A stretch of DNA of 64,000 bases, taken from the NCBI RefSeq assembly GCF_041248615.1, contig NZ_CP158426.1; one strand, written 5' to 3'. Within the stretch, counting starts at the first letter, position 1. The number at the start of each line of letters is the position of its first letter. The stretch comes from Escherichia coli. Its GTDB lineage: Bacteria; Pseudomonadota; Gammaproteobacteria; Enterobacterales; Enterobacteriaceae. Positions 1 through 64,000 of this stretch are shown one piece after another. The translations under genes were made by a program, and so were the position numbers. A model generated the notes under the pieces. That model searched no databases. It was given only the letters and a program-made list of their open reading frames with translations, and was not told where the DNA came from.

Positions 1-71
1 TCTGGAGCGTTTCGTTGGAAGGTATTTGCAGTTTTCGCAGATGATGTCGGTGAAACTTCGTCGCTGTCGCC

Positions 72-599
72 TCATGCCGCCCTCCTGACGCCCTGCCCGA
101 TCGCCATCAATGCCGCTTTGGATACGGTAGTAAACATCCGTCGAGGACTGATGAACGGTCGCCAAATCAGCAGCATGGAGCCTTTGCTGTTTCCCTTCTT
201 CTCCAGCCCTGTCGATGGTTCGATAAAATTAATCCGTCCATCAGTGATAATGCGAACTTCGTCGACACTCTCCAGAGCCTTGCTGAACCATCCGACTGAC
301 ATATCCTCTGGCACAAGCATAACTACCGTCTGTCGCTGTTGTATGCACTGCTCAGCGGCTTTTTCCACCCACGGCCTGATATTGCTGTACGGCGGGTTAT
401 TCCAGATTGCACCGTGGCTTACCCACTCAGAATTTAGCGCGTCGTCAGCCTCAGTTAGCCAGTGAGCGCACAGAGCATTTTTGTCGCTCGCTGCCGAATC
501 CAGCCAGAATCCAAACTCAATATCCAGTGCATCAAAAAGCCAAAGCGGCGTTTGCCAGCAGTCCTTGTCGTGTGCTGGCGTATTTGATTTGATAGTCAT
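72..599 (-). CDS. Phage DNA N-6-adenine methyltransferase (Dam-like)
   Basis: ORF track 72..659 trimmed to ATG at 599, which overlaps the ninB stop (ATGA). Protein contains NNPPYS (the N6-adenine MTase NPPY motif). Position after ninB is typical of lambdoid nin regions. Confidence 0.6.
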
Positions 600-1036
600 G
601 CAGCCCGATCTCCCCATCGCGCTTTCCATTCGAGAGCTAGTCGCGCTTCGTCTGACCACTTAACGCCACGCTCTGTACCGAATGCCTGTATAAGCTCTAA
701 TAGCTCCGCAAATTCGCTTACACGCATCCTGCTGGTTGACTGGCCTATTACCACAAAGCCATTCCCGGCAAGGTTAGGAACAACGTCCTGCTGCTTTAAT
801 GCTGCTGTAAAAACGCACTTCCAGCTTTCTGCATCCAGCCAGCGACCATGCCATTCAACCTGACGAGAGACGTCACCAAGGCAAGCCCAAAGCTTTCGAT
901 TCTGGTCTAAGCTGCGGTTGCGTTCCTGAATAGTTACTACGATTGGTTTGGTTGGGTCTGGAAGGATTTGCTGTACTGCGTGAATAGCGTTCTGCTGATG
1001 TGCTGGAGATCGAATTTCAAAGGTTAGTTTTTTCAT
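596..1036 (-). CDS. ninB: NinB recombination protein
   Basis: 146 aa from MKKLTFEIRSPAHQQNAIHAV...; matches lambda NinB as remembered. ORF track 596..1054 with the internal MKK start chosen. Confidence 0.85.
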   Translation of the reverse strand: MKKLTFEIRSPAHQQNAIHAVQQILPDPTKPIVVTIQERNRSLDQNRKLWACLGDVSRQVEWHGRWLDAESWKCVFTAALKQQDVVPNLAGNGFVVIGQSTSRMRVSEFAELLELIQAFGTERGVKWSDEARLALEWKARWGDRAA

Positions 1037-1116
1037 GACTTCCCTCTCCCCCAAATAAAAAGGCCTGCGATTACCAGCAGGCCTGTTATTAGCTCAGTGA
1101 TGTAGATGGTCATCTT

Positions 1117-1389
1117 TTAACTCCATATACCGCCAATACCCGTTTCATCGCGGCACTCCTTAAAAATTAGGTTCGTGCTCATCTTTCCTTCCCGTTCTTC
1201 CTTGGTAGCAAACCGGTAATACACCGTTCGCCAGACCTTACCTTCGATAACCAGAAGACCTGCCCGTGCCATTTTAGCCGCGGCCTGATTTATGCTGGTT
1301 ACTGTTGCGCCTGTTAGCGCGGCAACGTCCGGCGCACAGAAGCTATTATGCGTCCCCAGGTAATGAATAATTGCCTCTTTGCCCGTCAT
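1117..1389 (-). CDS. ren: Ren-like protein with divergent C-terminus
   Basis: 90 aa MTGKEAIIHYLGTHNSFCAPDVAALTGATVTSINQAAAKMARAG... matches lambda Ren over most of its length, then diverges at the C-terminus. Start overlaps the P stop (ATGA). Confidence 0.7.
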   Translation of the reverse strand: MTGKEAIIHYLGTHNSFCAPDVAALTGATVTSINQAAAKMARAGLLVIEGKVWRTVYYRFATKEEREGKMSTNLIFKECRDETGIGGIWS

Positions 1390-2087
1390 ACACTTGCTCC
1401 TTTCAGTCCGAACTTAGCTTTGAGTTCTGCGATCTTCGCCAGAGCCTGTGCACGATTTAGAGGTCTACCGCCCATAACAGGAAGTTGTTTTACTGGTTCA
1501 GGTATCGTCTCACCACGGTTAATTCGCGCTGTCATACAGGTCAGTTCATCGGCAGCCTTGCGCCGTAATTCCGCGTCAGTCAGCGCATTGGCCCGCATGT
1601 TCTGGTACAAGTTGGTAACCAACCAGTAATGCGCGTTCGATTTCCACGGATAAGACTCTGCATCCGGATACAGGCCACGCTTCCGGCAATACTCGTAAAC
1701 CATATCAACCAGCTCGCTGACGTTTGGCAGCCCGGCGTTAACGGATGCTTCTTCCCGGCACCAGGCGACAAACTGCCCGGGTGATGGCAGGAATGGTCGA
1801 TTCTGCCGACGGGCTACGCGCATTCCTGCGTTAACCTGTTCCATTGTGGTGATCCCGTTTTCCCGGAAAGCCAGAACCCACTGGCGGCGGATTTCGTTCA
1901 GTTCATTCTGGTCACGGTTAGCCAGGCTCGCCGGGAAAGTTGCCAGTAACTGGCTGAACACACCGTTGATGATCTGCGCTACCTGCTGTACCTGCGGCTT
2001 TTCGTCGTACTGTTCCGGCATGTTGTTGGCGATCCGACGCATCTGCTCACGGTCAAAGTTAACCATCTGTGCGGCGATGTTTTTCAT
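1386..2087 (-). CDS. P: Replication protein P (DnaB helicase loader)
   Basis: 233 aa MKNIAAQMVNFDREQMRRIANN...; near-identical to lambda P from memory. Start overlaps the O stop. Confidence 0.9.
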   Translation of the reverse strand: MKNIAAQMVNFDREQMRRIANNMPEQYDEKPQVQQVAQIINGVFSQLLATFPASLANRDQNELNEIRRQWVLAFRENGITTMEQVNAGMRVARRQNRPFLPSPGQFVAWCREEASVNAGLPNVSELVDMVYEYCRKRGLYPDAESYPWKSNAHYWLVTNLYQNMRANALTDAELRRKAADELTCMTARINRGETIPEPVKQLPVMGGRPLNRAQALAKIAELKAKFGLKGASV

Positions 2088-2983
2088 AAATCCACCCCGT
2101 AAATCCAGTCAGTGTTTGTCAGGTCGAGTTTTGGTTTGCTGGCTATCATGCCTGCCTGTTGCTTGTTACGGTTGATTTCGAGCTGGGTCCACTTGTCGCG
2201 GAGTTTGGCCGGACTCAGCACGTTACCGGACCAGAAGTTGTCCTGGCATGCCCAGCGGAACAGTACACACATATCGCGGTGGTTACGTCCGTCACGTTCA
2301 CGCATCAGGCGGATATCGTTAGCCCACCCTGCAAAATTCGGTTTTCTGGCTGATGGCGCGATGGTCTTCACCATGTCAAACATCCACTCTGCGGCGGTCA
2401 GGTCTTCTGCTGTCCCCCACTTGCTGCCGCTCTGAATTGCAGCATCCGGTTTCACCACAGGAAGATCGTTTTCTGGCTGGTCAGAGGATTCGCCAGAATT
2501 CTCGGACGAATAATCTTTTCTTTTTTCTTTTGTAATAGTGTCTTTTGTGTCCCTCTGTTTTGAGGGATAGCAATCCCCCAATTTGAGGGATGTTTTATCC
2601 CTCGTTTTAGGGGATTTTCCCTCGTTTTGAGGGATACACCATTCTGAGATGTTTTTATTTGGTCCAAACATGCCGCCTTGCTGCTTGATAATATTCATTC
2701 TGACGAGTTCTAACTTGGCTTCATTGCACCGTTTGACAGGTAACTTTGTAATCTCGCTAAGTTGAGAATCGGTGATTCTGTCCATTGGTTTATTCCACCC
2801 ATAGGTTTTACGCAGAATGGCAAGCAGCACTTTAAACTGTCGCTTGGTCAGATCTGCGCCTGAATAAGCCTCAAGCAGCATATTTGATAGTCTGGCGTAA
2901 CCATCATCGAGATCTGCCACATTACGCTCCTGTCCGGCAAAGTTACCTCTGCCGAAGTTGAGTATTTTTGCTGTATTTGTCAT
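2084..2983 (-). CDS. O: Replication initiator protein O
   Basis: ORF track 2084..3028 trimmed to MTNTAKILNFGR... (299 aa), the lambda O start. The gene contains the ori iterons. Confidence 0.9.
   Translation of the reverse strand: MTNTAKILNFGRGNFAGQERNVADLDDGYARLSNMLLEAYSGADLTKRQFKVLLAILRKTYGWNKPMDRITDSQLSEITKLPVKRCNEAKLELVRMNIIKQQGGMFGPNKNISEWCIPQNEGKSPKTRDKTSLKLGDCYPSKQRDTKDTITKEKRKDYSSENSGESSDQPENDLPVVKPDAAIQSGSKWGTAEDLTAAEWMFDMVKTIAPSARKPNFAGWANDIRLMRERDGRNHRDMCVLFRWACQDNFWSGNVLSPAKLRDKWTQLEINRNKQQAGMIASKPKLDLTNTDWIYGVDL
2551..2636. repeat. ori-lambda-type iterons (four ~19 bp O-binding repeats) inside the O gene
   Basis: Four direct repeats of the form (a)tccctc-N6-gaggga(t) at about 2551-2569, 2573-2592, 2597-2616 and 2618-2636, with an AT-rich tract next to them at 2500-2550. 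Confidence 0.75.
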
Positions 2984-2984
2984 A

Positions 2985-3060
2985 ATGACTCCTGTGGATT
3001 GATCCAGTCTTTCTACATCAGGCCTCAAAACTGTTGCAGCAGTCTTGAGGCTTTTCTTTT
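2985..3060 (+). ncRNA. Candidate oop-like antisense RNA ending in an intrinsic terminator
   Basis: On the + strand a 7 bp stem gcctcaa/ttgaggc (3022-3028 / 3045-3051) is followed by ttttctttt. It overlaps the last codons of the cII-like gene on the opposite strand, as lambda oop does. The 5' end is not determinable from sequence. Confidence 0.35.
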
Positions 3061-3296
3061 GTCAGCACCATGGCTACTTTCTTTGCTAGCTTTGCTAATT
3101 CCTCGTCTTCAACACCCCACTCCAGCACAGCCAGAAGCATGGCCATCTTTGGGATAAAGCTGTCTTTCCATCGCGAAATTTGCGATTCATTAATCCCTAA
3201 TGCATCAGCAACCTTTCGCTGACCACGTACAGCAATTCGATTCAGGATGTTGCTTGTGATTGCATTCGCTTTCTTGCGAGTACTTGTAAGTTGCAT
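3018..3296 (-). CDS. CII-like lysogeny activator (P22 C1-type)
   Basis: ORF track 3018..3383 trimmed to ATG at 3296 (MQLTSTRKKANAITSNILNRIAVRGQRKVADALGINESQISRW...). HTH protein similar to CII/C1 family as remembered. Sits between cro and O. Confidence 0.7.
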   Translation of the reverse strand: MQLTSTRKKANAITSNILNRIAVRGQRKVADALGINESQISRWKDSFIPKMAMLLAVLEWGVEDEELAKLAKKVAMVLTKEKPQDCCNSFEA

Positions 3297-3353
3297 ATGT
3301 AAGTATTTCCTTAACAAATAAGAAGTTATACGCACCAACTGATGCGCGTTGTA

Positions 3354-3398
3354 TTCCCGCATTTCGGCGGGAATAAGGACCATGACTGTTAAAGAGCA
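3354..3398 (-). promoter_or_regulatory. nutR (boxA-like and boxB hairpin) on the rightward transcript
   Basis: Reverse complement contains tgctctttaac (boxA-like) and the hairpin cccgccgaaatgcggg, the same boxB sequence as nutL. Located between cro and the cII-like gene, as in lambda. Confidence 0.5.
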
Positions 3399-3404
3399 AT
3401 TTGC

Positions 3405-3590
3405 TTATGCCGCTTTGCGATAAGCACTTTCTTGATACTTCAGGGCGCCAGCTGTAACGACTTCCAGTCGATAGGCGTCTTTCTCTGGGATGACTTCCTT
3501 CCACTGAGAAACTGCTGCATCGCTAATGCCTAACGCTTTAGCTACCGCACGCTGGGTTCCGAAGTGGTCGATAACATCTTTCTTGTACAT
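3405..3590 (-). CDS. cro: Cro repressor (P22-type)
   Basis: 61 aa MYKKDVIDHFGTQRAVAKALGISDAAVSQWKE...; matches P22 Cro as remembered. Divergent from the repressor gene. Confidence 0.8.
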   Translation of the reverse strand: MYKKDVIDHFGTQRAVAKALGISDAAVSQWKEVIPEKDAYRLEVVTAGALKYQESAYRKAA

Positions 3591-3670
3591 AGACTCGCTC
3601 CGAAATTAAAGAACACTTAAATTATCTATCAAAGGAATCTTAAGTCAAGTTTATTTAAGATGTCTTAACT
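3591..3670. promoter_or_regulatory. OR operator / PR-PRM divergent promoter region
   Basis: 80 bp AT-rich spacer between divergent cro and c2, with repeated atttaag / cttaa(a/g)t half-site-like motifs (atttaagatgtcttaact, aatcttaagtc) resembling P22-type operators. Confidence 0.5.
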
Positions 3671-4321
3671 ATGAATACACAACTGATGGGTGAGCGTATT
3701 CGCGCTCGCAGAAAAGAACTTAAGATTAGGCAGGCTGCCCTTGGCAAGATGGTTGGCGTGTCTAATGTTGCTATTTCCCAATGGGAGCGTTCTGAAACTG
3801 AGCCCAATGGCGAAAACCTATTGGCTTTAGCCAAGGCTTTACAGTGCTCCCCTGATTACTTGTTGAAAGGAGAAGATAGTCTTTCAAACATTGCCTATCA
3901 CAGCAGGCATGATCCAAGAGGTTCGTATCCTCTAATTAGTTGGGTAAGCGCAGGATGTTGGATGGAAGCTGTAGAGCCATATCATAAGCGTGCAATAGAT
4001 AACTGGTACGATACAACCGTAGATTGTTCAGAAGATTCGTTTTGGCTGGACGTAAAGGGTGATTCGATGACGGCTCCAGCCGGTCTTAGCATCCCGGAAG
4101 GGATGATAATACTAGTCGATCCTGAAGTAGAACCTCGTAATGGGAAGCTGGTAGTGGCAAAGCTCGAAGGAGAAAACGAGGCAACTTTCAAGAAGTTAGT
4201 TATTGATGCTGGCAGAAGGTTTCTAAAACCACTTAACCCACAATATCCGATGATTGAGATCAACGGGAACTGCAAAATCATCGGTGTAGTTGTCGATGCA
4301 AAAATAGCAAACCTTCCATAA
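3671..4321 (+). CDS. c2: Prophage repressor (P22 C2-like)
   Basis: 216 aa MNTQLMGERIRARRKELKIRQAALGKMVGVSNVAISQWE... with an N-terminal HTH and a C-terminal LexA-like self-cleavage domain; matches P22 C2 from memory. Confidence 0.9.
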   Translation: MNTQLMGERIRARRKELKIRQAALGKMVGVSNVAISQWERSETEPNGENLLALAKALQCSPDYLLKGEDSLSNIAYHSRHDPRGSYPLISWVSAGCWMEAVEPYHKRAIDNWYDTTVDCSEDSFWLDVKGDSMTAPAGLSIPEGMIILVDPEVEPRNGKLVVAKLEGENEATFKKLVIDAGRRFLKPLNPQYPMIEINGNCKIIGVVVDAKIANLP

Positions 4322-4343
4322 GGGGCATTCGCCCCTTTTTTTC
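4322..4343 (+). terminator. Intrinsic terminator after c2
   Basis: Hairpin ggggcattcgcccc followed by an 8-T tract immediately after the c2 stop. Confidence 0.5.
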
Positions 4344-4440
4344 TTTCCTTTAAAAATCAAAGCAAAACTTAAACTTCGCAATAAAATTTAAGTTTTCTTC
4401 AAAAACACTCTTGACCAATAATTAAAGAAATCTTAAATTT
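4344..4440. promoter_or_regulatory. OL / PL operator-promoter region (candidate)
   Basis: AT-rich region with aatttaagttttctt and aaatcttaaatttaag motifs similar to those in the OR region, upstream of nutL and N. Confidence 0.4.
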
Positions 4441-4485
4441 AAGTCATCAGCAGGACGCTGGTAGCCAAACGGAACAGATTGGCAG

Positions 4486-4526
4486 GCTCTTTAACATTGA
4501 TGGGATTGTCCCGCCGAAATGCGGGA
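4486..4526 (+). promoter_or_regulatory. nutL (boxA gctctttaac plus boxB hairpin)
   Basis: gctctttaac at 4486-4495 and hairpin tcccgc-cgaaat-gcggga at 4509-4526, upstream of N. The boxB is identical to the nutR copy. Confidence 0.5.
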
Positions 4527-4633
4527 ACCAAAGAGTAGTTGGCTTTGGGGTGACGTGAAGTGCAGCTGCACGACGGCAACCGGAAGATAAGCACCCGGCG
4601 CGTCACCGCCAAAGTCAATCATCGGAGGTCAAC

Positions 4634-4933
4634 ATGGCAGTAGTCATTACATATCTGGCTGACGATAACGCCAGAAATCGCCGCAGAGCACGCAGACAGG
4701 CTCAACGTGAACAGGCAATGCAAGAACAGCGACTGGCGCGAAAGATTGCGCTAAAGCTCTCTGGTTGCGTCAGAGCAGATAAAGCAGCATCACTCGGAAG
4801 CCTTCGCTGCAAGAAGGCAGAAGAGGTCGAGAGTAAACGGAATCGTATTTACTACCGCAAGCCACGCAGTGAAATGGGTGTGACTTGTGTTGGTCGCCAG
4901 AAAATGAAATTAGGCAGTAAGCCACTTATTTGA
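4634..4933 (+). CDS. N: N-type transcription antiterminator (phage-21-like)
   Basis: 99 aa with an arginine-rich N-terminal motif (NARNRRRARRQAQREQ) and C-terminus GRQKMKLGSKPLI resembling lambda/phage 21 N. Located downstream of nutL. Confidence 0.75.
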   Translation: MAVVITYLADDNARNRRRARRQAQREQAMQEQRLARKIALKLSGCVRADKAASLGSLRCKKAEEVESKRNRIYYRKPRSEMGVTCVGRQKMKLGSKPLI

Positions 4934-4944
4934 GAGGAATTAAT

Positions 4945-5568
4945 ATGTCATCAATCCGCTTAACTACGAGAATGAAAGAGGAAATCGCTCGTAACGCTTT
5001 AATTAAGTCTGGGGTTTTCACTGAACTTGAAGAAGTAACAAAGTTAAAGAACCAGCTTGCACTTGACGCCAGAGTTATTGCGTTTGGCGGTAAAAAGAAA
5101 ACTGAGGAAGTGGATCAGTTATCATCCAAGTTGGTAGCTATAAGTGAAGAACTTGAAAAGATGGGATGTTCATTTTACTCATACGATGTTCGTTCTACTT
5201 CAATTTATCTGACTGTATCTGGCAGAAGGGTTGGATGGCTTTCATATGGGAAAGACGGCAACGGCGAAGATATATTGCTCCCTGCTCCGAACAAAGATAA
5301 ATGCATGTTTAGCGCAGAACACGAAATAACAAAAAGGTTTGATGAAATCTGCGCATTGCAACAAAAACTTGAAGCCAAGAAAAAGGATATCGAATCAAAT
5401 GTATGGGCTGCTTTGAACTCAGTCACAACAGTTAAGCGACTTATTGAAGTTTGGCCTGAAAGCAAAGAGTTGCTACCAAAAGAAGCAGATAAAGCAAGTA
5501 CAGCACTTCCTGCTTTACGGGTAGAAGATTTGAATAAGATGATTGGACTTCCTTCCGAGGCCGCATAG
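4945..5568 (+). CDS. Hypothetical protein (207 aa), no family recognised
   Basis: ORF track 4930..5568 trimmed to ATG 4945 preceded by gaggaa. Occupies the ral/sieB position between N and cIII. Confidence 0.5.
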   Translation: MSSIRLTTRMKEEIARNALIKSGVFTELEEVTKLKNQLALDARVIAFGGKKKTEEVDQLSSKLVAISEELEKMGCSFYSYDVRSTSIYLTVSGRRVGWLSYGKDGNGEDILLPAPNKDKCMFSAEHEITKRFDEICALQQKLEAKKKDIESNVWAALNSVTTVKRLIEVWPESKELLPKEADKASTALPALRVEDLNKMIGLPSEAA

Positions 5569-5605
5569 TCGGCCTTTATTTTTGGCATAAACAACAGAGG
5601 TGAAT

Positions 5606-5740
5606 ATGAACGCAGTTGAATTTGCAAAATGGATGGCAGAGCAAGATATCACAGGAGCCGACGAAAAGGCTGTGTACTACATGGCTCTGCTATGGATTCA
5701 CAAAGCAAAAGAGGCTGCAAATGCTCTTGGAGGTGAGTGA
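5606..5740 (+). CDS. Hypothetical small protein (44 aa)
   Basis: ATG at 5606 preceded by agagg; the stop overlaps the next start (TGATG). Not in the ORF track because it is under 60 aa. Confidence 0.3.
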   Translation: MNAVEFAKWMAEQDITGADEKAVYYMALLWIHKAKEAANALGGE

Positions 5741-5925
5741 TGTGCGAGTTTTATGAAGCAGATATCAAACGCCCAGAAATGGCAAGTGATGCGACATTAC
5801 GTGATTACTTCGCAGCAAAGTTCATGCAGGGAGTTTGTGCAAATCCAGACAGGCTTTATGACAACGAACCACTTGCTAAAGAAGCTTATGCGATGGCAGA
5901 CGCAATGCTCAAAGCTCGCGAATAA
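5740..5925 (+). CDS. Hypothetical small protein (61 aa)
   Basis: ORF track 5737..5925, with ATG at 5740 translationally coupled to the upstream small ORF. Confidence 0.4.
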   Translation: MCEFYEADIKRPEMASDATLRDYFAAKFMQGVCANPDRLYDNEPLAKEAYAMADAMLKARE

Positions 5926-6059
5926 GCACTGTGTATTCATTCCAACGAGTGAATACACGGAGCAATGTCGCTCGTAACTAAACAGGAGCCGACTTGTTCT
6001 GATTATTTGAAATCTTCTTTGCCCTCCGATGTGAGGGCAATTTTTTTGATGGAGGATAT

Positions 6060-7025
6060 ATGAGTGAAGTAACAGATTTAGTTGTTATTGAAAAAGCAAA
6101 TGCAATGACTGTATTTCAGTCTGCCGACCAGATTGAAGAAATCCTTCAAAAGGTTGAACGTGAAGTTATGTCCTTTGTGCCTGATATCACAACGGCAAAG
6201 GGCAGAAAGGAGATCGCTTCTCTGGCGTATAAAGTTGCGCAGACGAAAACATATCTCGATGGTCTTGGCAAAGACCTTGTTGCTGAACTGAAGGAAATTC
6301 CAAAGCTAATTGATGCCAACCGCAAGACAGTGCGTGATCGCCTTGATGAGCTGAAAGCCAAGGCACGCCAGCCTCTTACTGATTATGAGGAAGAACAGGC
6401 GCGGATTAAAGCCGAAGAGGAAGCTAAGGCAGCAGCTGAAGCCCTCGCAAAGCAAATTGAGTCTGACCATGAAATAGCGATTTTGATGGATCGCGAATTT
6501 GACCGCAAAAGAGAAGAGGCAAGACTCAAAGTGGAGCAGGAAAAGCGAGAGCATGAAGAACTCTTAAAAAGAGAAGCTGAAGAGAAAGCCAGAGCAGAAG
6601 CCGAAGCAAAGGCAAAAGCCGAAATTGAAGCAGCAGCAAGGCGAGAAGCAGAAGCTAAGGCAGCAGCGGAACGTGCAGAGCGTGAACGCATTGAAGCCGA
6701 GCAACGAGCACAGCGCGAAGCAAAAGAGGCAGCAGAACGAGCTGAAAGAGAAAAGCAGGCAGCAATTGAAGCAGAACGCCGAAAAGCACAGGAGGAGGCT
6801 GAACGAATCCGTCGCGATGCTGAAGCAAAAGAGCAAGCCAGAATAGCAGAAGAAAAAAGAATCAAGGAAGAAGAGCGTAGAGCAAAGGATAAAGCTCACC
6901 GGAAAGAAGTAAATAACAAAATACTTGCTGACCTTATCAAGGTTGGCGCATCAGAAGATGTTGCTAAAAATATCATAACAGCCATCGTAAAAGGCGAAGT
7001 ATTCGCAACAAAAATAACCTACTAA
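6060..7025 (+). CDS. Coiled-coil protein (321 aa) with a long Ala/Glu/Lys/Arg-rich low-complexity core
   Basis: ORF track. N-terminal approx 100 aa are of ordinary composition, followed by an approx 170 aa AEAKA/EAERR-type repeat and a short C-terminal domain. Antisense ORFs in the track here are repeat artefacts. Confidence 0.55.
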   Translation: MSEVTDLVVIEKANAMTVFQSADQIEEILQKVEREVMSFVPDITTAKGRKEIASLAYKVAQTKTYLDGLGKDLVAELKEIPKLIDANRKTVRDRLDELKAKARQPLTDYEEEQARIKAEEEAKAAAEALAKQIESDHEIAILMDREFDRKREEARLKVEQEKREHEELLKREAEEKARAEAEAKAKAEIEAAARREAEAKAAAERAERERIEAEQRAQREAKEAAERAEREKQAAIEAERRKAQEEAERIRRDAEAKEQARIAEEKRIKEEERRAKDKAHRKEVNNKILADLIKVGASEDVAKNIITAIVKGEVFATKITY

Positions 7026-7049
7026 TAAAACCAACATAAGGAACCACCC

Positions 7050-7196
7050 ATGATTTACGCAATCGCGGGAGGCGCTCGCATGGGTGCCTTCCAACTAAAT
7101 GAATCTTTACTTGAACGAATCACCCGTAAATTACGTGACGGATGGAAACGCCTTATCGACATACTTAATCAGCCAGGAGTCCCCAAAAATGGATAA
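7050..7196 (+). CDS. cIII: CIII-like FtsH inhibitor
   Basis: 48 aa MIYAIAGGARMGAFQLNESLLERITRKLRDGWKRLIDILNQPGVPKNG; the central ESLLERITRKLRDGWKRLIDILNQPGVPKNG matches lambda CIII as remembered. RBS aaggaacc. Not in the ORF track. Confidence 0.7.
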   Translation: MIYAIAGGARMGAFQLNESLLERITRKLRDGWKRLIDILNQPGVPKNG

Positions 7197-7302
7197 AACA
7201 CTTATGGCTATCCAGACTAAATTCACTATCGCCGCTTTTATTGGCGATGAAAAGATGTTTCGTGAGGCCGTCGAAGCCTACAGAAAATGGAGGTCAAAAT
7301 GA
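7189..7302 (+). CDS. kil: Kil-like host-killing / division inhibitor protein
   Basis: 37 aa MDKTLMAIQTKFTIAAFIGDEKMFREAVEAYRKW..., resembling lambda Kil from memory. Overlaps the cIII end. The longer track ORF 7099..7302 overlaps cIII in another frame. Confidence 0.6.
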   Translation: MDKTLMAIQTKFTIAAFIGDEKMFREAVEAYRKWRSK

Positions 7303-7487
7303 TTCCGGTAGAACTGGCGAAAACTCCAGAGTTAAGTCGATTAAAAAGAGAATATCACATTGCTGAGGCTCGTTACTGGCGTAAAGCGGGAGATAAATCA
7401 AAGAAACAACTTTGCTTATGGCAGGCACAAAGAGAGCGCATGAATGAGCGTGAGTTTCTTTCCTCCCCATCCGAATTACCATTCTGA
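7299..7487 (+). CDS. Hypothetical small protein (62 aa)
   Basis: ATG at 7299 overlaps the kil stop; ORF track 7287..7487. Confidence 0.4.
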   Translation: MIPVELAKTPELSRLKREYHIAEARYWRKAGDKSKKQLCLWQAQRERMNEREFLSSPSELPF

Positions 7488-7495
7488 GGCAAATT

Positions 7496-8176
7496 ATGGG
7501 AACTGCGACATTAATACTCGGTGAATCTGGCACCGGAAAATCAACCAGCATGAGAAATATCAATCCAGAGGAAGCAATACTTATAAAACCAATAGGCAAG
7601 CCGCTTCCATTTAAATCAAAAGACTGGCTGGCATGGGATGCCAGAGCAAAAAAAGGAACCGTAGTTACCACTGACAAATGGGACGTAATAGTTGCCGTAA
7701 TTAAGCGTGCTCACGAATACGGGAAAAGAATCGTTATTGTTGATGACTTCCAGTATGTGATGAGCAATGAGTTTATGCGCCGCTCAGAAGAAAAATCGTT
7801 TGATAAATTCACTGAGATAGGCCGCCACGCATGGGAGGTGATTAAGGCTGCACAGGATGCACCTGATGACCTGAGAGTCTATTTTCTTGCGCACACCGAA
7901 GAAACCCCTATGGGGCGTGTGAAAATGAAGACTATCGGCAAAATGCTGGACGAGAAAATCACTGTCGAAGGCATGTTTACTATAGTTCTTCGCACCCTTA
8001 CCCGCGATGACCAGTTCTTTTTCACCACGAAAAACAACGGTGCAGACACTGTTAAATCCCCAATGGGAATGTTTGATTCTAATGAGATTGATAACGATCT
8101 CTCTTTCGTCGATGCCACTGTTTGTGATTACTACGGCATCAATAATGTTCATCAAATTAAGGAAAACGCCGCATGA
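7496..8176 (+). CDS. Sak4-type RecA-fold ATPase (putative phage single-strand annealing / recombination protein)
   Basis: 226 aa with Walker A GESGTGKST near the N-terminus and a Walker B-like IVIVDDF. Its size and its pairing with an SSB-like gene fit the Sak4 family. Confidence 0.65.
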   Translation: MGTATLILGESGTGKSTSMRNINPEEAILIKPIGKPLPFKSKDWLAWDARAKKGTVVTTDKWDVIVAVIKRAHEYGKRIVIVDDFQYVMSNEFMRRSEEKSFDKFTEIGRHAWEVIKAAQDAPDDLRVYFLAHTEETPMGRVKMKTIGKMLDEKITVEGMFTIVLRTLTRDDQFFFTTKNNGADTVKSPMGMFDSNEIDNDLSFVDATVCDYYGINNVHQIKENAA

Positions 8177-8760
8177 GCAACGTGATTTTTACTTATAACG
8201 AAGAAGCAGCACTGACCGCAGGGCAAGGTGGTTTTATTAACGAAACTGGTGCTCATATCATTACCATTACTGAAGCAGAACTAAAGCAATCAGAAAAAGG
8301 AGCCAAATTTATTGAGTTTTCTGGCGAATCTGACGACGGACGTAAAATCCAATATCTTAGCGTCTGTGTTCAGAAAAATGACGGAACGGAAAACAAATTT
8401 GGCGCAAATGTCGTTCACGCCATGATGGGGTGTGCCGGGATTGGACAATTAACGCAACATATGGTTTCCGCCAGTAAATTTGTTGCTCCTGAGTTTCATG
8501 GAAAGAAAATCGGGTTAGTGCTCCAGAAAGTATTAACCACAAACAAAAAGACTGGCGCAGACAGCTACCAGATGGAAATACGCATCCCGTTTATTGCACA
8601 AACAGGTCAAACCCTTAAAGAAAAGGCGGAAGGCAAGCAACCAGAAACTATCGCCAACATGGTTGCCAGCCTCAAAGATAAAGACAATCGCTCTAAAAAC
8701 GTAAGCCAGAATCATGCAGATGATTATGGTTACAGCCAGAACGATTACCCTCCATTCTAG
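8173..8760 (+). CDS. Phage SSB-like protein (DUF2815-type partner of Sak4)
   Basis: 195 aa; start overlaps the Sak4 stop. C-terminal acidic/aromatic tail ...DDYGYSQNDYPPF resembles the SSB C-terminal tail. Confidence 0.5.
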   Translation: MSNVIFTYNEEAALTAGQGGFINETGAHIITITEAELKQSEKGAKFIEFSGESDDGRKIQYLSVCVQKNDGTENKFGANVVHAMMGCAGIGQLTQHMVSASKFVAPEFHGKKIGLVLQKVLTTNKKTGADSYQMEIRIPFIAQTGQTLKEKAEGKQPETIANMVASLKDKDNRSKNVSQNHADDYGYSQNDYPPF

Positions 8761-8785
8761 ATTATTGCAAAATAAGGATTCCATT

Positions 8786-9082
8786 ATGCCAGCGCCTCTG
8801 TATGGTGCGGATGACCCGCGCAATTGCTCCGGTAGCTCCAAGGCGGAGGTGCTGGAAAATATCAAAAACAATTTCGACGCGTTTCTTGCTCTGACACCAG
8901 AAACAAAAGCAGAACGGATGTACCGACGCGATATACAACTCGCGCTAAAACAGGAGAAGGACCGAACAAACGAAACAGCAATGAGACCGTTGCGAAAAGC
9001 GACAATAGACAAATTCCCTGAATATATCGACCCGCGCCTGCGTAATTACCGCTCACGCTATGGCGCTATCAGTAATGACTGA
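8786..9082 (+). CDS. Hypothetical protein (98 aa)
   Basis: ORF track 8714..9082 trimmed to ATG 8786 with RBS aaggatt. Confidence 0.45.
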
Positions 9083-9092
9083 GGAATTTACA

Positions 9093-9260
9093 ATGAGAGG
9101 ACTTGCATACAATCCCGGCATTCTTCCGGCAGAAATGATTATTCGCCAACGCGTAAAGCCAATGCCATCGAGAGAGGAATTGCTTAAGAGAAATTCTTTT
9201 CCGTCAGTAAATCAAAACAAATATCTGAATGCGATGTGGCGCAAAGGAGGCAAGCAGTGA
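9093..9260 (+). CDS. Hypothetical small protein (55 aa)
   Basis: ATG 9093 preceded by gagga; within track ORF 9060..9260. Confidence 0.35.
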
Positions 9261-9556
9261 GTGTATATCTTATTGATAAACGTCGACGTGGGCAACAAAT
9301 ACCACCTGTAGGAATTCCGAATCACACATGGTTTTGCGTACTTGATATCGATGGTATGGATGCGTTGGTTGACACTCGTCATTACTGCGATACCGCAACA
9401 GCTACTCCGGCGAAAGCAAAGAAAATGGCTGCTCTGATAGAAAACTGGACTCCACCTGATGGTTGGTGCAATGGGAATGATCGAGATTGGCATGAAAAAA
9501 TGAAGGGCTATATCTGCGATTTCTTACGTAAATGCAACGGCTTCAGGGTGATGTGA
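9257..9556 (+). CDS. Hypothetical protein (99 aa; GTG start assumed)
   Basis: Track ORF 9236..9556. aggagg at 9245-9250 favours GTG 9257 as the start, overlapping the upstream stop. Start is uncertain. Confidence 0.4.
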
Positions 9557-9557
9557 C

Positions 9558-10175
9558 ATGAACAAGATTGACTATCAGGCACTGCGTGAAGCGGCAGAGC
9601 AGGCAATGCATGACGACTGGGGATTTGACGCAGACCTTTTCCATGAATTGGTAACACCATCGATTGTGCTGGAACTGCTGGATGAACGGGAAAGAAACCA
9701 GCAATACATCAAACGCCGCGACCAGGAGAACGAGGATATTGCGCTAACGGTAGGGAGGCTTCGCGTTGAGCTGGAAGGCAAAGACAGCAAAATAGCCAAT
9801 CTTACCGCCGAACGCGATGCTCTTCGTGAAGGTGAGATGGGCGACGCTAGGCATAGCAACACACGGGCCGCAGCTGATATCTACTTCCAACTGGTCGAGG
9901 AGTGCGAAATTCCTGCTGGCGGATCTCTGGTCGAGTACGTTGACGATATGCGCGAGAAGCTGGAAGCTGCAGAGAAGCGCATTGCAGAGTTAGAAAGTGG
10001 TTCTCAGGCACAAAAGTTAGTTGAAGCAATCATTGTTGCGATAGAAAACGAACAGGAAAGGCTTTTTGATGAAGATTACCTAATGGATTCGAAAGAATGC
10101 ATTGACGTAATTCGTGAAGAAGTAAAGCGATGGAATGATTCCCGTGCCGCTGGCATTCGCATCAAAGGAGAGTGA
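9558..10175 (+). CDS. Hypothetical coiled-coil protein (205 aa), possibly Ea22-like
   Basis: ORF track. Acidic, coiled-coil-rich. Lies in the ea/b2-equivalent region between the recombination module and xis. Family assignment is by recollection only. Confidence 0.4.
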   Translation: MNKIDYQALREAAEQAMHDDWGFDADLFHELVTPSIVLELLDERERNQQYIKRRDQENEDIALTVGRLRVELEGKDSKIANLTAERDALREGEMGDARHSNTRAAADIYFQLVEECEIPAGGSLVEYVDDMREKLEAAEKRIAELESGSQAQKLVEAIIVAIENEQERLFDEDYLMDSKECIDVIREEVKRWNDSRAAGIRIKGE

Positions 10176-10176
10176 T

Positions 10177-10719
10177 ATGACCACTATAACCGATAAGAAA
10201 CAGTATCCCAGCGAGCAATATCTTAATGAGCTGATCACCAACATAGAGTTTGCTGCAAGGGCACCAGTTGAAGTCGTGAGAGCGATGGCAGCAGAGCTAC
10301 AGAAGCGGCGCGAAGCTGATAGTGCAGAACCTGCAAGTAATCATGAAGAGTTGCCGCTTGATTATCTCCAAGGTCAAAAAGATGGTCTTGAATGGGCTGC
10401 GCAGCTTGCAGAAGCAAATCACCCACAAACTGGCGACTGGCTTTACGATGACCCGCTGGAGCTGGCTAAAGCTATCAGAAAAGGTCCTGACATGCCCGAA
10501 TTCGATGGACCAACTCCGGTAACTCCGGATGGTTGGATAAGCTGTAGTGAGCGAATGCCCGCTCAAGATGATTGGATTTTAATTTATTCAAAGCACGGCG
10601 AGTATATGGCAGGACAGGTACAAGGGGAATACGTGGAGTTGAGCGACGGCACTTTATCGTGGTTAGGGAACGCCTTGTACTGGATGCCTCTACCGGAACC
10701 GCCGCAGGAGGTGAAGTGA
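10177..10719 (+). CDS. Hypothetical protein (180 aa), C-terminal DUF551-like domain
   Basis: Track ORF 10135..10719 trimmed to ATG 10177 with RBS aaaggagag. C-terminal W/Y-rich segment (GWISCSERMP...DDWILIY...WMPLPEPP) resembles DUF551. Confidence 0.45.
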   Translation: MTTITDKKQYPSEQYLNELITNIEFAARAPVEVVRAMAAELQKRREADSAEPASNHEELPLDYLQGQKDGLEWAAQLAEANHPQTGDWLYDDPLELAKAIRKGPDMPEFDGPTPVTPDGWISCSERMPAQDDWILIYSKHGEYMAGQVQGEYVELSDGTLSWLGNALYWMPLPEPPQEVK

Positions 10720-10997
10720 TGGACTCCTTCGCGAAATATACGATTATTGACTGGATAGCCTTCCTTCAGGTTTTACTCATCTGGTTTTATATGGCTTACA
10801 GGAGTGGACAGTGGATTGTCAGTATAGCCTGTAGCAAGGGATGGCGTTGGTGGAACCGAAAGAATAAAAAAGCACTGGCATTGGATTCGTTTTACGAAGC
10901 ATTCAATCTTAACAGCCTTCAGCCTGGTTCTGTCGTTGTAGTCACCACTCAAAGCGGCATGACGATACAAATTCACAAGCCAAAGGATGAAAAATGA
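10719..10997 (+). CDS. Hypothetical small membrane protein (92 aa)
   Basis: ATG 10719 overlaps the upstream stop, RBS ggagg. One hydrophobic segment (IIDWIAFLQVLLIWFYMAY). Confidence 0.4.
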   Translation: MDSFAKYTIIDWIAFLQVLLIWFYMAYRSGQWIVSIACSKGWRWWNRKNKKALALDSFYEAFNLNSLQPGSVVVVTTQSGMTIQIHKPKDEK

Positions 10998-11083
10998 TGT
11001 GGCCTATATGCGTTAATTGCGGACGGATGTGCCTATCTGGATGGTGCCGAAAGTGCGACAAATGCACGAAGAAAAGACAATAA
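10994..11083 (+). CDS. Cys-rich micro-ORF (29 aa, CxxC-x3-C-x4-CxxCxxC)
   Basis: MMWPICVNCGRMCLSGWCRKCDKCTKKRQ; start overlaps the upstream stop. Very short, so it may not be translated. Confidence 0.25.
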   Translation: MMWPICVNCGRMCLSGWCRKCDKCTKKRQ

Positions 11084-11142
11084 CAATCCTCGCACTCGCG
11101 GGGATTTCTTTTATCTGAACTCGCTACGGCGGGTTTTGTTTT

Positions 11143-11454
11143 ATGGAGATGATTATGGCCTGTTCAACATTCACCACTTTAACGTTACAGAAATACCAGC
11201 CAGACCCTGAAGATTTATACTCACTGTGTGGCGGAAATCATGGTAAAGCCGCCATGATCGAATGTAAGGACAAAATCCACATATGCCTTAATTGCGTTGA
11301 TGTCCTCGTTGATATCAAAAATGAAAGAGAAGATAAAAAGCGTAGCGAGGCTATTCGCGCCTTAGATTCATGGATGCGAGATGGGTATAGTGCTGCGCAA
11401 ATTTATGACTTAGCCATTTCAAAAGGCGAAATACCAGGAGTGCGCATCGAATAA
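11143..11454 (+). CDS. Hypothetical protein (103 aa)
   Basis: ORF track; followed by an intrinsic terminator. Confidence 0.4.
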   Translation: MEMIMACSTFTTLTLQKYQPDPEDLYSLCGGNHGKAAMIECKDKIHICLNCVDVLVDIKNEREDKKRSEAIRALDSWMRDGYSAAQIYDLAISKGEIPGVRIE

Positions 11455-11496
11455 GACGTAACCAATATTCGAATTGAAGAACTGAAAGAACACCAA

Positions 11497-11518
11497 GCCG
11501 CCTGATGGCGGTTTTTTC
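11497..11518 (+). terminator. Intrinsic terminator upstream of xis
   Basis: Stem gccgcc/ggcgg with loop tgat, followed by tttttt. Confidence 0.5.
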
Positions 11519-11544
11519 TTGCGTGTAATTGCGGAGACTTTGCG

Positions 11545-11763
11545 ATGTACTTGACACTTCAGGAGTGGAATGCACGCCAGCGACGCCCAAGAAGCCTTGA
11601 AACAGTTCGTCGATGGGTGCGCGAATGCAGGATATTCCCTCCTCCGGTTAAGGATGGAAGAGAATATCTGTTCCACGAATCAGCGGTAAAGGTTGACTTA
11701 AATCGACCAGTAACAGGTAGCCTTTTGAAGAGGATCAGAAATGGGAAGAAGGCGAAGTCATGA
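11545..11763 (+). CDS. xis: Excisionase Xis
   Basis: 72 aa MYLTLQEWNARQRRPRSLETVRRWVRECRIFPPPVKDGREYLFHESAVKVDL...; matches lambda Xis from memory. Overlaps the int start. Confidence 0.9.
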   Translation: MYLTLQEWNARQRRPRSLETVRRWVRECRIFPPPVKDGREYLFHESAVKVDLNRPVTGSLLKRIRNGKKAKS

Positions 11764-12811
11764 GCGCCGGGATTTACCCCCTAACCTTTATATAAGAAAC
11801 AATGGATATTACTGCTACAGGGACCCAAGGACGGGTAAAGAGTTTGGATTAGGCAGAGACAGGCGAATCGCAATCACTGAAGCCATACAGGCCAACATTG
11901 AGTTATTTTCAGGACACAAACACAAGCCTCTGACAGCGAGAATCAACAGTGATAATTCCGTTACGCTACATTCATGGCTTGATCGCTACGAAAAAATCCT
12001 GGCCAGCAGAGGAATCAAGCAGAAGACACTCATAAATTACATGAGCAAAATTAAAGCAATAAGGAGGGGGCTGCCTGATGCTCCACTTGAAGACATCACC
12101 ACAAAAGAAATTGCGGCAATGCTCAATGGATACATAGACGAGGGCAAGGCGGCGTCAGCCAAGTTAATCAGATCAACACTGAGCGATGCATTCCGAGAGG
12201 CAATAGCTGAAGGCCATATAACAACAAACCCTGTCGCTGCCACTCGCGCAGCAAAATCAGAGGTAAGGAGATCAAGACTTACGGCTGACGAATACCTGAA
12301 AATTTATCAAGCAGCAGAATCATCACCATGTTGGCTCAGACTTGCAATGGAACTGGCTGTTGTTACCGGGCAACGAGTTGGTGATTTATGCGAAATGAAG
12401 TGGTCTGATATCGTAGATGGATATCTTTATGTCGAGCAAAGCAAAACAGGCGTAAAAATTGCCATCCCAACAACATTGCATGTTGATGCTCTCGGGATAT
12501 CAATGAAGGAAACACTTGATAAATGCAAAGAGATTCTTGGCGGAGAAACCATAATTGCATCTACTCGTCGTGAACCGCTTTCATCCGGCACAGTATCAAG
12601 GTATTTTATGCGCGCACGAAAAGCATCAGGTCTTTCCTTCGAAGGGGATCCGCCTACCTTTCACGAGTTGCGCAGTTTGTCTGCAAGACTCTATGAGAAG
12701 CAGATAAGCGATAAGTTTGCTCAACATCTTCTCGGGCATAAGTCGGACACCATGGCATCACAGTATCGTGATGACAGAGGCAGGGAGTGGGACAAAATTG
12801 AAATCAAATAA
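11741..12811 (+). CDS. int: Tyrosine integrase Int (lambda-type)
   Basis: 356 aa MGRRRSHERRDLPPNLYIRNNGYYCYRDPRTGKEFGLGRD...; essentially lambda Int from memory. The adjacent P' arm and core follow. Confidence 0.95.
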   Translation: MGRRRSHERRDLPPNLYIRNNGYYCYRDPRTGKEFGLGRDRRIAITEAIQANIELFSGHKHKPLTARINSDNSVTLHSWLDRYEKILASRGIKQKTLINYMSKIKAIRRGLPDAPLEDITTKEIAAMLNGYIDEGKAASAKLIRSTLSDAFREAIAEGHITTNPVAATRAAKSEVRRSRLTADEYLKIYQAAESSPCWLRLAMELAVVTGQRVGDLCEMKWSDIVDGYLYVEQSKTGVKIAIPTTLHVDALGISMKETLDKCKEILGGETIIASTRREPLSSGTVSRYFMRARKASGLSFEGDPPTFHELRSLSARLYEKQISDKFAQHLLGHKSDTMASQYRDDRGREWDKIEIK

Positions 12812-12884
12812 TGATTTTATTTTGACTGATAGTGACCTGTTCGTTGCAACAAATTGATAAGCAATGCTTTTTTATAATGCCAAC

Positions 12885-12899
12885 TTAGTATAAAAAAGC
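12885..12899. other. att-lambda common core (attL junction: host B arm - core - phage P' arm)
   Basis: The + strand carries ttagtataaaaaagc, the reverse complement of the lambda core GCTTTTTTATACTAA. It is flanked on the phage side by the lambda P' arm (gttggcattataaaaaagcattgcttatcaatttgttgcaacgaacaggtcactatcagtcaaaataaaatcatta on the reverse strand) and on the host side by caggcttca, as in E. coli attB. Confidence 0.85.
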
Positions 12900-12945
12900 A
12901 GGCTTCAACGGATTCATTTTTCTATTTCATAGCCCGGAGCAACCT

Positions 12946-14229
12946 GTGAACACATTTTCAGTTTCCCGTCTGGCGCTGGCATTGGCTTTTGGCGTGACGC
13001 TGACCGCCTGTAGCTCAACACCGCCCGATCAACGTCCTTCTGATCAAACCGCGCCTGGTACCTCTTCTCGCCCGATTCTGTCGGCAAAAGAAGCGCAGAA
13101 TTTCGATGCTCAACACTATTTTGCATCCCTGACACCAGGTGCGGCAGCGTGGAATCCTTCCCCGATTACCCTGCCTGCACAACCTGACTTTGTTGTCGGC
13201 CCGGCGGGTACTCAAGGTGTAACGCATACCACGATTCAGGCGGCGGTAGATGCGGCAATTATCAAGCGTACCAACAAGCGCCAGTATATTGCCGTGATGC
13301 CTGGTGAGTATCAGGGAACGGTGTATGTCCCTGCCGCTCCGGGTGGAATTACTCTGTACGGTACAGGTGAAAAACCGATTGATGTGAAGATTGGGCTTTC
13401 CCTTGATGGGGGCATGAGCCCCGCCGACTGGCGTCACGACGTCAACCCGCGCGGCAAATATATGCCAGGTAAACCAGCGTGGTATATGTACGATAGCTGC
13501 CAGAGCAAACGCAGCGACAGTATCGGCGTTCTCTGCTCTGCGGTCTTCTGGTCACAAAACAATGGCCTGCAACTGCAAAACCTGACCATCGAAAACACGC
13601 TGGGCGATAGCGTAGATGCGGGTAACCATCCGGCGGTGGCACTGCGTACTGATGGCGACAAAGTGCAGATCAATAACGTCAACATTCTCGGTCGTCAGAA
13701 TACCTTCTTTGTCACCAACAGTGGTGTGCAAAACCGTCTGGAAACCAACCGTCAGCCGCGTACTCTGGTGACCAACAGTTACATTGAAGGGGATGTGGAT
13801 ATCGTTTCTGGTCGCGGCGCAGTGGTGTTCGATAACACCGAATTCCGCGTGGTGAACTCCCGTACCCAGCAAGAAGCGTATGTGTTTGCACCGGCTACGC
13901 TGTCCAACATTTACTACGGTTTCCTCGCCGTAAACAGCCGTTTCAATGCTTCCGGTGATGGCGTGGCGCAACTGGGCCGCTCGCTGGATGTTGATGCCAA
14001 TACCAACGGTCAGGTGGTGATCCGTGATAGTGCCATCAACGAAGGTTTTAACACAGCCAAACCGTGGGCTGATGCGGTGATCTCTAATCGTCCGTTTGCG
14101 GGTAACACCGGCAGCGTTGATGATAACGACGAAGTACAGCGCAATCTGAATGACACTAACTACAACCGCATGTGGGAATACAATAACCGCGGCGTGGGTA
14201 GCAAAGTGGTTGCAGAGGCGAAGAAGTAA
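12946..14229 (+). CDS. ybhC: Putative pectinesterase-family lipoprotein YbhC
   Basis: 427 aa, GTG start, lipoprotein signal (LTACSS). Gene adjacent to att-lambda in K-12 order. Confidence 0.85.
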   Translation: MNTFSVSRLALALAFGVTLTACSSTPPDQRPSDQTAPGTSSRPILSAKEAQNFDAQHYFASLTPGAAAWNPSPITLPAQPDFVVGPAGTQGVTHTTIQAAVDAAIIKRTNKRQYIAVMPGEYQGTVYVPAAPGGITLYGTGEKPIDVKIGLSLDGGMSPADWRHDVNPRGKYMPGKPAWYMYDSCQSKRSDSIGVLCSAVFWSQNNGLQLQNLTIENTLGDSVDAGNHPAVALRTDGDKVQINNVNILGRQNTFFVTNSGVQNRLETNRQPRTLVTNSYIEGDVDIVSGRGAVVFDNTEFRVVNSRTQQEAYVFAPATLSNIYYGFLAVNSRFNASGDGVAQLGRSLDVDANTNGQVVIRDSAINEGFNTAKPWADAVISNRPFAGNTGSVDDNDEVQRNLNDTNYNRMWEYNNRGVGSKVVAEAKK

Positions 14230-14261
14230 AAAAGAAAACCCGATAGTCTGAACCATCGGGT
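14226..14261 (-). terminator. Candidate intrinsic terminator downstream of ybhJ
   Basis: Hairpin aacccgat...atcgggtt followed on the minus strand by a T-rich tract. Confidence 0.35.
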
Positions 14262-14271
14262 TAATGAAACT

Positions 14272-14300
14272 GGGCGCTATATTTCATAGCGCCTTTTTTT
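14272..14300 (+). terminator. Intrinsic terminator downstream of ybhC
   Basis: Hairpin ggcgctat-atttc-atagcgcc followed by tttttttt. Confidence 0.5.
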
Positions 14301-16560
14301 ACATCTGACGGTTTTTATTGAAGTTAATCAAACTACCCGCCTTGATAATCTCGCGCTCTTCGGCCGTCAGGCTTTCCATGTAAAGCGTAATTTCCGTTAC
14401 CGGCGCATCTTCATGGATCACATAACCTTTAAACGTCGTACCCGGATTATCCAGCGCTGCTTTAATGCCAGGGATGTAAATGTAATCACCTACGTCAAAG
14501 TTCGGTGCTTCCGCCATTTGCAGCGGTAACATCCCCCAGTTGATGACGTTAGAACGGTAGCGTTTAGTCGCGTACTCCTCGGCAATATTCGCCAGACCGC
14601 CAATCACACGCTGGCAGCTCGCCGCCTGCTCACGCGCAGAACCATCGCCTGGTTTCACCGCATAGACCATGCTGCCAATTTCAGTTTGCAGCGGATCAAT
14701 ATGCTCCTGACCAGCAATCTGCTTAATGCGCGCAAACACCTCTGTCAGCTCGCTGACATTCCCCGCCAGACGCTGATTTTCCAGTTCAGCAGTCGCTTTA
14801 CTTCTGCCAACATAACCTGGATCGCGACGTGACAGGGTAAACTCCGCCAGACCAATCGGATTTGAACGATAAGAAGAGGTTTCACCGGAAGGAATCAATT
14901 CGTCGGTGGTGGTCACTTCGTCGAGGATCTTCGAGCACACTTTGAGGACGATATTGTCAGTCAGCGCACCCAATTCCGGCCAGTCTTTAATGTTCGGTCC
15001 GTAAATCAGCGGTTGCTGAGTTGCCCCTTTCACAAAGCCCTGATAAACACGGTTTTTATACGGCGTTACATCGAAGGCGTACTCCGGCACGTTGTCCCAG
15101 CAATCAAGTTCGCTGGCAGAGGTTAAATAGCCACCGTTTGCCGCAGTCGCAGCGATAGAACGAGCGTCCATCAACGCCACCGCTGACATCTGCCCATTAG
15201 CTGGCTTAGAGCCTTCGCGGTTCGGGAAGTTACGTGTGGTGTGGCGAATACTCAAACCGTTGTTGATTGGCGTATCGCCCGCGCCAAAGCATGGGCCGCA
15301 GAACGCGGTTCTGATGATTGCGCCTGCGCCAATCAAATCTGCTACCACACCTTTTTTGGCGAGATCCATAAACACCGGCTGTGATGACGGGTAAACCGCT
15401 AACGAGAAGGTGTCATTGCCACAGGATTGACCGCGCAGTGCATTCGCCGCCGCGATGACGTTTTCGTAGTTACCGCCAGAACAGCCCGCGATAATCCCCT
15501 GCTGCACTTTCAGGCGACCGTTTTCGACTTTATCCAGCAGCGAGAGTTTGGCTTTACCGTGCGCCACGCGCTCGGACTCAATTTCAATCTCACGCAGAAT
15601 ATCGGTCAGGTTCTGGTTCAGCGTGTCGATTTCATACACGTTGCTCGGGTGAAACGGCAGCGCAATCATTGGTTTGATGGCGCTTAAATCAACGCTGATG
15701 CAGCCATCGTAGTACGCCATCGGTTGAGGGTTAAGCTGGCAGTAATCCTGGCCGCGACCGTGCAGCGCCAGCCAGTTATGGACTTCTTCATCGGTTTGCC
15801 AGACAGAACTTAAACAGGTCGTTTCCGTGGTCATAACGTCAACGCTGTTACGGAAATCGGTAGAGAGCGCAGCAACACCGGGACCTACGAATTCCATCAC
15901 TTTGTTTTTGACGTAGCCGTTTTTGAACACGGCACCGATGATAGCCAGCGCCACATCCTGTGGCCCCACATACGGCGCTGGTTTTCCGGTCAGATGCACC
16001 GCAACAACTCCCGGATAGTCGATATCCCAGGTGTCATTAAGCAATTGTTTTACCAACTCGCCGCCGCCCTCACCGACTGCCATTGTCCCTAATGCACCGT
16101 AACGGGTGTGGCTGTCTGACCCGAGGATCATTTTGCCGCCGCCTGCCATCATCTCACGCATATATTGATGGATGACCGCAATATGCGGAGGCACAAAAAT
16201 ACCGCCATAACGCTGAGCCGCCGATAAACCAAAAACATGGTCATCACCGTTAATGGTGCCACCGACGGCGCAAAGTGAGTTATGGCAGTTGGTCAGCACA
16301 TACGGCAGCGGGAAACGTTCCATACCGGACGCTTTAGCGGTCTGTACAATACCAACAAAGGTAATATCGTGAGAGGCTAATGAATCAAACTTAATTTTAA
16401 GTTTATCCATATTTCCGGACGTATTATGAGAAGAGAGAATAGACCAGGAAATAGTGCCTTTTTTTGCTTCTTCTTTTTTAATTTCGCCGGTGAAATGTTC
16501 TTCGGCAATTATTTCGTTATTACTGGCGAGAAACACGCCTTTTTCAGATAACTTGATCAT
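14299..16560 (-). CDS. ybhJ: Aconitase-family protein YbhJ
   Basis: Track ORF 14299..16584 (761 aa) trimmed to the internal Met giving approx 753 aa. Aconitase-like sequence; conserved K-12 neighbour. Confidence 0.8.
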
Positions 16561-16742
16561 CAAATGCTCCAGATATCTGCGCACCGAGAAGTGCGCAGAA
16601 AGATAATAAATGGATATACTCTAAATAATTCGAGTTGCAGGAAGGCGACAAGCGAGTGAATCCCCAGGAGCTTACATAAGTAAGTGACTGAGGTGAGCGA
16701 ACGCAGACGCAGCACATGCAACTTGAAGTATGACGAGTATAT

Positions 16743-18176
16743 TTACAGCATGTTCCAGCCGATCAGCATATTCCACCACCACACGCCGAGGGTGATATGC
16801 ACCAGGAAGGTTAATATCGTCAGTACCGCACCGACCAACCACCAGGATTTAATATCGTTATAACCCACGCCAAAGATGACCGGACCTGCCGCGCCGCCAT
16901 AGTGAGTAACCATGCCGCCATAGGAGTTGGAGAACAACAGTGCCAGCGCGGTTAACATTAACGGTGCGCCGGAGACGTTCGCCAGCATGGCAAATACCGG
17001 TAACATAGCAACGATATAGGCACTACCGGAAGCGAAGAAATAACGAACGATGATGCTGAGGAAAATAATAACGAAGAAAGCAACGTTACCGTGACCATCA
17101 AATGCCAGGTTATTTTTAAAGACTTCAGCTAACCATTCGAAGAATTTAACTTTCGATAATAAGGAGCTTAAGCCGATAATACCGCCGTACCAGATTAAGG
17201 TATTCCAGCCGCCTTTATTTTTAACCACGTCTTCCCAGGTAACGATACCCAGCAGCAGCATGGTCGCCATAACAACGATTGCCACGGTGGATTCATCAAC
17301 CCCCAGGGACTTACTGAAAATCCAGCCCAGCAGCGCCAGCACAAAGACACCGAGCAGCATTTTTTCGCGGATTTTCATCGGTCCCAGTTCGGCAAGGCCC
17401 GCTTTGGCGATGGTTTTATTATCCACCTTCTTAATTTCTGGCGGATACATGGTGTAAATCACCAGCGGGGTGACCAGCAGCATAATGATGCCCGGCAATC
17501 CGGCGGCCAGCGCCCATCCACCCCAGCTAATTTGCAGGTGCAGAATGTCGTTGATCATTTTCAGCGCCAGAATGTTCCCCGCCATTGCGGTAAAGAACAT
17601 ATAGCTGGTGGTTTTGGTGACCATGTAAATGGACATCATCAGGTAATGTCCAACACGACGCGGACTTTTTTCCGGTTCTGACCCCAAAGCCACCGCCACG
17701 CTGTTGATGATCGGTAACACAATGCCGCCCGCACGCGCGGTGTTAGACGGTGTTGCCGGAGCCAGTACCAGATCGAGGAATACCGTAACGTAACCCAGAC
17801 CCAGCGTGGTGTTACCGATTTTACCAATCAGCAGATAGGCAATACGTTTACCTAAGCCGGTGGTCACAAATGCGGCGCTTAAGGTAAACGCCGAGAACAC
17901 CAGCCAGGTGGTACCTGAAGAGTAACCGCTTAATACGGCGGTGGTTTTAAACGCACCGTCGGATAAGTTACCGACCACCACCATGGAGGCAGCAACGGCA
18001 ATTAACAGTACGACAGGTTCCGGGAAAGGCTTGATAACCAGCCCCACAATGGCCGCCAGGTAAATACCAAAAAGCACCCACGCCAGTTCGCTTAATCCTG
18101 CCGGAGCTGGCATAAAGCCAATAATACATGGGATCGCTAATATCAGAATTAGCTTCCATAACGATTTTTTATTCAT
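16743..18176 (-). CDS. ybhI: DASS-family anion transporter YbhI
   Basis: 477 aa polytopic membrane protein; K-12 gene order. Confidence 0.8.
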   Translation of the reverse strand: MNKKSLWKLILILAIPCIIGFMPAPAGLSELAWVLFGIYLAAIVGLVIKPFPEPVVLLIAVAASMVVVGNLSDGAFKTTAVLSGYSSGTTWLVFSAFTLSAAFVTTGLGKRIAYLLIGKIGNTTLGLGYVTVFLDLVLAPATPSNTARAGGIVLPIINSVAVALGSEPEKSPRRVGHYLMMSIYMVTKTTSYMFFTAMAGNILALKMINDILHLQISWGGWALAAGLPGIIMLLVTPLVIYTMYPPEIKKVDNKTIAKAGLAELGPMKIREKMLLGVFVLALLGWIFSKSLGVDESTVAIVVMATMLLLGIVTWEDVVKNKGGWNTLIWYGGIIGLSSLLSKVKFFEWLAEVFKNNLAFDGHGNVAFFVIIFLSIIVRYFFASGSAYIVAMLPVFAMLANVSGAPLMLTALALLFSNSYGGMVTHYGGAAGPVIFGVGYNDIKSWWLVGAVLTILTFLVHITLGVWWWNMLIGWNML

Positions 18177-18251
18177 TTAAAATCCTGTTCTTTCTGTATG
18201 ACTCATACAGAAGTCCTTTATTGATTGTCCTTATCCTGACAACGAATTTTT

Positions 18252-19304
18252 TCAGGGAAGAAAAACTTCACCGGAAAATATTTTTCTGGTTGTCCGAATA
18301 ACAGATGCGCGTAACGTCGTGGCATCCTGACCTTCATTACTTAAATGAACGTCGAGCGCACCACTGGGGTGTTCAATATTGATATTGCCGTATCCTACAG
18401 AAGGGACGATTTGTCGGGTGACGGTGCCTTCCAATGCACAACTACTGGAAATGGCAATAGCACCGGTTATCGCCAGCGCGCGATGGCAAGAATGCGGCAT
18501 AAAATAACGCACATTAATTGCTCCGCCTTTCTGCGCTGGAGAAATAAGCACAGGTTTAGGGATAACCATATTACTGACATCGCCTAATCCCATTGCTTTA
18601 CCCGCTTGTAGACGGATAGATTCAATGCGGGCTAATAATGCTTTGTCGGCATCCAGCTCCGCCGGTAATTCATAGCCTGTTTTTCCCAGATATTCAGCAG
18701 GAATAATGACAACTGGCATCGCCATATCGATACAGGTCACCGGGACATCGTCAAAATAATCAATCTGATTATCAGTCGGGAAGATTTTTCCGGTTTTGGT
18801 TCCGGCGGCATTCAGGAAAGTGAGCGCAACCGGTGCGGCAGTACCCGGTACGCCGTCAATTCTGGCGCTACCCTCGTACTCGACAACACCATTTAGCGTT
18901 TGCACATCAGCTTCGATGAACGTACCCGTATTGACGTTGCGGATACGTACGCGGGTAACTGGCGAAGTCGCTGCAATCAAACCATTTTCAATGGCGAATG
19001 CCCCAACCCCAGACAACATATTGCCGCAGTTTGGTGTTGTATCGACACGCTGCTCATGGACAATAACCTGAGCAAACAGATAATCGACATCTGCACGCGG
19101 ATCGCTGGAGCGGCTAATAATGGCGACTTTACTGGTCAGCGGATTACCGCCGCCAATACCGTCAATTTCCAGATCGTTACCGGAACCCATAATTGCCATC
19201 AATATTTTATCGCGCTGCGTTTGATCTTCGGGTAAATGTTCCGCTAACAGGAACGCGCCCCTCGAGGTTCCACCTCGCATCATCACGCAGGGTATTTTTT
19301 TCAT
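18252..19304 (-). CDS. ybhH: PrpF-family isomerase YbhH
   Basis: 350 aa; K-12 gene order. Confidence 0.8.
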   Translation of the reverse strand: MKKIPCVMMRGGTSRGAFLLAEHLPEDQTQRDKILMAIMGSGNDLEIDGIGGGNPLTSKVAIISRSSDPRADVDYLFAQVIVHEQRVDTTPNCGNMLSGVGAFAIENGLIAATSPVTRVRIRNVNTGTFIEADVQTLNGVVEYEGSARIDGVPGTAAPVALTFLNAAGTKTGKIFPTDNQIDYFDDVPVTCIDMAMPVVIIPAEYLGKTGYELPAELDADKALLARIESIRLQAGKAMGLGDVSNMVIPKPVLISPAQKGGAINVRYFMPHSCHRALAITGAIAISSSCALEGTVTRQIVPSVGYGNINIEHPSGALDVHLSNEGQDATTLRASVIRTTRKIFSGEVFLP

Positions 19305-19487
19305 AATAATGCCCTCAATTTAAAAACATAACTTATTGCGATATGGTTACATTAAGGGCAAAACATCTCTAATGACTTTAGCTCAACGATTAATAACATT
19401 TTTTCATTAATTTAAGTTGGCTAAATGCAGTTAAAATTTTTAACGGCCAGCCACCCAAAATCGACGCTTCCATTTTCCGGAGTAATA

Positions 19488-20441
19488 ATGAAGCATGAAT
19501 TATCAAGTATGAAGGCATTTGTCATACTGGCAGAGTCCAGTTCATTTAACAATGCTGCTAAATTACTCAATATTACGCAACCTGCATTAACGCGAAGAAT
19601 AAAAAAGATGGAGGAAGATTTACACATTCAACTATTTGAGCGTACAACTCGCAAGGTTACGTTAACAAAAGCAGGAAAAAGGTTGCTCCCGGAGGCGCGG
19701 GAATTAATAAAAAAATTCGATGAAACGCTTTTTAATATTCGTGATATGAATGCTTATCATCGTGGTATGGTGACGTTAGCGTGTATTCCGACCGCAGTAT
19801 TTTATTTTTTACCGCTGGCAATCGGTAAATTTAATGAGCTGTATCCCAATATTAAAGTGCGGATTCTGGAACAAGGCACGAATAATTGCATGGAATCGGT
19901 GCTGTGTAACGAATCAGACTTTGGCATAAACATGAACAACGTCACAAATTCATCCATTGATTTTACCCCACTGGTCAACGAGCCGTTCGTGCTGGCCTGT
20001 CGGCGTGACCATCCATTGGCCAAAAAGCAGCTTGTAGAATGGCAGGAGTTAGTGGGTTACAAAATGATTGGCGTACGCTCCTCCAGCGGCAACCGACTGT
20101 TGATAGAACAACAGCTGGCCGACAAGCCCTGGAAGCTGGACTGGTTTTACGAAGTGCGTCATCTTTCGACGTCATTAGGACTGGTGGAGGCGGGACTGGG
20201 GATTTCGGCGCTTCCTGGTCTGGCAATGCCCCATGCACCCTATTCTTCGATTATTGGTATCCCGCTGGTGGAACCGGTTATACGTCGGACATTGGGGATT
20301 ATTCGCCGCAAAGATGCCGTGCTTTCTCCGGCAGCTGAACGCTTTTTTGCCTTGCTGATTAATTTGTGGACTGACGATAAAGACAATTTGTGGACCAATA
20401 TCGTCGAACGCCAGAGACATGCGTTACAGGAGATAGGTTAA
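19488..20441 (+). CDS. ybhD: LysR-family transcriptional regulator YbhD
   Basis: Track ORF 19425..20441 trimmed to MKHELSSMKAFVILAESSSFNNAAKLLNITQPALTRRIK (317 aa) with an N-terminal LysR HTH. Divergent from ybhH. Confidence 0.8.
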   Translation: MKHELSSMKAFVILAESSSFNNAAKLLNITQPALTRRIKKMEEDLHIQLFERTTRKVTLTKAGKRLLPEARELIKKFDETLFNIRDMNAYHRGMVTLACIPTAVFYFLPLAIGKFNELYPNIKVRILEQGTNNCMESVLCNESDFGINMNNVTNSSIDFTPLVNEPFVLACRRDHPLAKKQLVEWQELVGYKMIGVRSSSGNRLLIEQQLADKPWKLDWFYEVRHLSTSLGLVEAGLGISALPGLAMPHAPYSSIIGIPLVEPVIRRTLGIIRRKDAVLSPAAERFFALLINLWTDDKDNLWTNIVERQRHALQEIG

Positions 20442-20481
20442 TACACCGGCGCAGGAGAGACTGCGCCGGGTAAATCAGCGG

Positions 20482-21513
<1,032 letters not shown>

Positions 21514-21631
21514 CTAAAATTAGTCGCTTTTGGCGGTGAATGCTGAATTAAAACGCAGAATTTTGTCCGATAGTGGTATCGGTGTACCATTCGCGCAGAC
21601 GAAAATTCTTAACCTTAATCTGGAATACGCC

Positions 21632-22450
21632 ATGACCACACGCGTGATTGCTCTCGACTTAGACGGCACCTTATTGACCCCGAAAAAGACCCTGCTTCCT
21701 TCATCGATAGAAGCCCTGGCCCGCGCTCGCGAAGCAGGCTATCAATTAATCATCGTCACAGGTCGCCATCACGTCGCTATTCATCCTTTTTATCAGGCGC
21801 TGGCGCTGGATACACCTGCTATTTGCTGTAATGGCACCTATTTGTATGATTATCATGCAAAAACAGTGCTGGAAGCGGACCCAATGCCCGTTAATAAAGC
21901 CCTGCAACTCATTGAGATGCTGAATGAACACCACATTCACGGTCTGATGTATGTCGATGATGCAATGGTCTATGAGCACCCGACCGGGCATGTCATTCGC
22001 ACGTCTAACTGGGCGCAAACCCTGCCGCCGGAACAGCGTCCGACTTTCACACAAGTCGCTTCTCTGGCTGAAACGGCGCAACAAGTTAACGCCGTATGGA
22101 AGTTCGCCCTGACGCACGATGACCTGCCGCAATTGCAGCATTTTGGTAAGCATGTCGAACATGAACTGGGACTTGAGTGTGAATGGTCCTGGCACGATCA
22201 GGTTGATATTGCACGCGGCGGCAACAGCAAAGGTAAACGTTTGACGAAATGGGTTGAGGCACAAGGTTGGTCGATGGAAAACGTCGTGGCATTCGGCGAT
22301 AACTTTAATGATATCAGTATGCTGGAAGCCGCTGGTACAGGCGTGGCGATGGGCAACGCCGATGACGCGGTAAAAGCGCGCGCCAACATTGTGATTGGTG
22401 ATAACACCACCGACAGCATTGCCCAGTTCATTTATAGCCACCTGATTTAA
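21632..22450 (+). CDS. ybhA: HAD-family phosphatase YbhA (pyridoxal phosphate phosphatase)
   Basis: Track ORF 21530..22450 trimmed to MTTRVIALDLDGTLL (272 aa), a HAD motif I. Confidence 0.85.
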   Translation: MTTRVIALDLDGTLLTPKKTLLPSSIEALARAREAGYQLIIVTGRHHVAIHPFYQALALDTPAICCNGTYLYDYHAKTVLEADPMPVNKALQLIEMLNEHHIHGLMYVDDAMVYEHPTGHVIRTSNWAQTLPPEQRPTFTQVASLAETAQQVNAVWKFALTHDDLPQLQHFGKHVEHELGLECEWSWHDQVDIARGGNSKGKRLTKWVEAQGWSMENVVAFGDNFNDISMLEAAGTGVAMGNADDAVKARANIVIGDNTTDSIAQFIYSHLI

Positions 22451-23509
22451 TCAGGCGGTTATCGACACACTTTTAATTTGCGCGTACAGCCACAGGCCTG
22501 GTTTGATCGCCAGTTCATCCCTGGCCCACGGGCTGATACGCGCCCACAGCGTTTTACCGCCGACTTCCAGCTCCACTTCCACCTGGCCGTTGTCGTCATA
22601 ACTATTAACAACTTTTGCCCGCAATACGTTACGAATGCTGGTTTGCTGCGGCGGTTGTAAAACCAGAGAAACATCTGAAGCCTGAATGCGGATGCGTAGC
22701 GCAGCTTGCAGCGGTTCGTCCAGCTTATTGACCCACAAATGCTGATCGCCCAGCGCCAGCGCGGTCATCGCGTAATGCGGATGATGCTCAAGCACCGTCA
22801 CTTTCAGAATGCTACTTTGTTGCTCTTTCGGCAGCCACGGATTCATCACGCTACTGCCCCACACTTCCTCCAGCACGCCAAAGGCTTTCACCTGACCGTT
22901 TTCCAGTACCATCACTCTGTCTGCCAGATGGAGGATCTCATCCAGCGAATGGCTGACATACAACATCGGAATGTTGATTTCCCGTGTCAGCCGTTGCAGA
23001 TAAGGCAACAGTTCGCGTTTACGCGGAATATCCAGTGACGCCAGCGGTTCATCCAGCAACAGCAATTCCGGTGCTGTCAGCAAAGCCCGACCAATCGCCA
23101 CGCGCTGTTTTTCGCCTCCGGACAGGCTGCCTGGTAAACGGTCAAGCAACGGTTCAATGCCTAAAAGCGCCACCAGCTTATCGAACTGATCGACCATACT
23201 TTTCGACATGCCGTAGCGCAGATTGCCACGCACTTTGTAATGCGGGAACAGCCGCGCATCCTGAAAAACATAGCCAACGCGACGCTTTTCCGGCGTCAGG
23301 CAGATACCTTTTTCGGCATCATTTAGTACCCGCCCATTGAGGACAATCCGCCCTTTTTGCGGGCGCGTCAGTCCACTGATGGCGTTAATCAGCGAAGTTT
23401 TTCCGGCACCGGAGACGCCAAAGATAGCAGTGATACCATTGGCGGGCAGCGTTTCATTAATGGTCAGGCAATGGTTGCCCAACGTCTGGGAAAAATTCAG
23501 TTCCAGCAT
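22451..23509 (-). CDS. modC: Molybdate ABC transporter ATP-binding protein ModC
   Basis: 352 aa with Walker [10 protein letters not shown] and ABC signature LSGGEKQR. Confidence 0.9.
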
Positions 23510-23511
23510 GA

Positions 23512-24201
23512 TTAGCGCCCCGCCCGTTCACGGCTGATTCTGGCCAGCCATTCTGAAATCAACAGGGAGATCATCGCCAGTGCAATAGAAATAATGCACA
23601 GTCTCGCCGCGCCACTTTCCCCGCCGGGGGTCTGGATCAGGGTATACATGGCAGAAGGAATGGTTCGCGTTTCACCAGGAATGTTCGACACAAAGGTGAT
23701 GGTTGCACCAAACTCACCGAGAGAACGAGCAAAAGCCAGTACCGTACCAACAATAATGCCCGGTAAGGTCAGCGGTAACGTGATAGTAAAGAAAACGCGC
23801 CAGCGCCCGGCACCCAGTGTTCTTGCGGCCTGTTCCAGTTTGACATCAACCCCTTCCAGCGCCAGACGAATTGCCCGCACCATCAGCGGAAACGACATGA
23901 CGGCGGCAGCGAGAACCGCGCCGCGCCAGCTAAAGGCGAAGGTAATGCCAAACCAGTCATACAGACGTTCACCGATAAATCCGCGCCGTCCCATCGAAAC
24001 TAATAATAAGTAACCGACGACCACGGGCGGTAACACCAGCGGTAGATGCAGTACGCTATCGAGCAGAGCTTTGCCCGGAAACGTGCAACGCACCAGTAAC
24101 CAGGCAAAAAAGATCCCAAACGGCAGGCTAAACAGCACAGCCAGGGAAGAAACTTTCAGGCTTAGTAAAACCGCCTGCCATTCTGGATCGGTCAGTATCA
24201 T
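23512..24201 (-). CDS. modB: Molybdate ABC transporter permease ModB
   Basis: 229 aa membrane protein; operon with modA/modC. Confidence 0.9.
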
Positions 24202-24974
24202 TACTTGGTTGTAAATCCGTAACGTTTAAAGATTTCCGCAGCCTGCGGCCCCTTCAGATAATCATAAAATGCTTTCACTGTCGCATTGTTATGCCCTTCC
24301 ACAACAGCAACCGGGTATTCCACTTTTTTATGTGAATCTTCCGGGAAGGTGGCAACCACTTTTACCCCTTTGCTGGCAACTGCGTCAGAACCGTAAACAA
24401 TACCCAGCGGCGCTTCATTGCGTTCGACCAACGCCAGCGCGCCACGAACATCTTCCGCCGGAGCCAGTTTCGGGGAGAGCGTATCCCATGCGCCCAGTTT
24501 TTGCAGTGCTTCTTTTGCATAAATGCCAGCGGGAACATGTTCCGGATCGCCAACCGCCAGGCGACCGCCATTCAGCAGTGAAGTCCAGTTGGTTTTGCTG
24601 TCGATGGTGAAATCTTTCTGCTCACTGGCTTTCGGTGCTACAACGACCAGGCTATTGCCGAGCAGTGTCTGACGCGTAGCTGTATCGATCGCTTTTTTAT
24701 CAACCGCATAATCCATCCATTTCTGATCGGCAGAAATAAACAGATCCGCAGGGGCTCCCGCTTCAATCTGACGGGCGAGAGTAGATGACGAAGCGAAAGA
24801 AGAAACCACATCCACGCCTTTCTCTTTTTTATACTGCGTAGCAATGTCCTGCATTGCGTTAGTCAGTGATGCGGCGGCGAACACCGTGATTTTCCCTTCA
24901 TCTGCCAGTGCATTGCCAGCAACAGCGAAAGAGAGTGCCGCCCCGGCAAACAAGTTCAACCATTTACGAGCCAT
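24201..24974 (-). CDS. modA: Molybdate-binding periplasmic protein ModA
   Basis: 257 aa with signal peptide; start of the modABC operon. Confidence 0.9.
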   Translation of the reverse strand: MARKWLNLFAGAALSFAVAGNALADEGKITVFAAASLTNAMQDIATQYKKEKGVDVVSSFASSSTLARQIEAGAPADLFISADQKWMDYAVDKKAIDTATRQTLLGNSLVVVAPKASEQKDFTIDSKTNWTSLLNGGRLAVGDPEHVPAGIYAKEALQKLGAWDTLSPKLAPAEDVRGALALVERNEAPLGIVYGSDAVASKGVKVVATFPEDSHKKVEYPVAVVEGHNNATVKAFYDYLKGPQAAEIFKRYGFTTK

Positions 24975-24987
24975 TGGTAACCCCTTA

Positions 24988-25018
24988 ATGTAACGTTATG
25001 TAGGCGTCAATATAACGG
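24988..25018. promoter_or_regulatory. ModE operator at the modA promoter (candidate)
   Basis: Reverse complement reads cgttatattgacgcctacataacgttaca, with inverted CGTTATAT / ATAACG elements typical of the ModE site upstream of modA. Confidence 0.5.
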
Positions 25019-25140
25019 CAAGTTCGGAATTTTCCCAGCAGTTATTGCTAACCTTTGTGAGGTAGATGAGAAAAAATATCGGCAGGAAAAGCAGGAAGTT
25101 GAGAAAAAGAAAATGCCCGACTAAGCGGGCATTCAGGGAA

Positions 25141-25308
<168 letters not shown>

Positions 25309-25418
25309 TCATGAGACTATTCTAACCGCTAAGCACAGAAAAGCACTCCCCTTTTGTGCGGTCAGCTTTGCGTGGCGTTCGTTTTCCGTCACAATAAGAC
25401 TTTTGCCAGGACATTGTT

Positions 25419-26207
25419 ATGCAGGCCGAAATCCTTCTCACCCTTAAGCTCCAACAAAAATTATTCGCCGACCCGCGCCGCATTTCGCTACTAAAACACA
25501 TTGCGCTTTCCGGTTCCATTAGCCAGGGAGCGAAAGATGCCGGTATCAGCTATAAAAGCGCCTGGGATGCCATTAACGAGATGAATCAGTTAAGTGAGCA
25601 TATTCTGGTTGAGCGCGCAACAGGCGGTAAAGGTGGAGGCGGCGCAGTACTGACCCGCTATGGTCAGCGACTGATTCAGCTCTATGACTTACTGGCGCAA
25701 ATCCAGCAAAAAGCCTTTGATGTGTTAAGTGACGATGACGCCCTGCCGCTGAACAGCCTGCTGGCCGCGATCTCACGTTTTTCACTGCAAACCAGCGCCC
25801 GTAACCAGTGGTTCGGTACCATCACCGCCCGCGATCATGATGACGTTCAACAGCATGTTGATGTCTTACTGGCTGATGGAAAAACACGCCTGAAAGTCGC
25901 AATTACCGCACAAAGCGGCGCACGTCTGGGGCTGGATGAAGGCAAAGAAGTGTTGATATTGCTAAAAGCGCCGTGGGTAGGCATTACTCAGGACGAAGCG
26001 GTCGCACAAAACGCCGACAACCAATTACCGGGTATTATTAGTCATATTGAGCGCGGCGCAGAGCAGTGCGAAGTATTAATGGCGCTACCCGACGGGCAAA
26101 CACTGTGCGCCACAGTGCCGGTAAATGAAGCGACTTCTCTTCAGCAAGGACAGAATGTCACGGCCTACTTTAATGCCGACAGCGTGATTATCGCCACGCT
26201 ATGCTAA
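25419..26207 (+). CDS. modE: Molybdate-responsive transcriptional regulator ModE
   Basis: 262 aa; K-12 order. Confidence 0.9.
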   Translation: MQAEILLTLKLQQKLFADPRRISLLKHIALSGSISQGAKDAGISYKSAWDAINEMNQLSEHILVERATGGKGGGGAVLTRYGQRLIQLYDLLAQIQQKAFDVLSDDDALPLNSLLAAISRFSLQTSARNQWFGTITARDHDDVQQHVDVLLADGKTRLKVAITAQSGARLGLDEGKEVLILLKAPWVGITQDEAVAQNADNQLPGIISHIERGAEQCEVLMALPDGQTLCATVPVNEATSLQQGQNVTAYFNADSVIIATLC

Positions 26208-26274
26208 GCGTGTTGACAATTTGTTATGAAACACGTATCCCTGTCAGTAATCGCTGCACAAAATGAGATATAAA

Positions 26275-27747
26275 ATGTCATCGTTGCAAATTTTGCAAGG
26301 CACGTTTCGTCTTAGCGACACAAAAACGCTGCAATTGCCTCAGCTAACGTTAAACGCGGGTGATAGTTGGGCGTTTGTCGGTTCGAATGGAAGCGGGAAA
26401 TCGGCCCTGGCCCGCGCGCTGGCGGGGGAACTTCCGCTTTTGAAAGGTGAACGGCAAAGCCAGTTTTCCCACATCACTCGTCTCTCCTTCGAGCAATTGC
26501 AAAAGCTCGTCAGCGACGAATGGCAGCGGAATAACACCGATATGCTTAGTCCTGGCGAAGATGACACCGGGCGTACCACGGCTGAGATCATTCAGGATGA
26601 AGTAAAGGATACTCCGCGTTGCATGCAACTGGCGCAGCAGTTCGGTATTACCGCCCTCCTCGACCGACGCTTTAAATACCTTTCCACTGGCGAGACACGA
26701 AAAACCCTGCTGTGTCAGGCGCTGATGTCGGAGCCTGACTTGTTGATTCTTGATGAGCCGTTCGATGGCCTGGATGTTGCCTCACGTCAGCAGCTGGCTG
26801 AGCGACTCGCCTCGTTACATCAGTCCGGTATTACTCTGGTACTGGTGCTCAATCGCTTCGATGAGATCCCGGAGTTTGTCCAGTTTGCTGGCGTGCTGGC
26901 GGATTGCACGTTAGCGGAAACTAGCGCTAAAGAGGAACTGCTCCAACAAGCACTCGTCGCGCAACTGGCGCATAGTGAACAGCTTGAAGGTGTACAACTG
27001 CCGGAGCCGGATGAACCTTCAGCACGTCACGCCTTACCCGCCAACGAACCGCGCATTGTGCTGAACAACGGCGTGGTTTCTTATAACGATCGCCCCATTC
27101 TTAATAACCTTAGCTGGCAGGTGAATCCAGGCGAGCACTGGCAAATTGTCGGGCCAAATGGCGCGGGAAAATCGACGTTATTAAGCCTGATTACTGGCGA
27201 TCATCCGCAAGGTTACAGCAACGATTTGACGCTTTTCGGACGACGTCGCGGCAGCGGCGAAACCATCTGGGATATCAAAAAGCATATCGGTTACGTCAGC
27301 AGTAGTTTGCATCTGGATTACCGGGTCAGCACTACCGTGCGTAATGTGATCCTTTCTGGCTATTTTGATTCGATTGGCATTTATCAGGCCGTTTCGGATC
27401 GCCAGCAAAAACTGGTGCAGCAGTGGCTGGATATTCTCGGCATTGATAAACGCACGGCTGACGCTCCGTTCCATAGTCTTTCCTGGGGGCAACAACGCCT
27501 GGCGCTGATCGTCCGTGCACTGGTGAAACATCCGACGTTGCTTATTCTCGATGAACCACTACAGGGGCTTGATCCGCTCAATCGCCAGCTTATCCGCCGT
27601 TTTGTTGATGTGCTGATTAGCGAAGGTGAAACGCAATTGTTGTTTGTTTCGCACCACGCTGAAGATGCGCCTGCCTGTATTACCCATCGTCTTGAGTTCG
27701 TGCCAGACGGCGGACTCTATCGCTATGTGCTGACAAAAATAAATTGA
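26275..27747 (+). CDS. modF: ABC-family ATPase ModF (two ATP-binding domains)
   Basis: Track ORF 26263..27747 trimmed to MSSLQILQG (490 aa). Two Walker A motifs (GSNGSGKS, GPNGAGKS). Confidence 0.85.
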   Translation: MSSLQILQGTFRLSDTKTLQLPQLTLNAGDSWAFVGSNGSGKSALARALAGELPLLKGERQSQFSHITRLSFEQLQKLVSDEWQRNNTDMLSPGEDDTGRTTAEIIQDEVKDTPRCMQLAQQFGITALLDRRFKYLSTGETRKTLLCQALMSEPDLLILDEPFDGLDVASRQQLAERLASLHQSGITLVLVLNRFDEIPEFVQFAGVLADCTLAETSAKEELLQQALVAQLAHSEQLEGVQLPEPDEPSARHALPANEPRIVLNNGVVSYNDRPILNNLSWQVNPGEHWQIVGPNGAGKSTLLSLITGDHPQGYSNDLTLFGRRRGSGETIWDIKKHIGYVSSSLHLDYRVSTTVRNVILSGYFDSIGIYQAVSDRQQKLVQQWLDILGIDKRTADAPFHSLSWGQQRLALIVRALVKHPTLLILDEPLQGLDPLNRQLIRRFVDVLISEGETQLLFVSHHAEDAPACITHRLEFVPDGGLYRYVLTKIN

Positions 27748-27915
27748 GTCGGTAGTGCTGACCGTGCCGGAGGCGGCCTAAGCGCCCTCTCCGGCCAACG
27801 GTTCGACGCATCCAGGCATGAAACCGCGTCTTTTTTTTCAGATAAAAAGCGCAATCATTCATAAACCCTCTGTTTTATAATCACTTAATCGCGCATAAAA
27901 AACGGCTAAATTCTT

Positions 27916-27931
27916 GTGTAAACGATTCCAC
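27916..27931. promoter_or_regulatory. gal operator OE (GalR/GalS site) in the galE promoter region
   Basis: gtgtaaacgattccac, the classic gal OE sequence from memory, about 80 bp upstream of galE with the P1/P2 -10 region (tatggttat) following. Confidence 0.7.
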
Positions 27932-28009
27932 TAATTTATTCCATGTCACACTTTTCGCATCTTTGTTATGCTATGGTTATTTCATACCATAAGCCTAATG
28001 GAGCGAATT

Positions 28010-29026
28010 ATGAGAGTTCTGGTTACCGGTGGTAGCGGTTACATTGGAAGTCATACCTGTGTGCAATTACTGCAAAACGGTCATGATGTCATCATTCTTG
28101 ATAACCTCTGTAACAGTAAGCGCAGCGTACTGCCCGTTATCGAGCGTTTAGGCGGCAAACATCCAACGTTTGTTGAAGGCGATATTCGTAACGAAGCGTT
28201 GATGACCGAGATCCTGCACGATCACGCTATCGACACCGTGATCCACTTCGCCGGGCTGAAAGCCGTTGGCGAATCGGTACAAAAACCGCTGGAATATTAC
28301 GACAACAATGTCAACGGCACCCTGCGCCTGATTAGCGCCATGCGCGCCGCGAACGTCAAAAACTTTATTTTTAGCTCCTCCGCCACCGTCTATGGCGATC
28401 AGCCCAAAATTCCATACGTTGAAAGCTTCCCGACCGGCACACCGCAAAGCCCTTACGGCAAAAGCAAGCTAATGGTGGAACAGATCCTCACCGATCTGCA
28501 AAAAGCCCAGCCGGACTGGAGCATTGCCCTGCTGCGCTACTTCAACCCGGTTGGCGCGCATCCGTCGGGCGATATGGGCGAAGATCCGCAAGGCATTCCG
28601 AATAATCTGATGCCATACATCGCCCAGGTTGCTGTAGGCCGTCGCGACTCGCTGGCGATTTTTGGTAACGATTATCCGACCGAAGACGGTACTGGCGTGC
28701 GCGATTACATCCACGTAATGGATCTGGCGGACGGTCACGTCGTGGCGATGGAAAAACTGGCGAACAAGCCAGGCGTACACATCTACAACCTCGGCGCTGG
28801 CGTAGGCAGCAGCGTGCTGGACGTGGTTAATGCCTTCAGCAAAGCCTGCGGCAAACCGGTTAACTATCATTTTGCACCGCGTCGCGAGGGCGACCTTCCG
28901 GCCTACTGGGCGGACGCCAGCAAAGCCGACCGTGAACTGAACTGGCGCGTGACGCGCACACTCGATGAAATGGCGCAGGACACCTGGCACTGGCAGTCAC
29001 GCCATCCACAGGGATATCCCGATTAA
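28010..29026 (+). CDS. galE: UDP-glucose 4-epimerase
   Basis: Track ORF 27968..29026 trimmed to MRVLVTGGSGYIGSH (338 aa), a Rossmann GxxGxxG start. Confidence 0.95.
   Translation: MRVLVTGGSGYIGSHTCVQLLQNGHDVIILDNLCNSKRSVLPVIERLGGKHPTFVEGDIRNEALMTEILHDHAIDTVIHFAGLKAVGESVQKPLEYYDNNVNGTLRLISAMRAANVKNFIFSSSATVYGDQPKIPYVESFPTGTPQSPYGKSKLMVEQILTDLQKAQPDWSIALLRYFNPVGAHPSGDMGEDPQGIPNNLMPYIAQVAVGRRDSLAIFGNDYPTEDGTGVRDYIHVMDLADGHVVAMEKLANKPGVHIYNLGAGVGSSVLDVVNAFSKACGKPVNYHFAPRREGDLPAYWADASKADRELNWRVTRTLDEMAQDTWHWQSRHPQGYPD
28029..28044. promoter_or_regulatory. gal internal operator OI inside the 5' end of galE
   Basis: gtggtagcggttacat within the first codons of galE, the known OI position. Confidence 0.65.
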
Positions 29027-29035
29027 GGAACGACC

Positions 29036-30082
29036 ATGACGCAATTTAATCCCGTTGATCATCCACATCGCCGCTACAACCCGCTCACCGGGCAATGGAT
29101 TCTGGTTTCACCGCACCGCGCTAAGCGCCCCTGGCAGGGGGCGCAGGAAACGCCAGCCAAACAGGTGTTACCTGCGCACGATCCAGATTGCTTCCTCTGC
29201 GCAGGTAATGTGCGGGTGACAGGCGATAAAAACCCCGATTACACCGGGACTTACGTTTTCACTAATGACTTTGCGGCCTTGATGTCTGACACGCCAGATG
29301 CGCCAGAAAGCAACGATCCGCTGATGCGTTGCCAGAGCGCGCGCGGTACCAGCCGGGTGATCTGCTTTTCACCGGATCACAGTAAAACGTTGCCAGAACT
29401 GAGCGTTGCGGCATTGACGGAAATCGTCAAAACCTGGCAGGAGCAAACCGCAGAACTGGGGAAAACATACCCATGGGTGCAGGTCTTTGAAAACAAAGGT
29501 GCGGCGATGGGCTGCTCTAACCCGCATCCGCACGGACAGATTTGGGCAAATAGCTTCCTGCCTAACGAAGCTGAGCGTGAAGACCGCCTGCAAAAAGAAT
29601 ATTTTGCCGAACAGAAATCACCAATGCTGGTGGATTATGTTCAGCGCGAGCTGGCAGACGGTAGCCGTACCGTTGTCGAAACCGAACACTGGTTAGCCGT
29701 TGTGCCTTACTGGGCTGCCTGGCCGTTCGAAACGCTACTGCTGCCCAAAGCCCACGTTTTGCGGATCACCGATTTGACCGACGCCCAGCGCAGCGATTTG
29801 GCGCTGGCGTTGAAAAAGCTGACCAGTCGTTATGACAACCTCTTCCAGTGCTCCTTCCCCTACTCTATGGGCTGGCACGGCGCGCCATTTAATGGCGAAG
29901 AGAATCAACACTGGCAGCTGCACGCGCACTTTTATCCGCCTCTGTTGCGCTCCGCCACCGTACGTAAATTTATGGTTGGTTATGAAATGCTGGCAGAGAC
30001 CCAGCGAGACCTGACCGCAGAACAGGCAGCAGAGCGTTTGCGCGCAGTCAGCGATATCCATTTTCGCGAATCCGGAGTGTAA
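29036..30082 (+). CDS. galT: Galactose-1-phosphate uridylyltransferase
   Basis: 348 aa with the HPH active-site motif ([12 protein letters not shown]). Confidence 0.95.
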
Positions 30083-30085
30083 GAA

Positions 30086-31234
30086 ATGAGTCTGAAAGAA
30101 AAAACACAATCTCTGTTTGCCAACGCATTTGGCTACCCTGCCACTCACACCATTCAGGCGCCTGGCCGCGTGAATTTGATTGGTGAACACACCGACTACA
30201 ACGACGGTTTCGTTCTGCCCTGCGCGATTGATTATCAAACCGTGATCAGTTGTGCACCACGCGATGACCGTAAAGTTCGCGTGATGGCAGCCGATTATGA
30301 AAATCAGCTCGACGAGTTTTCCCTCGATGCGCCCATTGTCGCGCATGAAAGCTATCAATGGGCTAACTACGTTCGTGGCGTGGTGAAACATCTGCAACTG
30401 CGTAACAACAGCTTCGGCGGCGTGGACATGGTGATCAGCGGCAATGTGCCGCAGGGTGCCGGGTTAAGTTCTTCCGCTTCACTGGAAGTCGCGGTCGGAA
30501 CCGTATTGCAGCAGCTTTATCATTTGCCGCTGGACGGCGCACAAATCGCGCTTAACGGTCAGGAAGCAGAAAACCAGTTTGTTGGCTGTAACTGCGGGAT
30601 CATGGATCAGCTAATTTCCGCACTCGGCAAGAAAGATCATGCCTTGCTGATTGACTGCCGCTCACTGGGGACTAAAGCAGTTTCCATGCCGAAAGGTGTG
30701 GCTGTCGTCATCATTAACAGTAACTTCAAACGTACCCTGGTTGGCAGCGAATACAACACCCGTCGTGAACAGTGCGAAACTGGTGCGCGTTTCTTCCAGC
30801 AGCCAGCGCTGCGCGATGTCACCATTGAAGAGTTCAACGCTGTTGCGCATGAACTGGACCCAATCGTGGCGAAACGCGTGCGTCATATCCTGACTGAAAA
30901 CGCCCGCACCGTTGAAGCTGCCAGCGCGCTGGAGCAAGGCGACCTGAAACGTATGGGCGAGTTGATGGCGGAGTCTCATGCCTCTATGCGCGATGATTTC
31001 GAAATCACCGTGCCGCAAATTGACACTCTGGTAGAAATCGTCAAAGCTGTGATTGGTGACAAAGGTGGCGTACGCATGACCGGCGGCGGATTTGGCGGCT
31101 GTATCGTCGCGCTGATCCCGGAAGAGCTGGTGCCTGCCGTACAGCAAGCTGTCGCTGAACAATATGAAGCAAAAACAGGTATTAAAGAGACTTTTTACGT
31201 TTGTAAACCATCACAAGGAGCAGGACAGTGCTGA
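30086..31234 (+). CDS. galK: Galactokinase
   Basis: 382 aa GHMP kinase ([14 protein letters not shown]). Confidence 0.95.
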
Positions 31235-32268
31235 ACGAAACTCCCGCACTGGCACCCGATGGTCAGCCGTACCGACTGTTAACTTTGCGTAACAACGCAG
31301 GGATGGTAGTCACGCTGATGGACTGGGGTGCGACTTTACTTTCAGCCCGTATTCCGCTTTCCGATGGCAGCGTCCGCGAGGCGCTGCTCGGCTGTGCCAG
31401 CCCGGAATGCTATCAGGATCAGGCCGCGTTTCTGGGGGCCTCTATTGGTCGTTATGCCAACCGTATCGCCAATAGCCGTTATACCTTTGACGGTGAAACC
31501 GTGACGCTTTCGCCAAGTCAGGGCGTTAACCAGCTGCACGGCGGCCCGGAAGGGTTCGACAAACGTCGCTGGCAGATTGTGAACCAGAACGATCGTCAGG
31601 TACTGTTTGCCCTGAGTTCAGATGATGGCGATCAGGGCTTCCCGGGTAATCTCGGTGCGACGGTGCAATATCGTCTGACCGACGATAACCGTATCTCCAT
31701 TACTTATCGCGCCACAGTTGATAAACCTTGCCCGGTGAATATGACTAATCACGTCTATTTCAATCTTGACGGCGAGCAGTCTGACGTGCGCAATCACAAG
31801 TTGCAGATTCTGGCGGACGAATATCTGCCGGTTGATGAAGGCGGCATTCCGCTCGACGGCCTGAAATCTGTCGCCGGAACGTCTTTTGATTTCCGCAGCG
31901 CCAAAATCATCGCCAGTGAGTTTCTTGCCGACGACGATCAGCGCAAAGTGAAAGGTTACGATCACGCATTCTTGTTACAGGCCAAAGGCGATGGCAAGAA
32001 AGTGGCGGCGCATGTCTGGTCAGCAGATGAAAAATTGCAGCTGAAGGTCTACACCACCGCTCCGGCTCTGCAATTCTACTCCGGCAACTTCCTCGGCGGC
32101 ACACCGTCGCGGGGAACCGAACCTTACGCCGACTGGCATGGGCTGGCTCTGGAAAGCGAGTTTCTGCCGGACAGCCCGAACCACCCTGAATGGCCGCAAC
32201 CGGACTGCTTCCTGCGTCCTGGCGAAGAGTATTCCAGCCTGACGGAATATCAGTTTATTGCTGAGTAA
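31228..32268 (+). CDS. galM: Aldose 1-epimerase (galactose mutarotase)
   Basis: 346 aa; overlaps the galK end. Confidence 0.9.
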
Positions 32269-32470
32269 TGTTAAGCCCTCGTCATGAGGGCTTTATCTTC
32301 ATATTGTTCAAATCACCAGCGAACACCGACATATTTGCAACTCAATATTCACAACAACCTTACACTGCGACACTATTTTCGCTATGGTTATGCGTAAGCA
32401 TTGCTGTTGCTTCGTCACGGCAATATAATGAGAATTATTATCATTAAAAGATGATTTGAGGAGTAAGTAT

Positions 32471-33223
32471 ATGGCTGTAACTAAGCTGGTTCTGGTTCGT
32501 CATGGCGAAAGTCAGTGGAACAAAGAAAACCGTTTCACCGGTTGGTACGACGTGGATCTGTCTGAGAAAGGCGTAAGCGAAGCAAAAGCAGCAGGTAAGC
32601 TGCTGAAAGAGGAAGGTTACAGCTTTGACTTTGCTTACACCTCTGTGCTGAAACGCGCTATCCATACCCTGTGGAATGTGCTGGACGAACTGGATCAGGC
32701 ATGGCTGCCCGTTGAGAAATCCTGGAAACTGAACGAACGTCACTACGGTGCGTTGCAGGGTCTGAACAAAGCGGAAACTGCTGAAAAGTATGGCGACGAG
32801 CAGGTGAAACAGTGGCGTCGTGGTTTTGCAGTGACTCCGCCGGAACTGACTAAAGATGATGAGCGTTATCCGGGTCACGATCCGCGTTACGCGAAACTGA
32901 GCGAGAAAGAACTGCCGCTGACGGAAAGCCTGGCGCTGACCATTGACCGCGTGATCCCTTACTGGAATGAAACTATTCTACCGCGTATGAAGAGCGGTGA
33001 GCGCGTAATCATCGCTGCACACGGTAACTCGTTACGTGCGCTGGTGAAATATCTTGATAACATGAGCGAAGAAGAGATTCTTGAGCTGAATATCCCGACC
33101 GGCGTGCCGCTGGTTTATGAGTTTGACGAGAACTTCAAACCGCTGAAACGCTATTATCTGGGTAATGCTGACGAGATCGCGGCGAAAGCAGCAGCCGTTG
33201 CGAACCAGGGTAAAGCGAAGTAA
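32471..33223 (+). CDS. gpmA: 2,3-bisphosphoglycerate-dependent phosphoglycerate mutase
   Basis: Track ORF 32456..33223 trimmed to [17 protein letters not shown] (250 aa), the histidine phosphatase RHGE motif. Confidence 0.95.
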
Positions 33224-33251
33224 ACGTCATTCGTTTAAAAATAAATATCCT

Positions 33252-33276
33252 CCGGCATAGCCGGAGGTTTTTCAAA
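33252..33276 (+). terminator. Intrinsic terminator after gpmA
   Basis: Hairpin cctccggc-ata-gccggagg followed by ttttt. Confidence 0.5.
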
Positions 33277-33284
33277 TGCGCCTA

Positions 33285-33995
33285 TAAGGCTCTCTTACCA
33301 GCCGCGCCCTAACAGGCGCACACGATCTGACATTTGCATCCAACTTCGTTACTTACGGCCCGTAAACGGGCTGCCCGGATAGGGAATCGATAACTGCTCT
33401 CCCATTTTATCCTCTTCAAGCTGGTGCTTTATGTAATCCTGTATCTTCGCCGTGTTCTTACCCACCGTATCGACGTAGTACCCTCTGCACCAGAACTCTC
33501 TGTTCCTGTATTTGAATTTCAAATCACCAAACTGCTCGTAAAGCATCAGACTGCTTTTCCCTTTCAGATATCCCATAAAGCCGGATACGCTCATTTTGGG
33601 CGGGATCTCCACAAGCATATGGATATGATCTGCACAGCATTCAGCTTCAAGAATCCGTACGCTTTTCCACTCACACAGCTTTCTCAAAATACTGCCTATT
33701 GCTCTACGCTTCTCTCTGTAGAACACTTGTCTTCGGTATTTTGGCGCAAAAACTATGTGATATTTACAGTTCCATCGGGTGTGCGCTAAGCTCTTTTCGT
33801 TCCCCATTGGGACCCCCTTTTGATTTCTTGTTTGACACTTGCAGTTGCCAGACCGCAAGGTGTTTTAACAAATCAAAAGGGGTTTTAATAACTGGCTCAA
33901 AGCTGAAAGCTTTCCGGAACCCCCAGCCTAGCTGGGGGTTTTCTGTGCACAATGAGAAAGCCGACTGCAAGTGAGTCGGCTTTTTTGTTTGTCGT
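33285..33995 (-). mobile_element. IS200-family insertion sequence (approximate ends)
   Basis: Contains a 152 aa Y1 (HUH) transposase gene; element size approx 0.7 kb consistent with IS200. A strong hairpin gccgactgcaagtgagtcggc with T-tract at 33961-33988 lies near the tnpA-proximal end. Exact ends not determined. Confidence 0.6.
33349..33807 (-). CDS. tnpA: IS200/IS605-family transposase TnpA (Y1 HUH transposase)
   Basis: Track ORF 33349..33858 trimmed to MGNEKSLAHTRWNCKYHIVFAPKYRRQVFY... (152 aa), with the HxH motif (DHIHMLVEIPP) and a conserved Tyr region. Confidence 0.85.
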   Translation of the reverse strand: MGNEKSLAHTRWNCKYHIVFAPKYRRQVFYREKRRAIGSILRKLCEWKSVRILEAECCADHIHMLVEIPPKMSVSGFMGYLKGKSSLMLYEQFGDLKFKYRNREFWCRGYYVDTVGKNTAKIQDYIKHQLEEDKMGEQLSIPYPGSPFTGRK

Positions 33996-34009
33996 TGCTA
34001 ACAATGGAG

Positions 34010-34090
34010 CACATTGCCTGATGCGACGCTGCGCGTCTTGCCAGGGCTACGGTGATTCATCGGATACGCCACTCTGACGGCGCATCCGAC
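34010..34090. repeat. REP-like palindromic unit(s) downstream of aroG
   Basis: gcctgatgcgacgctgcgcgtcttgccagggctac and inverted cggatacgccactctgacggcgcatccgac resemble E. coli REP/BIME elements. Confidence 0.4.
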
Positions 34091-34099
34091 AATTAAACC

Positions 34100-35152
34100 T
34101 TACCCGCGACGCGCTTTTACTGCATTCGCCAGTTGACGTAACAGAGCATCGGTATCATCCCAGCCAATGCAGGCATCGGTGATGCTCTTGCCATAGGCCA
34201 GCGGTTCCCCACTCTCGAGGCTCTGATTGCCTTCCACCAGATGGCTTTCCACCATCACGCCAATAATGGCCTTTTCGCCACCGGCAATCTGCTGGCAAAC
34301 GTCAGTACAAACATCCATCTGCTTTTTGAATTGTTTGGACGAATTAGCATGGCTGAAATCGATCATCACCTGTGCTGGCAGGCCTGCTTTGTTCAGCCCT
34401 TCTTTCACTTCAGCAACGTGCTTCGCGCTGTAGTTAGGCTCTTTACCGCCGCGCAGAATGATATGGCAATCGCCGTTACCGCTGGTATTCACAATCGCCG
34501 AATGCCCCCATTTCGTTACGGACAGGAAGCAGTGCGGCGCACCGGCGGCATTAATGGCATCGATAGCCACTTTAATCGTACCATCAGTGCCATTTTTGAA
34601 GCCTACCGGGCAAGAAAGACCAGACGCCAGTTCGCGGTGCACCTGCGATTCCGTGGTACGTGCGCCAATTGCGCCCCAGCTCATCAGGTCAGCGAGATAC
34701 TGCGGGGTGATCATATCGAGAAATTCACCCGCCGCTGGCAGACCGCTATCGTTAATATCGAGCAGCAATTTACGGGCGATTCGCAAACCGTCGTTGATCT
34801 GGAAGCTGTTATCCATATGTGGATCGTTAATCAGCCCTTTCCAGCCCACCGTGGTGCGCGGCTTTTCAAAATAGACGCGCATCACGATTTCCAGCTCATC
34901 TTGCAGCTCTTCACGCAGCGCCAGCAAGCGAGTGGCATACTCTTTAGCAGCGACAGGATCATGAATTGAGCACGGACCAATCACAACCAACAGGCGATCA
35001 TCATTACCTTTCAGGATCTTATGGATCGCTTTTCGGGCATGGGCGACCGTATTCGCGGCATTTTCAGTAGCGGGGAATTTTTCCAGCAATGCGACAGGAG
35101 GAAGTAACTCTTTGATTTCTTTGATGCGTAAATCGTCGTTCTGATAATTCAT
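34100..35152 (-). CDS. aroG: DAHP synthase, Phe-sensitive
   Basis: 350 aa MNYQNDDLRIKEIKELLPPVALLEKFPATENAANTVAHARKAIHKILKGNDDRLLVVIGPCSIHDP; matches AroG from memory. Confidence 0.95.
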   Translation of the reverse strand: MNYQNDDLRIKEIKELLPPVALLEKFPATENAANTVAHARKAIHKILKGNDDRLLVVIGPCSIHDPVAAKEYATRLLALREELQDELEIVMRVYFEKPRTTVGWKGLINDPHMDNSFQINDGLRIARKLLLDINDSGLPAAGEFLDMITPQYLADLMSWGAIGARTTESQVHRELASGLSCPVGFKNGTDGTIKVAIDAINAAGAPHCFLSVTKWGHSAIVNTSGNGDCHIILRGGKEPNYSAKHVAEVKEGLNKAGLPAQVMIDFSHANSSKQFKKQMDVCTDVCQQIAGGEKAIIGVMVESHLVEGNQSLESGEPLAYGKSITDACIGWDDTDALLRQLANAVKARRG

Positions 35153-35467
35153 GTCTGTTCCAGTGTTGCCATACTTATCTTAGTGAATGCAATACTTCCA
35201 ATCTATATCTTCCGTCAGAATGTGTAAACGGGGTTTTACACTATGAACGGATTAATCCTGGAATTAGCAAGAAAAACGCCAGATTGTCGCGAAAAACGAG
35301 ATCTCTCCTACAATTTCTAACTGTAACTCCTTTGTTTGTTAATTATTTCAAGATTCTCTGCTGGGTATCTTTGCCTGGCTGAAATCTTAAACCATTGCCT
35401 TATATTCACCTGCAAATGCACTGTTGGAAGAGGTTATCCGACATAACGACCATAACAGGAGCATCCT

Positions 35468-35848
35468 ATGAAAATGACAAAACTGGCCACACTATTTTTG
35501 ACTGCCACTCTAAGCCTTGCCAGCGGTGCCGCACTGGCTGCCGATAGCGGAGCGCAAAGCAATAACGGCCAGGCAAACGCCGCAGCTGATGCGGGCCAGG
35601 TAGCCCCTGATGCCCGTGAAAATGTCGCGCCAAATAACGTCGACAATAACGGGGTAAATACCGGTTCTGGCGGCACAATGCTGCATCCGGATGGTTCTTC
35701 AATGAACAATGACGGCATGACCAAAGATGAAGAGCACAAGAACACCATGTGCAAAGATGGTCGCTGTCCGGATATCAATAAAAAGGTACAAACTGGTGAT
35801 GGCATCAACAATGATGTCGATACCAAAACCGACGGTACCACGCAGTAA
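35468..35848 (+). CDS. ybgS: Periplasmic protein YbgS
   Basis: 126 aa with signal peptide and low-complexity N/G/D-rich sequence; K-12 order. Confidence 0.8.
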
Positions 35849-35961
35849 CCCTGCGAAATAGCCAATAATGGGAGAGCGGAGTCTCTCCCTTTTAATTTTT
35901 CCCTTCTAAAAGCAGTATGATGTCATAAAGTTAAGTGAGAATAATTAAGGGATGACTCGTC

Positions 35962-36903
35962 ATGGCGCACTCACACTCACACACTTCCTCACACCTGCCA
36001 GAAGATAATAATGCTCGTCGCTTGTTGTATGCTTTCGGCGTGACTGCCGGGTTTATGCTCGTAGAAGTCATTGGTGGTTTTCTTTCCGGTTCTCTGGCAT
36101 TGCTGGCCGATGCGGGTCATATGTTGACCGATACTGCCGCCCTGCTTTTCGCCCTACTCGCAGTGCAATTTTCCCGTCGTCCTCCCACCATTCGCCACAC
36201 TTTCGGTTGGCTAAGATTGACCACGCTCGCGGCGTTTGTGAATGCCATCGCCCTGGTGGTGATTACTATTTTGATTGTCTGGGAGGCGATAGAACGCTTC
36301 CGCACTCCGCGTCCGGTCGAGGGCGGCATGATGATGGCAATTGCCGTGGCTGGGCTGCTGGCAAATATACTTTCTTTCTGGTTACTTCATCACGGCAGCG
36401 AAGAGAAAAACCTCAACGTGCGAGCAGCGGCACTGCATGTGCTCGGGGACCTGCTGGGTTCGGTTGGGGCTATTATTGCCGCGTTGATTATTATCTGGAC
36501 CGGCTGGACACCTGCTGACCCCATTCTCTCAATACTGGTGTCGCTTCTGGTTCTGCGTAGCGCGTGGCGACTGTTGAAAGATAGCGTGAATGAATTACTT
36601 GAAGGTGCACCGGTATCGCTGGATATCGCCGAACTGAAGCGTCGTATGTGCCGGGAAATCCCGGAAGTCCGCAATGTGCACCATGTACATGTATGGATGG
36701 TAGGCGAGAAGCCGGTGATGACGCTGCATGTGCAGGTGATCCCGCCACACGATCACGATGCCTTGTTAGATCAGATCCAACACTACCTGATGGATCACTA
36801 TCAGATTGAGCACGCCACTATTCAGATGGAATATCAACCTTGTCATGGGCCAGACTGCCACCTGAATGAAGGGGTGTCTGGCCATTCACATCATCACCAT
36901 TAA
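35962..36903 (+). CDS. zitB: Zinc efflux transporter ZitB (cation diffusion facilitator)
   Basis: 313 aa; His-rich N-terminus and C-terminus (GHSHHHH). Confidence 0.9.
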
Positions 36904-37619
36904 TGGGACAGCGCGCGTGAACCTCTTTCGCGTGCGCTGTTGATCCACATCCGGCTGCCGTTGAGGGCAATAAAGGTCAGGATGATGTACTCCAGAGACA
37001 TGGCGTAAACGCCCTGAAGTGCAAAAATAACGACGCTAATCACGTTAATAATCACCCACAACAGCCAGTTTTCCACATACTTACGCGTCATCAGAATCAT
37101 TGCCACGATAGATAACACCATCATGCATGAATCCCAGAACGGGAAAGCGTCCGGTTGCAGTTCAGGCATCACAACCTGTAATCCTAATGCTTGCATGATC
37201 ATGACTGCCACGCGGGTCAAAAATGCAAACACCGGATTGATAAATACCGTCATCAGACCAATCGAAACAACGCAAACCGCCAACCAGCTTAGCGCCTTCG
37301 GCAATGGCAACCAGCGAATTTTCAACTCCGCCTCGTTCTGACTGGTTTGTCGCGACCACGCATACCAACCGTAAATATTCGCGGCAAAGAAAAACACCTG
37401 TAATAGCAGGCTGGCATACAGCTGAATCTGAAAGAAAATAATGCCAAACAAGGTGACGTTGATCAGGCCAAAGAAGTAGTTGCTGATCTTCTCCAGACTG
37501 GCAAGGCCAATACACAGCAACCCGGCGATCGTGCCTACCGCTTCGATCCATGAGAGATCATAACCGCCTGCTCCTATTGGTATATGTACCAGGATATTCT
37601 GCACACTAAAAAAATCCAT
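36900..37619 (-). CDS. pnuC: Nicotinamide riboside transporter PnuC
   Basis: 239 aa membrane protein; operon with nadA. Confidence 0.9.
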
Positions 37620-37656
37620 CTTTCCCCCAAAGCGTAACGTTACGCCTTATTATTCG

Positions 37657-38700
37657 TTATCCACGTAGTGTAGCCGCAAAATCCAGCATACGATTGAGCG
37701 GCACCAGCGCCCTCTCTCGCAGCCTTTCCTCAACATGAACCTCATGATTGCTTCCTTCCTGTTCTAATGCCTCTGCGATGGCCTGAAGGCCATTCATGGC
37801 CATCCACGGACAATGCGCGCAGCTGCGGCAGGTTGCACCCTCACCTGCGGTTGGTGCTTCCAGTAACTCTTTATCTGGCACCGCCTGCTGCATTTTGTAG
37901 AAAATACCCCGATCGGTTGCCACAATAAGCCTCTGATGTGGCAATGTTTTCGCAGCAGCGATCAGTTGACTGGTGGAACCGACCGCATCCGCCATATCGA
38001 CAATAGCTTGTGGTGATTCTGGATGCACCAGTATGGCAGCATCCGGGTATTCTTCTTGCAAGCGGGTTAACGCCTGAGTCTTAAATTCATCATGCACAAT
38101 GCAGGCACCCTGCCAGCATAAAATGTCTGCGCCCGTCTGTTTTTGCACGTAACGCCCCAGATGTTTGTCGGGTGCCCAGATGATTTTTTCACCCAAACTA
38201 TCCAGATGATCAATAAGTTCGACGGCAATGCTTGAAGTTACCACCCAATCTGCCCGCGCTTTTACCGCAGCAGAAGTGTTGGCGTAGACGACGACAGTAC
38301 GATCGGGATGGGCATCGCAAAATGCGTTAAATTCCTCAACAGGGCAGCCGAGATCCAGTGAACATTCAGCCTGAAGTGTCGGCATCAGAATTGTTTTTTC
38401 CGGACTGAGAATTTTGGCGGTTTCTCCCATAAATCTCACCCCAGCGACTAACAACGTAGAAGCGGGATGCTTTGCACCGAAGCGCGCCATTTCCAGAGAA
38501 TCAGAAATACAGCCACCGGTTTCTTCTGCCAGTTGTTGAATTTCGGGATCGGTATAGTAATGGGCAACCATCACCGCATTACGTTCTTTTAGCAGACATT
38601 TTATCTTCTCGCGGTAATACGCTTTTTCATCAATGCTTAACGGTGTCGGCTTCGGGGGGAAAGGATAAATCGCCGTGTCTGGATCAAACATCACGCTCAT
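37657..38700 (-). CDS. nadA: Quinolinate synthase A
   Basis: 347 aa; K-12 order. Confidence 0.9.
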
Positions 38701-38939
38701 CTTACCATCTCGTTTTACAGGCTTAACGTTAAAACCGACATGAGCGTAATATTCGCTGTTATCGGTGAAATTTGTTTTATATGCTAAACAAGATAGTCGA
38801 ATGGTGGGGAAAAGTCACTCGAATTACGTATGAGATGACGAATGCCACACTTTGCGTCTTATTCCTCCGACGTAGAGTTGTTTACGCAGCAAGCGCGGAG
38901 TATGTCATCAGGGTTAAGAATTGAAATTGAGAGATGCCT

Positions 38940-39308
38940 GATAGCAAAAAAGCGCCTTTAGGGCGCTTTTTTACATTGGTGGGTCGTGCAGGATGACTCG
39001 CTTCGCTCGCCCTTCGGGCCGTCGCCGCGAGCGGCTCCGTTGTTTCGCTGCGCTCAACTCAAACCTGCTGCAGGTTCGAATCTTTGAGTATCGCAGATAG
39101 CAAAAAAGCGCCTTTAGGGCGCTTTTTTACATTGGTGGGTCGTGCAGGATGACTCGCTTCGCTCGCCCTTCGGGCCGTCGCCGCGAGCGGCTCCGTTGTT
39201 TCGCTGCGCTCAACTCGAACCTGCTGCAGGTTCGAATCTTTGAGTATCGCAGATAGCAAAAAAGCGCCTTTAGGGCGCTTTTTTACATTGGTGGGTCGTG
39301 CAGGATTC
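38940..39308. repeat. Tandem repeat, 156 bp unit x ~2.4, downstream of the tRNA operon; each unit has a terminator hairpin and a 17 nt tRNA-Lys 3' fragment
   Basis: Units at 38940-39095 and 39096-39251, with a partial third copy merging into the 3' end of the last tRNA-Lys. Each unit holds aaaaaagcgcctttagggcgctttttt plus tggtgggtcgtgcagga plus tgactcgcttcgctcgcccttcgggccg... Confidence 0.8.
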
Positions 39309-39364
39309 GAACCTGCGACCAATTGATTAAAAGTCAACTGCTCTACCAACTGAGCTAACGACCC
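39289..39364 (-). tRNA. lysQ: tRNA-Lys (anticodon UUU)
   Basis: 76 nt; reverse complement matches E. coli tRNA-Lys (GGGTCGTTAGCTCAGTTGGTAGAGCAGTTGACTTTTAATCAATTGGTCGCAGGTTCGAATCCTGCACGACCCACCA). Name assigned by K-12 operon order. Confidence 0.9.
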
Positions 39365-39397
39365 CTTGCGGGATTATGCTGCTTTAATCATTCAGGA

Positions 39398-39473
39398 TGG
39401 TGGGTCGTGCAGGATTCGAACCTGCGACCAATTGATTAAAAGTCAACTGCTCTACCAACTGAGCTAACGACCC
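39398..39473 (-). tRNA. lysZ: tRNA-Lys (UUU)
   Basis: Same 76 nt tRNA-Lys sequence; name by K-12 operon order. Confidence 0.9.
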
Positions 39474-39619
39474 ATACGGGTGTTACCTGAAAGATTTCTA
39501 CTCGGAACCAATCTTTAAAATTGGTGGGTCGTGCAGGATGACTCGCTTCGCTCGCCCTTCGGGCCGTTGCTGGCGCAACGTTATCCTTCACGCTTAACAT
39601 CTGAGTTTGATGTTAAAAT

Positions 39620-39695
39620 TGGTGGGTCGTGCAGGATTCGAACCTGCGACCAATTGATTAAAAGTCAACTGCTCTACCAACTGAGCTAACGACCC
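39620..39695 (-). tRNA. lysY: tRNA-Lys (UUU)
   Basis: Same 76 nt tRNA-Lys sequence; name by K-12 operon order. Confidence 0.9.
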
Positions 39696-39698
39696 GAG

Positions 39699-39774
39699 TG
39701 GTGGGTGATGACGGGATCGAACCGCCGACCCCCTCCTTGTAAGGGAGGTGCTCTCCCAGCTGAGCTAATCACCC
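39699..39774 (-). tRNA. valZ: tRNA-Val (anticodon UAC)
   Basis: 76 nt; reverse complement matches E. coli tRNA-Val(UAC) (GGGTGATTAGCTCAGCTGGGAGAGCACCTCCCTTACAAGGAGGGGGTCGGCGGTTCGATCCCGTCATCACCCACCA). Confidence 0.9.
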
Positions 39775-39825
39775 GATACTGCGCTGGATACTACAAACTA
39801 CTTCCACCGAACCCACCGTAATTAG

Positions 39826-39901
39826 TGGTGGGTCGTGCAGGATTCGAACCTGCGACCAATTGATTAAAAGTCAACTGCTCTACCAACTGAGCTAACGACC
39901 C
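39826..39901 (-). tRNA. lysW: tRNA-Lys (UUU)
   Basis: Same 76 nt tRNA-Lys sequence. Confidence 0.9.
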
Positions 39902-39903
39902 GG

Positions 39904-39979
39904 TGGTGGGTGATGACGGGATCGAACCGCCGACCCCCTCCTTGTAAGGGAGGTGCTCTCCCAGCTGAGCTAATCACCC
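39904..39979 (-). tRNA. valT: tRNA-Val (UAC)
   Basis: Same 76 nt tRNA-Val sequence. Confidence 0.9.
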
Positions 39980-40114
39980 GATACTACGCTGGATACTACA
40001 ACTAACTATGTTAGTGGTGGGTCGTGCAGGATGACTCGACTTCGTCTCGCCCTTCGGGCCGTTGCTGACGCAACGTTATCCTTCACGTTTTACTACCGCT
40101 TCCACCTTAGCGAT

Positions 40115-40190
40115 TGGTGGGTCGTGCAGGATTCGAACCTGCGACCAATTGATTAAAAGTCAACTGCTCTACCAACTGAGCTAACGACCC
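40115..40190 (-). tRNA. lysT: tRNA-Lys (UUU), first gene of the operon
   Basis: Same 76 nt tRNA-Lys sequence; the promoter is expected upstream at higher coordinates. Confidence 0.9.
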
Positions 40191-40354
40191 ACTTTTTCGT
40201 TGCTTTCGGTTTGTTTGATATCCCGTGGCAACGGCGGCATATATTACTGATTTCAGACTTGAGCGCAACAAAAATTTCGATGTAGATCACTCAACTGCTT
40301 ATGATTCGCACGACACGACCAGAAATAATGCGACTTCTGGTCGTGTGTTATGCA

Positions 40355-41146
40355 TTACATCGCGTTCAGACGTTTTTGCGCCTGTTTAGCGCCATCAGTA
40401 CCAGGGTATTTACTGATAACCTGCTGGTATACGGCTTTCGCTTTTGCGGTATCACCTTTGTCCTGCATGATGACGCCGACTTTAAACATCGCATCTGCAG
40501 CCTTTGGTGACTTCGGATAGTTTTTCACTACCGAAGCAAAATAATACGCCGCATCATCTTTTTTACCCTTGTTGTAGTTTAACTGACCCAGCCAATAATT
40601 GGCGTTTGGCAGGTAAGTTGAATCAGGGTAATTTTTGATGAAATTCTGAAATGCCACCATTGCGTCATCCTGGCGGGATTTATCCTGCACCAGCGCAATA
40701 GCTGCATTGTAATCCGTGTTTGCATCACCGCTTTTCACCGGCGCGCCAGCATTCGCAGTACCAGCATCAGCTGTCGGCGTCGTTGATGCCGCCGCACCGC
40801 TTTGATCGCCGCTGGTTGATTGCGCCGCTGCACCACCGCTGCTGAGGCTATCGATCTGCAACAGGATCTGCTTTTGCCGCTCCACGACCTGATTCAGTTG
40901 ATACTGATTTTCCTGAATCTGACCACGCAGGGAATCAATATCGGATTGATTATCAGAGAGTTGTTGCTGGAGTTGGGTTAAAAGCTGGCTGTGAGCATTT
41001 GAAATACGCTCAAGTTGAGTGACGCGGTCTTCGACCGAGCCTGAGCCGACACTACTGATTGGTGCCTGAGCAAAAGCGGCCCAGGGGGCCGCTATACCAA
41101 CCAGTAACGACAGACTCAATAGTTGATGTCTGAAGTTACTGCTCAT
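40355..41146 (-). CDS. cpoB: Cell division coordinator CpoB (YbgF), TPR protein
   Basis: 263 aa with signal peptide, coiled coil and C-terminal TPR repeats; downstream of pal. Confidence 0.9.
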   Translation of the reverse strand: MSSNFRHQLLSLSLLVGIAAPWAAFAQAPISSVGSGSVEDRVTQLERISNAHSQLLTQLQQQLSDNQSDIDSLRGQIQENQYQLNQVVERQKQILLQIDSLSSGGAAAQSTSGDQSGAAASTTPTADAGTANAGAPVKSGDANTDYNAAIALVQDKSRQDDAMVAFQNFIKNYPDSTYLPNANYWLGQLNYNKGKKDDAAYYFASVVKNYPKSPKAADAMFKVGVIMQDKGDTAKAKAVYQQVISKYPGTDGAKQAQKRLNAM

Positions 41147-41155
41147 GCAATTCTC

Positions 41156-41701
<546 letters not shown>

Positions 41702-41711
41702 TTAATTATTA

Positions 41712-43004
41712 TCACAGATACGGCGACCAGGCAGGGAATTTGACCTGTCCATCAGTTGCCGGAAGACGCGCTTTGAAACGCCCATCTGTAGAAACCAAAT
41801 TCAGCACGGATCCCATCCCCTGAGAAGAGCTGTAGATTACCATAGTGCCGTTAGGTGCCAGACTTGGCGTTTCATCCAGGAACGTGGACGACAGAACTTG
41901 TACGCCTCCCGTTGCCAGATCTTGTTTGGCAATGTGCTGCTGCCCACCATTGGAGCTGACCATTACCATAAATTTACCGTCGCTGCTGACATCCGCATCC
42001 TGGTTCTGCGAACCTTCCCAGGTAATACGTTGTGGCGCACCGCCGTTGATATTCACTTTATAAACCTGTGGACGACCGGCCTGGTCAGAAGTAAATGCCA
42101 GGTTCTGGCTGTCCGGGAACCAGGTCGGTTCGGTATTGTTACTGCGACCATCCGTCACCTGGCGGATCTGACCAGAAGCCAAATCCATTACGTACAGGTT
42201 CAGACTACCGGTTTTCGACAAGGCGAATGCCAGTTTGCTGCCGTCTGGCGAGAATGCAGGTGCACCGTTGTGACGCGGGAATGAAGCCACCTGACGTACA
42301 GCGCCATTTGCCAGCGTTTGGATGACCAGCGCGGAACGACCGCTTTCGAAGGTCACATAAGCCAGTTTAGAACCGTCTGGTGACCACGCCGGAGACATCA
42401 GCGGCTGCGGTGAACGGTGAACGACAAACTGGTTGTAACCGTCATAGTCAGATACGCGCAGTTCATACGGGAACTGACCGCCGTTGGTCTGAACAACGTA
42501 GGCAATACGGGTACGGAACGCACCTTTAATGCCGGTCAGTTTTTCAAACACTTCATCACTGGCGGTATGACCAGCATAACGCAGCCACTGCTTGTTCACT
42601 TTGTACGAGTTCTGAGCAAGTACAGTACCCGGTGCGCCGCCAGTGTCAACAAGTTGATAAGCAACATTGTAAGAACCATCCGGATTCGGAGTGACCTGAC
42701 CGACAACTACAGCGTCAATGCCCAGTGCGGACCATGCAGCTGGTTGTACTTCCTGCGCACTACCCGGCTGCTGTGGCAGACGAGCGCGATCTAACGGATT
42801 AAATTTACCGCTGTTACGCAAGTCAGCAGCAACGATGCCGCCAATATCTTCAGGTGCCGCACCAGGACCCGCCCACTGGAAAGGAACAACTCCAATAGGA
42901 CGACCGGAATCTACACCGCTGTCGATCACAATGCGGACTTCAGCATGCAGAACTGATGCCCACAGTATGAGAAAACCAAATGCTACTCGTAATGCCTGCT
43001 TCAT
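41712..43004 (-). CDS. tolB: Tol-Pal system periplasmic protein TolB
   Basis: 430 aa from [21 protein letters not shown]; beta-propeller. Confidence 0.95.
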
Positions 43005-43136
43005 CATATCTCCCTTATCTGGACCGATGGCCCACGATAATTTAGCAGAATGTTAACAAACTAAAATACACAAAACTACCAGAACCCCGTGGCAACCGGT
43101 GCCTGATGTTGACCGTCGGAACAGTCAACATCGCGA

Positions 43137-44402
43137 TTACGGTTTGAAGTCCAATGGCGCGTTTTTGAACACTTCATATACTGCCTGGCTTGGTGGTTTC
43201 GGGATCTTCGCAAGTTTAGCTGCTGCCAACGCAGCCTGACAAAGTGCGGGATCGCCACCTTCAGGTTTGATATCCAGTAACATACCATCGGGTGCCAGTT
43301 TTATGCGCAGCGTACAGGTTTTGCCTGCATAGGACGATGCGTCATAGAACTTACTTTCGATAGCAGATTTAATCTGCCCGGCATAGTTATTGATATCGGC
43401 CCCTGATGCGCCATTGTTTTTAGTATTACCACTCCCGGCTGGCGAAGCATTGTTCCCTTTCGCCCCTCCCCCCGTTTTCGGTGCATTCTTACCAGAGCTT
43501 AGCTCACCGAAAATATCATCTGCCTCTGCGGCAGCTTTTGCTGCAGCGGCTTTTTCAGCTGCTGCTTTTGCAGCTGCCGCTTTTTTGTCTGCGGCGGCTT
43601 TTTCTGCCGCTGCTTTCTTATCAGCTGCTGCCTTTTCAGCAGCCGCTTTTTCTGCTGCTTTTTTGTCGGCTGCAGCTTTCTCTGCTGCCGCTTTCTTATC
43701 AGCTGCAGCCTTTTCAGCAGCCGCTTTCTTCTCAGCTTCTGCTTTGGCTTTTTCAGCAGCTTCAGTTGCCGCTTTCTTTCTTGCTTCAGCTGCAGCTGCT
43801 TCTGCCGCTTCCGCTTTCTTCTTCAGTGCCGCCGCGGCTGCCTCGACTTTTTTCTGCGCTTCGGCTGCGGCTTTGGCGGCTTCTGCTTCTGCTTTTTTCT
43901 TCGCGTCTGCAGCCGCTTTCTTCGCAGCTTCTTCCGCAGCTTTAGCATCCGCTTCGGCCTTCGCTTTAGCATCTGCCGCCGCTTTCGCTGCCGCTTCTTC
44001 CGCTTGCTTCTGCTTTAACTCGGCCTGTTTTGCGGCTTCTTCAGCCTGCTTTTTCTGTTCCTGAGCAGCTAACCGCTCTTTCTCAAGTTGCTTCAGGCGT
44101 TCCTGTTCAGCCGCTTGTTTCTCACGCAGTTCTTCAGCAGCCTGCTGTTCCTTCATCTTGCGCTGCTCATCAGAACGCTTCGCGCTTGATTCCTGGCTTT
44201 GCATGCGTTTGTACTGCTCAACTACCGCACCTGAATCAACCATGACAGCGTCGATGGATGAACCACCGCCGCCTCCGGCTGAAGCTTCTATATTCTCATC
44301 GAACGAACTCCAGATCAGCGCCGCAAATAAGATGACATGCAGCACTGCTGAAATAATTATCGCCCGCTTGAGCTTGTCGTTTTGTTCGGTTGCCTTTGAC
44401 AC
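43137..44402 (-). CDS. tolA: Tol-Pal system protein TolA
   Basis: 421 aa; N-terminal TM segment, long Ala/Lys/Glu-rich helical domain II encoded by imperfect DNA repeats, C-terminal domain III. Confidence 0.95.
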   Translation of the reverse strand: MSKATEQNDKLKRAIIISAVLHVILFAALIWSSFDENIEASAGGGGGSSIDAVMVDSGAVVEQYKRMQSQESSAKRSDEQRKMKEQQAAEELREKQAAEQERLKQLEKERLAAQEQKKQAEEAAKQAELKQKQAEEAAAKAAADAKAKAEADAKAAEEAAKKAAADAKKKAEAEAAKAAAEAQKKVEAAAAALKKKAEAAEAAAAEARKKAATEAAEKAKAEAEKKAAAEKAAADKKAAAEKAAADKKAAEKAAAEKAAADKKAAAEKAAADKKAAAAKAAAEKAAAAKAAAEADDIFGELSSGKNAPKTGGGAKGNNASPAGSGNTKNNGASGADINNYAGQIKSAIESKFYDASSYAGKTCTLRIKLAPDGMLLDIKPEGGDPALCQAALAAAKLAKIPKPPSQAVYEVFKNAPLDFKP

Positions 44403-44466
44403 TCTCGGTTTCCAAAAACTGTTCGCCTGTTACCCGCTCTCTTTCAAGCAAGGGAAACGCAGATGT

Positions 44467-44895
44467 TTAGATAGGCTGCGTCATTAAACCAACCGATTTC
44501 ACACCCGCACTATGTAACAAGTTCAGTGCTTTAATTATTTCATCGTAAGGCACATCTTTTGCGCCACCGATCAGAAAGACCGTTTTCGGGTTGGCCTTGA
44601 AACGGCTGGACACTTCCGCCACCACCTGCTCTGGTGGCAAACGCTCCAGGCGATCTTTCTCAACCACCACGGTGTACTGACCAATACCAGACACTTCAAC
44701 AATCACTGGCGGATTATCGTTACTGCTCACCGCCTGTGATTCAGTAGCGTCTGGCAGATCGACCTCCACGCTCTGGGTGATGATGGGCGCTGTCGCCATA
44801 AAGATCAGCAACAGCACCAGCAGTACGTCCAGCAACGGTACAATGTTGATTTCGGACTTGAGATCGCGACGACCTCGTCCACGCGCTCTGGCCAT
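44467..44895 (-). CDS. tolR: Tol-Pal system protein TolR
   Basis: 142 aa; ExbD/TolR family. Confidence 0.95.
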   Translation of the reverse strand: MARARGRGRRDLKSEINIVPLLDVLLVLLLIFMATAPIITQSVEVDLPDATESQAVSSNDNPPVIVEVSGIGQYTVVVEKDRLERLPPEQVVAEVSSRFKANPKTVFLIGGAKDVPYDEIIKALNLLHSAGVKSVGLMTQPI

Positions 44896-44898
44896 GGC

Positions 44899-45992
<1,094 letters not shown>

Positions 45993-46141
45993 TTTACATC
46001 CCGGTAATGCAACAAAAGTTAGAGCTTTTAAACGCTGCTACTATACGCGCGCGATTGAGGTTTGGGAATGAGGGCAAGTTAAGGGAGCGTAAAAATTTAT
46101 GGGCCTGGAGCGGCCCATAATTTTTTAAAGAGAATTCTGAT

Positions 46142-46435
46142 TTAAAAGAAGAAGAAAATCAGCCCGACAATGAGAACAATATCGGCAAGCAATGGGCAAA
46201 AAATCCCTTGCCAAAGAACCTTCTGCGGACGAAAGCCCACGCCGTGAATCACACCAGCACAGACGGCCCACATCAGCAATAAACCATGCCAGATTTCCAG
46301 TTCACTGGTCTTCGCGGCGAAACGTGATGGGTCCCAAAACATACATCCGGCTAACAGAAGCGCCATCACGAAGGAAAGCGCCCGCAGGGGGCGCTTGTCC
46401 ATTACCGCATACAAGGTTGCGATAATCTTACTCAT
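46142..46435 (-). CDS. ybgE: Small inner membrane protein YbgE
   Basis: 97 aa; follows cydX. Confidence 0.85.
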   Translation of the reverse strand: MSKIIATLYAVMDKRPLRALSFVMALLLAGCMFWDPSRFAAKTSELEIWHGLLLMWAVCAGVIHGVGFRPQKVLWQGIFCPLLADIVLIVGLIFFFF

Positions 46436-46548
46436 CAGATGTCTTCTTGACCGGCTTTGCCTGATTCGACGTGCTCAAGCGCCAGCGCGGTGATTACCCC
46501 AAACGAACAGGCAAGAAGCGTTCCCAGAATCCATGCGAAATACCACAT
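46435..46548 (-). CDS. cydX: Cytochrome bd-I small subunit CydX
   Basis: 37 aa MWYFAWILGTLLACSFGVITALALEHVESGKAGQEDI read on the minus strand; the stop overlaps the ybgE start. Not in the ORF track because it is under 60 aa. Confidence 0.85.
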   Translation of the reverse strand: MWYFAWILGTLLACSFGVITALALEHVESGKAGQEDI

Positions 46549-46562
46549 TTTTAGCTCCTTAC

Positions 46563-47702
46563 TTAGTACAGAGAGTGGGTGTTACGTTCAATATCTTCTT
46601 TGGTGATACGACCGAACATTTTCCAGTAACACCAGGCGGTGTAGAGCAGAATGATCGGTACCAGAACCACCGCAACCCAGGTCATGACGTTAAGCGTCAG
46701 CTGGCTGGATGTTGCATCCCACATTGTCAGACTTGCGTTCATCATGGTGCTGGACGGCATCACAAACGGGAACATTGCGATACCGGCAGTCAGGATGATG
46801 CAGGCCAGCGTCAGGGAGGAGAACACAAACGCCCACGCGGCTTTATCCATACGTGCAGTCAGGATGGTCAGCAGCGGCAGAACCACACCCAGTGCCGGAA
46901 TAGCCCACAGAATTGGCGTGTTGTTGAAGTTAACCAGCCATGCGCCAGCTTCACGAACCACTTCTTTATTCAGCGGGTTAGAGGCTGCGTAATGGTCCAT
47001 TGTCGATTTCACGACATAACCATCGATACCGTACATCACCCATACGCCAGCCAGTGCGAAACAGACCAGTGTCACCAGTGCCGCCACCTGAGCCGTTGCA
47101 CGGGTACGCAGGTGCAGTTCGCCCACGGTACGCATTTGCAGGTAAGTCGCGCCCTGAGTAATGATCATCCCTACGCTCACCACGCCAGCCAGCAGGCCGA
47201 ACGGGTTAAGCAGCTGGAAGAAGTTACCGGTGTAGTACAGACGCAGATATTCATCAACGTTGAACGGTACGCCCTGCAACAGGTTACCGAACGCTACACC
47301 AATCACCAACGGCGGAACGAAGCTACCAATGAAGATGCCCCAGTCCCACATGTTACGCCAGCGGGTTTCTTCAATCTTGGAGCGGTAGTCAAAACCGACC
47401 GGACGGAAGAACAAAGACGCCAGCACGAGGATCATCGCCACATAGAATCCGGAGAACGCAGCGGCATAGACCATCGGCCAGGCAGCAAAGAGTGCGCCGC
47501 CCGCGGTGATCAGCCAAACCTGGTTACCGTCCCAGTGTGGTGCAATGGAGTTAATCATAATTCGACGCTCGGTGTCGTTACGACCGAGGAAACGGGTGAG
47601 CATGCCCACCCCCATGTCGAAACCGTCAGTGACTGCAAAACCAATCAGCAGAACGCCAACCAGCAGCCACCAGATAAAACGCAATACTTCATAATCGATC
47701 AT
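46563..47702 (-). CDS. cydB: Cytochrome bd-I ubiquinol oxidase subunit II
   Basis: 379 aa polytopic membrane protein. Confidence 0.95.
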   Translation of the reverse strand: MIDYEVLRFIWWLLVGVLLIGFAVTDGFDMGVGMLTRFLGRNDTERRIMINSIAPHWDGNQVWLITAGGALFAAWPMVYAAAFSGFYVAMILVLASLFFRPVGFDYRSKIEETRWRNMWDWGIFIGSFVPPLVIGVAFGNLLQGVPFNVDEYLRLYYTGNFFQLLNPFGLLAGVVSVGMIITQGATYLQMRTVGELHLRTRATAQVAALVTLVCFALAGVWVMYGIDGYVVKSTMDHYAASNPLNKEVVREAGAWLVNFNNTPILWAIPALGVVLPLLTILTARMDKAAWAFVFSSLTLACIILTAGIAMFPFVMPSSTMMNASLTMWDATSSQLTLNVMTWVAVVLVPIILLYTAWCYWKMFGRITKEDIERNTHSLY

Positions 47703-47717
47703 TTGACGACTCCTGTC

Positions 47718-49286
47718 TTAGCGTGCCGGCTGAGTAGTCGTGGAAGACTGCTCAAAGTGATAGCGACCGGTTTTCAGGCTGCTTGGGCCGAGGCGTGCAA
47801 ACTTGAACATTAAGAACAATTCTGCCACCAGGAACAGGGTATACAGGCCGCAAATCAGCACCATTGAGAAGATGAGATCGCCTGCGGTCAGTGACGAGTT
47901 CGCCACAGCTGTCGGCAGCACTTCACCGATAGCCCACGGTTGGCGGCCATATTCAGCCACGAACCAGCCCGCTTCTACAGCAATCCACGGCAGCGGAATA
48001 CCGTACAGCGCGGCGCGCAGCAGCCATTTTTTCTCGCCAATGCGGTTGCGGATGACACTCCAGAAAGAGAGCGCGATGATTGCCAGCAGCAGGAAGCCAC
48101 ACGCCACCATGATACGGAACGCGAAGTACAGCGGCGCTACACGCGGAATGGAGTCTTTGGTTGCCTGTTGAATCTGCGCTTCAGTCGCATCAGCCACGTT
48201 TGGCGTATAGCGTTTCAGCAGCAGACCGTAACCGAGGTCTTTCTTCATGCTATTGAACTGGTCACGAACCGCCTGGTCGGTAGAACCAGAACGCAGTTGT
48301 TCGAGCAGAGAGTACGCCTTCATCCCGTTACGAATGCGTTCTTCATGCTGCACCATCAGTTCTTTCAGGCCGATAACTGGAGTATCCACGGAACGCGTTG
48401 CAATGATGCCCAGCGCGTAAGGGATCTGGATCGCAAATTTGTTCGTCTCCTCTTCCTGATCAGGAATGCCGAACAGAGTAAAGGCAGCAGGCGCAGGTTG
48501 CGTTTCCCACTCGGCTTCAATAGCAGCCAGTTTGGTTTTCTGCACGTCGCCCATTTCGTAACCAGATTCATCACCCAGAACAATAACAGACAGAACGGCA
48601 GCCATACCGAAGCTGGCAGCGATAGCAAAGGAGCGTTTAGCGAAGGCGAAGTCACGACCTTTCAGCATATACCATGCGCTGATACCGAGGATGAACATCG
48701 CGCCAGTCACATAACCAGACGCTACAGTGTGAACGAATTTCACCTGAGCAACCGGGTTAAGCACCAGCTCGGAGAAGCTCACCATCTCCATACGCATAGT
48801 TTCAAAGTTGAAATCGGACGCGATTGGGTTTTGCATCCAGCCGTTCGCAACCAGAATCCACAGTGCGGACAGGTTTGAACCGAGCGCCACCAGCCAAGTG
48901 ACACACATATGCTGAACTTTACCCAGACGATCCCAACCGAAGAAGAACAGACCTACAAAGGTGGATTCGAGGAAGAAGGCCATTAGACCTTCGATTGCCA
49001 GCGGCGCACCGAAGATATCCCCTACATAGTGGGAATAGTAAGACCAGTTAGTCCCGAACTGGAACTCCATAGTCAGACCGGTAGCCACACCCAGAGCGAA
49101 GTTGATACCAAACAACTTGCCCCAGAACTTGGTCATATCTTTATAAATCTGTTTGCCGGAAAGGACGTAGACCGTTTCCATAATGGCCAGCAGGAACGCC
49201 ATACCGAGCGTCAGTGGCACAAAAAGGAAGTGGTACATCGCGGTCAAGGCAAACTGTAAGCGCGACAGTTCGACTATATCTAACAT
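47718..49286 (-). CDS. cydA: Cytochrome bd-I ubiquinol oxidase subunit I
   Basis: Track ORF 47718..49289 trimmed to [28 protein letters not shown] (522 aa). Confidence 0.95.
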
Positions 49287-49289
49287 CAT

Positions 49290-50091
49290 GACTCCTTGCT
49301 CATCGCATGAAGACTCCGAGAGTGAACCCCGTTAGAAAGGGTCACACGCATGCCCCAATACAAAATTATTTGCTCGCCTCTATCGTTGCCATTTCATCAA
49401 AAGAGGAAAAGACAATGATAAAAAAGTTACAAATATGTTAATGAATAAACCAAATTGATCCCGTAATTATATTACGCCGCAAAATCCTTACAATAAACAG
49501 GTTTTTATTGAGCAAATTTGCATTTTTCGACAGTGATCAATTTATAGCGAAATTGTCACGATCTCACCAATTTGATCTACGACAATTTATCGTGTTTTGC
49601 AGATTTTTTTCAAGAATTAAAAATTGATTTATATCAAAACCAACCAAATATGTTAATTATGTATAAACCATAGATCATTGGTGATTTTATTGTTAATTTA
49701 TTGTGAAATATTTATGCAACACAATTATTACAATGAAAAGGTATAGATAAAAAACCAGTGTTTTATTTAACAGAACCGCCCTATCCACTTTTTATAATAC
49801 CAATTGATTAGATTAGCCAATTTGTTGCTATTTTACATAACATATTTTTATCAAAGTTAATTGATTGTTGCCTTTATGAGCACCGGCCGTAAGCCCGTTA
49901 TGTTATTGTTTCATTAGTAATAATCACTTAAATGTATCGATGAAACAGGTATGACTTAGCGGGAGTGATTGTTTCTGAGTGAACAGAGACCACTTTCGCC
50001 TGATAAATGAAAAATGAGCGATTTTTGCAAGTTAGTTTTTCTATAGCCGAGTACGCTCAGCGCCTCGCTTGATTACAATGAGGTTGCTGCT
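49290..50091. promoter_or_regulatory. cydAB upstream regulatory region (long AT-rich leader/promoter)
   Basis: About 800 bp non-coding, strongly AT-rich, immediately upstream of cydA; by established knowledge cydAB has a long multi-promoter control region. Individual sites not mapped here. Confidence 0.5.
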
Positions 50092-51036
50092 ATGAGTCCT
50101 GATAATATCAGTTCTGCTGTCAATCGCTTCTCAGGTTGGCCATCTAATGATCCTCTAAAAACAGATAAAGAATCAATGACATCACCCATGACTGTGCAGG
50201 TAATAAAGATGATTGCCGCCATCCTTGATCCACATCGGATAGTCGTTGGAATCGATACACTTTATACAACGCAGCGCGAAACATTTACCTCAGAGAGTCA
50301 ACAGCTCATTGAATCAGCATTGCAAACACTTCATGTGATGAATTTAAATAACCTGGAAACAAATCTCGATGAGGAAGGTCACTATCTGGCTTTTGGATAT
50401 AACGTTGACACTCCTGACAGAATAACCGTTTCTGCTTATAATGAAAAAAAGCCTGGCTGCTATGGTCAATGTCTTTTAATACAGGATGACGAAACAGACT
50501 TATTTAACCTGATAAAAGTTAAAATTTTTGAAGCCAGGCATAATTATGTCGCTCAATTGATGAGCGATCCGGAATTTATGTTCAAATTTAGTTATAGCGC
50601 TCAACAAAATAGATTAGAACCTCATCTTCTGGTTCCCACTTATTTCCCTCTAAAAACAAACGAACCGGTTACGCAAGAGGATGTACTGTTACTTTATCGT
50701 TTCTTTAAAATGGATGGTGATTTTAATATATTAACATCAGATGAATACATGAGTATCATGACACCTCTGATGAAGTGTGAGCGCAGCATCCACGACCACA
50801 ACAGGTATGTGACGGGCAAAGATACCCTTCTTCTGGACTATCCTCCTTCTGGTAACCAGATATATTTCCATATTTTTCCTGACGAATCAGCAACACTAGT
50901 CCTTTATTTTTCAAACAATGACATTGAATGTTTCGTCTTTGAAAGAGATATTCCGAGCCAGTATCGCTTTTTCAAAATGTTTACCAATCTGGCACTGGTT
51001 ATTGATCAGTTAACCGATGCCAATCAAATACTTTAA
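50092..51036 (+). CDS. Hypothetical protein (314 aa), AT-rich orphan gene
   Basis: ORF track. Low GC and codon usage unlike flanking core genes; no recognisable motifs. Confidence 0.45.
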   Translation: MSPDNISSAVNRFSGWPSNDPLKTDKESMTSPMTVQVIKMIAAILDPHRIVVGIDTLYTTQRETFTSESQQLIESALQTLHVMNLNNLETNLDEEGHYLAFGYNVDTPDRITVSAYNEKKPGCYGQCLLIQDDETDLFNLIKVKIFEARHNYVAQLMSDPEFMFKFSYSAQQNRLEPHLLVPTYFPLKTNEPVTQEDVLLLYRFFKMDGDFNILTSDEYMSIMTPLMKCERSIHDHNRYVTGKDTLLLDYPPSGNQIYFHIFPDESATLVLYFSNNDIECFVFERDIPSQYRFFKMFTNLALVIDQLTDANQIL

Positions 51037-51116
51037 TTTTTATATATTCCCTGTGGCAAATATTGCCAAACAATGCCCGGGGATTAATTTTTATTACTCA
51101 CGGAAAGATTTAAATA

Positions 51117-51539
51117 ATGATCCCATCTCAAATCTCTTTCAACACCCTTCCTGTCAATGCAACATACGCTTCAGAGACAACAGTTGACACACAAAAATTC
51201 TCTGACATCCTCTACTCAGCGGGGTGTTCCCTAAAGGATCTGGCTTATCTGAGCAGATGTCTGGCATCAATACATCCGACTATCGCCAAAAACATTTATG
51301 AAACAGAAAATCTCAGCGATCAAAAATTACTGCATATTGATTGCCGTAGTACAAATGAAATCAAGATAAATATCTTTTTTGGTCAACAACGAGAAGGATT
51401 AATTGAAATTAATTCTGACACTGTCATTTTTCCGATATTGTCTTCATTAATTGACTCCGCCATTTCTAAATTTCAACACCAAATCCCCGTTAACGGTTCA
51501 GTAAATCCTGACCTATTGTATGAGGATTATACTGATTAA
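51117..51539 (+). CDS. Hypothetical protein (140 aa), AT-rich orphan gene
   Basis: ORF track. Low GC; follows the 314 aa ORF on the same strand. Confidence 0.4.
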   Translation: MIPSQISFNTLPVNATYASETTVDTQKFSDILYSAGCSLKDLAYLSRCLASIHPTIAKNIYETENLSDQKLLHIDCRSTNEIKINIFFGQQREGLIEINSDTVIFPILSSLIDSAISKFQHQIPVNGSVNPDLLYEDYTD

Positions 51540-52085
51540 ATCCACCCAGTCGCGAAAATGGCCTGCGTTATTGCCAGACGTAATAAAACTTTTGATTAAC
51601 GTTACTCGTACTGGTAGCACCTTCATGTACTTTTCTTTTTTACGAAAAATCAAAAGAGCTAACAAAGGTCATAATTCGCATGAATCATTAATTATTTGTT
51701 ATTTTCAACATTATTTTTACATTAAGCAGAGATGAATTGCAGTGAAATTCGACTTAACTTTTATGAAATGCATTTACTCATGGCTAAAGCCACGTCACAA
51801 AAATGCAAATTAGAAGTTGATCACAATTATCTCAATACATCAAATCAAGTTAATTTTAAAAATTTAACATTCATGACATTAGTTGACATAACACACTGAA
51901 TTAAAATGAGAATTTGAAAACACACTTTAAACAATCATTTCCCGAAAGACATTTTGAAAATAGATCAATTGCAACATTACGGTCAGATAAAGACACTCCT
52001 GTGATATTAAACCTGTGCCGTTATGAGCGGCCATAAATACGACGTGTGTAACTTATTTTACTCTCTGTCTTACAAAGGATTACCC

Positions 52086-52535
52086 ATGAAGAAAGCAACA
52101 CTTGTGATTGGCGTTATTGGCGCGGACTGCCATGCAGTAGGCAATAAAGTTCTGGACCGCGTTTTTAGCAACCATGACTTCAGAGTTATTAATCTGGGCG
52201 TAATGGTCAGCCAGGACGAATATATTGATGCTGCCATTGAAACTGGTGCTGACGCGATTGTCGTCTCCTCTATCTATGGGCATGGCGATATCGATTGTCT
52301 GGGCATGCGCGAACGCTGCATCGAGCGTGGGCTGGGTAACATCCTGCTCTATGTGGGCGGTAACCTGGTGGTCGGAAAACATGACTTCGCTGACGTGGAA
52401 ACCAAGTTCAAAGAGATGGGATTTGATCGCGTCTTTTCCCCAAGTCATGACTTAGAAGATGTTTGTCAGCTGATGGCCCACGATATCAACCAACGTCATA
52501 ACGTTGATACTCGCATTCTTGAAGAGGCAATCTGA
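52086..52535 (+). CDS. glmS: Glutamate mutase sigma subunit (methylaspartate mutase S chain, B12-binding)
   Basis: Track ORF 52023..52535 trimmed to [24 protein letters not shown] (149 aa), a cobalamin-binding DxHxxG-type motif (ADCHAVGNK). Confidence 0.8.
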
Positions 52536-53923
52536 TGCAAATCGTCTCTGTCGATATTGGTTCGACGTGGACCAAAGCAGCCCTCTTCGCCCGGGAGGGG
52601 GACGCGTTAACGTTGGTTAACCACGTACTGACCCCAACCACCACCCATCATCTGGCGAAGGGGTTTTTCTCCAGCCTGAACCTGGTGTTAAACGTAGATA
52701 ATGCCCTCCCCCTGTTTAACAGCGGTGAGGTTACATTGAAGTATTCCTCCTCTGCCAAAGGTGGGCTGGCGGTTGCCGCAATGGGATTGGTGCCTTCTAT
52801 CACCCTGGAAACCGCGAAAGTAACCGCTCACTCTGCGGGGGCTAAAATTGCGCAATATTACGCCTACAAGCTGAACCGCCGTGATATCCAGGCACTGGAA
52901 GAAACGCAGCCCGATATTCTCTTGTTCACCGGCGGCACCGACGGCGGAGAAGAAAGCTACGGCCTGAATAACGCCCGTGTGCTGGCAGAATCCAAACTCG
53001 ACTGCGCCATTATTTATGCCGGAAACCGGGATATTCAGGACGAGGTGCAGGAGATCCTAGGGCATAAAGACCTGACCATCGTCGACAACGTTCTGCCCGA
53101 TCTTGACCATCCGAACCCTTTAGCCGCACGCCAGGCTATCTGCGACATATTCCTTAAACGCATCGTTAAAGGGAAAGGGCTGGATGTCGTTGTTGATAAA
53201 ACAGGCGAAGAACCAATGCCGACACCATGGACGGTCTTTGAACTGGTTAAGGCAATCAGTAACGTCGATCACAGCTGGAAAGAGTTCATGCTGATCGACA
53301 TGGGCGGCGCAACCACCGATGTCTATTCCGCCTGTGCCAACACGCTCTCGCCCGACACCGTTTTACACGGCGTACCGGAACCCTTCGTGAAACGGACGGT
53401 GGAAGGCGATCTGGGAATGCGCGTCTCGGCAATGGTGGTTGGTGAAAGTGCGAAAGAGTTAGTCAATGTGAATTTTGCTCAGCAACCCGCACAGCTGGAC
53501 GCTTTTTATCATTACCTCCGTCATCTAGTCGCTCATCCCGACTACTTACCCGCGAATGCAGAAGAAAAATATTTCGATACCGTCCTGGCCGGACTGTGTG
53601 TGGGTTATGCCACCGAAAGACATGCGGGCACCAAAAAAGAGGTCTGCACCTGCGTCGGCAATGTCGATTTACAGATGGGACGTGACCTGACAACCGTGCG
53701 TAAAGTCGTCGGATCCGGCGGATGGCTCTCGCGTGCCAGTCAGTTCGATATGCATCACTGGTTGAAATACCGCGAGTTAAACGACGACGGTAAACGCATT
53801 CTCTTACCGACCGAATTTGAATATTACCGCGATTCCCGGGGGCTATTACCACTGCTGGCAAACGTCGCCAGAGTCGATCCGCTGGCCGCCGCGCGCACCA
53901 GTATTCAATGCTTAACCCTATAA
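52535..53923 (+). CDS. glmL: Glutamate mutase accessory protein (MutL/GlmL-like)
   Basis: 462 aa located between the S and E subunit genes, the arrangement known from Clostridium glutamate mutase operons. Confidence 0.7.
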   Translation: MQIVSVDIGSTWTKAALFAREGDALTLVNHVLTPTTTHHLAKGFFSSLNLVLNVDNALPLFNSGEVTLKYSSSAKGGLAVAAMGLVPSITLETAKVTAHSAGAKIAQYYAYKLNRRDIQALEETQPDILLFTGGTDGGEESYGLNNARVLAESKLDCAIIYAGNRDIQDEVQEILGHKDLTIVDNVLPDLDHPNPLAARQAICDIFLKRIVKGKGLDVVVDKTGEEPMPTPWTVFELVKAISNVDHSWKEFMLIDMGGATTDVYSACANTLSPDTVLHGVPEPFVKRTVEGDLGMRVSAMVVGESAKELVNVNFAQQPAQLDAFYHYLRHLVAHPDYLPANAEEKYFDTVLAGLCVGYATERHAGTKKEVCTCVGNVDLQMGRDLTTVRKVVGSGGWLSRASQFDMHHWLKYRELNDDGKRILLPTEFEYYRDSRGLLPLLANVARVDPLAAARTSIQCLTL

Positions 53924-53941
53924 CAATTAAGGCTGCAATCA

Positions 53942-55387
53942 ATGGAACTTCGAAATAAGAAATTAACCCATGACGAATTCATGACCGAGCGGCAACAGGT
54001 ACTGAAAACCTGGGAAACCGGCAAGGATGTTGAAAACTTTGAAGATGGCGTTAAATACCAACAAACCATTCCTGAGCATAAACGCTTCTCTCTTGCGCTG
54101 TTGAAAGCAGACAAGGAAGGTAAAACCCTTAGCCAACCGCGCGCAGGTGTGGCGCTGATGGACGAACACATCGAACTACTGAAAACACTACAAGAAGAGT
54201 GCGATCTGCTGCCGAGCACTATCGATGCATATACCCGTCTGAATCGGTACGAAGAAGCGGCTGTAGGGATTAAAAAATCCATCGAAGCCGGAACCTCTAA
54301 ACTGAACGGTTTGCCGGTAGTTAACCATGGCGTCGCAGCTTGCCGTCGCCTCACCGAAACCCTGCAAAAACCGCTACAGATCCGCCACGGCACGCCAGAT
54401 GCGCGTCTGCTGGCTGAAATCTCAATGGCCAGCGGCTTTACCAGTTATGAAGGCGGTGGCATTTCCTACAACATTCCGTATGCCAAACGCGTAACGCTGG
54501 AAAAATCGATCCGCGACTGGCAGTACTGCGACCGTTTAATGGGGATGTATGAAGAACACGGGATCCGCATCAACCGCGAACCGTTTGGCCCACTAACGGG
54601 TACGCTGATCCCGCCGTTTATCTCGCACTCTATCGCGATAATCGAAGGCTTGCTGGCGCTGGAACAGGGTGTGAAATCTATCACCGTTGGTTATGGACAG
54701 GTCGGCAGCCTGACGCAGGATGTTGCGGCGATCCAGTCTCTGCGTGAACTTGCACACGAATATTTTCAGAGCTATGGCTATACCGACTATGAATTAAGTA
54801 CCGTGTTTCACCAGTGGATGGGCGGCTTTCCGGAAGACGAATCGAAAGCGTTCGCTATTATCTCCTGGGGCGCAGCCGTCGCGGGGATGTCTGGTGCCAC
54901 CAAAGTCATCACCAAAAGTCCGCACGAAGCCTGGGGCATCCCGACTGCCGCTGCCAACATTCAGGGGCTGAAAGCCTCCCGCCAGATGCTCAACATGGTC
55001 AACGAGCAGAAATTCCCGCCGTGCCCTGCGGTTGAACTGGAAATTGAACTGATTAAGAGCGAGGTTCGCGCGGTACTGAATAAAGTGTTCGAACTGGGTA
55101 ATGGTGATATTGCGCGCGGTACGGTGCTGGCATTTGAAGCGGGCGTACTGGATGTGCCGTTTGCGCCAGCCGCCTGCAACGCGGGCAAAATTCTTCCGGT
55201 CCGTGACAACACCGGCGCGATACGCGTACTGGAAGCCGGAGCCGTTCCATTGCCAAAAGATATTCTCGACCTCCACCACGATTACGTTGCTGAACGCGCA
55301 CGCTTTGAAGGACGCCAACCGACATTCCAGATGGTTGTAGATGACATCAATGCTGTATCCCACAGTAAATTAATAGGAAGACCATAA
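53942..55387 (+). CDS. glmE: Glutamate mutase epsilon subunit (methylaspartate mutase E chain)
   Basis: 481 aa; size and position match GlmE. Confidence 0.8.
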   Translation: MELRNKKLTHDEFMTERQQVLKTWETGKDVENFEDGVKYQQTIPEHKRFSLALLKADKEGKTLSQPRAGVALMDEHIELLKTLQEECDLLPSTIDAYTRLNRYEEAAVGIKKSIEAGTSKLNGLPVVNHGVAACRRLTETLQKPLQIRHGTPDARLLAEISMASGFTSYEGGGISYNIPYAKRVTLEKSIRDWQYCDRLMGMYEEHGIRINREPFGPLTGTLIPPFISHSIAIIEGLLALEQGVKSITVGYGQVGSLTQDVAAIQSLRELAHEYFQSYGYTDYELSTVFHQWMGGFPEDESKAFAIISWGAAVAGMSGATKVITKSPHEAWGIPTAAANIQGLKASRQMLNMVNEQKFPPCPAVELEIELIKSEVRAVLNKVFELGNGDIARGTVLAFEAGVLDVPFAPAACNAGKILPVRDNTGAIRVLEAGAVPLPKDILDLHHDYVAERARFEGRQPTFQMVVDDINAVSHSKLIGRP

Positions 55388-56628
55388 TGAAAATAAAACA
55401 GGCTCTGTTCACCGCTGGCTACTCCTCATTCTATTTCGATGACCAGCAGGCGATAAAAAACGGAGCGGGTCATGACGGCTTTTTTTATACCGGGGAGCCA
55501 GTAACACAGGGGTTTAACGCCGTACGTCAGGCCGGGGAGTGCGTATCGGTACAGTTGATTCTGGAAAACGGCGCGGTCGCCGTAGGTGACTGTGCTGCCG
55601 TACAGTATTCCGGGGCAGGTGGTCGCGATCCACTGTTCCTCGCAGAGCACTTTATTCCGTTCCTCAACGACCATATCAAGCCATTACTGGTAGGCCGCGA
55701 TGTGGATGCTTTCCTGCCGAATGCCCGTTTCTTCGACAAATTGCGTATTGACGGCAACTTGCTACATACCGCCGTGCGCTACGGATTATCACAGGCGCTG
55801 CTTGATGCTACCGCGCTGGCAACCGGCCGTCTGAAAACTGAAGTAGTTTGCGATGAATGGCAGTTGCCACGCGTGGCGGAATCCATTCCATTATTTGGTC
55901 AGAGCGGTGACGATCGATATATCGCCGTCGATAAGATGATCCTTAAGGGCATCGACGTGCTGCCCCATGCACTGATTAATAACGTCGAAGAGAAACTAGG
56001 CTTTAAAGGTGAAAAACTGCGCGAATATGTCCGCTGGCTGTCGGATCGTATTCTGAGCAAGCGCACCAGCGCACGCTACCACCCTACCCTGCACATCGAT
56101 GTATACGGCACTATCGGTCTGATCTTCGATATGGATCCGCTTCGCTGTGCGCAATACATCGCCAGCCTGGAAAAAGAAGCGCAAGGCCTGCCGCTCTACA
56201 TTGAAGGGCCGGTCGATGCCGGTAACAAGCCCGATCAAATTCGCCTGCTGACCGCGATTACCAAAGAGCTGACGCGCCTCGGTTCCGGCGTGAAAATTGT
56301 GGCCGATGAATGGTGTAACACCTACCAGGATATTGTTGATTTTACTGATGCCGCCAGTTGCCACATGGTGCAAATCAAAACCCCGGATCTGGGCAGTATT
56401 CACAACATCGTCGATGCGGTTCTTTACTGCAACAGCCACAGCATGGAAGCGTACCAGGGCGGCACCTGCAATGAAACTGATGTCAGTGCCCGCACCTGTG
56501 TCCACGTCGCCCTTGCCGCTCGCCCTATGCGTATGCTGGTAAAGCCAGGGATGGGCTTTGACGAAGGCCTCGATATCGTCTTCAACGAAATGAATCGTAC
56601 TATCGCGCTGTTGCAGGCTAAGGATTAA
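55387..56628 (+). CDS. 3-methylaspartate ammonia-lyase (enolase superfamily)
   Basis: 413 aa MKIKQALFTAGYSSFYFDDQQAIKNGAGHDGF...; size and N-terminus match methylaspartase as remembered. Start overlaps the glmE stop. Confidence 0.8.
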   Translation: MKIKQALFTAGYSSFYFDDQQAIKNGAGHDGFFYTGEPVTQGFNAVRQAGECVSVQLILENGAVAVGDCAAVQYSGAGGRDPLFLAEHFIPFLNDHIKPLLVGRDVDAFLPNARFFDKLRIDGNLLHTAVRYGLSQALLDATALATGRLKTEVVCDEWQLPRVAESIPLFGQSGDDRYIAVDKMILKGIDVLPHALINNVEEKLGFKGEKLREYVRWLSDRILSKRTSARYHPTLHIDVYGTIGLIFDMDPLRCAQYIASLEKEAQGLPLYIEGPVDAGNKPDQIRLLTAITKELTRLGSGVKIVADEWCNTYQDIVDFTDAASCHMVQIKTPDLGSIHNIVDAVLYCNSHSMEAYQGGTCNETDVSARTCVHVALAARPMRMLVKPGMGFDEGLDIVFNEMNRTIALLQAKD

Positions 56629-56631
56629 CAA

Positions 56632-58002
56632 ATGGCTCGTTCTTTTAAAGTCTTATCGCCAACGGCAATCCTCGGGTATGGATTCCCGGAAGAGAGCTTC
56701 CGTAAAGCGATGGCAGAATCGCCCGATCTGATCGCCGTTGATGCAGGCTCTTCCGATCCTGGCCCCCACTACCTCGGGGCGGGCAAACCGTTTACCGATC
56801 GCGCAGGGGTCAAGCGCGATCTGCGCTATATGATCACCGCAGGCGTGCAAAATAATATACCGGTGGTGATCGGAACGGCTGGCGGTTCTGGTGCCGCACC
56901 ACACCTGGAGTGGTGCCGAGAAATAATTCATGAGATTGCCCAGGAAGAGCACCTCTCGTTCTCAATGGCGCTGATCCCGGCAGACGTTGACAAAGCCATC
57001 GTCCACCAGGCGCTGGATAACGGCAAAATCACGGCGCTGGAGTTTGTCCCGCCGTTAACCCACGACGCGATTGACGAAAGTACGTATATCGTTGCGCAAA
57101 TGGGCATCGAACCCTTCCAGCGGGCGCTGAAAGAAGGCGCGCAAGTGGTGCTGGGCGGGCGCGCTTACGACCCGGCCTGCTTTGCTGCGCTTCCGATCAT
57201 GCAAGGCTTTGATGAAGGTCTGGCGCTGCATTGTGGGAAAATCCTTGAATGCGCGGCAATCGCCGCAACGCCCGGCTCAGGCTCTGACTGTGCGATGGGC
57301 ATCATTGATGACAACGGCTTTACGCTGAAGACATTTAATCCGAAGCGTAAATTTACCGAAACGTCAGCGGCTGCACACACACTGTATGAGAAATCCGATC
57401 CCTACTTCCTGCCTGGACCTGGCGGCGTGTTGAACCTGAAAGGCTGCACATTTAAAGCGGTCAATGACAGCGAAGTGTACGTCAGCGGTTCTAAGCATGA
57501 AGAAACGCCGTATGCCCTGAAACTGGAAGGTGCGCGACGAGTGGGCTTCCGCTGTCTGACCATCGCAGGAACGCGCGACCCGATCATGATCGCCGGGATC
57601 GATAAAATCATCGATGAAGTCAAAACCAGCGTTTCGCGTAACCTGTCGCTCGACGATGACAGCATTCGCATCAATTTCCACCTGTACGGCAAAAACGGGG
57701 TGATGGGAGACCATGAACCGATGCAAACTGCCGGGCATGAGCTGGGGATTGTCCTTGATGTAGTTGCACCGACCCAGGAAATTGCCAACAGCGTTTGCTC
57801 GCTGGTGCGCTCTACCATGCTGCACTACGGCTATGAAAACCGCATCGCTACCGCAGGTAATCTGGCGTTCCCGTTCTCCCCTTCTGATATCCAGGGCGGG
57901 CCGGTATACGAATTTTCCATATATCACCTGATTGAAGCCAACGACGCTCTGCGTTTTGATTTCCATATTGAACAGGTGACGCCAGAAGGAGTTCAGGCAT
58001 GA
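56632..58002 (+). CDS. DUF1446 (AtuA-like) family protein, function unknown
   Basis: 456 aa ORF inside the mesaconate operon; family assignment from memory of AtuA-like sequences, unverified. Confidence 0.45.
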   Translation: MARSFKVLSPTAILGYGFPEESFRKAMAESPDLIAVDAGSSDPGPHYLGAGKPFTDRAGVKRDLRYMITAGVQNNIPVVIGTAGGSGAAPHLEWCREIIHEIAQEEHLSFSMALIPADVDKAIVHQALDNGKITALEFVPPLTHDAIDESTYIVAQMGIEPFQRALKEGAQVVLGGRAYDPACFAALPIMQGFDEGLALHCGKILECAAIAATPGSGSDCAMGIIDDNGFTLKTFNPKRKFTETSAAAHTLYEKSDPYFLPGPGGVLNLKGCTFKAVNDSEVYVSGSKHEETPYALKLEGARRVGFRCLTIAGTRDPIMIAGIDKIIDEVKTSVSRNLSLDDDSIRINFHLYGKNGVMGDHEPMQTAGHELGIVLDVVAPTQEIANSVCSLVRSTMLHYGYENRIATAGNLAFPFSPSDIQGGPVYEFSIYHLIEANDALRFDFHIEQVTPEGVQA

Positions 58003-58316
58003 AACAGTCAATTGTCTCACTGGCGCAAGTCATTCGTTCGAAAAATGCCGGACCTTACGAACTGGTTTTAGATATTTTATTTAAAACCAAAGAAAACTAT
58101 GAGCGTGTCAAATCATCAGGGCAATTAACCCCAGAACTGATCGCGCGCTTATATCATGTTGAACCTGACTTTATTCATCGTATTGTCTGGTTTGATCCTT
58201 CTAACGCAGTAAAAATCGTCATGCCACGAGATATTATCTCCGGGAATGTAGGTGACAATGATGTCTATGGTGCACAGCAACATGCACCTTTATTAAATAT
58301 GAGTTTCGATTTGTAA
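57999..58316 (+). CDS. DUF4387-like small protein, function unknown
   Basis: 105 aa; start overlaps the DUF1446-like stop (ATGA), suggesting translational coupling and a two-protein unit. Confidence 0.4.
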   Translation: MKQSIVSLAQVIRSKNAGPYELVLDILFKTKENYERVKSSGQLTPELIARLYHVEPDFIHRIVWFDPSNAVKIVMPRDIISGNVGDNDVYGAQQHAPLLNMSFDL

Positions 58317-58476
58317 AAATCCGAATACTTTTAGCCAACTGACATCCCGTCACTTATTGCAGTTCAACACTTCAGCTATTTGTAAGGTTGTAATAGCAGG
58401 TAGATGCCTGAATCTCTATTCGGGCATCTACTTCTCCTGATTCTGATTTATCGCCGTGCACCTGATGGAGGAAAAA

Positions 58477-59757
58477 ATGAAGAAAATAAGTTTAACCACG
58501 ATGATTCTTTTGGCGCTGGTACTTGGAATGATTATCGGCGTAGTGCTCAATAACACTGCTTCACCGGAAACCGAAAAACTCTATGCGCAAGAAATATCGA
58601 TATTCACGACGATTTTCTTACGACTGATAAAAATGATTATCGCTCCGTTAGTGGTCTCTACCCTGGTGGTAGGTATAGCTAAAATGGGCGATGCCAAAGC
58701 CCTTGGTCGTATTTTTTCTAAAACACTCTTTTTATTTATTTGCGCCTCATTGCTGTCAATTGCCTTAGGCTTGATAACAGTAAATTTCTTCATGCCAGGC
58801 ACAGGAATTAATTTTGTTGCACACGGAGCCGAAACCACCGGAGTGGTCGCGTCAGAACCCTTTACGCTAAAAGTATTTATTTCGCATGCTTTCCCCACCA
58901 GCATTGTCGATGCCATGGCGCACAATGAAATTTTGCAAATCGTGGTGTTCTCAATTTTCCTCGGCTGTAGCCTGACGGCGATTGGCGAGAAAGGCAGCGC
59001 CATCGTTCACGCCTTAGATTCGCTGGCACATGCCATGTTAAAGCTCACTGGCTACGTCATGCTCTTCGCTCCCCTGACCGTATTCGCTGCTATTTCAGCA
59101 TTGATTGCTGAACGAGGACTGGCAGTTATGGTGAGCGCCGGGATCTTTATGGGTGAATTTTATTTCACCATGTTATTACTTTGGGTGCTGCTTATCGGTC
59201 TGGCCATCGTTTATGTTGGCCCCTGCATCAGACGCCTGACCCGCGCCCTTTCGGAACCCGCCCTGCTGGCATTTACCACATCCAGTTCTGAAGCGGCTTT
59301 TCCGGGAACGCTTGAAAAACTGGAGCAATTTGGCGTTTCCCCCAAAATTGCCAGCTTTGTCTTACCCATTGGCTACTCATTTAATCTTGTTGGATCAATG
59401 GCCTACTGCTCCTTCGCCACAGTTTTCATCGCCCAGGCCTGCAATATCCATTTATCCATCGGTGAGCAAATCACCATGCTGTTGATCCTGATGTTGACCT
59501 CGAAAGGAATGGCTGGCGTACCACGCGCCTCAATGGTGGTTATCGCCGCCACGCTCAACCAGTTCAATATTCCGGAAGCGGGGCTGATCTTGCTGATGGG
59601 CGTTGATCCGTTCCTTGATATGGGGCGTTCCGCGACAAACGTCATGAGCAACGCAATGGGCGCTGCGATGGTGAGTCGGTGGGAAGGCGAACATTTCGGC
59701 GAGGGTTGTCGGGGTAAAGCATTAAAACCCAATGAATCGAACGTTGCTCTGCCCTGA
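58477..59757 (+). CDS. Dicarboxylate/amino acid:cation symporter (GltP/DAACS family), likely glutamate or C4/C5-dicarboxylate uptake
   Basis: Track ORF 58456..59757 trimmed to ATG 58477 with RBS ggagg (426 aa). Polytopic with conserved DAACS-like motifs. Confidence 0.75.
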   Translation: MKKISLTTMILLALVLGMIIGVVLNNTASPETEKLYAQEISIFTTIFLRLIKMIIAPLVVSTLVVGIAKMGDAKALGRIFSKTLFLFICASLLSIALGLITVNFFMPGTGINFVAHGAETTGVVASEPFTLKVFISHAFPTSIVDAMAHNEILQIVVFSIFLGCSLTAIGEKGSAIVHALDSLAHAMLKLTGYVMLFAPLTVFAAISALIAERGLAVMVSAGIFMGEFYFTMLLLWVLLIGLAIVYVGPCIRRLTRALSEPALLAFTTSSSEAAFPGTLEKLEQFGVSPKIASFVLPIGYSFNLVGSMAYCSFATVFIAQACNIHLSIGEQITMLLILMLTSKGMAGVPRASMVVIAATLNQFNIPEAGLILLMGVDPFLDMGRSATNVMSNAMGAAMVSRWEGEHFGEGCRGKALKPNESNVALP

Positions 59758-59864
59758 GGGGGATCTTAAGCAATCAGAAGCCAATGACTACGCATTTTTA
59801 TAAGCCGGATCATGAAGTTAGACGGCAATTAAGTAAAACTAACGTTTAAGGTGAAAAGTGAAAT

Positions 59865-61517
59865 ATGTCCAAACCATTTATCTGGCAAGAACCGTTTCTA
59901 CAAAATAAAGACGGTACAGAATATACATTAATTAGCGATCAACATATTACAGTAACGGAATTAGACGGCGAAGAAGTAATAAAAATCGCTCCTGAAGCAT
60001 TAACGCTGCTTGCCCGGCAGGCATTTTATGAAGCCTCTTTTTTCTTACGTTCCGCTCATTTGCAACAGGTCGCCAGCATTCTTAACGATCCGCAGGCCAG
60101 TAGTAATGATAAATACGTTGCGTTGCAGTTATTACGTAATGCTGAAGTCTCAGCAAAAGGGGTATTACCCAACTGTCAGGATACCGGCACCGCAACTATT
60201 GTTGCCAGTAAAGGGCAACAGATATGGACGGGAGGTAACGACGCTGAAGCCTTAAGCAAAGGCATTTACAGTACTTTCCAGGAAAATAACCTGCGCTTTT
60301 CACAAAATGCGCCGCTGGATATGTACACCGAAGTCAATACGCAAACCAATCTCCCGGGGCAGATTGATATCAGCGCTGTCGCTGGTGATGAGTACCATTT
60401 TCTCTGTATTAATAAAGGGGGCGGCTCTGCCAATAAAGCCGCGCTTTATCAGGAAACCAAATCCTTATTGCAACCAGAAAAACTGACCGCATTTTTAATC
60501 GAAAAAATGAAATCGCTGGGCACCGCTGCCTGCCCGCCTTACCACATCGCCTTTGTCGTCGGAGGGCTTTCAGCCGATCAAACCTTAAAAGTTGCCAAGC
60601 TGGCCTCAACGAAATATTACGACAATTTGCCCACCAGCGGAAACGAGCAAGGACAAGCATTCCGTGATATTGAGCTGGAAAAAGTATTGCTCGAGGCCAG
60701 TCAGCAATTTGGTATTGGTGCGCAATTTGGAGGTAAATATTTCGCTCATGATATTCGCGTCATTCGTCTGCCGCGTCACGGTGGCTCCTGCCCGATAGCT
60801 ATGGCGCTCTCCTGTTCTGCCGATCGCAATATCAAAGCAAAAATTAACAAGCACGGTATCTGGCTGGAAAAACTCGAACACAATCCGGGGCAATATATTC
60901 CAGCCTCACTGCGGGAAGAAAATCACGCGCAACATGTACAACTGGATCTAAACCGTCCGTTGCGTGACGTGATGCAGGATCTCGCCAGATTACCGGTAGG
61001 CACCCGCGTGTCGTTAAGTGGTCCCATCGTAGTGGCACGCGATATCGCCCACGCCAAAATAAAAGCGCGGCTGGATAACGCCGAACCGATGCCGGATTAC
61101 CTGAAGCATCATATTGTCTATTACGCTGGCCCGGCGAAAACACCGGAGAACATGGCCTGCGGTTCACTGGGTCCAACCACGGGCGGTCGAATGGACGGTT
61201 ATGTCGATACCTTCCAGGCGGCTGGCGGCAGTCTGGTGATGTTATCGAAAGGTAACCGCAGCCAGCAGGTCACCGATGCCTGTCACAAACATGGTGGCTT
61301 CAATCTGGGTAGTATTGGCGGTGCAGCTGCGTTACTGGCGCAAGAATATGTCAAAAGTCTGCGTTGCCTGGAATACCCGGAGCTGGGTATGGAAGCGGTG
61401 TGGATGATGGAAGTGGAAAATCTGCCCGCATTCATCCTGGTAGATGATAAAGGCAATAATTTCTTTAGTCAGTTTGAGCAGCAACACCGCTGCGCCAGTT
61501 GCCCTGCGGGACATTAA
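59865..61517 (+). CDS. fumD: Class I fumarate hydratase family enzyme (mesaconase/fumarase FumD-type)
   Basis: 550 aa FumA/FumB-like Fe-S hydratase (C-terminal CxxC-containing region). Its context with glutamate mutase and methylaspartase implies mesaconate hydration. Confidence 0.75.
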
Positions 61518-61526
61518 GGAAAATGA

Positions 61527-62129
61527 ATGGAAGCGCGAATTTCAACTGAACGGCATGTGCAGCGCCAGCAGAAATTGAAGGAACAGGTCGATACGCGCGT
61601 CGCGGCGGCGATAGAGAAAAAAGGGATTTTGATTGTTTTCACCGGCAATGGCAAAGGGAAATCCACTGCCGCGTTTGGTACTGTGACGCGCGCGGTGGGT
61701 CATGGCAAAACGGTGGGGGTTGCGCAGTACATCAAGGGGCAATGGGACAACGGCGAATACAACCTTCTCCAGCCGCTGGGGGTTGAGTTTCATATTATGG
61801 GAACCGGTTTTACCTGGGAGACACAGAACCGGCAAGCGGATATCGACGCGGCGAAAGAGGTCTGGTCGGAAAGCAAACGGATGCTGGCTGACAAGCGTTA
61901 CGACTTAGTGGTGCTTGATGAGCTGACCTATATGCTGGCTTACCATTATCTGGACACCGAAGAAGTGATCGCTTCTCTGCAAAACCGCCCGGCACAACAA
62001 AGTGTCATTGTCACCGGACGCGGTTGCCACAGTCAGATATTAAAAATGGCGGATACGGTCAGCGAAATCCGCCCCGTCAAACATGCTTTTGATAACGGCA
62101 TTCAGGCGCAGCCGGGTATCGACTGGTAA
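61527..62129 (+). CDS. Cob(I)alamin adenosyltransferase (CobA/BtuR-type)
   Basis: 200 aa with P-loop GNGKGKSTAAFG; highly similar to E. coli BtuR from memory. Likely supplies adenosylcobalamin for glutamate mutase. Confidence 0.8.
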   Translation: MEARISTERHVQRQQKLKEQVDTRVAAAIEKKGILIVFTGNGKGKSTAAFGTVTRAVGHGKTVGVAQYIKGQWDNGEYNLLQPLGVEFHIMGTGFTWETQNRQADIDAAKEVWSESKRMLADKRYDLVVLDELTYMLAYHYLDTEEVIASLQNRPAQQSVIVTGRGCHSQILKMADTVSEIRPVKHAFDNGIQAQPGIDW

Positions 62130-62162
62130 TAACTGCGCCTGGCATCCCGCCAGGCGCAGGTT

Positions 62163-63068
62163 TTACATCTCCTGCGGTACGACCGATTTCGCCAGCAACC
62201 ATTCACGAAATTGCTGCAAGTGCGGCGAGTCAGACTTCTCTTCCTGCCACGTCATAATAAAACGATTACCGGTACGAATAGGCACATCACAGGGAATCAC
62301 CATATCGCCACTATCCAAATCATGTTGAATAGCGAACCGTGGTAACAGCGCCACGCCGAGATTAGAGCGCACGGCGGCAATCAGCATTGAAAGCAAATCG
62401 AAACGTGGTCCGTTATTGACCAGCGGACTGCTAACGCCAGATAAAGCAAACCACTCTTCCCAGCCAGTAATACGGGTGCTTTGATGCAGAAGTGGTAACT
62501 CAGTAAGCAGTTCTGCCACTGACAGTTTTTGATCGGACATTGCAAGCAAACTGCCGCTGCATACCGGCAAAATCTCCTCATCAAAGAGATATTCTACTTC
62601 CGCCCAGGGCGCGCAAAAATTTTCGCGCATAATGACAGCATCGTACTCCCGATTAAGAAAATCGCCGTTATTAGCTAAAGAATGAATATTAACAATAATA
62701 TCGGGATGTAACTTTGTGAATTCATGTAAATTTGGGATTAACCAGTGGGTACTAAAAGTAGGATTAACGGCAAGTTCAATAACCTGAACCGTAGGCTGCC
62801 AGGTCATAATGGTATTGGTATCGCGTTCCAGCTTATTTAATGTTTCTTTTACTATCCCCAGGTAATACTTCCCTGCATCATTAAGAAAAATACGTTTTTT
62901 AGAGTGTGAAAATAACGGAGTATGTAAAAATTCCTCCAGCGCACTCACTTGTCTGAATACAGCACTTTGGGTTAACGCTAACTCCTCTGCCGCTCTGGTA
63001 TAACTTTCATGACGTGCGACGACCTCAAAAGTCACCAGCAGCTCCGTTTTAGGTATTTTTCCTCGCAT
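62163..63068 (-). CDS. LysR-family transcriptional regulator
   Basis: 301 aa with N-terminal LysR HTH (ESYTRAAEELALTQSAVFRQVSALE). Convergent with the operon. Confidence 0.8.
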   Translation of the reverse strand: MRGKIPKTELLVTFEVVARHESYTRAAEELALTQSAVFRQVSALEEFLHTPLFSHSKKRIFLNDAGKYYLGIVKETLNKLERDTNTIMTWQPTVQVIELAVNPTFSTHWLIPNLHEFTKLHPDIIVNIHSLANNGDFLNREYDAVIMRENFCAPWAEVEYLFDEEILPVCSGSLLAMSDQKLSVAELLTELPLLHQSTRITGWEEWFALSGVSSPLVNNGPRFDLLSMLIAAVRSNLGVALLPRFAIQHDLDSGDMVIPCDVPIRTGNRFIMTWQEEKSDSPHLQQFREWLLAKSVVPQEM

Positions 63069-63635
63069 AATGCCGTCCCTTAAAAATAGTTTAAACCATC
63101 AAAAATACATTACTTATTACGAAGTAATGGTAACCAAAGCAGCAATAAATAATTTATAAGAATCATGATTGACATTTATAACCCAGTAAGCCTAGCGTGA
63201 CAAATATCTTAATCAGATAATAATAATCCGAAAAGCACAGCGCCTTTCGAATTATCCGGAATCACATTAAGTGAAAATTATTAAATTGATATCATTTATC
63301 ATATCTGTGGATATTATGATAAACAATCAACAAAGATTTTATTTTTGATTTATAGCATATCCCTCTAAGAATTTTTGCGATGCTGCAATATCCGGGTAAA
63401 GACCCGATCCTGGCTGACAAATGGCACGACTTGACGATAAGCGGTGAACATCGCTTTTGTTGATTTACTTAACGCTACGGTCAAACGCTGGGAAGCCAGT
63501 GCATCAGGTAACGATTCGAAATTCGCCGTCGTTCTTATTCGTGGCTTGCGGTCGGTTGCGGCAATCCACAGTGGCTGTGGTCATGCAGTCAAGCCAGCGG
63601 TCAGATTTCGACCGTGGTTAACATTTAAGGCATAA

Positions 63636-63661
63636 AAAAGGCCATCATACGATGGCCAACC
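63636..63661 (-). terminator. Intrinsic terminator downstream of sucD
   Basis: Hairpin ggccatcgtatgatggcc followed by tttttt on the minus strand. Confidence 0.45.
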
Positions 63662-63732
63662 ATGTCGAAACCGACAGCCCTTCGCCATTCCTGTAGAGGG
63701 AAGCGGCGAGGGCTATTTCTTATTACAGATAT

Positions 63733-64000
63733 TTATTTCAGAACAGTTTTCAGTGCTTCACCGATATCCGCCAGGCTGCGAACGGTTTTCACGCCTGCGG
63801 CTTCCAGAGCAGCGAATTTCTCATCCGCAGTCCCTTTTCCACCGGCAATGATCGCACCCGCGTGGCCCATACGTTTGCCTTTCGGCGCAGTCACACCAGC
63901 GATGTAACCCACAACAGGCTTGGTAACGTGCTCTTTGATGTACGCAGCCGCTTCTTCTTCAGCGCTACCGCCGATCTCACCGATCATCACGATCGCTTCG
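63733..64000 (-). CDS. sucD: Succinyl-CoA synthetase alpha subunit, 3' part (partial; continues beyond window end)
   Basis: C-terminal 85 aa ...[44 protein letters not shown] matches the SucD C-terminus from memory. Confidence 0.85.

Follow-up and report, generated by a model that had tools for sequence, protein, structure and literature searches.

The closest described system is the recombination module of phage HK620, whose Sak4 and SSB (HkaK) proteins were purified and characterised by Hutinet et al. (2018; Front Microbiol 9:743, PMC5928155); the module is also treated by Lopes et al. (2010, as cited in PMC5928155). Both the binding of ssDNA and the annealing of complementary strands by HK620 Sak4 require ATP (PMC5928155). 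In oligonucleotide recombineering, sak4 alone gave a 15-fold increase over background and sak4 together with ssb an approximately 210-fold increase, which is the same level as that of the full four-gene module; abc2 had no added effect, and at some loci the pair was comparable to Red-beta (PMC5928155). The SSB eluted as a tetramer, bound ssDNA with an affinity about four-fold below that of E. coli SSB and blocked RecA-mediated annealing. Deletion of its C-terminal NDYPPF motif lowered recombineering 10-fold, turned the stimulation of annealing into inhibition and abolished binding of Sak4 to SSB-coated ssDNA (PMC5928155). In contrast to RecA, HK620 Sak4 did not perform strand exchange in vitro, nor did it help RecA. 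The same study reported that as many as 80% of sak4 genes have a cognate ssb next to them, described hkaM as an orphan and found HK620 Abc2 to be 94% identical to Abc2 of P22 (PMC5928155). In a survey of 325 lambdoid phages from 2025, the HK620 module appears as a RecA/Rad51-type annealase with an “SSB-2” and Abc2, without a nuclease (PMC12315714). Catalogues of modular Rec-cassette exchange in lambdoid phages are given there and, as cited there, by Bobay (2013).

The other system to be compared is lambda Red. The two systems share one genomic site, flanked by kil and the ea genes, and both combine phage-encoded single-strand annealing recombination with neutralisation of RecBCD. In sequence and fold, however, Red and the HK620-type module are unrelated. 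Bet is a Rad52-type annealase that works independently of ATP, while Sak4 has a RecA fold and is ATP-dependent. Red brings its own 5'-3' exonuclease, which the HK620-type module lacks. RecBCD is blocked outright by Gam but modified by Abc2. Finally, Sak4, unlike Red, needs a phage-encoded SSB.

Here we describe a module of this type in a 64-kb stretch of E. coli DNA (the window). The original prediction had reported a Sak4-type ATPase with an SSB-like partner between kil and the ea region. Both reading frames, the Walker A motif GESGTGKST and the DYPPF tail are indeed present on the plus strand. Given their PHROG matches and hundreds of homologs, the two frames do not represent chance ORFs. 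The placement was correct but had to be refined, since hkaM precedes the ATPase gene, and abc2 and two small ORFs follow the SSB gene. Likewise, the description as a two-gene pair was right about both genes but had missed Abc2 and hkaM, and the module comprises four genes in all. The features of the region are collected in Table 1.

Table 1. Genes and signals of the recombination module and its surroundings, in window coordinates.
Feature	Position	Strand	Remarks
LexA-type repressor	3671..4321		
Candidate pL promoter	4411..4439	+	TTGACC-17-TAAATT, consensus match only; just downstream of the repressor gene
N-like antiterminator	4634..4933	+	PHROG 271, E=8e-36
cIII	7050..7196	+	Lambda-like left flank; cIII and kil together span 7050..7302
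kil	ends 7302	+	Pfam Lambda_Kil, E=2.6e-20
hkaM homolog	7299..7487	+	62 aa; first gene of the HK620-type module; PHROG 1723, E=2e-33
sak4 (hkaL homolog)	7496..8176	+	226 aa, RecA-core-only ATPase; PHROG 2872
ssb (hkaK homolog)	8173..8760	+	195 aa, phage SSB; PHROG 743
abc2	8786..9082	+	98 aa, P22 Abc2 family; PF11043, PHROG 656
Two small ORFs (DUF2737, DUF7739)	between abc2 and the ea22-like gene		
ea22-like gene	9558..10175	+	Pfam Ead_Ea22, E=1.1e-20
DUF551 gene	after the ea22-like gene		
xis	11545..11763	+	
int	11741..12811	+	

The genes from cIII to int form a tightly packed series on one strand. The stop codon of sak4 and the start codon of ssb share an ATGA at 8173-8176. This overlap is compatible with translational coupling of the two genes, and it is from the overlap that we infer such coupling. 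The start of hkaM overlaps the stop of kil in the same manner (ATGA at 7299-7302), and sak4 has a GAGG ribosome-binding site 6 nt before its ATG. The N gene and the whole recombination module lie downstream of the candidate pL promoter on the same strand, and about 3 kb of the pL operon precede the module. The location of this promoter agrees with pL/OL in the homologous stretch of HK620 (window 4439-4824 corresponds to HK620 L002 1906-2291). Two further candidate features were dismissed. Three antisense ORFs of 123-159 aa had no match to a phage family and were treated as spurious, and a hairpin at 8084-8101 inside sak4, considered as an internal terminator, is weak (3 GC pairs) and was regarded as a chance occurrence.

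Between the N gene and cIII, two genes fill the slot of lambda ral, sieB and ea10. An Nmad5-family gene (4930..5568, plus strand; PF18757, E=1.7e-71) follows directly after the N gene. Dhillonvirus phages with point mutations in nmad5 escape the Tmn defence system (PMC11846954). Two small ORFs further on, a gene at 6060..7025 (plus strand) encodes a 321-aa coiled-coil protein rich in Glu, Ala and Lys, which matches PHROG 1376/21365, carries the RefSeq name “TolA” and shows a weak similarity (E=0.004) to an “exonuclease” PHROG.

The replacement of Red, as it had been predicted, was borne out by comparison with lambda. A tblastn search of the whole 64 kb revealed no lambda Exo, Bet or Gam (best E values 0.36, 1.4 and 0.89, respectively), whereas the same search recovered lambda cIII (80%), Kil (88%), the N-terminus of Ea22 (87%), Xis and Int. 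At the DNA level, blastn aligned window 7101-7291 to lambda with 95.3% identity. The homology stops inside kil at 7291 and restarts at ea22 (9559-9793, 92.3% in blastn). Between the equivalent breakpoints lambda carries gam, bet, exo, orf60a, orf63, orf61 and the DNA from there to the beginning of ea22, while the 2.3 kb in the window hold hkaM, sak4, ssb, abc2 and the two small ORFs. Since the lambda homology is broken at 7291 and back at 9559 with both flanks kept, the arrangement is a clean cassette exchange. Judged from these alignments, the HK620-type module sits in the early-left operon slot that gam, bet and exo occupy in lambda. No gene of the module encodes a nuclease.

The module belongs to a lambdoid prophage, the early and integration end of which makes up bases 1 to about 12899 of the window and includes nin genes, P, O, cII, cro, the repressor and the N-like antiterminator. 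The Int and Xis proteins share 99.2% and 98.6% identity with their lambda counterparts. Lambda DNA homology reaches window position 12899, which is the lambda attP core position and marks the exact junction between prophage and chromosome. Past this junction follow ybhC (12946..14229), ybhJ, pgl, mod and gal, which lie on the gal side of the lambda att site. By this sequence match, integration of the prophage at the classical lambda attB is confirmed. The original prediction had spoken of a lambda-scaffold phage. This is supported in part, for integration and for parts of the early-left operon. The immunity region resembles that of JEP4 and HK620, and no virion genes fall within the window.

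One complete genome, E. coli NRZ14408 (NZ_LT599825), matches the first 16 kb of the window end to end with 99.7% identity. Its prophage carries the module together with lambda-type int, att and early genes, but its head and tail genes are not those of lambda and encode proteins of the DUF1073, DUF2213, DUF2184, DUF3383 and DUF3277 families. In the part that lies upstream of the start of the window (L004 1..14700), this prophage has tRNA genes for Thr and Asn between Q and the lysis genes.

Chi (GCTGGTGG) is absent from both strands of the prophage part of the window (1..12900), which rules out an enrichment of Chi there, while seven sites are found in the 51 kb of chromosome. The absence of Chi fits a phage that carries its own anti-RecBCD protein instead of relying on Chi.

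The sak4 protein starts with MGTATLILGESGTGKST, which contains the canonical Walker A motif (GESGTGKST, residues 9-17). Both this motif and Walker B (IVIVDD, residues 79-84) are intact, and G14, K15, D83 and D84 are invariant in 49 Sak4 homologs of 35-55% identity. Over its full length the protein matches PHROG 2872 (“Sak4-like ssDNA annealing protein”) with E=3.9e-108, and it scores 30.2 bits against Pfam AAA_24 (PF13479; gathering score 27). It is identical to HK620 HkaL in 225 of 226 positions (99.6%), including the Walker motifs; the sole change is D43 for E. Within the gene there are 11 nucleotide differences from HK620, comprising 10 synonymous and 1 non-synonymous codon changes, and none from phage JEP4. 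The sequence of the protein matched nothing among all PDB chains, and we therefore compared folds using predicted models. The Sak4 model, which is of high confidence, is closest to the solved Sak4 structure, followed by RAD51 paralogs, RecA and RadB. The predicted fold is that of a RecA-type ATPase core that lacks the extra N- and C-terminal domains of RecA; in comparison with RecA, RAD51 paralogs and archaeal RadB, it is without their N- and C-terminal DNA-binding domains. On the strength of identity, profile and model, the ATPase is a Sak4-family, RecA-core-only single-strand annealing protein. This agrees with the family assignment made beforehand; the protein is neither a terminase nor a kinase. 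ATP-dependent ssDNA binding, annealing and recombineering would be shared by the window protein, as judged by its identity to the HK620 protein.

The solved Sak4 is a staphylococcal phage protein (ORF016) that is only 12% identical to the window Sak4. It was solved as a complex with SaPI2 Stl, and the title of the PDB entry (8rc5) names Sak4 and SaPI2 Stl. A 2025 paper (PMC11846896) deals with the targeting of phage recombinases by SaPI2 Stl2.

Some members of the Sak4 family are fusions, as seen among the relatives P0223, P0235, P0132, P0135, P0136, P0139 and P0141. Two relatives have an additional N-terminal domain of about 215-260 aa without a Pfam hit. One relative of 335 aa has a C-terminal extension ending in ...ATLPF, which resembles an SSB tail, and three relatives of 360-405 aa carry long, charged, low-complexity C-termini that end in RRRTRG or RRRRRG.

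The partner protein matches PHROG 743 (“single strand DNA binding protein”) with E=1.8e-66 and is identical to HK620 HkaK in 194 of 195 positions (99.5%), with E153 for V as the sole change. Neither this substitution nor D43 in Sak4 lies in a motif. The ssb gene differs from that of HK620 at 10 nucleotides, which amount to 8 synonymous and 1 non-synonymous codon changes. The C-terminal end of the protein, DDYGYSQNDYPPF, is identical to that of HK620 SSB and finishes with NDYPPF; the terminal F is invariant in 31 homologs. In the predicted model, an OB-fold beta-barrel core (approximately residues 22-140) is followed by a helical linker and a disordered tail (residues 177-195, pLDDT below 50) whose tip is acidic and aromatic. 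Thus, the SSB-like nature proposed for the partner is supported by near-identity to a purified SSB and by a predicted OB-fold. The original prediction had been made to depend on two points, the family of the ATPase and an OB-fold in its partner. They came out as a Sak4/RecA-like model and a predicted OB-fold, and the prediction was thus not refuted. Binding of ssDNA and tetramer formation are properties of HK620 SSB, and near-identity makes them probable for the window protein as well.

Likeness of this predicted OB-fold to classical SSBs is remote, and this may be the reason why PMC5928155 and PMC12315714 describe the protein differently, apparently with regard to its homology with bacterial SSB. 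Matches of the sequence to all PDB chains were at chance level only (E above 0.2), and neither PrgE of plasmid pCF10 (PDB 8s4s) nor classical bacterial SSB, as solved structures, shows detectable sequence similarity. Pfam gave no hit even at E<=10, and none to the Pfam SSB family in particular. The original prediction had suggested DUF2815 for this protein. This label is not supported by the Pfam search, which returned no DUF2815 hit for the protein or any of its 31 homologs at a sensitivity where HMMER filters may hide very weak matches. The marginal match is rather to DUF669 (PF05037), with weak hits in 7 of the 31 homologs (best E 0.0052) and none in the window protein itself. NCBI names the cluster of this SSB and its relatives “DUF669 domain-containing protein”, and Hutinet et al. 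placed HkaK in DUF669 (PMC5928155). DUF669 is therefore weakly indicated as the family label. In NCBIfam, none of the four proteins of the module matched a meaningful model.

The hkaM gene differs from its HK620 counterpart at 7 nucleotides, and the gene at this position is annotated hkaM in both HK620 and JEP4. Abc2 covers the P22 Abc2 family model almost completely (PF11043, E=1.5e-35, residues 1-98 on model positions 1-97 of 97; PHROG 656, E=5.1e-45). It is, however, only 61% identical to HK620 Abc2, although the DNA of the adjacent sak4 and ssb genes is 98% identical. An ungapped codon comparison of the two abc2 genes gave 72% DNA identity, and the protein comparison shows that this is true divergence and not a frame offset. 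The drop from near-identical sak4 and ssb to 61% in Abc2 therefore argues for a mosaic joint relative to HK620 between ssb and abc2. From JEP4 abc2 the gene differs by 1 nucleotide. Abc2, here a diverged allele, would be the anti-RecBCD protein of the module and the functional counterpart of lambda Gam. An effect on RecBCD is less securely transferred, given the 61% identity to the Abc2 type shared by HK620 and P22. The roles of hkaM and Abc2 in the module are inferred.

Taken as a whole, the locus agrees with HK620 in gene order (hkaM, sak4, ssb, abc2), in the ATGA overlap between sak4 and ssb, in the Walker motifs and NDYPPF, and in the place of the module within the pL operon, after cIII and kil. 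It differs by one conservative substitution each in Sak4 and SSB and by the other Abc2 allele. HK620 furthermore has an IntS-type integrase, whereas int, xis and att of the phage in the window are of the lambda type and its ea genes are different. Phage JEP4 is closer than HK620 at the DNA level (99.2% over 7101-9241) and has the same gene order, which also agrees with the classification of lambdoid Rec modules in PMC12315714. The Sak4-SSB pair as such is already known and is near-identical to the HK620 pair characterised in 2018. The follow-up proposed with the original prediction, namely a family search, recombineering with both genes and the part played by the SSB tail, is already published for this virtually identical pair, and the tail acts via Sak4 itself (PMC5928155).

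Among 5426 complete E. coli genomes, 194 (about 3.6%) contain the 1.27-kb sak4-ssb pair, 178 of them over at least 80% of the query length. In the E. coli genomes bearing it, the pair is always chromosomal, and in the genome records listed, RefSeq labels the two genes only as “ATP-binding protein” and “hypothetical protein”. The 2-kb stretch 7000-9000 has DNA matches in 318 phage records. A tblastn search of 50,697 phage records yielded 168 matches for Sak4 and 143 for SSB, with HK620 among the best and with many Stx1a- and Stx2a-converting phages included. In phages of Hafnia, Aeromonas and Vibrio in which both proteins were located, sak4 and ssb are also adjacent.

Two Stx2a phages carry the SSB in other surroundings. 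In the O104:H4 phage P13374 (L005 3501..4088), as in about 60 related records, an 87%-identical SSB is encoded behind gam, recT and exo, with its start codon directly at the stop codon of exo. The core is conserved, but the tip of the tail reads ...WQYGSDSF versus ...NDYPPF. In phage Stx2_16002 (LC645439.1), the SSB (4193-4777) is 99.5% identical and Sak4 (5398-6030) only 51.6% identical to the window proteins; the two genes are about 620 bp apart and do not overlap. This arrangement suggests a recombination joint inside the module of Stx2_16002. Going by the P13374 copy, the SSB seems to be a unit that can be exchanged independently, and its tail may follow the recombinase partner. A tentative extension, which we consider possible but rather doubtful, is that the DUF669-type SSB is a portable adaptor, the short C-terminal tip of which is swapped to fit the accompanying recombinase.

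We consider it highly probable that the locus is an HK620-type recombination module (hkaM, sak4, ssb, abc2) of a lambdoid prophage at the lambda att site and that it acts as follows. Upon induction or infection, transcription from pL and antitermination by N would lead to expression of the module, as its position implies. Abc2 would bind and alter host RecBCD, as follows from work on P22 Abc2. Because no nuclease is encoded in the module, single-stranded ends are presumably made by a host enzyme, either Abc2-modified RecBCD or another nuclease. The tetrameric OB-fold SSB of the phage would then coat the ssDNA with its NDYPPF tail exposed, the tail would recruit ATP-bound Sak4, and Sak4 would bind and anneal the complementary SSB-coated strands in an ATP-dependent manner. 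These three steps, SSB coating, tail recruitment and annealing, are experimental for the HK620 proteins, and the proteins of the window, each one residue apart, can be expected to behave alike. The net activity would be single-strand annealing of the recombineering type and not RecA-like strand exchange. Such annealing would serve phage recombination and recombination-dependent replication, and it would favour mosaic exchange.

A different reading would see the pair mainly in DNA replication or fork restart, with the SSB protecting intermediates and the ATPase acting as a loader or remodeller. The direct assays, in which the HK620 pair anneals and recombineers, speak against it, and the best structural matches of Sak4 are recombinases and not helicases. 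A replicative role would, moreover, be compatible with the annealing module, as this activity would also be needed in recombination-dependent replication. We regard a mainly replicative function as improbable. Alternatively, the genes could be the decaying cargo of a defective prophage without current function. Of the prophage, only its early and integration end is contained in the window, and in the closest complete genome, NRZ14408, the same prophage has frameshifts in two genes, ren and a Ser/Thr phosphatase gene. However, the genes from cI to int are intact in the window, and the frames of sak4 and ssb are intact and of full length. Their differences from HK620 are almost all synonymous, which argues for purifying selection. 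In addition, the same block is 99-100% identical in JEP4, which was deposited as a complete phage genome. Decay is the least credible of the readings, and we consider it very improbable. The annealing module of HK620 type remains our preferred explanation.

The chief use of these results lies in annotation, as genes labelled “ATP-binding” and “hypothetical” in RefSeq can confidently be given the names Sak4 and phage SSB. Should the tail vary systematically with the partner, the recombinase with which an SSB is paired would be predictable from its tail, and engineering of the tail could make annealases portable between hosts. The pair is found in many Stx-converting phages and may contribute to their mosaic evolution.

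Follow-up and report, generated by a model that had tools for sequence, protein, structure and literature searches.

The eight open reading frames (ORFs) at 8786–11454 of the window, the whole 64,000-nucleotide stretch of Escherichia coli DNA that was analysed, are real genes, and the interval that they fill is very probably an ordinary set of mosaic accessory cassettes in the pL-distal, N-antiterminated part of a lambdoid prophage. ORF1 is Abc2, already known to hijack RecBCD; five ORFs can be assigned to catalogued families, and ORF7 and ORF8 are mildly new. The preliminary description had presented eight uncharacterised ORFs; their reality was borne out, but they are not equally uncharacterised, as ORF1 is Abc2 and ORFs 2–6 fall in Pfam families.

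Layout of the interval and its prophage context

The ORFs had been described as tightly packed and mostly translationally coupled, and both the ORF listing and the junction gaps (10, −4, 1, 1, −1, −4 and 59 nt, in order) agreed with this and with their coordinates. Because the gaps are so small, only 71 of the 2,669 nt are non-coding and 97% of the interval is coding. Profile searches of each ORF, which the preliminary description had called for, gave scores above the Pfam gathering cutoff for six of the eight and PHROG family matches for seven, the 29 aa ORF7 remaining without a family and being backed by comparative evidence; the eight ORFs are therefore more than chance frames. Rfam gave no match.

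The ORFs are co-oriented with a cI-like repressor, an N-like arginine-rich motif (ARM) protein with a boxA and a boxB-like hairpin, CIII, Kil, Sak4, SSB, Xis, Int and the att core, and ybhC adjoins the prophage end (Table 1). From the resemblance to the N-nut systems of lambda and P22, we infer that the boxA, the boxB-like hairpin and the N-like protein form a pL antitermination apparatus. Between 6000 and 13000, a single sigma-70-like site was observed against 10.4 ± 3.3 expected, and terminator-like hairpins begin at 11085, 11117 and 11495. We propose that the prophage, integrated at att-lambda, has an early region of the P22/HK620 type, of which the interval would be the promoter-distal, non-essential accessory segment in the early-left (pL) operon. 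All eight genes would be transcribed from pL upon induction or infection, and the N-like antiterminator would carry transcription past the three terminator-like hairpins into xis and int.

Table 1. Positions in the window of the eight ORFs and of the neighbouring features of the prophage.
Feature	Coordinates	Strand	Basis
nutL-like boxA, GCTCTTTAACA	4486–4496	+	read from sequence by eye
boxB-like hairpin	4510–4525	+	read from sequence by eye
N-like protein with arginine-rich motif	4634–4933	+	read from sequence (context block 4486–4933)
Sak4-type recombinase	7496–8176	+	AAA_24 match, PGAP
HK620-type SSB	8173–8760	+	PGAP; module with Sak4 spans 7496–8760
Eight ORFs	8786–11454	+	ORF listing, all on one strand
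ORF1, Abc2 anti-RecBCD protein, 98 aa	8786–9082	+	PF11043, phrog_656, PDB 8b1t/8b1u, PGAP name
ORF2, DUF2737 protein, 55 aa, pI 11	9093–9260	+	PF10930; PGAP-annotated
ORF3, DUF7739 protein, 99 aa, GTG start overlapping ORF2 stop	9257–9556	+	PF24881, phrog_1239
ORF4, Ead/Ea22-like protein, 205 aa, pI 4.5 (acidic)	9558–10175	+	PF13935, phrog_250
ORF5, EaA-type protein, 180 aa, C-terminal DUF551 domain	10177–10719	+	PF04448
ORF6, DUF4752 protein, 92 aa, one predicted transmembrane segment (8–26)	10719–10997	+	PF15944
ORF7, 28/29 aa Cys-rich micro-gene, coupled to ORF6	10994–11083	+	comparative evidence
Two tandem terminator-like hairpins with T-runs, directly 3' of ORF7 stop	11085–11106, 11117–11136 (11085–11136)	+	consensus scan
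ORF8, ClpX-type zinc-binding-domain-like, 99 aa (103 aa from ATG 11143)	11155–11454	+	phrog_3680, UniRef name, hhalign
Terminator-like hairpin with T-run, ORF8–xis gap	11495–11514	+	consensus scan
xis	11545–11763	+	Pfam Exc, 139 bits
lambda-type int	11741–12811	+	Phage_integrase and lambda Arm-DNA-binding domain
lambda att core, GCTTTTTTATACTAA; prophage end (11545–12899)	12885–12899	+	exact match, 0 expected by chance

The genes of the interval recombine independently. Of 5,426 complete E. coli genomes, 3,688 contained some part of 8700–11500, but just one other genome had 80% or more of it, with this eight-gene combination, and no phage record reached that coverage. Gene orders in 70 related loci showed Abc2, DUF7739, Ea22, DUF551 and ORF8 to be variably present, the micro-ORF followed DUF4752 in only about 19 of the 57 phage records with DUF4752, and domain-swapped chimeras were found (P0084, P0174 and P0211). 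The interval would thus be a string of independently exchangeable cassettes and not one system. Taken as a whole it offers nothing new, being one more shuffled accessory region as in every lambdoid or P22-like phage.

Genes of catalogued families

ORF1, the first gene of the interval, is identified as the P22-type anti-RecBCD protein Abc2 by homology to its P22 counterpart, whose structure has been solved, so this gene is already explained. ORF1 matched PF11043 (Anti-RecBCD_p2) with 121.7 bits (cutoff 25; residues 1–98 on profile 1–97), phrog_656 'abc2 anti-RecBCD' with 5.1e-45 and the Abc2 of PDB 8b1t/8b1u with E = 3.7e-32 (residues 1–98 against 1–97), and PGAP labels it 'phage anti-RecBCD protein'. 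The Pfam and 8b1t matches overturn, for ORF1, the statement that none of the ORFs has an assignable function. The identity to P22 Abc2 was 61.2% over the full length, and Pro68, which in P22 Abc2 enters the PpiB active site (structure and mechanism in PMC9836394), is kept within 'AMRP'. As Abc2, ORF1 is the last gene of the Sak4–SSB recombination module, and therefore the boundary drawn earlier lies one gene early: ORF1 should not be placed between the recombination module and xis. The HK620 gene order is sak4-ssb-abc2, and HK620 Abc2 was without stimulating effect on Sak4 recombineering (PMC5928155).

ORF2 scored 109.2 bits against PF10930 (cutoff 25) and is the counterpart of HK620 hkaI. Full-length DUF2737 copies were found in 221 phage records and Abc2 in 232. 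The genes lie side by side in Stx2a phage LC616034 (one record) and, as pieced together from separate HK620 and P22-derived records, in HK620 and P22. The DUF2737 core (ORF2 residues 23–51) occurs also in about 435 lytic siphovirus records. Conservation points to translation of ORF2, which as a conserved neighbour 3' of abc2 is probably a member of the recombination/RecBCD module. ORF3 matched PF24881 (69.4 bits, cutoff 27) and phrog_1239 (2.6e-54) and has identical coordinates in the PGAP annotation; its DUF7739 gene is present in some related loci and absent in others.

The suggestion that ORF4 is Ea22-like was confirmed by PF13935 (75.1 bits, cutoff 27), which covers residues 3–146, that is the N-terminal segment and the central coiled coil, and by phrog_250 (8.9e-52). 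The 205 aa start has better support than the 189 aa version of PGAP, since both the Pfam and the PHROG alignments begin at residues 1–3. A PDB sequence search at E ≤ 1 returned only weak YbaB matches and none to the lambda Ea22 C-terminal domain, of which an NMR structure is deposited; Ea22 C-terminal domains are known to vary (PMC10834534). Ea22 and the exo-xis region belong to the early pL genes, have pro-lysogenic phenotypes and show a modular make-up of their C-terminal domains (PMC10834534, PMC8614690), and tetrameric assembly and a pro-lysogenic phenotype come from experiments on lambda and Stx-phage Ea22 proteins (PMC10834534). ORF4 may accordingly be pictured as an Ea22-type oligomeric coiled-coil scaffold with a swapped C-terminal domain, and by analogy with these proteins it would bias the decision toward lysogeny.

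ORF5 was rightly called DUF551-like, PF04448 matching its C-terminal end (residues 119–177) with 43.8 bits (cutoff 22). Its homologues number at least 8,000 and go by the names 'DUF551 domain-containing' or 'Eaa protein'; fusions to Ead_Ea22 occur among them. The AF2 model was poor overall (pLDDT 47.7), with the DUF551 part at about 70 forming a 5-strand beta domain, and weakly suggests a small portable beta-barrel that is probably a binding module. That Ea22-type and DUF551-type proteins have no established function still holds, biochemical function being still lacking according to PMC10834534. ORF6 scored 123.3 bits against PF15944 (cutoff 27), and one hydrophobic stretch at residues 8–26 (Kyte-Doolittle 19-residue mean 1.78) fits the single transmembrane segment proposed for it; the product would be a single-pass membrane protein. 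The literature searched yielded no functional tests of the products of ORFs 2–7 in any phage.

The micro-gene ORF7 and the zinc-finger-like protein ORF8

Conservation argues that ORF7 is a genuine, translated gene, and the spacing of its cysteines makes it a minimal predicted zinc ribbon. It had been described as a 29 aa ORF with six Cys in zinc-ribbon-like spacing; spacing and count are correct, but just five Cys are conserved, the sixth being limited to lambdoid copies. The pattern is CxxC-x8-CxxC plus a conserved central Cys, within the core MWPICxxCGRMCxxxWCxKCD. The start is ambiguous (ATGATG, giving 28 or 29 aa) and is preceded at 6–9 nt by the ribosome-binding site AAGGA. The CxxC-x8-CxxC conservation was read from five copies found by unconstrained tblastn; 16 variants were retrieved with a pattern fixing the Cys, whose conservation there is by construction. 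Lytic phage records of four groups carry an intact ORF7, namely the three related siphoviruses C1, KFS-SE2 and ST1UNAM and the Citrobacter phage Tr1, with a like start context and a nearby stop. These copies showed 64–76% amino acid identity with pS of 0.6–1.3 (saturated) and pN of 0.03–0.18, and the resulting pN/pS was 0.06–0.17, although the copies had themselves been collected by protein similarity, so that pN is biased towards low values. Since purifying selection on the peptide sequence is strong, the zinc-ribbon microprotein itself would be the functional product.

Among the 5,426 complete E. coli genomes, 182 carry the micro-gene, as do 70 IMG/VR contigs, and it has been deposited as HK106_030 'hypothetical protein'. 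RefSeq/PGAP leaves it without annotation both in the nearest genome and in all 12 E. coli genome rows listed. Pfam, PHROG and NCBIfam hold no family for the 29 aa ORF, and its nearest look-alikes, both non-significant, were the RNA polymerase III RPC2 zinc ribbon and the alcohol dehydrogenase structural-zinc loop. Most of the lambdoid loci examined have the first hairpin 3' of the micro-ORF (a tally of about 58 downstream sequences gave at least 44), and the siphovirus copies have a different hairpin 3' of the gene. ORF7 may be a free-standing, horizontally mobile zinc-ribbon microprotein, used by temperate lambdoid and unrelated lytic phages against a conserved host machine and always standing as the last, coupled gene before a terminator. 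As a conserved micro-gene that RefSeq systematically misses and that lytic phages of Salmonella, Escherichia and Citrobacter carry too, it would be an easy target for small-protein studies.

The ORF8 family is, as judged from its alignment, homologous to the ClpX N-terminal zinc-binding domain. The start at 11155 is more likely because GGAG lies 5 nt upstream, homologues begin there and PGAP agrees. ORF8 matched phrog_3680 (1.4e-66), and the UniRef name of the family is 'ClpX-type ZB domain-containing protein'. No Pfam family scored above threshold: the commonest allele (P0010) stayed below that of zf-C4_ClpX (PF06689; 15.7 vs 27 bits, E = 0.014) and the allele of the window had no match to it at E ≤ 0.1. 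When the family alignment was compared by hhalign with ClpX residues 1–60, in a sequence that equals the 2ds7 fragment save one residue (Met in 2ds7 vs Cys43), residues 14–54 aligned over 40 columns with 97.1% probability and both CxxC pairs in register. Cys22, 25, 44 and 47 (CxxC-x18-CxxC) are present in 14 of 15 homologues, the exception being the copy in the window, where Tyr replaces the first zinc-ligand Cys; among 20 copies in the fetched loci this position was Cys in 18 and Tyr in two. The AF2 model (pLDDT 78) superposed on the ClpX zinc-binding domain (ZBD) 2ds5 with a target-normalised TM-score of 0.69 and 34% identity. Fold searches with the model gave no significant match, and in a PDB sequence search at E ≤ 10 the ClpX ZBD and a RING protein were the sole matches, with no solved Ea8.5 homologue. 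The preliminary description had given this ORF no descriptor beyond its length; in the architecture of its family a ClpX-type C4 finger precedes a long helix, after which comes a portable module at the C-terminal end.

Judged from domain homology, an intact ORF8 would most plausibly serve as decoy or partner of factors docking on the N-domain of ClpX; the copy in the window, having lost the first zinc ligand, may be impaired. The family may mimic the ClpX N-domain and keep adaptors or substrates, such as repressor fragments or the replication initiator of the phage, away from ClpXP, thereby tuning induction or lysogeny. Lying next to xis, ORF8 gives a concrete and cheap-to-test hypothesis on prophage interference with ClpXP substrate selection, for which the natural Cys-to-Tyr ligand-loss allele could serve as a built-in control. 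That the ORF7 peptide and the ORF8 family are new kinds of phage host-modulating factor is rather doubtful.

Alternative explanations and comparison with known systems

Tight packing and translational coupling on a single strand would also be seen if the eight genes made up one multi-component system with parts acting together, such as a defence/anti-defence island or a toxin-antitoxin-like module, and this is a site where lambdoid phages often hold defence or counter-defence cargo; in the screen of Silas et al., neighbourhoods containing DUF551, Ead_Ea22, DUF2737 and Abc2/DUF2856 genes are among those listed in the supplementary accessory-region tables. However, phage early operons are normally tightly packed, none of the eight proteins matched any PADLOC defence-system model at E ≤ 0.1, and ORF1 has its own known partner in RecBCD. 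The mosaic distribution, in which the genes assort independently over phages and genomes, largely refutes such a system, which we hold to be very improbable. It is scarcely credible that the 55 aa ORF2 and the 29 aa ORF7 are chance frames in spacers: the missing PGAP annotation and missing families of ORF7 speak for this, but ORF2 has its PF10930 match and is annotated by PGAP, and ORF7 has a ribosome-binding site and is intact in the four lytic phage groups with its amino acid identity kept despite saturated synonymous sites.

The region could also be decaying cargo of a defective prophage, with genes intact by recency and no present function in this strain. The zinc ligand lost from ORF8 is in keeping with such decay, as is the frameshifted ren in the near-identical NRZ14408 prophage. 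Against it, all eight reading frames are intact, equivalent genes are kept in the plaque-forming HK620, HK106, mEp213, Sf6, CUS-3 and Kapi1, and the window holds immunity, replication, recombination and integration genes, so that we consider decay unlikely and keep to mosaic accessory cassettes of the pL operon.

Position, orientation and gene content upheld the view of the interval as the counterpart of the lambda exo-xis and P22 'ea' regions (HK620 hkaE–hkaJ, Sf6 genes 19–25). Like these, it occupies the pL-distal site from the recombination genes to xis in equal orientation, is dense in small genes with an Ead/Ea22 member and a DUF551 (EaA-type) protein, and is of a non-essential, mosaic and early-expressed kind. 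It differs from lambda in that the Pfam matches obtained with the eight ORFs include none of the conserved lambda block orf60a, orf63, orf61 and orf73 and in that a gene set of P22/HK620 type is joined to lambda-type int/xis/att. ORF1 resembles P22 Abc2 (PDB 8B1T/8B1U) in its full-length alignment at about 61% identity with Pro68 retained, and lies directly 3' of the recombinase and SSB genes as the Abc2 gene does in HK620; unlike in P22, its partners are Sak4 and a DUF669-type SSB and not Erf/Abc1. In contrast to lambda Ea22, the C-terminal ~55 residues of ORF4 have no significant PDB sequence match, and the DUF551 domain, which in Ea22_V2 is fused to the coiled coil, is here encoded by the gene that follows after 1 nt. 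ORF7 shares with the lambda Orf73/TraR-like C4 protein and the Ea8.5 zinc finger its nature as a very small Cys-rich early-operon product and an equivalent neighbourhood, in which zinc-binding host-modulating proteins are known in lambdoid phages; it differs in being a bare CxxC-x8-CxxC of 24–29 aa without flanking helices, and no homology of it to TraR, Orf73 or Ea8.5 could be detected. The ORF8 family shares with the ClpX N-terminal domain (zf-C4_ClpX; 2DS5/2DS7) the CxxC-x18-CxxC spacing and the conserved next helix, whereas it is a free-standing phage protein of ~100 aa without an AAA+ module, scores below the Pfam threshold, has Tyr for the first Cys in the copy of the window, and adds a C-terminal module common to siphovirus proteins.

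Layout of the interval and its prophage setting

All eight open reading frames that the preliminary description had placed between the recombination module and xis (8786-11454) were found by ORF listing at its coordinates. The successive gene gaps are 10, -4, 1, 1, -1, -4, and 59 nt, followed by 90 nt before xis. All the genes lie on one strand with no internal sigma-70-like site (one found versus 10.4 expected), and three terminator-like hairpins are present within the last 400 nt. The Pfam gathering thresholds were passed by six of the eight ORFs and PHROG family matches were obtained for seven, and the NCBIfam search of the ORFs returned nothing above threshold. The RefSeq annotation of a near-identical genome calls seven of them, omitting the 29 aa ORF7, and puts the ORF4 start at Met17 and that of ORF8 at the third ATG. 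The longer ORF4 of the preliminary description is preferable because family profiles align from its residues 1-3, and the ORF8 start at 11155 has the better ribosome-binding site and agrees with the homologues.

The region spanning 8700-11500 shares 99.2% identity with the isolate NRZ14408 chromosome, and the host element is a lambdoid prophage of Escherichia coli. The region is its early-left operon, in which the early genes are of P22/HK620 type and the integration module is that of lambda; the att core marks the prophage-chromosome junction beside ybhC. The boxA match, the boxB-like hairpin and the 99 aa arginine-rich protein together look like an N/nutL antitermination set, an assignment that is our own reading of the sequence. 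The Nmad5 protein is an unusual cargo at an early-left operon position. The Glu/Ala/Lys/Arg-rich low-complexity protein of 321 aa, "cell envelope biogenesis protein TolA" in the PGAP annotation, had no match in a Pfam search, and the AT skew over its gene reaches 0.63 locally; the TolA label is probably an artefact of composition. In the closely matching prophage of NRZ14408 (near-identical; locus L001), ren is annotated as frameshifted, and a 90 aa ORF occupies its place in the window. An Rfam search of 3000-13500 at E<=1, which took in the interval and its surroundings, gave no match for a non-coding RNA.

Features of the interval, its surroundings and related loci
Feature	Coordinates	Strand	Remark
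ren (frameshifted in NRZ14408)	L001 1411-1690; window ~1110-1389	- (window)
90 aa ORF	1117-1389		in place of ren
LexA-family (cI-like) repressor	3671-4321	same as interval	upstream
boxA match GCTCTTTAACA	4486-4496	+	precedes 99 aa protein
boxB-like hairpin CCCGC-CGAAAT-GCGGG	4510-4525	+
99 aa protein, arginine-rich N-terminus NARNRRRARRQAQ	within 4486-4933	+	PGAP: hypothetical
Nmad5 ("nucleotide modification associated domain 5") protein	4945-5568	+	241 bits; just 3' of N-like gene
CIII and Kil		same as interval	upstream
321 aa low-complexity protein	6060-7025	+
Sak4-type ATPase	7496-8176	+
HK620-type SSB	8173-8760	+
ORF1	8786-9082	+	Abc2 match
ORF2	9093-9260	+	DUF2737
ORF3	9257-9556	+	DUF7739
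ORF4	9558-10175	+	Ead/Ea22-like
ORF5	10177-10719	+	EaA-type
ORF6	10719-10997	+	DUF4752
ORF7	10994-11083	+	29 aa
ORF8	11155-11454	+	99 aa (103 aa from 11143)
Excisionase, lambda-type	11545-11763	+	downstream
Integrase, lambda-type	11741-12811	+	downstream
lambda att core GCTTTTTTATACTAA	12885-12899	-	exact match, 74 nt beyond int stop, then ybhC
Siphovirus 180-216 aa proteins (also P0091-P0093)	L003 1421-1999; L004 1394-1999; L006 1349-1999		without Pfam family

An Abc2-like protein and five named families

The preliminary description had held that none of the eight ORFs has an assignable function, and this fails for ORF1. It matched PF11043 with 121.7 bits and, over its full length, the P22 Abc2 solved with RecBCD (8B1T; E=3.7e-32), with 61% identity to P22 Abc2. 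Pro68, the residue that P22 Abc2 places in the PpiB active site of the host, is kept. By these matches, ORF1 is identified as Abc2. The order sak4, ssb, abc2 is common to the window and HK620, where it is regarded as a single recombination module (PMC5928155), and the module end set earlier at 8760 moves to 9082, with ORF1 included.

Full-length copies of ORF2 (DUF2737) were found in 221 phage records and Abc2 in 232; the two lie side by side in the Stx2a phage record LC616034 and, as judged from separate records, in HK620 and P22-derived phages. Thus, ORF2 travels with abc2. The DUF2737 core (ORF2 residues 23-51) reaches far beyond the temperate phages where DUF2737 neighbours abc2, occurring in ~435 records of ~42 kb lytic Salmonella/Escherichia siphoviruses (e.g. 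NC_073173, NC_042084). These mostly have no Abc2 match, as few organism groups turn up in both searches, and the role of ORF2 therefore cannot be strictly Abc2-dependent.

ORF3 belongs to DUF7739, and ORF6 (DUF4752) has a single hydrophobic segment; a literature search for functional studies of DUF4752, DUF2737 or DUF7739 found none. ORF5 is of the EaA type, carries a DUF551 domain at its C-terminus and has at least 8,000 relatives, some of them fused to the Ea22 coiled coil. Its AF2 model is poor (pLDDT 47.7), with the DUF551 part modelled as a five-stranded beta domain. Foldseek returned only Sm/Hfq, Tudor, and SH3-like barrels (E 0.05-0.1, non-significant) and a fold assignment was dropped; the modelled resemblance may serve as a lead only.

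ORF7, a conserved micro-gene

In an unconstrained tblastn search, ORF7 was found with 90-100% identity in ~19 lambdoid or P22-like phage records and with 64-76% identity in four lytic phage record groups, namely Deseoctovirus C1, Skatevirus KFS-SE2, ST1UNAM, and a 154 kb Citrobacter phage, the first three of which share the same flanking genes. The frame is intact in all four lytic groups, where it is 24-25 codons long and its ATG directly adjoins the stop codon of the gene before it. The shared core, MWPIC-xx-CGRMC-xxx-WC-x-KCD, contains five cysteines as CxxC-x8-CxxC plus a central Cys; the sixth Cys of the window's copy is found in lambdoid copies only. The earlier description of its spacing as zinc-ribbon-like was reasonable. 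Between the groups, pS was 0.6-1.3 (saturated), pN 0.03-0.18, and pN/pS 0.06-0.17, with pN biased downwards because the copies compared were found by protein similarity. The intact frames in independent lineages argue for a translated and selected peptide.

A degenerate DNA pattern located ORF7 in 70 viral contigs. It follows DUF4752 in lambdoid contigs with recognisable neighbours and is carried by only about one-third of DUF4752 genes, indicating that it is its own cassette; in lambdoid and siphovirus contexts alike, it is the final gene before a terminator-like hairpin. It is present in 182 of 5,426 complete E. coli genomes, and no CDS was annotated over it in the 12 E. coli genome rows listed; its GenBank entry is HK106_030, "hypothetical protein". 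The nearest sequence look-alikes, both non-significant, were the zinc ribbon of RPC2 (CDKCGLMGYSGWCTTC) and the structural-zinc loop found in alcohol dehydrogenases. The 90%-identity cluster of the peptide (entry P0001) also holds unrelated proteins of 473-480 aa, with a 480 aa representative; these are a database clustering artefact, outer-membrane-like by eye, and were set aside.

ORF8 and the working of the region

ORF8 had no Pfam family at threshold, and its commonest allele (P0010) is named "ClpX-type ZB domain-containing protein" in UniRef. The ClpX zinc-binding domain (ZBD) came first, though weakly (E=0.64), in a PDB sequence search. HMMER, run exhaustively against 1.84 billion representatives, gave just 26 relatives. 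Across 15 aligned relatives, the most distant at 29% identity, Cys25, Cys44, and Cys47 never vary and Cys22 is absent only from the window's sequence. ClpX and the ORF8 family have the same CxxC-x18-CxxC spacing, and profile comparison of the family with ClpX residues 1-60 aligned both knuckles, at 97% probability across 40 columns. The AlphaFold model (pLDDT 78) has a small zinc-finger-like unit, then a helix of 30 residues and, at the C-terminus, a short helix. It retrieved treble-clef fingers only by Foldseek, none significant, of which the ClpX ZBD was the best covered (target-normalised TM-score 0.69, 34% identity; non-significant). Several lines agree on a ClpX-zinc-finger-like ORF8 family; a literature search found no paper on phage ClpX-ZBD homologues. 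The window's ORF8 reads LYSLC where other copies read LCSLC, and therefore the first predicted zinc ligand is lost (Cys to Tyr). Among 20 copies in the fetched loci (L001, L008-L075), the Tyr allele occurs in two, the window and NRZ14408, and 18 keep Cys.

The last ~45 residues of ORF8 are a portable module, seen also at the C-terminus of siphovirus proteins of 180-216 aa. These proteins, encoded by lytic siphoviruses, start with MKLI(D/E)LLVQELPK.GGWP and close with this module (IYD-AI-GKIPGVKLE). In P0084 (257 aa), an EaA-type N-terminus is joined to the C-terminal 74 residues of ORF8, and P0174 and P0211 combine the Ead/Ea22 coiled coil with DUF551; these natural chimeras show domain-level shuffling among accessory genes.

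A functional link between ORF7 and this module was considered, as in the related siphoviruses C1, KFS-SE2, and ST1UNAM the micro-ORF lies directly 3' of a protein whose last ~45 residues resemble the ORF8 C-terminus. It was rejected because three more diverged module carriers (P0091-P0093) have ~28-30 nt to the next gene without a micro-ORF, and the lambdoid loci with the micro-ORF are mostly without ORF8. Homology of ORF8 to lambda Ea8.5 was rejected as there was no sequence match, and membership in a defence system as a PADLOC search of the eight proteins gave no hits.

Some part of the interval is present in 3,688 of 5,426 complete E. coli genomes and the whole (>=80%) in one, and gene order is variable across 70 related loci; the genes of the interval assort independently. 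They would be expressed from pL under N antitermination upon induction or infection, and their products may act separately as host-modulating accessory factors. By homology, Abc2 (ORF1) would redirect RecBCD; intact-form ORF8 might, from its domain homology, compete for ClpX N-domain ligands; and ORF7 would be a zinc-binding peptide.

The earlier observation of eight ORFs thus stands and its interpretation was partly right, the function of ORF1 being known. Modest novelty lies in the unannotated, clearly selected micro-gene ORF7 and in the ClpX-zinc-finger-like ORF8 with a natural allele predicted to lose a ligand. The interval is an ordinary, already-catalogued kind of phage accessory region, with one gene of known function and five in named families of untested function. 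Among these, ORF4 has an Ead/Ea22 N-terminus and coiled coil followed by a different C-terminal domain, and a PDB sequence search did not match it to the domain solved for the lambda Ea22 C-terminus. By analogy, it would bias towards lysogeny. Its architecture fits what has been published on Ea22 (PMC10834534), where a conserved scaffold that oligomerises carries acidic C-terminal domains that can be exchanged, and the phenotype is pro-lysogenic.

Follow-up and report, generated by a model that had tools for sequence, protein, structure and literature searches.

An intact and probably transposition-competent IS200C element lies between the convergent genes gpmA and aroG in the 64,000-nucleotide stretch of Escherichia coli DNA analyzed here (the window), and it appears to have inserted recently, in the NRZ14408 lineage, into the bidirectional intrinsic terminator that the two genes share. 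We put the probability of this reading at about 93%. The insertion itself matters little, other than as a lineage marker for NRZ14408-like strains. The element is essentially identical to other IS200C copies and is already known and ordinary. Beside it stands a modestly interesting side result on terminator targeting: in the sites that we compared, IS200-group elements land almost exclusively directly behind intrinsic terminator hairpins. Although IS200C is usually called dormant, the same nucleotide between gpmA and aroG appears to have been hit independently in several E. coli lineages.

The element between gpmA and aroG is an IS200C copy

The window has 100% identity to the chromosome of E. 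coli NRZ14408 (NZ_LT599825.1), in whose record RefSeq labels the transposase "IS200/IS605-like element IS200C family transposase" (WP_000526135.1). A search of the 64-kb window found no IS200 copy other than this one; the NRZ14408 chromosome carries five. The features of the element and its surroundings are collected in Table 1.

The product of tnpA matches the Pfam model Y1_Tnp (PF01797) with an E value of 3.8e-38, covering 120 of 121 model positions. Its sequence relatives in the PDB are 2ec2, 2f5g, 2a6m (IS608), and 2xm3 (ISDra2), with E values from 4e-23 to 2e-16, and Sulfolobus IS200-like transposase structures are among these sequence matches. As read from the translation, the HUH motif (H61-I-H63) and the catalytic tyrosine Y125 with Q129 (YIKHQ) are intact, and the catalytic residues align with the conserved blocks of 2ec2. 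The element encodes tnpA alone, with no tnpB; the remaining open reading frames are antisense overlaps.

Terminal inverted repeats are absent, in that the GTGCAC at one end and the TTTATT at the other are not inverted copies, and each end carries one subterminal hairpin. At the right end, the order on the element strand is GAAAAA, the hairpin, and then the 9-nt sequence ATATTTATT, and this hairpin is kept in all E. coli copies examined. At the other end, the Rfam family STnc490, a model of the IS200 left end and 5′ untranslated region (5′UTR), matches far better than chance would allow. The left-end hairpin of IS200 is a bidirectional terminator that keeps outside transcription from tnpA, and the counterpart of the long 5′UTR stem-loop occupies nt 69-138 of Salmonella IS200, where translation is repressed (PMC4513863). 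The stem-loop region is also the predicted template of the antisense RNA art200. All testable defining features of the IS200 group of the IS200/IS605 family are present in the element.

These features also place the element next to its closest known relatives. Salmonella enterica IS200 and E. coli IS200C are likewise about 0.7 kb long with a single 152-aa tnpA. Salmonella IS200 has a left-end terminator hairpin at nt 12-34 (PMC4513863), and the STnc490/art200 region, the right-end hairpin, and the lack of terminal inverted repeats are shared as well. The comparison with IS200 and IS200C revealed no structural difference, and only the location is unusual (6 of 5,426 genomes).

Table 1. Features of the IS200C element and of the gpmA-aroG interval, in window positions
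Feature	Position	Strand	Basis or detail
gpmA (phosphoglycerate mutase)	32471-33223	+	stop codon 16-19 nt from IS right end
IS200C outer envelope, net insertion 711 bp	33240-33953	-	empty-site alignment and junction comparison
Right-end subterminal hairpin CCTCCGGC-TAT-GCCGGAGG, followed by ATATTTATT on the element strand	33249-33267	-	single-stranded DNA fold -10 kcal/mol, z -3.56
tnpA, 152-aa Y1 HUH transposase	33349-33807	-	Pfam, RefSeq, PDB relatives
Long stem-loop in the tnpA 5′UTR, Shine-Dalgarno AAGGGGG buried in the 3′ arm	33814-33882	-	RNA fold -42 kcal/mol, z -3.97
Rfam RF01405 STnc490 match (IS200 left end and 5′UTR)	33817-33940	-	146.4 bits (gathering score 56), match over the whole model
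Left-end perfect hairpin AACCCCCAGC-TAG-GCTGGGGGTT	33918-33940	-	fold -11.7 kcal/mol
Native bidirectional gpmA/aroG terminator AAAGCCGACT-7 nt-AGTCGGCTTT (hairpin 33957-33983) with T-run on the + strand	33957-33989	.	in all empty sites
aroG (DAHP synthase), convergent with gpmA	34100-35152	-	stop codon 117 nt upstream of the native terminator hairpin

Empty sites define the ends of the element and identify its target

We aligned the window with two empty sites, one from the close relative CP103521 and one from the K-12-like strain ATCC 98082, and examined the junctions at eight loci, six of them occupied and two empty. Each time, the net insertion is 711 bp, between ...CGTTTAAAAAT, which ends at 33242, and GAGAAAGCCGAC, which starts at 33954. 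Because AAT is found at both junctions (an AAT/ATT ambiguity), the element corresponds to either 33240-33950 or 33243-33953. The AAT repeat at both ends makes the junction sequence compatible with a target duplication of 2-3 bp. As the targets end in TT and the right end does too, an element of 711 bp without a duplication has the same junctions as one of 709 bp whose target was duplicated over 2 bp. At the thrL site of strain CFT073, the T-run count fits both duplication readings when set against what we take to be the K-12 empty sequence. The reconstructed empty site aligns in one piece in more than 5,400 complete genomes, and the stop codons of gpmA and aroG are 157 bp apart in the K-12-like empty locus L003.

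The original prediction had described an IS200-family insertion of about 0.7 kb with a 152-aa Y1/HUH gene and flanking hairpins, in an interval between gpmA and aroG that is short and IS-free in K-12. This description is borne out by the Y1_Tnp match, the RefSeq IS200C label, the open reading frame, the 711-bp insertion with a hairpin near each end, and the empty-site alignments, including the 157-bp interval in L003. It had also named the presence of the same sequence in IS-free reference strains as grounds for doubting an insertion, and the segment is missing in 5,419 of the 5,425 genomes with this locus. The span originally proposed, 33285-33995, is shifted by about 45 bp, so that it omits the right-end hairpin and takes in the host terminator hairpin. 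The placement of the insertion just after the gpmA terminator also has to be revised: the element lies 16-19 nt past the gpmA stop codon, before the native terminator.

The native terminator hairpin gives single-stranded DNA folds of -10 and -10.3 kcal/mol, with z about -4.6. The IS left end begins directly after its minus-strand tail, TTTCTCATT, and the terminator is therefore the insertion target. As a candidate gpmA terminator we also considered the hairpin at 33249-33267, which is followed on the + strand by TTTTTC and so has a terminator-like appearance for gpmA. It was rejected, being missing from the empty sites, and for the same reason it is assigned to the IS right end. Annotators can thus confuse the end hairpins of IS200 with host terminators and vice versa, as at gpmA.

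The element separates gpmA from its native terminator, which has been moved 711 bp downstream. Transcripts of gpmA would now meet the IS right-end hairpin and its T5 run about 26 nt beyond the stop codon, and this structure may act as a replacement terminator. An effect of the insertion on the gpmA 3′ end is plausible from the sequence, and the locus offers a natural case in which a gene has been severed from its own terminator with a transposon hairpin in its place. On the aroG/tnpA strand, the native hairpin and the tail TTTCTCATT are retained, and the 3′ structure of aroG is therefore untouched. Two tandem hairpins precede tnpA, the native terminator and the predicted terminator of the left end, and the gene would be kept tightly repressed.

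Divergent flanks indicate recurrent insertion at the same nucleotide

Among 5,426 complete E. coli genomes, 6 have the element between gpmA and aroG, and 5,419 of the 5,425 genomes that contain the locus have it without the insertion. Across the same genomes, IS200C matches occur at 10,748 places in 3,097 of the 5,426; a single genome has up to 35, and 1,287 of the places lie on plasmids. The 714 bp of the outer envelope are 100% identical to a plasmid copy, and many chromosomal copies are 98-99% identical. IS200 has been described as essentially dormant (PMC4513863; bioRxiv 10.1101/2024.06.26.600842), whereas these population data point to repeated recent insertions in E. coli. The low activity that the original prediction attributed to IS200 elements therefore needs qualifying, given the number of places occupied and a site apparently hit independently in several lineages. 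The suggested use as a strain marker holds, with just 6 of 5,426 genomes occupied.

Another explanation would be that the segment is no mobile insertion but is native to the host or encodes a domesticated REP-associated TnpA (RAYT). RAYTs are Y1 HUH proteins akin to the IS200 TnpA and are flanked by hairpins (PMC3333891), which would speak for this explanation. The segment is nevertheless missing from the locus in 5,419 of 5,425 genomes, is multi-copy and variable in location (10,748 places, plasmids included), and has the left and right ends of IS200 with no inverted REP/BIME pairs. A REPtron or RAYT is a single-copy Y1 gene at a conserved locus with inverted REP/BIME arrays, and the element does not fit this description. 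We therefore dismiss this explanation.

In all six occupied loci, the element sits at the same nucleotide and in the same orientation. The flanks are identical between NRZ14408 and isolate 362 (Madrid); those of the other four occupied loci differ from these and from one another by 1-3%. The IS copies at the occupied loci differ by 0-7 of 711 nt (up to 1%), in a pattern discordant with that of the flanks. Polymorphisms close to the junctions, within 5-40 bp (CGC/CGT, A4/A5/A6, and a GTTTGTC indel), match different empty haplotypes. When the element is removed from the locus of strain CDE2901-yvys, 0 of 1780 positions differ from the K-12-like empty site, and the same locus is 47-50 substitutions away from the window flanks. 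Because divergent flank haplotypes carry the element at the same nucleotide and in the same orientation, these data indicate, as the simplest reading, at least four to five independent insertions. An artificial junction with the element in reverse orientation, placed at the T-run on the gpmA side of this terminator, was used as a query and matched 0 of 5,426 genomes.

Two histories with a single insertion were weighed against recurrent insertion. In the first, an old insertion in the ancestor of many lineages was later lost nearly everywhere by precise excision, and the six genomes are relics. IS200/IS605 elements do excise precisely, which would leave scarless empty sites, and the identical position and orientation of all six copies would follow directly. 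This history would, however, need one loss in each of 5,419 of 5,425 genomes. It also sits badly with IS copies that differ by 0-7 of 711 nt in flanks that differ by 1-3%, with discordant patterns, and with the CDE2901-yvys locus, whose flanks show 0 of 1780 differences from the K-12-like empty site. The site moreover fits a general target rule that holds at 110 of 125 unrelated loci among the matches listed (see below), so recurrence there is to be expected. We regard an old insertion as exceedingly improbable.

In the second history, there was a single insertion, and homologous recombination of the gpmA-aroG segment carried it from lineage to lineage. E. coli recombines often, and the IS copies of the window and of occupied locus L007 are only 1 base apart in flanks that are 16-50 substitutions apart. 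Against such transfer, the polymorphisms 5-40 bp from both junctions follow the recipient-type empty haplotype, so that recombination tracts would repeatedly need to end a few bases from the element on both sides. Up to 7 substitutions between IS copies also speak against a single spreading copy. Spread by recombination is thus very improbable in our estimation, and recurrent insertion remains the reading that we carry forward.

IS200-group insertions follow a hairpin and a T-rich tail

We compared seven independent E. coli IS200C sites on the element strand: this locus, the thrL attenuator of CFT073, htpX/ymgL, ygbN, yfeX/yfeY, pgm/potE, and mcbR/pqqU. All seven show a GC-rich hairpin, a T-rich tail ending in TT, and then the left end, GTGCACAG...; in the window, the flank reads TCATT followed by GTGCAC. 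A wider sample came from an exact-match scan for the left-end hairpin in species-representative genomes, which yielded at least 120 loci. The same picture was seen, among the matches listed, in Y. pestis IS1541, Vibrio ruber, Brenneria, Pluralibacter, Edwardsiella, and several metagenome-assembled genomes.

The exact left-end match gave 125 unique sites, about half of them from one Y. pestis genome, which are distinct as sites and not phylogenetically independent. A strict hairpin lies within 12 nt of the insertion point in 110 of these 125 unique left-end flanks among the matches listed, compared with 423 of 5,000 random positions ending in TT (8.5%) and 396 of 3,000 ending in TTTT (13%). At 73 of 92 sites, 6-9 nt separate the insertion point from the last G:C pair, and T occupies flank positions -5, -2, and -1 in 120, 123, and 112 of the 125, again among the matches listed. 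The arrangement is polar: where complete elements were recovered, a hairpin abuts the left end in 46 of 51 and the right end in 2 of 51 (among the matches listed). At two Y. pestis loci among the matches listed, the left end is joined straight to the right end of another copy.

The target architecture of hairpin and T-tail is like the right end of the element itself. Target choice is the likely reason for the repeated occupation of the gpmA/aroG site, since targets of this kind would resemble the element's own right end and the same nucleotide would then be hit independently in several lineages. Older work on IS1541 reportedly noted insertion downstream of genes. A recent preprint describes a statistical association of terminators with such elements (10.1101/2025.07.22.666184), and the terminator association in our sample is consistent with those statistics. 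In the part of the literature that we searched, we found no explicit statement on the target choice of IS200 or IS1541 beyond that association and a pheL-pheA case, and no description of right-end mimicry or any other mechanistic account of terminator targeting.

The closest comparison for these sites is IS1541 of Y. pestis and Y. pseudotuberculosis, which shares the left-end hairpin (an exact 22-nt match) and the right-end hairpin with the element. The first 11 nt of its left end differ by one base (GTGCCCAGAAA versus GTGCACAGAAA), and its copy number in Yersinia is much higher. A hairpin, a T-tail, and TT precede the IS1541 left end at about 55 Y. pestis sites among the matches listed. One IS1541 copy lies after the pheL attenuator, between pheL and pheA (PMC3082878), and parallels the IS200C copy after the thrL attenuator in CFT073.

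A tentative model of target recognition

In the "peel and paste" cycle of IS608 and ISDra2, the element is excised as single-stranded DNA and integrates 3′ of a short target on the lagging-strand template. By this paradigm, TnpA of IS200C would excise the top strand as a single-stranded circle and join it to the lagging-strand template, 3′ of a T-rich target of a few nucleotides. In the window, the + strand has a negative GC skew, and the tnpA-sense strand is the G-rich strand and would thus be the lagging-strand template; this is a weak signal (|skew| 0.01-0.07). Together with the orientation count of 6 versus 0, the skew is consistent with lagging-strand insertion.

The comparative data suggest that the IS200 group would pick an intrinsic-terminator-like structure, a GC-rich hairpin with a T-tail of about 6-9 nt ending in TT. 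By analogy with the guide pairing of IS608, the A-rich GAAA that precedes each IS hairpin on its 5′ side would pair with the T-rich sequence at which cleavage occurs. We therefore offer, as a possibility that we doubt more than we trust, that transposases of the IS200 group (IS200, IS200C, IS1541, and relatives in Vibrio, Desulfovibrionaceae, and others) may recognize intrinsic terminators in single-stranded DNA as mimics of the right end (A-rich guide, hairpin, and ATATTTATT) and not a bare oligonucleotide. The left end would then be pasted exactly where the right end would be cleaved. If right-end mimicry were true, these elements would be DNA transposons that home to terminators by structure, in analogy with group IIC introns. 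Their silence and the little harm that they do would then be accounted for, as would the tandem IS-IS junctions and the repeated hits at the same nucleotide.

Selection alone might produce the same pattern, if insertion occurred at any T-rich single-stranded site and the survivors were harmless copies behind terminators, with tnpA shielded from read-through. Intergenic 3′ regions are the safest landing sites, the GAAA motif next to each IS hairpin, on its 5′ side, could on its own give a preference for T-runs under the guide-pairing model of IS608, and upstream terminators have been read as a niche that limits transposase expression (10.1101/2025.07.22.666184). Random positions ending in TTTT, however, have a hairpin in just 13% of cases. 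Selection alone would also not be sufficient because the position of the junction is fixed to the single nucleotide (T at -2 in 123 of 125 and at -1 in 112 of 125, among the matches listed), the stem spacing is narrow (6-9 nt), and the polarity is strict (46 of 51 left-end versus 2 of 51 right-end flanks, among the matches listed). Insertions in attenuators upstream of operons, at thrL-thrA in CFT073 and at pheL-pheA in Yersinia (PMC3082878), are in addition unlikely to be neutral. We consider selection unlikely as the only cause, and selection against other insertions, or for insulation of tnpA, could partly account for the terminator association. If the targeting is enzymatic, it would extend the guide-pairing model of IS608 and would point to a structure-directed "safe harbor" principle of integration.

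Related and analogous elements

IS608 of H. pylori and ISDra2 of D. radiodurans have homologous Y1 HUH TnpA proteins (2a6m, E = 4e-19; 2xm3, E = 2e-16). They resemble the element in their subterminal hairpins, in a left end that lies 3′ of a short specific sequence, and in an orientation compatible with the lagging strand. Their targets are bare TTAC and TTGAT, respectively, chosen through guide-sequence pairing, and both carry tnpB. To our knowledge, neither needs a hairpin at its target. The IS200 group differs in that it lacks tnpB and in that nearly all of its targets include a hairpin like that of its own right end.

The insertion sites of group IIC (bacterial class C) introns lie a few nucleotides past the stem-loop of a terminator, and the orientation is fixed. 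Their behavior is like that of the IS200 group and their machinery is unlike it, with a ribozyme and reverse transcriptase for retrohoming versus a DNA-only HUH transposase. The REP-targeting elements IS1397, ISKpn1, and ISPpu9/10, and the REPtrons or RAYTs, are also tied to extragenic hairpin-forming DNA (PMC3333891). The former use DDE or DEDD transposases, and RAYTs are immobile, single-copy, and REP-flanked. In contrast to the specific repeated sequence of the REP-targeting elements, the target here is a generic terminator hairpin.

Outside the element, positions 33986-34047 gave a weak, sub-threshold, REP-like match. The sub-threshold Rfam matches to naRNA4 (which stems from REP-like sequence), RcsR1 (which corresponds to the two hairpins), and sR28 were disregarded.

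Insertion sites of IS200-group elements

IS200-group elements are almost always preceded, 6-9 nt upstream of the left end, by a GC-rich hairpin with a T-tail ending in TT. This pattern was present at 110 of 125 sites, compared with 8-13% in controls, among the matches listed from an exact left-end-hairpin scan of species-representative genomes (L015-L134) and the E. coli IS200C loci (L009-L014). For complete elements among the matches listed, a hairpin adjoined the left end in 46 of 51 and the right end in only 2 of 51. The target, a hairpin followed by a T-tail, is similar to the element's own right end. At two loci in Y. pestis NCTC5923 (L080 and L127), a right end (CCTCCGGCTATGCCGGAGGATATTTATT) is joined directly to a left end (GTGCCCAG...), forming tandem IS1541-IS1541 arrangements. 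These junctions agree with the right end itself being a target-like structure.

Insertions at attenuators also occur. In E. coli CFT073, an IS200C copy (NC_004431.1, 268-1021) lies between thrL and thrA, in the terminator T-run of the thrL attenuator, and could interfere with regulation of the thr operon by attenuation. In Yersinia, IS1541 has been described between pheL and pheA (PMC3082878).

Sequences flanking the gpmA-aroG insertion

The A-run at the right-end junction (window 33237-33241) consists of A4, A5, or A6 in occupied and empty sites alike; NRZ14408 and isolate 362 are otherwise identical, with A5 in the former and A6 in the latter. On the other side, a 7-bp indel, GTTTGTC (~33987-33993), adjoins the T-run of the native terminator and is polymorphic between strains. 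A REP-like sequence is located between this terminator and the aroG stop codon (33986-34047); it matches Rfam naRNA4 below threshold, scoring 27.9 bits where the gathering score is 59.5.

Distribution and possible routes of spread

Among the matches listed on MAG contigs (L015-L076), the exact 22-nt IS200 left-end hairpin was found in elements from very distant assigned phyla, with contigs assigned to Bacillota, Saccharibacteria, Mailhella/Desulfovibrio, Elusimicrobiaceae, and Oxalobacter. The ends of these contigs mostly coincide with the IS, where the contigs break. Either the IS200 group has spread widely by horizontal transfer, or these contigs are mis-binned. Among the matches listed, the opening 11 nt of the left end vary by subfamily and read GTGAAACGAAA, GTTAAAAGAAA, or GTATGAAGAAA, among others.

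IS200C copies were found at 1,287 places on plasmids and offer a route for horizontal delivery. One copy, on a 216-kb plasmid (NZ_AP025210.2, 63683-64396), is 100% identical to the window copy over 714 bp, a span that takes in the 3-nt junction bases.

Other features of the window

Structured RNA features elsewhere in the window.
Feature	Coordinates	Strand	Evidence
Seven tRNA genes interleaved with four RtT repeat elements	38977-40190	-	Rfam RF00391 (RtT)
CpoB/ybgF intercistronic RNA thermometer	41117-41255	-	RF02782, full-length match, 139 bits

GC skew is positive over 1-16000 and negative over 16001-64000, and GC content is lower in the first of these segments (0.47-0.48). These differences may stem from the orientation of genes or from acquired DNA.

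Follow-up and report, generated by a model that had tools for sequence, protein, structure and literature searches.

The closest described relatives of the repeats reported here are the RtT/rttR elements of the tyrT-tyrV operon. The tyrT repeat is a 178-bp unit which reportedly is present in 3.14 copies and contains tpr, an open reading frame for a 'protamine-like' protein; the original accounts are said to be those of Egan and Landy from 1978 and of Altman et al. from 1981. A discrete stable RNA, rttR, is annotated for tyrT. The 3'ETS of leuZ is a tRNA-spacer-derived sponge for RyhB and RybB.

The window, i.e. the whole stretch of 64,000 nucleotides that was analysed, includes the region from cpoB through the lysT operon to nadA of E. 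coli, whose tRNA genes lie on the minus strand. The features in the direction of transcription are:

40115-40190, minus strand: lysT, tRNA-Lys(UUU), first gene of the operon (ARAGORN; Rfam tRNA model, 79.2 bits)
40015-40114, minus strand: probable RtT module of the spacer type between lysT and valT (RF00391, 60.6 bits; fold; presence/absence allele)
39904-39979, minus strand: valT, tRNA-Val(UAC) (ARAGORN)
39826-39901, minus strand: lysW, tRNA-Lys(UUU) (ARAGORN)
39699-39774, minus strand: valZ, tRNA-Val(UAC) (ARAGORN)
39620-39695, minus strand: lysY, tRNA-Lys(UUU) (ARAGORN)
39522-39619, minus strand: probable RtT module of the spacer type between lysY and lysZ (RF00391, 57.8 bits; fold; alleles)
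39398-39473, minus strand: lysZ, tRNA-Lys(UUU) (ARAGORN)
39289-39364, minus strand: lysQ, tRNA-Lys(UUU), last gene of the operon (ARAGORN)
39059-39349, minus strand: spurious 96-aa open reading frame made by the repeat, TTG start inside lysQ
39258-39284, minus strand: intrinsic terminator copy 1, the terminator of the operon (sequence; fold)
39133-39257, minus strand: probable RtT unit 1 of the trailer type, with an orphan tRNA-Lys 3' end at 39133-39150 (RF00391, 51.6 bits; RefSeq 'RtT sRNA')
39102-39128, minus strand: putative intrinsic terminator copy 2 (sequence)
38977-39101, minus strand: probable RtT unit 2 of the trailer type, with an orphan tRNA-Lys 3' end at 38977-38994 (RF00391, 46.7 bits; RefSeq 'RtT sRNA')
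38946-38972, minus strand: putative intrinsic terminator copy 3 (sequence); unique sequence and nadA (start 38700) come next

In the lysT-valT module 83 nt precede an orphan tRNA-Lys 3' end (40015-40032), and the other 35 nt of this spacer (39980-40014) match the short allele of other strains. The lysY-lysZ module consists of 81 nt plus the orphan end (39522-39539); the 48 nt after it (39474-39521) again match a short allele. In the window the lysW-valZ spacer is a short allele of 51 nt lacking a module, and the lysZ-lysQ spacer is a short allele of 33 nt.

A first-pass annotation had counted five copies of a 17-nt tRNA-Lys 3' end with a flanking motif of 28 nt, three of them in a 156-bp tandem array. 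The array itself was confirmed by Tandem Repeats Finder (2.4 copies with 99% identity, 38940-39306). The 17-mer TGGTGGGTCGTGCAGGA had 9 exact matches in the window against 0 expected from shuffles, and the 28-nt motif had 3 against 0 expected. Five of the nine 17-mers are the 3' ends of intact tRNA-Lys genes (starts at 39289, 39398, 39620, 39826 and 40115). Orphan ends accompanied by the motif are four in number, at 38977, 39133, 39522 and 40015. The repeat is real, yet its true count is four, with two in the array; what had been taken for a third '17-mer' there, the first in the direction of transcription, is the 3' end of lysQ itself and is continued by tRNA sequence rather than by the motif. 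Copies were found, as claimed, in the lysZ/lysY and valT/lysT spacers, but the lysT-valT motif (from 40032) has two 1-nt insertions relative to the 28-mer. Further, the A before the 17-mer agrees with the tRNA as well, so that the identity spans 18 nt. The terminator hairpin AAAAAAGCGCCCUAAAGGCGCUUUUUU indeed follows lysQ and both array orphans (39258-39284, 39102-39128 and 38946-38972).

All four repeats were matched on the minus strand by the curated covariance model RF00391, which has a gathering threshold of 45 bits. The scores were 60.6, 57.8, 51.6 and 46.7 bits at 40015-40183, 39522-39688, 39133-39258 and 38977-39102, respectively; both trailer copies only just exceed the threshold, and both spacer matches borrow the T-arm of the real tRNA upstream as the 5' part of the model, the true extents being 40015-40114 and 39522-39619. 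The modules share the strand of the tRNA genes and are located in the spacers and the trailer of their operon; all four end in 18 nt identical to tRNA-Lys, CCA included. The closing helix and the internal hairpins are conserved, with a degenerate closing helix in the trailer copies. In the identical record NZ_OW967178.1 RefSeq labels the two array copies as ncRNA 'RtT sRNA'; the spacer copies carry no RefSeq annotation despite higher scores than the trailer copies. The four repeats are thus very probably RtT-family modules of the lysT tRNA operon. The RtT identity of the feature is already known by virtue of the curated Rfam family and the RefSeq label, and modules of this kind are ordinary in E. 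coli. Beyond Rfam and RefSeq we found no prior paper on the lysT repeats; the older subscription literature may hold one.

How do the lysT copies compare with those of tyrT? Like rttR of the tyrT-tyrV operon they score above the RF00391 threshold, have the same three-hairpin core, reside in a tRNA-operon spacer or trailer on the tRNA strand and finish with a copy of the host tRNA 3' end, CCA included. Both systems have single spacer copies as well as a tandem trailer array. There are also differences. Because tRNA-Lys is the host, the 3' fragment and the closing helix are Lys-specific. The lysT spacer copies are of a short subtype without P2, the T-arm hairpin, and without P3, the CGAGCG...CGAG hairpin. 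In the lysT trailer, unlike in tyrT, an intrinsic terminator intervenes between the tRNA and the units and between one unit and the next, and the closing helix is degenerate. The scores are 47-61 bits for the lysT copies versus 133-138 for those of tyrT. The lysT array shares with the tyrT 178-bp repeat the tandem arrangement after the last tRNA gene, a tRNA 3' end per unit and a small basic open reading frame; however, it is a 156-bp unit in 2.4 copies with a Rho-independent terminator per unit, and its open reading frame is in another frame and is not a credible gene. Whereas a discrete stable RNA is annotated for tyrT, the lysT copies are known as predicted modules.

The module core is GC-rich and comprises three short hairpins closed by a helix, P1. 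H1 is CGUUGC-loop-GCAACG, H2 is GCCC-GNA-GGGC and H3 is a stem whose sequence varies. The exact 18-nt copy of the tRNA-Lys 3' end runs from T-loop position 59 to CCA; its first part serves as the 3' strand of P1, and beyond P1 follows an 8-nt tail (...ACCCACCA). Minimum free energy folding of the lysT-valT copy gave P1 and the three hairpins (-35.5 kcal/mol, z = -2.5), and that of the lysY-lysZ copy recovered P1, H1 and H2 (-32.7 kcal/mol, z = -3.6). In trailer unit 1 the P2 hairpin was present and P1 degenerate; the closing helix of the trailer copies is lost, with CUCAAAGAU opposite AUCCUGCAC. These copies may be decaying. Across genomes the pairing is supported by covariation. For the long type (46 sequences) 89.3% of the cells were paired compared to 81.2% in shuffles, and both sides had changed in 164 cells versus 60.5 ± 6.7 in shuffles. 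The covariation score of 0.236 versus 0.108 was reached by 0 of 500 shuffles, and controls with slid positions scored 0.045-0.084. In the short type (34 sequences) 95.0% versus 88.8% were paired, with both-side changes in 31 cells versus 10.3 (matched by 0 of 500 shuffles). P1 follows the changes of the host tRNA, even inside tRNA-Arg; the invariance of H1 and H2 across the survey is partly built in by the search pattern. Template switching at replication is an alternative source of compensatory-looking changes in DNA hairpins and can operate without selection on RNA.

Three other assignments were tried and rejected. A degenerate tRNA pseudogene would agree with the tRNA-like size of the short module (73 nt) and its four-way junction, but the closing helix is 8 nt off the acceptor register and the arms are tri- and tetraloop hairpins. 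The single-stranded tail of 8-9 nt before CCA misfits the NCCA geometry of an RNase P minihelix mimic. Weak Rfam matches to YrlA, Plastid-ycf2 and AgrB were below threshold and are side-effects of tRNA and terminator shapes.

Within E. coli the lysT locus is a hot spot of structural variation that affects the number of tRNA-Lys genes, the spacer modules and the trailer units. The modules are present or absent independently of each other, and the ten fully parsed E. coli loci had ten architectures. A long allele equals a short allele plus 81-83 nt and an orphan end, inserted exactly 3' of CCA; the lysT-valT spacer occurs with 135 or 35 nt and the lysY-lysZ spacer with 146 or 48 nt. When compared among strains, the copy number of the array also varied: the lysQ-nadA distance was 277, 433 or 589 nt, corresponding to 0, 1 or 2 trailer units. 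Zero units are common among E. coli strains, and strain MINF_1D has no lysT module at all. Of 5426 genomes, 3240 contained the trailer core, each at 1-5 places; the statements on copy number rest on this count and on the ten parsed loci. The indels are flanked by 18-nt direct repeats. Judged from sequence comparison, the short alleles are probably deletions because Citrobacter, Enterobacter cloacae and Escherichia sp. ESNIH1 carry modules with similar flanks. By eye, Citrobacter has a lysT-valT-type module and the latter two have a lysY-lysZ-type module, each with E. coli-like flanks. Direct repeats are offered by the identical 18-nt ends, by 54-nt blocks of end plus terminator and by the 76-nt tRNA-Lys genes; slippage or unequal recombination between them would lead to loss or duplication of modules, trailer units or whole tRNA genes, and hence to variation from strain to strain. 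Recombination would account for the variation, but not for the same T-loop boundary in every host.

This boundary was found well beyond E. coli. In 120 loci of other genomes the core was matched 165 times; 96 of these matches terminate in a stretch of 10 nt or more that is identical to a same-strand tRNA of the same locus, and in 92 of these 96 the identity is 18-19 nt. The hosts of the matched modules were tRNA-Lys (30), Tyr (26), Arg(ACG) (24), Pro(CGG) (7), Pro(UGG) (7), Gln (1) and Arg(CCG) (1). The three-hairpin core also occurs 3' of 5S rRNA, a subtype missed by Rfam, and there, too, the modules end in the terminus of their own host. A sharp boundary at a fixed position and an own-host terminus thus recur in at least seven tRNA species and in the 5S subtype; covariation of the closing helix with the host was measured in the tRNA-linked modules. 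Taken together, host-matched ends, a covarying closing helix and 5S-linked variants form a pattern which normally marks functional RNA. That RtT is a selected, host-matched RNA cassette on the 3' ends of stable RNAs rather than debris is possible, though we remain doubtful. If true, it would imply either that the cassette has an unrecognised role in starvation sensing or in the metabolism of stable-RNA 3' ends, or that a dedicated mechanism copies it onto new hosts.

Which RNA may the modules contribute to? The lysT operon yields a single transcript of ~1100 nt which ends at the terminator after lysQ and is processed by RNase P in the 3' to 5' direction (PMC4176162). This terminator, A6-GCGCC-CUAAA-GGCGC-U6, folded with -14.1 kcal/mol (z = -5.1). 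It has the same sequence as the valU-operon terminator, and termination in vivo is reported for the identical valU/lysT terminator (PMC4176162). Copies 2 and 3 are putative terminators by their identity with copy 1. A scan with consensus terminator and promoter models found neither the lysQ terminator nor any promoter and was not used as evidence; it misses the terminator because the A and U runs pair together. The spacer copies would be transcribed within the ~1100-nt lysT precursor and cut out as by-products of tRNA release by RNase P, with a minor share of RNase E, and 3' exonucleases; with its CCA end, every excised module would then have a 3' terminus like that of a tRNA. The trailer copies would be made solely by read-through because they are located past the intrinsic terminator of the operon. 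The idea that the repeats may be processing or terminator modules agrees with this arrangement, i.e. modules in a transcribed spacer and in a trailer, there each with a terminator copy.

Excised modules might be selected small RNAs like rtT, acting on tRNA 3'-end enzymes, in the sensing of uncharged tRNA (stringent response) or as sponges. P1, P3 and H3 covary across at least six host tRNAs and many genera, and the annotated 3' end of rttR is the orphan CCA. The family extends to Orbales (Gilliamella), Marinobacterium and Pasteurellaceae, and for two Pasteurellaceae members an RT-PCR signal was obtained (PMC4986893). As recounted in passages of PMC4986893 and bioRxiv 10.1101/2024.07.17.603846, which refer to Bosl & Kersten 1991, rtT, the tyrT copy, affects the response to amino-acid starvation; in these passages the stringent-response effect is claimed for the tyrT copy only. 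On the other hand, lysT modules are partly or wholly missing from natural E. coli strains (wholly in MINF_1D), and many long-type copies are located downstream of terminators. In Northern blots with lysT spacer probes no stable spacer RNA of ~100 nt was reported, and intermediates in the wild type were 'surprisingly few' (PMC4176162). On balance we consider a small-RNA role a tentative option, and the release of an RtT-like RNA from lysT is a candidate proposal only and unproven. The RtT family has been almost unstudied since 1991, and the natural strains without any lysT module are ready-made controls for tests of function. We know of no target or partner of an RtT small RNA. By analogy with the 3'ETS of leuZ, the lysT modules may be by-products of tRNA-precursor processing with a possible function of their own; to our knowledge the two share no sequence relationship, and neither an sRNA partner nor Hfq binding is known for the modules.

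The array, as distinct from the spacer copies, might instead be kept as an insulator. Each trailer copy adds a putative terminator, so that three would stand in series before nadA and could block read-through from a very strong tRNA promoter into this co-oriented gene. All three are identical, strong U-tract hairpins on the same strand directly upstream of nadA, and terminal arrays of 2-3 units, each unit with a terminator, recur 3' of Lys, Pro and Tyr genes in other genera. Such a role is unlikely, however, in view of a unit number that is only 0, 1 or 2 among E. coli strains and often 0, and termination does not require the conserved core.

Improbable, too, is that the core is a non-autonomous mobile or REP-like element which spreads to stable-RNA 3' ends and copies the end of its host. 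Its occurrence after seven tRNA species and 5S rRNA would fit, as would the tandem units of 74 nt in Pectobacterium and Alloalcanivorax, in which the core comes without a tRNA fragment. In one locus (L015) a Lys-ended module retains a Tyr-like internal arm, which suggests transfer between hosts. Yet the core has neither an associated transposase or HUH enzyme nor a fixed terminal repeat or target duplication, and the copies are orthologous across genera and not scattered. With REP/BIME sequences RtT has in common short GC-rich hairpins, multiple copies, an intergenic location and strain polymorphism; it differs in that it has no Rfam or sequence relation to them, is tied to stable-RNA 3' ends in a host-matched manner and has no implicated RAYT-type enzyme.

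The first-pass annotation had seen in the tRNA 3' ends typical footprints of integrase-mediated events, i.e. the orphan ends would be attR-like scars of a decayed phage or island once inserted in a tRNA-Lys gene. Formally the geometry fits: as at the attL/attR sites made by P4-like and other tyrosine integrases, an intact tRNA is followed by an insert bounded by directly repeated tRNA 3' ends, and the original downstream sequence comes next. The fragment begins in the T-loop, which in the classification by Williams of 2002 reportedly is one of the classic crossover sublocations for tRNA-targeting integrases. However, the insert of only 81-108 nt is a conserved, structured and covarying RNA core common to tyrT, proK, arg and 5S contexts. 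Between the repeats there was no mobile-element DNA, all of the 81-108 nt being RtT core; neither an integrase nor any other gene was present in the inserts, their open reading frames being repeat artefacts. A search of 50,697 phage records with both module types yielded no genuine phage with the core; the matches came from Salmonella WGS contigs or from small fragments (1.6-7.4 kb) that carry no annotation. Among 2.9 million viral contigs (IMG/VR) there were four true RtT matches, all at contig edges, i.e. host flank. Scanning IMG/VR for the 17-mer produced intact tRNAs or att-like halves, and with one exception, the E. coli array itself at a contig edge, the core accompanied none of them. 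Where viral contigs hold an att-like piece of tRNA-Lys, this begins at the anticodon loop (~45 nt from the end) and is not joined to the core. No phage or viral attP in these data matched the tRNA fragment plus core. Because no genuine phage in these searches carries the core and genuine phage tRNA-Lys att fragments differ, the integrase reading is unsupported; it is largely refuted and, as we see it, very unlikely.

That the repeated 96-aa open reading frame, or the arginine-rich 35-aa frames on the opposite strand, encode a tpr-like small protein can practically be dismissed: the frame exists, as the first-pass annotation had noted in calling it non-coding, and the tyrT repeat holds an annotated tpr gene of 29 aa, but the frame starts with TTG in a tRNA gene, lysQ, crosses terminator copies 1 and 2, owes its length to the number of units, differs over the shared CCCGAAGGG core from the tpr frame on reading of the sequences, and offers no conserved frame with a credible start. 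In a Pfam search of the open reading frames no match reached the cut-off, and annotation of the 96-aa frame was absent from all RefSeq records examined. For this window the significance is small, with a curated family, a RefSeq label and a repeated reading frame that can be set aside.

In practice, the variability of the locus can confuse assembly, typing and estimates of tRNA dosage. The first-pass annotation missed the RtT family, which RefSeq had already annotated here. RF00391 matches in K-12 were five in lysT, four at tyrT and one each after lysV and proK. The RefSeq remark 'processed from tyrT transcript' is incorrect where it labels copies of lysT and lysV, which are parts of other operons.

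The region at 38700-40360 is identical to isolate 362 (NZ_OW967178.1) and has the minus-strand gene order cpoB – lysT operon – nadA. The 17 nt 3' end of tRNA-Lys was present in nine exact copies in the window versus none in shuffles. Five are the 3' ends of five intact tRNA-Lys genes. The other four are orphans, i.e. tRNA-Lys 3' ends outside an intact tRNA gene; the 28 nt flanking motif is exact at three of them and carries two single-base insertions at the fourth.

Repeat features of the lysT region
38940-39306, 156 bp tandem repeat, 2.4 copies, 99% identity
38977, minus strand, orphan tRNA-Lys 3' end
39133, minus strand, orphan tRNA-Lys 3' end
39522, minus strand, orphan tRNA-Lys 3' end
40015, minus strand, orphan tRNA-Lys 3' end

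The locus was parsed as K-83-o-35-V-2-K-51-V-3-K-81-o-48-K-33-K-T-108-o-T-108-o-T (K, tRNA-Lys; V, tRNA-Val; o, orphan end; T, hairpin; numbers, nt between features). Hairpin T is AAAAAAGCGCCCUAAAGGCGCUUUUUU, always 4 nt past a CCA. The 156 bp tandem repeat of the first-pass annotation was borne out by Tandem Repeats Finder. Its count of five repeat copies, three of them in the array, was wrong: there are four, two in the array, and the supposed third is the 3' end of lysQ itself. A second tandem repeat (39620-40001, period 205 bp, 1.9 copies, 98% identity) corresponds to a block present twice, as lysY-valZ and as lysW-valT; thus the operon grew by block duplication. The 96 aa ORF across the array, already considered almost certainly not coding, is a by-product of the repeat. 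It starts with TTG within lysQ, passes through two terminators, gave no Pfam match above cut-off and is annotated in none of the RefSeq records examined; by reading, its frame is not that of tpr at tyrT.

The repeats belong to a known family and are already annotated in RefSeq. Matches to Rfam RF00391 (RtT RNA; gathering score 45 bits) terminate in all four orphans, with 60.6, 57.8, 51.6 and 46.7 bits. In the identical genome NZ_OW967178.1 two array copies are labelled 'RtT sRNA' by the RefSeq pipeline; the spacer copies are unannotated despite scoring above the trailer copies. In K-12 there are five matches within the lysT operon, four at tyrT, and single ones behind lysV and proK. Those at tyrT include rttR, the only RtT copy named in the curated K-12 record. 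The PGAP note 'rtT sRNA, processed from tyrT transcript' also stands on lysT and valU operon copies (e.g. sequence records L001:578-859 and L147:1844-1969), for which it is factually wrong. In the valU operon, lysV is also followed by a trailer-type unit having the same terminator (L142:660-785, L147, L149). It is polymorphic: K-12 and strain 158274-3 have it, APEC O18 lacks it. The remaining interest lies in the RtT family: host-matched ends, a covarying closing helix, 5S-linked relatives and extreme presence/absence polymorphism.

A common core was derived by aligning E. coli and Salmonella copies. It consists of hairpin H1, CGUUGC(C)-loop-(G)GCAACG; H2, GCCC-GNA-GGGC, followed by GAG; and H3, whose stem differs between copies with complementarity always kept, followed by GAGUMA. 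The last part of the module is the 3' end of whichever tRNA is upstream. A short subtype (about 73 nt) is found in lysT and arg spacers, a long one in tyrT, proK and the lysQ/lysV trailers. In addition, the latter contains the 5' half of the host T-arm twice, inverted and direct, along with a small CGAGCG-GNA-...CGAG hairpin. Short-type modules are present in Salmonella arg spacers (L005:1440-1570). The K-12 argV-argY and argZ-argQ spacers (serV-argVYZQ, L143) are, at 198 nt, of the same length class; they gave no Rfam match at the gathering threshold because the RF00391 model was built on the long type.

A structure was drawn up from the alignments and its pairs were counted against shuffles and, for the long type, slid registers. 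In the long type (46 sequences) 89.3% of cells were paired (shuffles 81.2%) and 164 were altered on both sides (shuffles 60.5 ± 6.7). The covariation score was 0.236 versus 0.108, reached by 0 of 500 shuffles; slid registers gave only 0.045-0.084. In the short type (34 sequences, including both window spacer copies) the values were 95.0% versus 88.8% paired and 31 versus 10.3 cells altered on both sides, and again none of 500 shuffles reached the observed score. These figures are to be read with H1 and H2 partly fixed beforehand by the search pattern, a phylogeny-blind shuffle control, and template switching as a process able to imitate compensatory change in DNA hairpins. In the closing helix, P1, a 5' strand pairs with the beginning of the tRNA fragment, and P1 tracks the host.

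Strands of P1 by host tRNA
Tyr: GGGGAAGGAU/AUCCUUCCCC
Lys: GUGCAGGAU/AUCCUGCAC
Gln: ACGGCAGGAU/AUCCUGCCGU
Arg: GGGAGGAU/AUCCUCCC

With tRNA-Arg, an altered tRNA in a species was accompanied by the matching alteration in the P1 5' strand. Independent thermodynamic folds recovered P1, H1 and H2 in both window spacer copies (z = -2.5 and -3.6); in the two trailer copies the T-arm hairpin folded and P1 was lost.

One genome per species was scanned with the pattern GCAACGRCCCGNAGGGYGA, yielding at least 120 loci. Enterobacterales account for most of the matches listed (Citrobacter, Enterobacter, Klebsiella, Kosakonia, Pluralibacter, Pantoea, Erwinia, Pectobacterium, Brenneria, Serratia, Rahnella, Hafnia, Edwardsiella and others), with some further ones in Gilliamella, Marinobacterium and Amphritea. 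Those in unrelated phyla, a minority lacking RtT context, look like chance matches. Among the matches listed, 96 of 165 had a same-strand tRNA at the locus identical to the terminal fragment, 92 of these over 18-19 nt: Lys(UUU) 30, Tyr 26, Arg(ACG) 24, Pro(CGG) 7, Pro(UGG) 7, Gln 1 and Arg(CCG) 1. In every such case the fragment began at T-loop position 58/59. Family members have also been described in Pasteurellaceae, where they precede genes for tRNA-Asn and tRNA-Lys (PMC4986893).

That the orphan ends are footprints of integrase-mediated events, as initially suggested, formally fits their geometry but is not supported: between the repeats lies a conserved structured core and no element DNA. 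When both module types were compared by BLAST with 50,697 phage records, the only hits were Salmonella contigs filed there by mistake and short unannotated fragments (1.6-7.4 kb). Of 2.9 million viral contigs, 12 contained the core pattern, and just four of these are true RtT, all at contig edges and apparently in host flank. One of the four, a tyrT-type copy (L014:4534-4649), is truncated on its 5' side, and the adjoining upstream ORF is transposase-like by eye. In viral contigs the 17-mer itself is part either of an intact tRNA gene or of an att-like half. Such halves (L152, L157, L158, L159, L162) start at the anticodon loop (CUUUUAA...) beside non-tRNA sequence and, in contrast to the window orphans, look like genuine phage att sites on tRNA-Lys genes; across the 2.9 million contigs no tRNA-Lys half of this kind carries the core.

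Copy number, which the first-pass annotation proposed to compare across E. coli, does vary. Only 258 of 5426 complete genomes matched 38700-40360 over at least 80% of its length in one place. The trailer-specific 80 nt core occurred in 3240 genomes, between one and five times per genome (median 2); this count takes in the polymorphic copy after lysV. Ten lysT loci parsed in full had ten different architectures, with four or five tRNA-Lys genes, zero, one or two trailer units and dimorphic spacers (35/135, 51/149-150, 48/146 and 33/132 nt); MINF_1D has no RtT module at lysT. The long allele equals the short one plus 81-83 nt and an orphan end, inserted right after CCA; thus each indel is bounded by 18 nt direct repeats (54 nt for trailer units). 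A lysT-valT-type module is present in Citrobacter and a lysY-lysZ-type module in Enterobacter cloacae and Escherichia sp. ESNIH1, with 5' flanks that by eye resemble those of E. coli. The long state is thus probably ancestral, the short alleles having arisen by deletion between repeats. At the DNA level the repeats would account for how modules, trailer units and tRNA genes are gained and lost. Sixteen lysT-region matches were on plasmids, e.g. the 50 kb NZ_CP098226.1 (20407-20599), which has tRNA-Val and tRNA-Lys genes.

The lysT operon is transcribed as one RNA of about 1100 nt ending at the terminator behind lysQ; RNase P first cuts off the terminator and goes on to free the tRNAs from the 3' end, with a minor part for RNase E (PMC4176162). 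Both spacer modules would lie within this precursor and be excised as by-products, with the copied CCA end as a tRNA-like terminus. Similarly, the 3' end of annotated rttR coincides with its orphan CCA. The trailer modules behind the terminator would be made by read-through only, each placing an extra terminator ahead of co-oriented nadA. Because no stable lysT spacer RNA was reported in wild type (PMC4176162), a regulatory role of the lysT copies is unproven; the starvation phenotype claimed for rtT (summarised in PMC4986893 and bioRxiv 10.1101/2024.07.17.603846) is that of tyrT alone.

RtT-like modules also lie downstream of 5S rRNA genes in other genera (L033:80-230, L074:60-215, L077:205-360, L098:300-450, L093, L103, L107, L108). 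Here the 3' region of 5S is represented by an antisense and a sense arm, with the same three-hairpin core between them, and the terminus is the last 13 nt of 5S (AACUGCCAGGCAU) with the same trailer. Annotation is lacking because their Rfam score, 34.1 bits, falls below the threshold of 45. The H1-H2-H3 core further occurs as tandem 74 nt units in Pectobacterium (L088:3285-3451, period 74; L087, L095, L096) and in Alloalcanivorax (L078-L080). Each unit continues into UCAUAAAAAAACG and a hairpin resembling a terminator, and a tRNA fragment is absent. The core may be a repeat more widespread among gammaproteobacteria. In another genus a three-unit Lys trailer array (L015:12216-12712) combines a Lys 3' fragment with a Tyr-like internal arm (CCAAGGUUCGA). 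This apparent chimera is a hint that modules pass between host tRNAs.

Follow-up and report, generated by a model that had tools for sequence, protein, structure and literature searches.

The window analysed here, a 64,000-nucleotide stretch of Escherichia coli DNA, matches E. coli NRZ14408 at 100% identity, and genes were taken from its list of open reading frames and from the RefSeq/PGAP annotation of record NZ_LT599825.1, which is likewise 100% identical. The core-genome gene cydA (47718..49286, minus strand, from the PGAP annotation of that record) forms the left boundary of the region described below. On the right stand sucD (minus strand, from 63733) and the sRNA gene sdhX in the sucD 3' UTR (63632..63732, minus strand), a conserved core boundary placed by homology to K-12 (b4764; the stretch is 98.7% identical), with a terminator at 63657-63640 in a terminator scan. 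In K-12, the same sucD/sdhX-cydA slot holds mngR, mngA and mngB for mannosylglycerate utilisation, which are unrelated to the genes found here and show no sequence similarity to them. When the K-12 sucD-cydA interval was compared by BLASTN with all 64 kb of the window, the flanks alone matched, with homology ending at 49662 and resuming at 63630; mngRAB DNA is absent and the new cluster occupies its place, as an earlier note on this DNA had stated. In a genome whose interval contains a TPR pseudogene alone, homology to the window reaches 49927. The segment from about 49928 to 63631 is very probably a replacement island within a variable sucD-cydA interval, a judgement made jointly with that on the pathway below. 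Its right end is a non-coding spacer of 563 bp (63069..63631) made up of the lysR promoter region and a GC-richer part (63380-63620), with no ORF in six frames and no similarity to the Yersinia locus. Regarding hallmarks of a mobile island, no integrase, transposase or tRNA target is annotated between cydA and sucD, and a search for flanking direct repeats found none (shared k-mers at the two borders: 2 of 10 nt vs 1.3 expected by chance).

Ten core genes fill 52086-63068, all of them full length, intact and on the strands given in the earlier note. Their identities were taken from curated NCBIfam equivalog models, each scored against its own cut-off. The plus-strand array begins with glmS (52086..52535), encoding the B12-binding sigma subunit of glutamate mutase (NF002612 and TIGR01501, both above cut-off; 251.9 bits vs 110), whose translation contains the DxHxxG motif as D-C-H-A-V-G. 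It continues with glmL (mutL; 52535..53923; NF040745, 508.9 bits vs 475) for the accessory or reactivating protein, and with glmE (53942..55387; TIGR01503, 865.1 bits vs 390.1) for the catalytic epsilon subunit, residues 1-481 of which align full length, at E about 1e-190, to 6H9E and 1CCW, solved glutamate mutases from Clostridium. The next gene, mal (55387..56628; TIGR01502, 543.9 bits vs 286), encodes 3-methylaspartate ammonia-lyase, and ten checked residues stand at the clostridial positions (Q172, H194, D238, E273, D307, Q329, K331, T360, C361 and L384), among them the catalytic Lys331/His194 and the Mg ligands. Further downstream on the same strand lie fumD (59865..61517; NF011921, 1281 bits vs 1060), a class I [4Fe-4S] fumarase that favours the mesaconase reaction, and a cobO/cobA-type ATP:cob(I)alamin adenosyltransferase gene (61527..62129; TIGR00708, 246.6 bits vs 167.75). 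With these scores above cut-off, the assignments of GlmS, GlmL, GlmE, MAL, class I fumarase and CobO in the earlier note all held, as did its reading of the locus as a glutamate fermentation cluster of the methylaspartate type.

FumD is 98.5% identical to ECs0757 of O157, for which kinetics have been measured and mesaconate hydration, with mesaconate as the preferred substrate, has been shown biochemically (Kronen and Berg, 2015; PMC4682846). Its three Cys-containing motifs align with those of Leishmania FH (5L2R) in a full-length alignment. According to Kronen and Berg, wherever glutamate mutase and mal genes occur in an enterobacterial genome, fumD is co-localised with them (PMC4682846). Between cmlB and fumD lies a plus-strand gene (58477..59757) for a DAACS-family dicarboxylate/amino acid:cation symporter. 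The family named in the earlier note was thus recovered, with subtype scores below both specific NCBIfam cut-offs (DctA 312.7 bits vs 513, GltP 303.4 bits vs 638); Kronen and Berg called this protein GltP (PMC4682846).

The step that the earlier note had described as not obviously encoded is the cleavage of citramalate, and here its view did not hold. The two plus-strand genes downstream of mal, which overlap by 4 bp, were recognised in that note as a DUF1446/DUF4387-like pair, correctly so: the first product falls in Pfam AtuA (PF07287, E 5e-19, a partial match over residues 63-393), and the DUF4387 label of the second comes from its PGAP name and the precomputed Pfam family of its homologues. 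The large subunit, CmlA (56632..58002), is identical to chain A of PDB 9ERQ/9EVF at 420 of 456 positions (92.1%), ungapped and over the full length, and the small subunit, CmlB (57999..58316), matches chain B at about 85% identity, also full length (E 5e-57). The depositors named these chains 'Citramalate lyase, subunit A (cmlA)' and 'subunit B (cmlB)', and the solved enzyme has the same two-subunit build (456 + 105 aa) in a different host. In a preprint, CmlAB of Raoultella planticola is described as cleaving (S)-citramalate to pyruvate and acetate, and cmlAB together with FumA supports mesaconate-dependent growth and acetyl-CoA labelling (10.64898/2026.01.16.699985). The pair is accordingly assigned here as a putative CmlAB converting citramalate to pyruvate and acetate, an assignment resting on the PDB molecule names and this one preprint. 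Pseudomonas AtuA, of acyclic terpene utilisation, shares PF07287 with CmlA through a weak, partial match and has another genomic context; the relation is one of family resemblance, not of functional equivalence.

Gene order points the same way. The arrangement glmS-glmL-glmE-mal-cmlA-cmlB is shared by four loci outside E. coli (Yersinia, a Rifleibacterium MAG and two metagenome contigs), cmlA lies directly 3' of mal in distant phyla, and CmlA identity is 62-64% in the two metagenome contigs. A CitDEF-type lyase gene was not found within 10 kb in those four loci, and annotation and family models revealed no CitD, CitE or CitF homologue among the 12 island ORFs. An exception to the linkage is an Accumulibacter MAG, which carries the AtuA/DUF4387 pair without glm and mal.

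The array ends against a convergent LysR-type regulator gene (62163..63068, minus strand; GcvA-like, below cut-off), whose presence and orientation agree with the earlier note. Its product is 63% identical to a LysR-type regulator encoded divergently beside the glm operon of Yersinia enterocolitica, and this conserved linkage suggests that it is likely the pathway regulator. An 11-bp GC-rich hairpin between cobO and lysR (62133..62159), found by terminator scan, is likely a bidirectional terminator. The AT-rich region 5' of glmS (51540..52085, plus strand, 32% GC) is by composition the presumed promoter or regulatory region of the operon; it contains no convincing LysR box, and no cobalamin riboswitch was found in 49000-64000 (zero Rfam matches at E <= 0.1). 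Under laboratory conditions, this region may be what silences the operon.

Two orphan ORFs precede the operon on the plus strand inside the replaced segment: hyp1 (50092..51036; 314 aa, pI 4.7, GC 38%) and hyp2 (51117..51539; 140 aa, pI 4.65, GC 37%). Neither they nor sdhX and the 563-bp spacer were mentioned in the earlier note, within whose coordinates (50000-63100) the orphans lie. Hyp1 had no match in Pfam, NCBIfam, PADLOC, PHROGs or PDB and hyp2 no family match; homologues of hyp1 are restricted to Escherichia, and the named homologues of hyp2 are all from Escherichia or Shigella. A 65% homologue of hyp1 adjoins cydA without a glm cluster, and hyp1 is probably not a member of the pathway. 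Compared with Sakai, pN/pS was 0.41 for hyp1 and 0.18 for hyp2. Each of the 1,138 genomes with the island has both of them as well, and the pair (50092-51539) would, with the same high joint confidence as the complete pathway, form a distinct module within this variable interval.

Comparing the sucD-cydA interval across 5,426 complete E. coli genomes showed the island in 1,138, about a fifth, and mngRAB in 3,862; the remaining genomes had neither, and in the one such genome examined the interval contained the TPR pseudogene alone. By these counts, island and mngRAB appear to be alternative fillings. The island is kept at a coverage of at least 80% in 1,117 genomes, and island-positive lineages include O157:H7, O145:H28 and O55:H7. 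Across the ten core genes, pN/pS versus Sakai was 0.074 at a pS of about 0.05 between the two lineages, which indicates strong purifying selection and hence that the genes are maintained.

The cluster is already known, having been published in 2015 (Kronen and Berg; PMC4682846). As the earlier note supposed, it is strain-specific rather than new: O157:H7 Sakai has the same genes at the same site, in the same order and orientation and including both orphan ORFs (ECs0755-ECs0767). The 11.1-kb core (window 52000-63100) is 98.6% identical in DNA to ECs0755-0764 and the proteins are 98-100% identical, with point substitutions only. The legacy Sakai annotation wrongly gives a second methylaspartate ammonia-lyase for CmlA and an acyl-CoA synthetase for CmlB. 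The clostridial methylaspartate cluster (C. tetanomorphum, C. tetani) shares glmS, glmL, glmE, mal and an iron-sulfur mesaconase, as well as the chemistry from glutamate to pyruvate and acetate, and GlmE can be aligned along its entire length with the structure from C. cochlearium. In clostridia the mesaconase is the two-subunit MesAB, the citramalate lyase is CitDEF-type (citrate-lyase-like) and comes with CitCXG, and the regulator is of the GntR type (PMC4682846); in the E. coli island these places are taken by single-chain FumD, CmlAB and a LysR protein, and the island has cobO and symporter genes of its own.

Taken together, the ten-gene core very probably encodes a complete methylaspartate pathway of L-glutamate catabolism. 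The symporter would import the substrate, presumably glutamate, and CobO would adenosylate salvaged cobalamin. GlmS/GlmE, kept active by GlmL, would convert (S)-glutamate to (2S,3S)-3-methylaspartate, from which the ammonia-lyase would release mesaconate and NH4+. FumD would hydrate mesaconate to (S)-citramalate, as shown for its O157 counterpart, and CmlAB, going by its solved homologue, would cleave citramalate directly to pyruvate and acetate, the pyruvate then presumably entering ordinary E. coli mixed-acid metabolism. Since the pair matches CmlAB, the final cleavage would be encoded and the pathway complete on paper.

An incomplete pathway, with (S)-citramalate as an end product to be excreted or put to another use, was the view both of the earlier note and of the 2015 publication, in which extracts of cells grown on citrate, acetate or propionate gave no detectable citramalate lyase activity and the fate of citramalate was called unclear (PMC4682846). 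The missing CitDEF-type lyase fits that view; those extracts, however, came from cells without cluster expression (PMC4682846), and the close match to a named citramalate lyase, its use as such in vivo in the 2026 preprint and the position of the pair directly after mal in distant phyla leave this reading very unlikely. Equally unlikely is that the cluster survives in E. coli as a silenced, cryptic relic that serves no function today. Strain ATCC 700728 showed neither anaerobic growth on glutamate, nor stimulation by glutamate, nor expression of the cluster (PMC4682846), and the AT-rich upstream region is in keeping with silencing; ten full-length ORFs under strong purifying selection and retention of the island in over a thousand genomes nevertheless argue against this reading. 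A relic would also accord with the cobalamin requirement: E. coli is not known to synthesise cobalamin de novo, so that activity of the pathway would depend on external corrinoid.

Somewhat less remote, though still improbable, is that the cluster mainly serves C5-dicarboxylates from outside the cell (mesaconate, citramalate, methylaspartate), which a DctA-like symporter would import and FumD and CmlAB would degrade, with glutamate as a secondary substrate; this scheme is compatible with the complete pathway. The DctA and GltP models give the symporter equal scores, both below cut-off, FumD prefers mesaconate, AtuA/DUF4387 pairs occur without glm and mal as in Accumulibacter, and symporter and fumD have a GC content of about 49% vs 53-55% for glmL to cmlA. 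Five genes (glmS, glmL, glmE, mal and cobO), however, serve B12-dependent glutamate conversion and are under strong purifying selection, and the constant company of fumD with glutamate mutase and mal in enterobacteria speaks against it as well. Mesaconate is reportedly formed from itaconate as a metabolite of the host. As a speculative and improbable extension, FumD, CmlAB and the symporter might let island-positive, often pathogenic E. coli burn mesaconate and citramalate from the gut or inflamed tissue besides glutamate; separately, and just as speculatively, the orphan genes might form an unrecognised accessory or regulatory module.

The main value of the complete-pathway reading is an annotation correction, as RefSeq still names the lyase subunits 'acyclic terpene utilization AtuA family protein' and 'DUF4387 domain-containing protein'. 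Recognising CmlAB would close the pathway left open in 2015 and, with the lyase encoded, the long-standing lack of a phenotype would become a question of regulation and not of a missing enzyme. Given B12 and anoxia, roughly one E. coli strain in five is predicted to be able to convert glutamate to pyruvate, acetate and ammonia, and CmlAB would offer a functional point of entry into the large AtuA/DUF1446 family.

Over 49000-64000 the sequence matches the E. coli NRZ14408 chromosome (NZ_LT599825.1) at 100% identity, and a mechanical ORF list and the RefSeq annotation of that chromosome were concordant for the interval between cydA (47718-49286, minus strand) and sucD. Two hypothetical genes on the plus strand, hyp1 (50092-51036) and hyp2 (51117-51539), are followed by glmS (52086-52535), glmL (52535-53923), glmE (53942-55387), a methylaspartate ammonia-lyase gene (55387-56628), an AtuA-family gene (56632-58002) that overlaps a DUF4387 gene (57999-58316) by 4 bp, a dicarboxylate/amino acid:cation symporter gene (58477-59757), the class I fumarate hydratase gene fumD (59865-61517), and cobO (61527-62129). 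A strong hairpin (62133-62159) separates cobO from a convergent LysR gene on the minus strand (62163-63068), beyond which lie a non-coding spacer of 563 bp (63069-63631), the sRNA gene sdhX (63632-63732, minus strand), and sucD. sdhX was recognised through alignment with K-12, as a Rfam scan at E <= 0.1 did not report it.

GlmS, GlmL, GlmE, the ammonia-lyase, the fumarase (NF011921), and CobA all scored above the cut-offs of curated NCBIfam equivalog models, and the gene list of an earlier note on this DNA was confirmed. The translation of glmS contains the DxHxxG (base-off/His-on) motif, GlmE aligned end-to-end with Clostridium glutamate mutase structures, and the three cysteine motifs of the fumarase were intact in an alignment with the Leishmania class I enzyme. 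The ammonia-lyase keeps Q172, H194, D238, E273, D307, Q329, K331, T360, C361, and L384 at the clostridial positions, a set given in the structural literature on this enzyme. Based on equivalog-level homology and conserved motifs, the pathway genes were assigned as a putative glutamate mutase, reactivase, ammonia-lyase, and adenosyltransferase. The symporter is a DAACS protein that reached neither the DctA nor the GltP cut-off.

The earlier note had identified the pathway and the cluster correctly, while its claim that the final cleavage of citramalate was not obviously encoded did not stand. The AtuA/DUF1446 protein aligned without gaps to chain A of PDB 9ERQ/9EVF (420 of 456 residues identical), and the DUF4387 protein showed ~85% identity to chain B; the depositors named these chains "Citramalate lyase, subunit A (cmlA)" and "subunit B (cmlB)". 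The order glmS-glmL-glmE-mal-cmlA-cmlB was retained in Yersinia enterocolitica, a Rifleibacterium MAG, and two metagenome contigs, as found in six exact-protein context look-ups. Three of the four loci also have a class I fumarase near the cluster, and none has a CitDEF-type lyase within 10 kb. Together, the identity to a solved lyase and the conserved linkage to glm and mal indicate that the final step is encoded, by the predicted lyase CmlAB. Clostridia, in contrast, use a citrate-lyase-like citramalate lyase to which CmlAB is unrelated. An engineered E. coli displayed Cml-dependent growth on mesaconate with carbon flow into acetyl-CoA (preprint 10.64898/2026.01.16.699985). A literature search for a primary CmlAB paper, the function of DUF1446/DUF4387, and the O157 locus tags returned only this enzyme-using preprint and PMC4682846; PMC11000858 was judged irrelevant on checking.

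Homologues of CmlA at 60-70% identity were widespread, and an Accumulibacter MAG carried the cmlA-cmlB pair alone. In the O157:H7 Sakai genome, legacy labels call CmlA a '3-methylaspartate ammonia-lyase' and CmlB an 'acyl-CoA synthetase' (ECs0760/ECs0759, L003 11633-13317), and current PGAP names are AtuA family and DUF4387; judged by homology to PDB 9ERQ, both sets of names are out of date. The GC3 of cmlB is 0.34 compared to 0.61 for the overlapping cmlA, a contrast that recurs in Yersinia (0.33 versus 0.45) and is absent in the non-enterobacterial loci. Directly 3' of cmlB, three loci outside Enterobacteriaceae (L006 11712-12665, L007 11677-12618, and L008 11698-12654) encode a conserved ~315-aa protein that carries a Walker A motif (GAEGSGKST). 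The L006 and L007 copies of this P-loop protein share 62% identity. It matched no Pfam domain, was absent from E. coli and Yersinia, and may act in the pathway as an accessory NTPase that is as yet uncharacterised.

The cluster is a known system rather than a new one, as the earlier note had stated for O157:H7. In Sakai (ECs0755-ECs0767), gene content, order, and chromosomal site are unchanged, and the proteins are 98-100% identical to those in the window. The enterobacterial cluster was described, and its fumarase named FumD, by Kronen and Berg (PLoS One 2015, PMC4682846), who detected it in 26.5% of E. coli genomes and in 90.6% of those from O157:H7, and reported a two- to three-fold preference of FumD for mesaconate over fumarate. 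FumD of the window is 98.5% identical to the enzyme characterised there. For ATCC 700728, the same study detected neither expression of the cluster nor growth on glutamate, nor any activity of a citramalate lyase, and did not settle what becomes of (S)-citramalate (PMC4682846). Comparison of the ten genes with their Sakai counterparts gave a pS of 0.048 and a pN of 0.0036 (pN/pS 0.074), and all ORFs of the cluster were full length, which argues against a decaying relic and for a cluster that is probably maintained.

In K-12, the interval reads sucD-sdhX-mngR-mngA-mngB-cydA. BLASTN of this interval against the entire 64-kb window matched the flanks alone, with break points at 49662 and 63630 and no mngRAB DNA anywhere in the window, which bears out the absence of mngRAB proposed earlier. 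Compared to a genome that holds only a TPR-protein pseudogene in the interval (L004 6938-8053), the break points were 49927 and 63632, giving a replaced segment of ~13.7 kb. The mngRAB interval was covered to 80% or more in 3,862 of 5,426 complete E. coli genomes, and the glm cluster occurred in 1,138, at this coverage in 1,117. A further band of 1,537 genomes matched the K-12 interval solely at 80-90% identity, where among the matches listed only ~250 bp upstream of cydA were covered; this band could accommodate all 1,138 genomes with the island plus ~400 with neither filling. The data suggest that one slot can be filled either by the island or by mngRAB, a relation that was directly checked in this strain and in Sakai. 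The pseudogene-only state probably applies to ~8% of complete genomes, and in yet another state a contig carries a hyp1 homologue and an unannotated ORF of 258 aa (L005 11786-12562). The annotation of NZ_LT599825.1 lists no integrase, transposase, or tRNA within the interval, and its two borders share no repeats beyond chance, so recombination in the conserved flanks is the likely route of replacement. The sucD-cydA slot is a recombination hot spot.

hyp1 and hyp2 encode acidic proteins, are low in GC (37-38%), and are confined to Escherichia/Shigella. No family or remote homologue was found in Pfam, NCBIfam, PADLOC, PHROGs, PDB, or a word-indexed search, a full phmmer of 1.84 billion representatives returned only Escherichia copies or fragments, and a profile-profile comparison of hyp1 with hyp2 was negative. 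Their AlphaFold models were of low confidence (mean pLDDT 43 and 46). Within E. coli the pair travels with the island, its DNA being present in 1,138 of the 5,426 complete genomes, equal to the number with the island. A 65% homologue of hyp1 lies next to cydA in the L005 contig, which has no glm cluster, and hyp1 and hyp2 were therefore treated as a separate module of the interval. hyp1 (314 aa) was also considered as a counterpart of the ~315-aa P-loop protein found after cmlB in other phyla, and this was ruled out as the two share no similarity.

The LysR protein shares 63% identity with one divergently adjoining the glm operon in Yersinia, which supports it as the putative pathway regulator. 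The 546 bp upstream of glmS have a GC content of 32%. Comparing the E. coli and Yersinia upstream regions for a LysR box or shared motif yielded just chance-level AT-rich k-mers and weak dyads, a promoter scan gave fewer hits than shuffled sequence, and no cobalamin riboswitch or other Rfam element was found in 49000-64000 at E <= 0.1. The spacer at 63069-63631, which may be a gene remnant, contained no ORF in six-frame translation and had no tblastn or blastn match to the Yersinia cluster genes or the other loci compared; a GC-richer stretch lies at 63380-63620.

Elsewhere in the window, 1-12811 is part of a lambdoid prophage whose integrase end adjoins ybhC, with genes for NinE, NinB, replication proteins O and P, CII, Cro, a CI-like repressor, Kil, CIII, excisionase, and integrase. 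An IS200C transposase gene (33349-33807) sits between gpmA and aroG, and a short repeat of ~40 bp beside it (~34014-34053) also matches the K-12 sucB-sucC intergenic region.

As a working model, glutamate would be the transported substrate, FumD would hydrate mesaconate, and CmlAB would cleave citramalate, the latter two activities having been demonstrated for close homologues, with pyruvate entering mixed-acid fermentation. The pathway would rely on salvaged corrinoid and would run under anoxia, because the FumD cluster is oxygen-labile, and its AT-rich promoter may be silenced. The useful output of this analysis is an upgraded annotation of CmlAB and a sharper question, namely what induces the operon.
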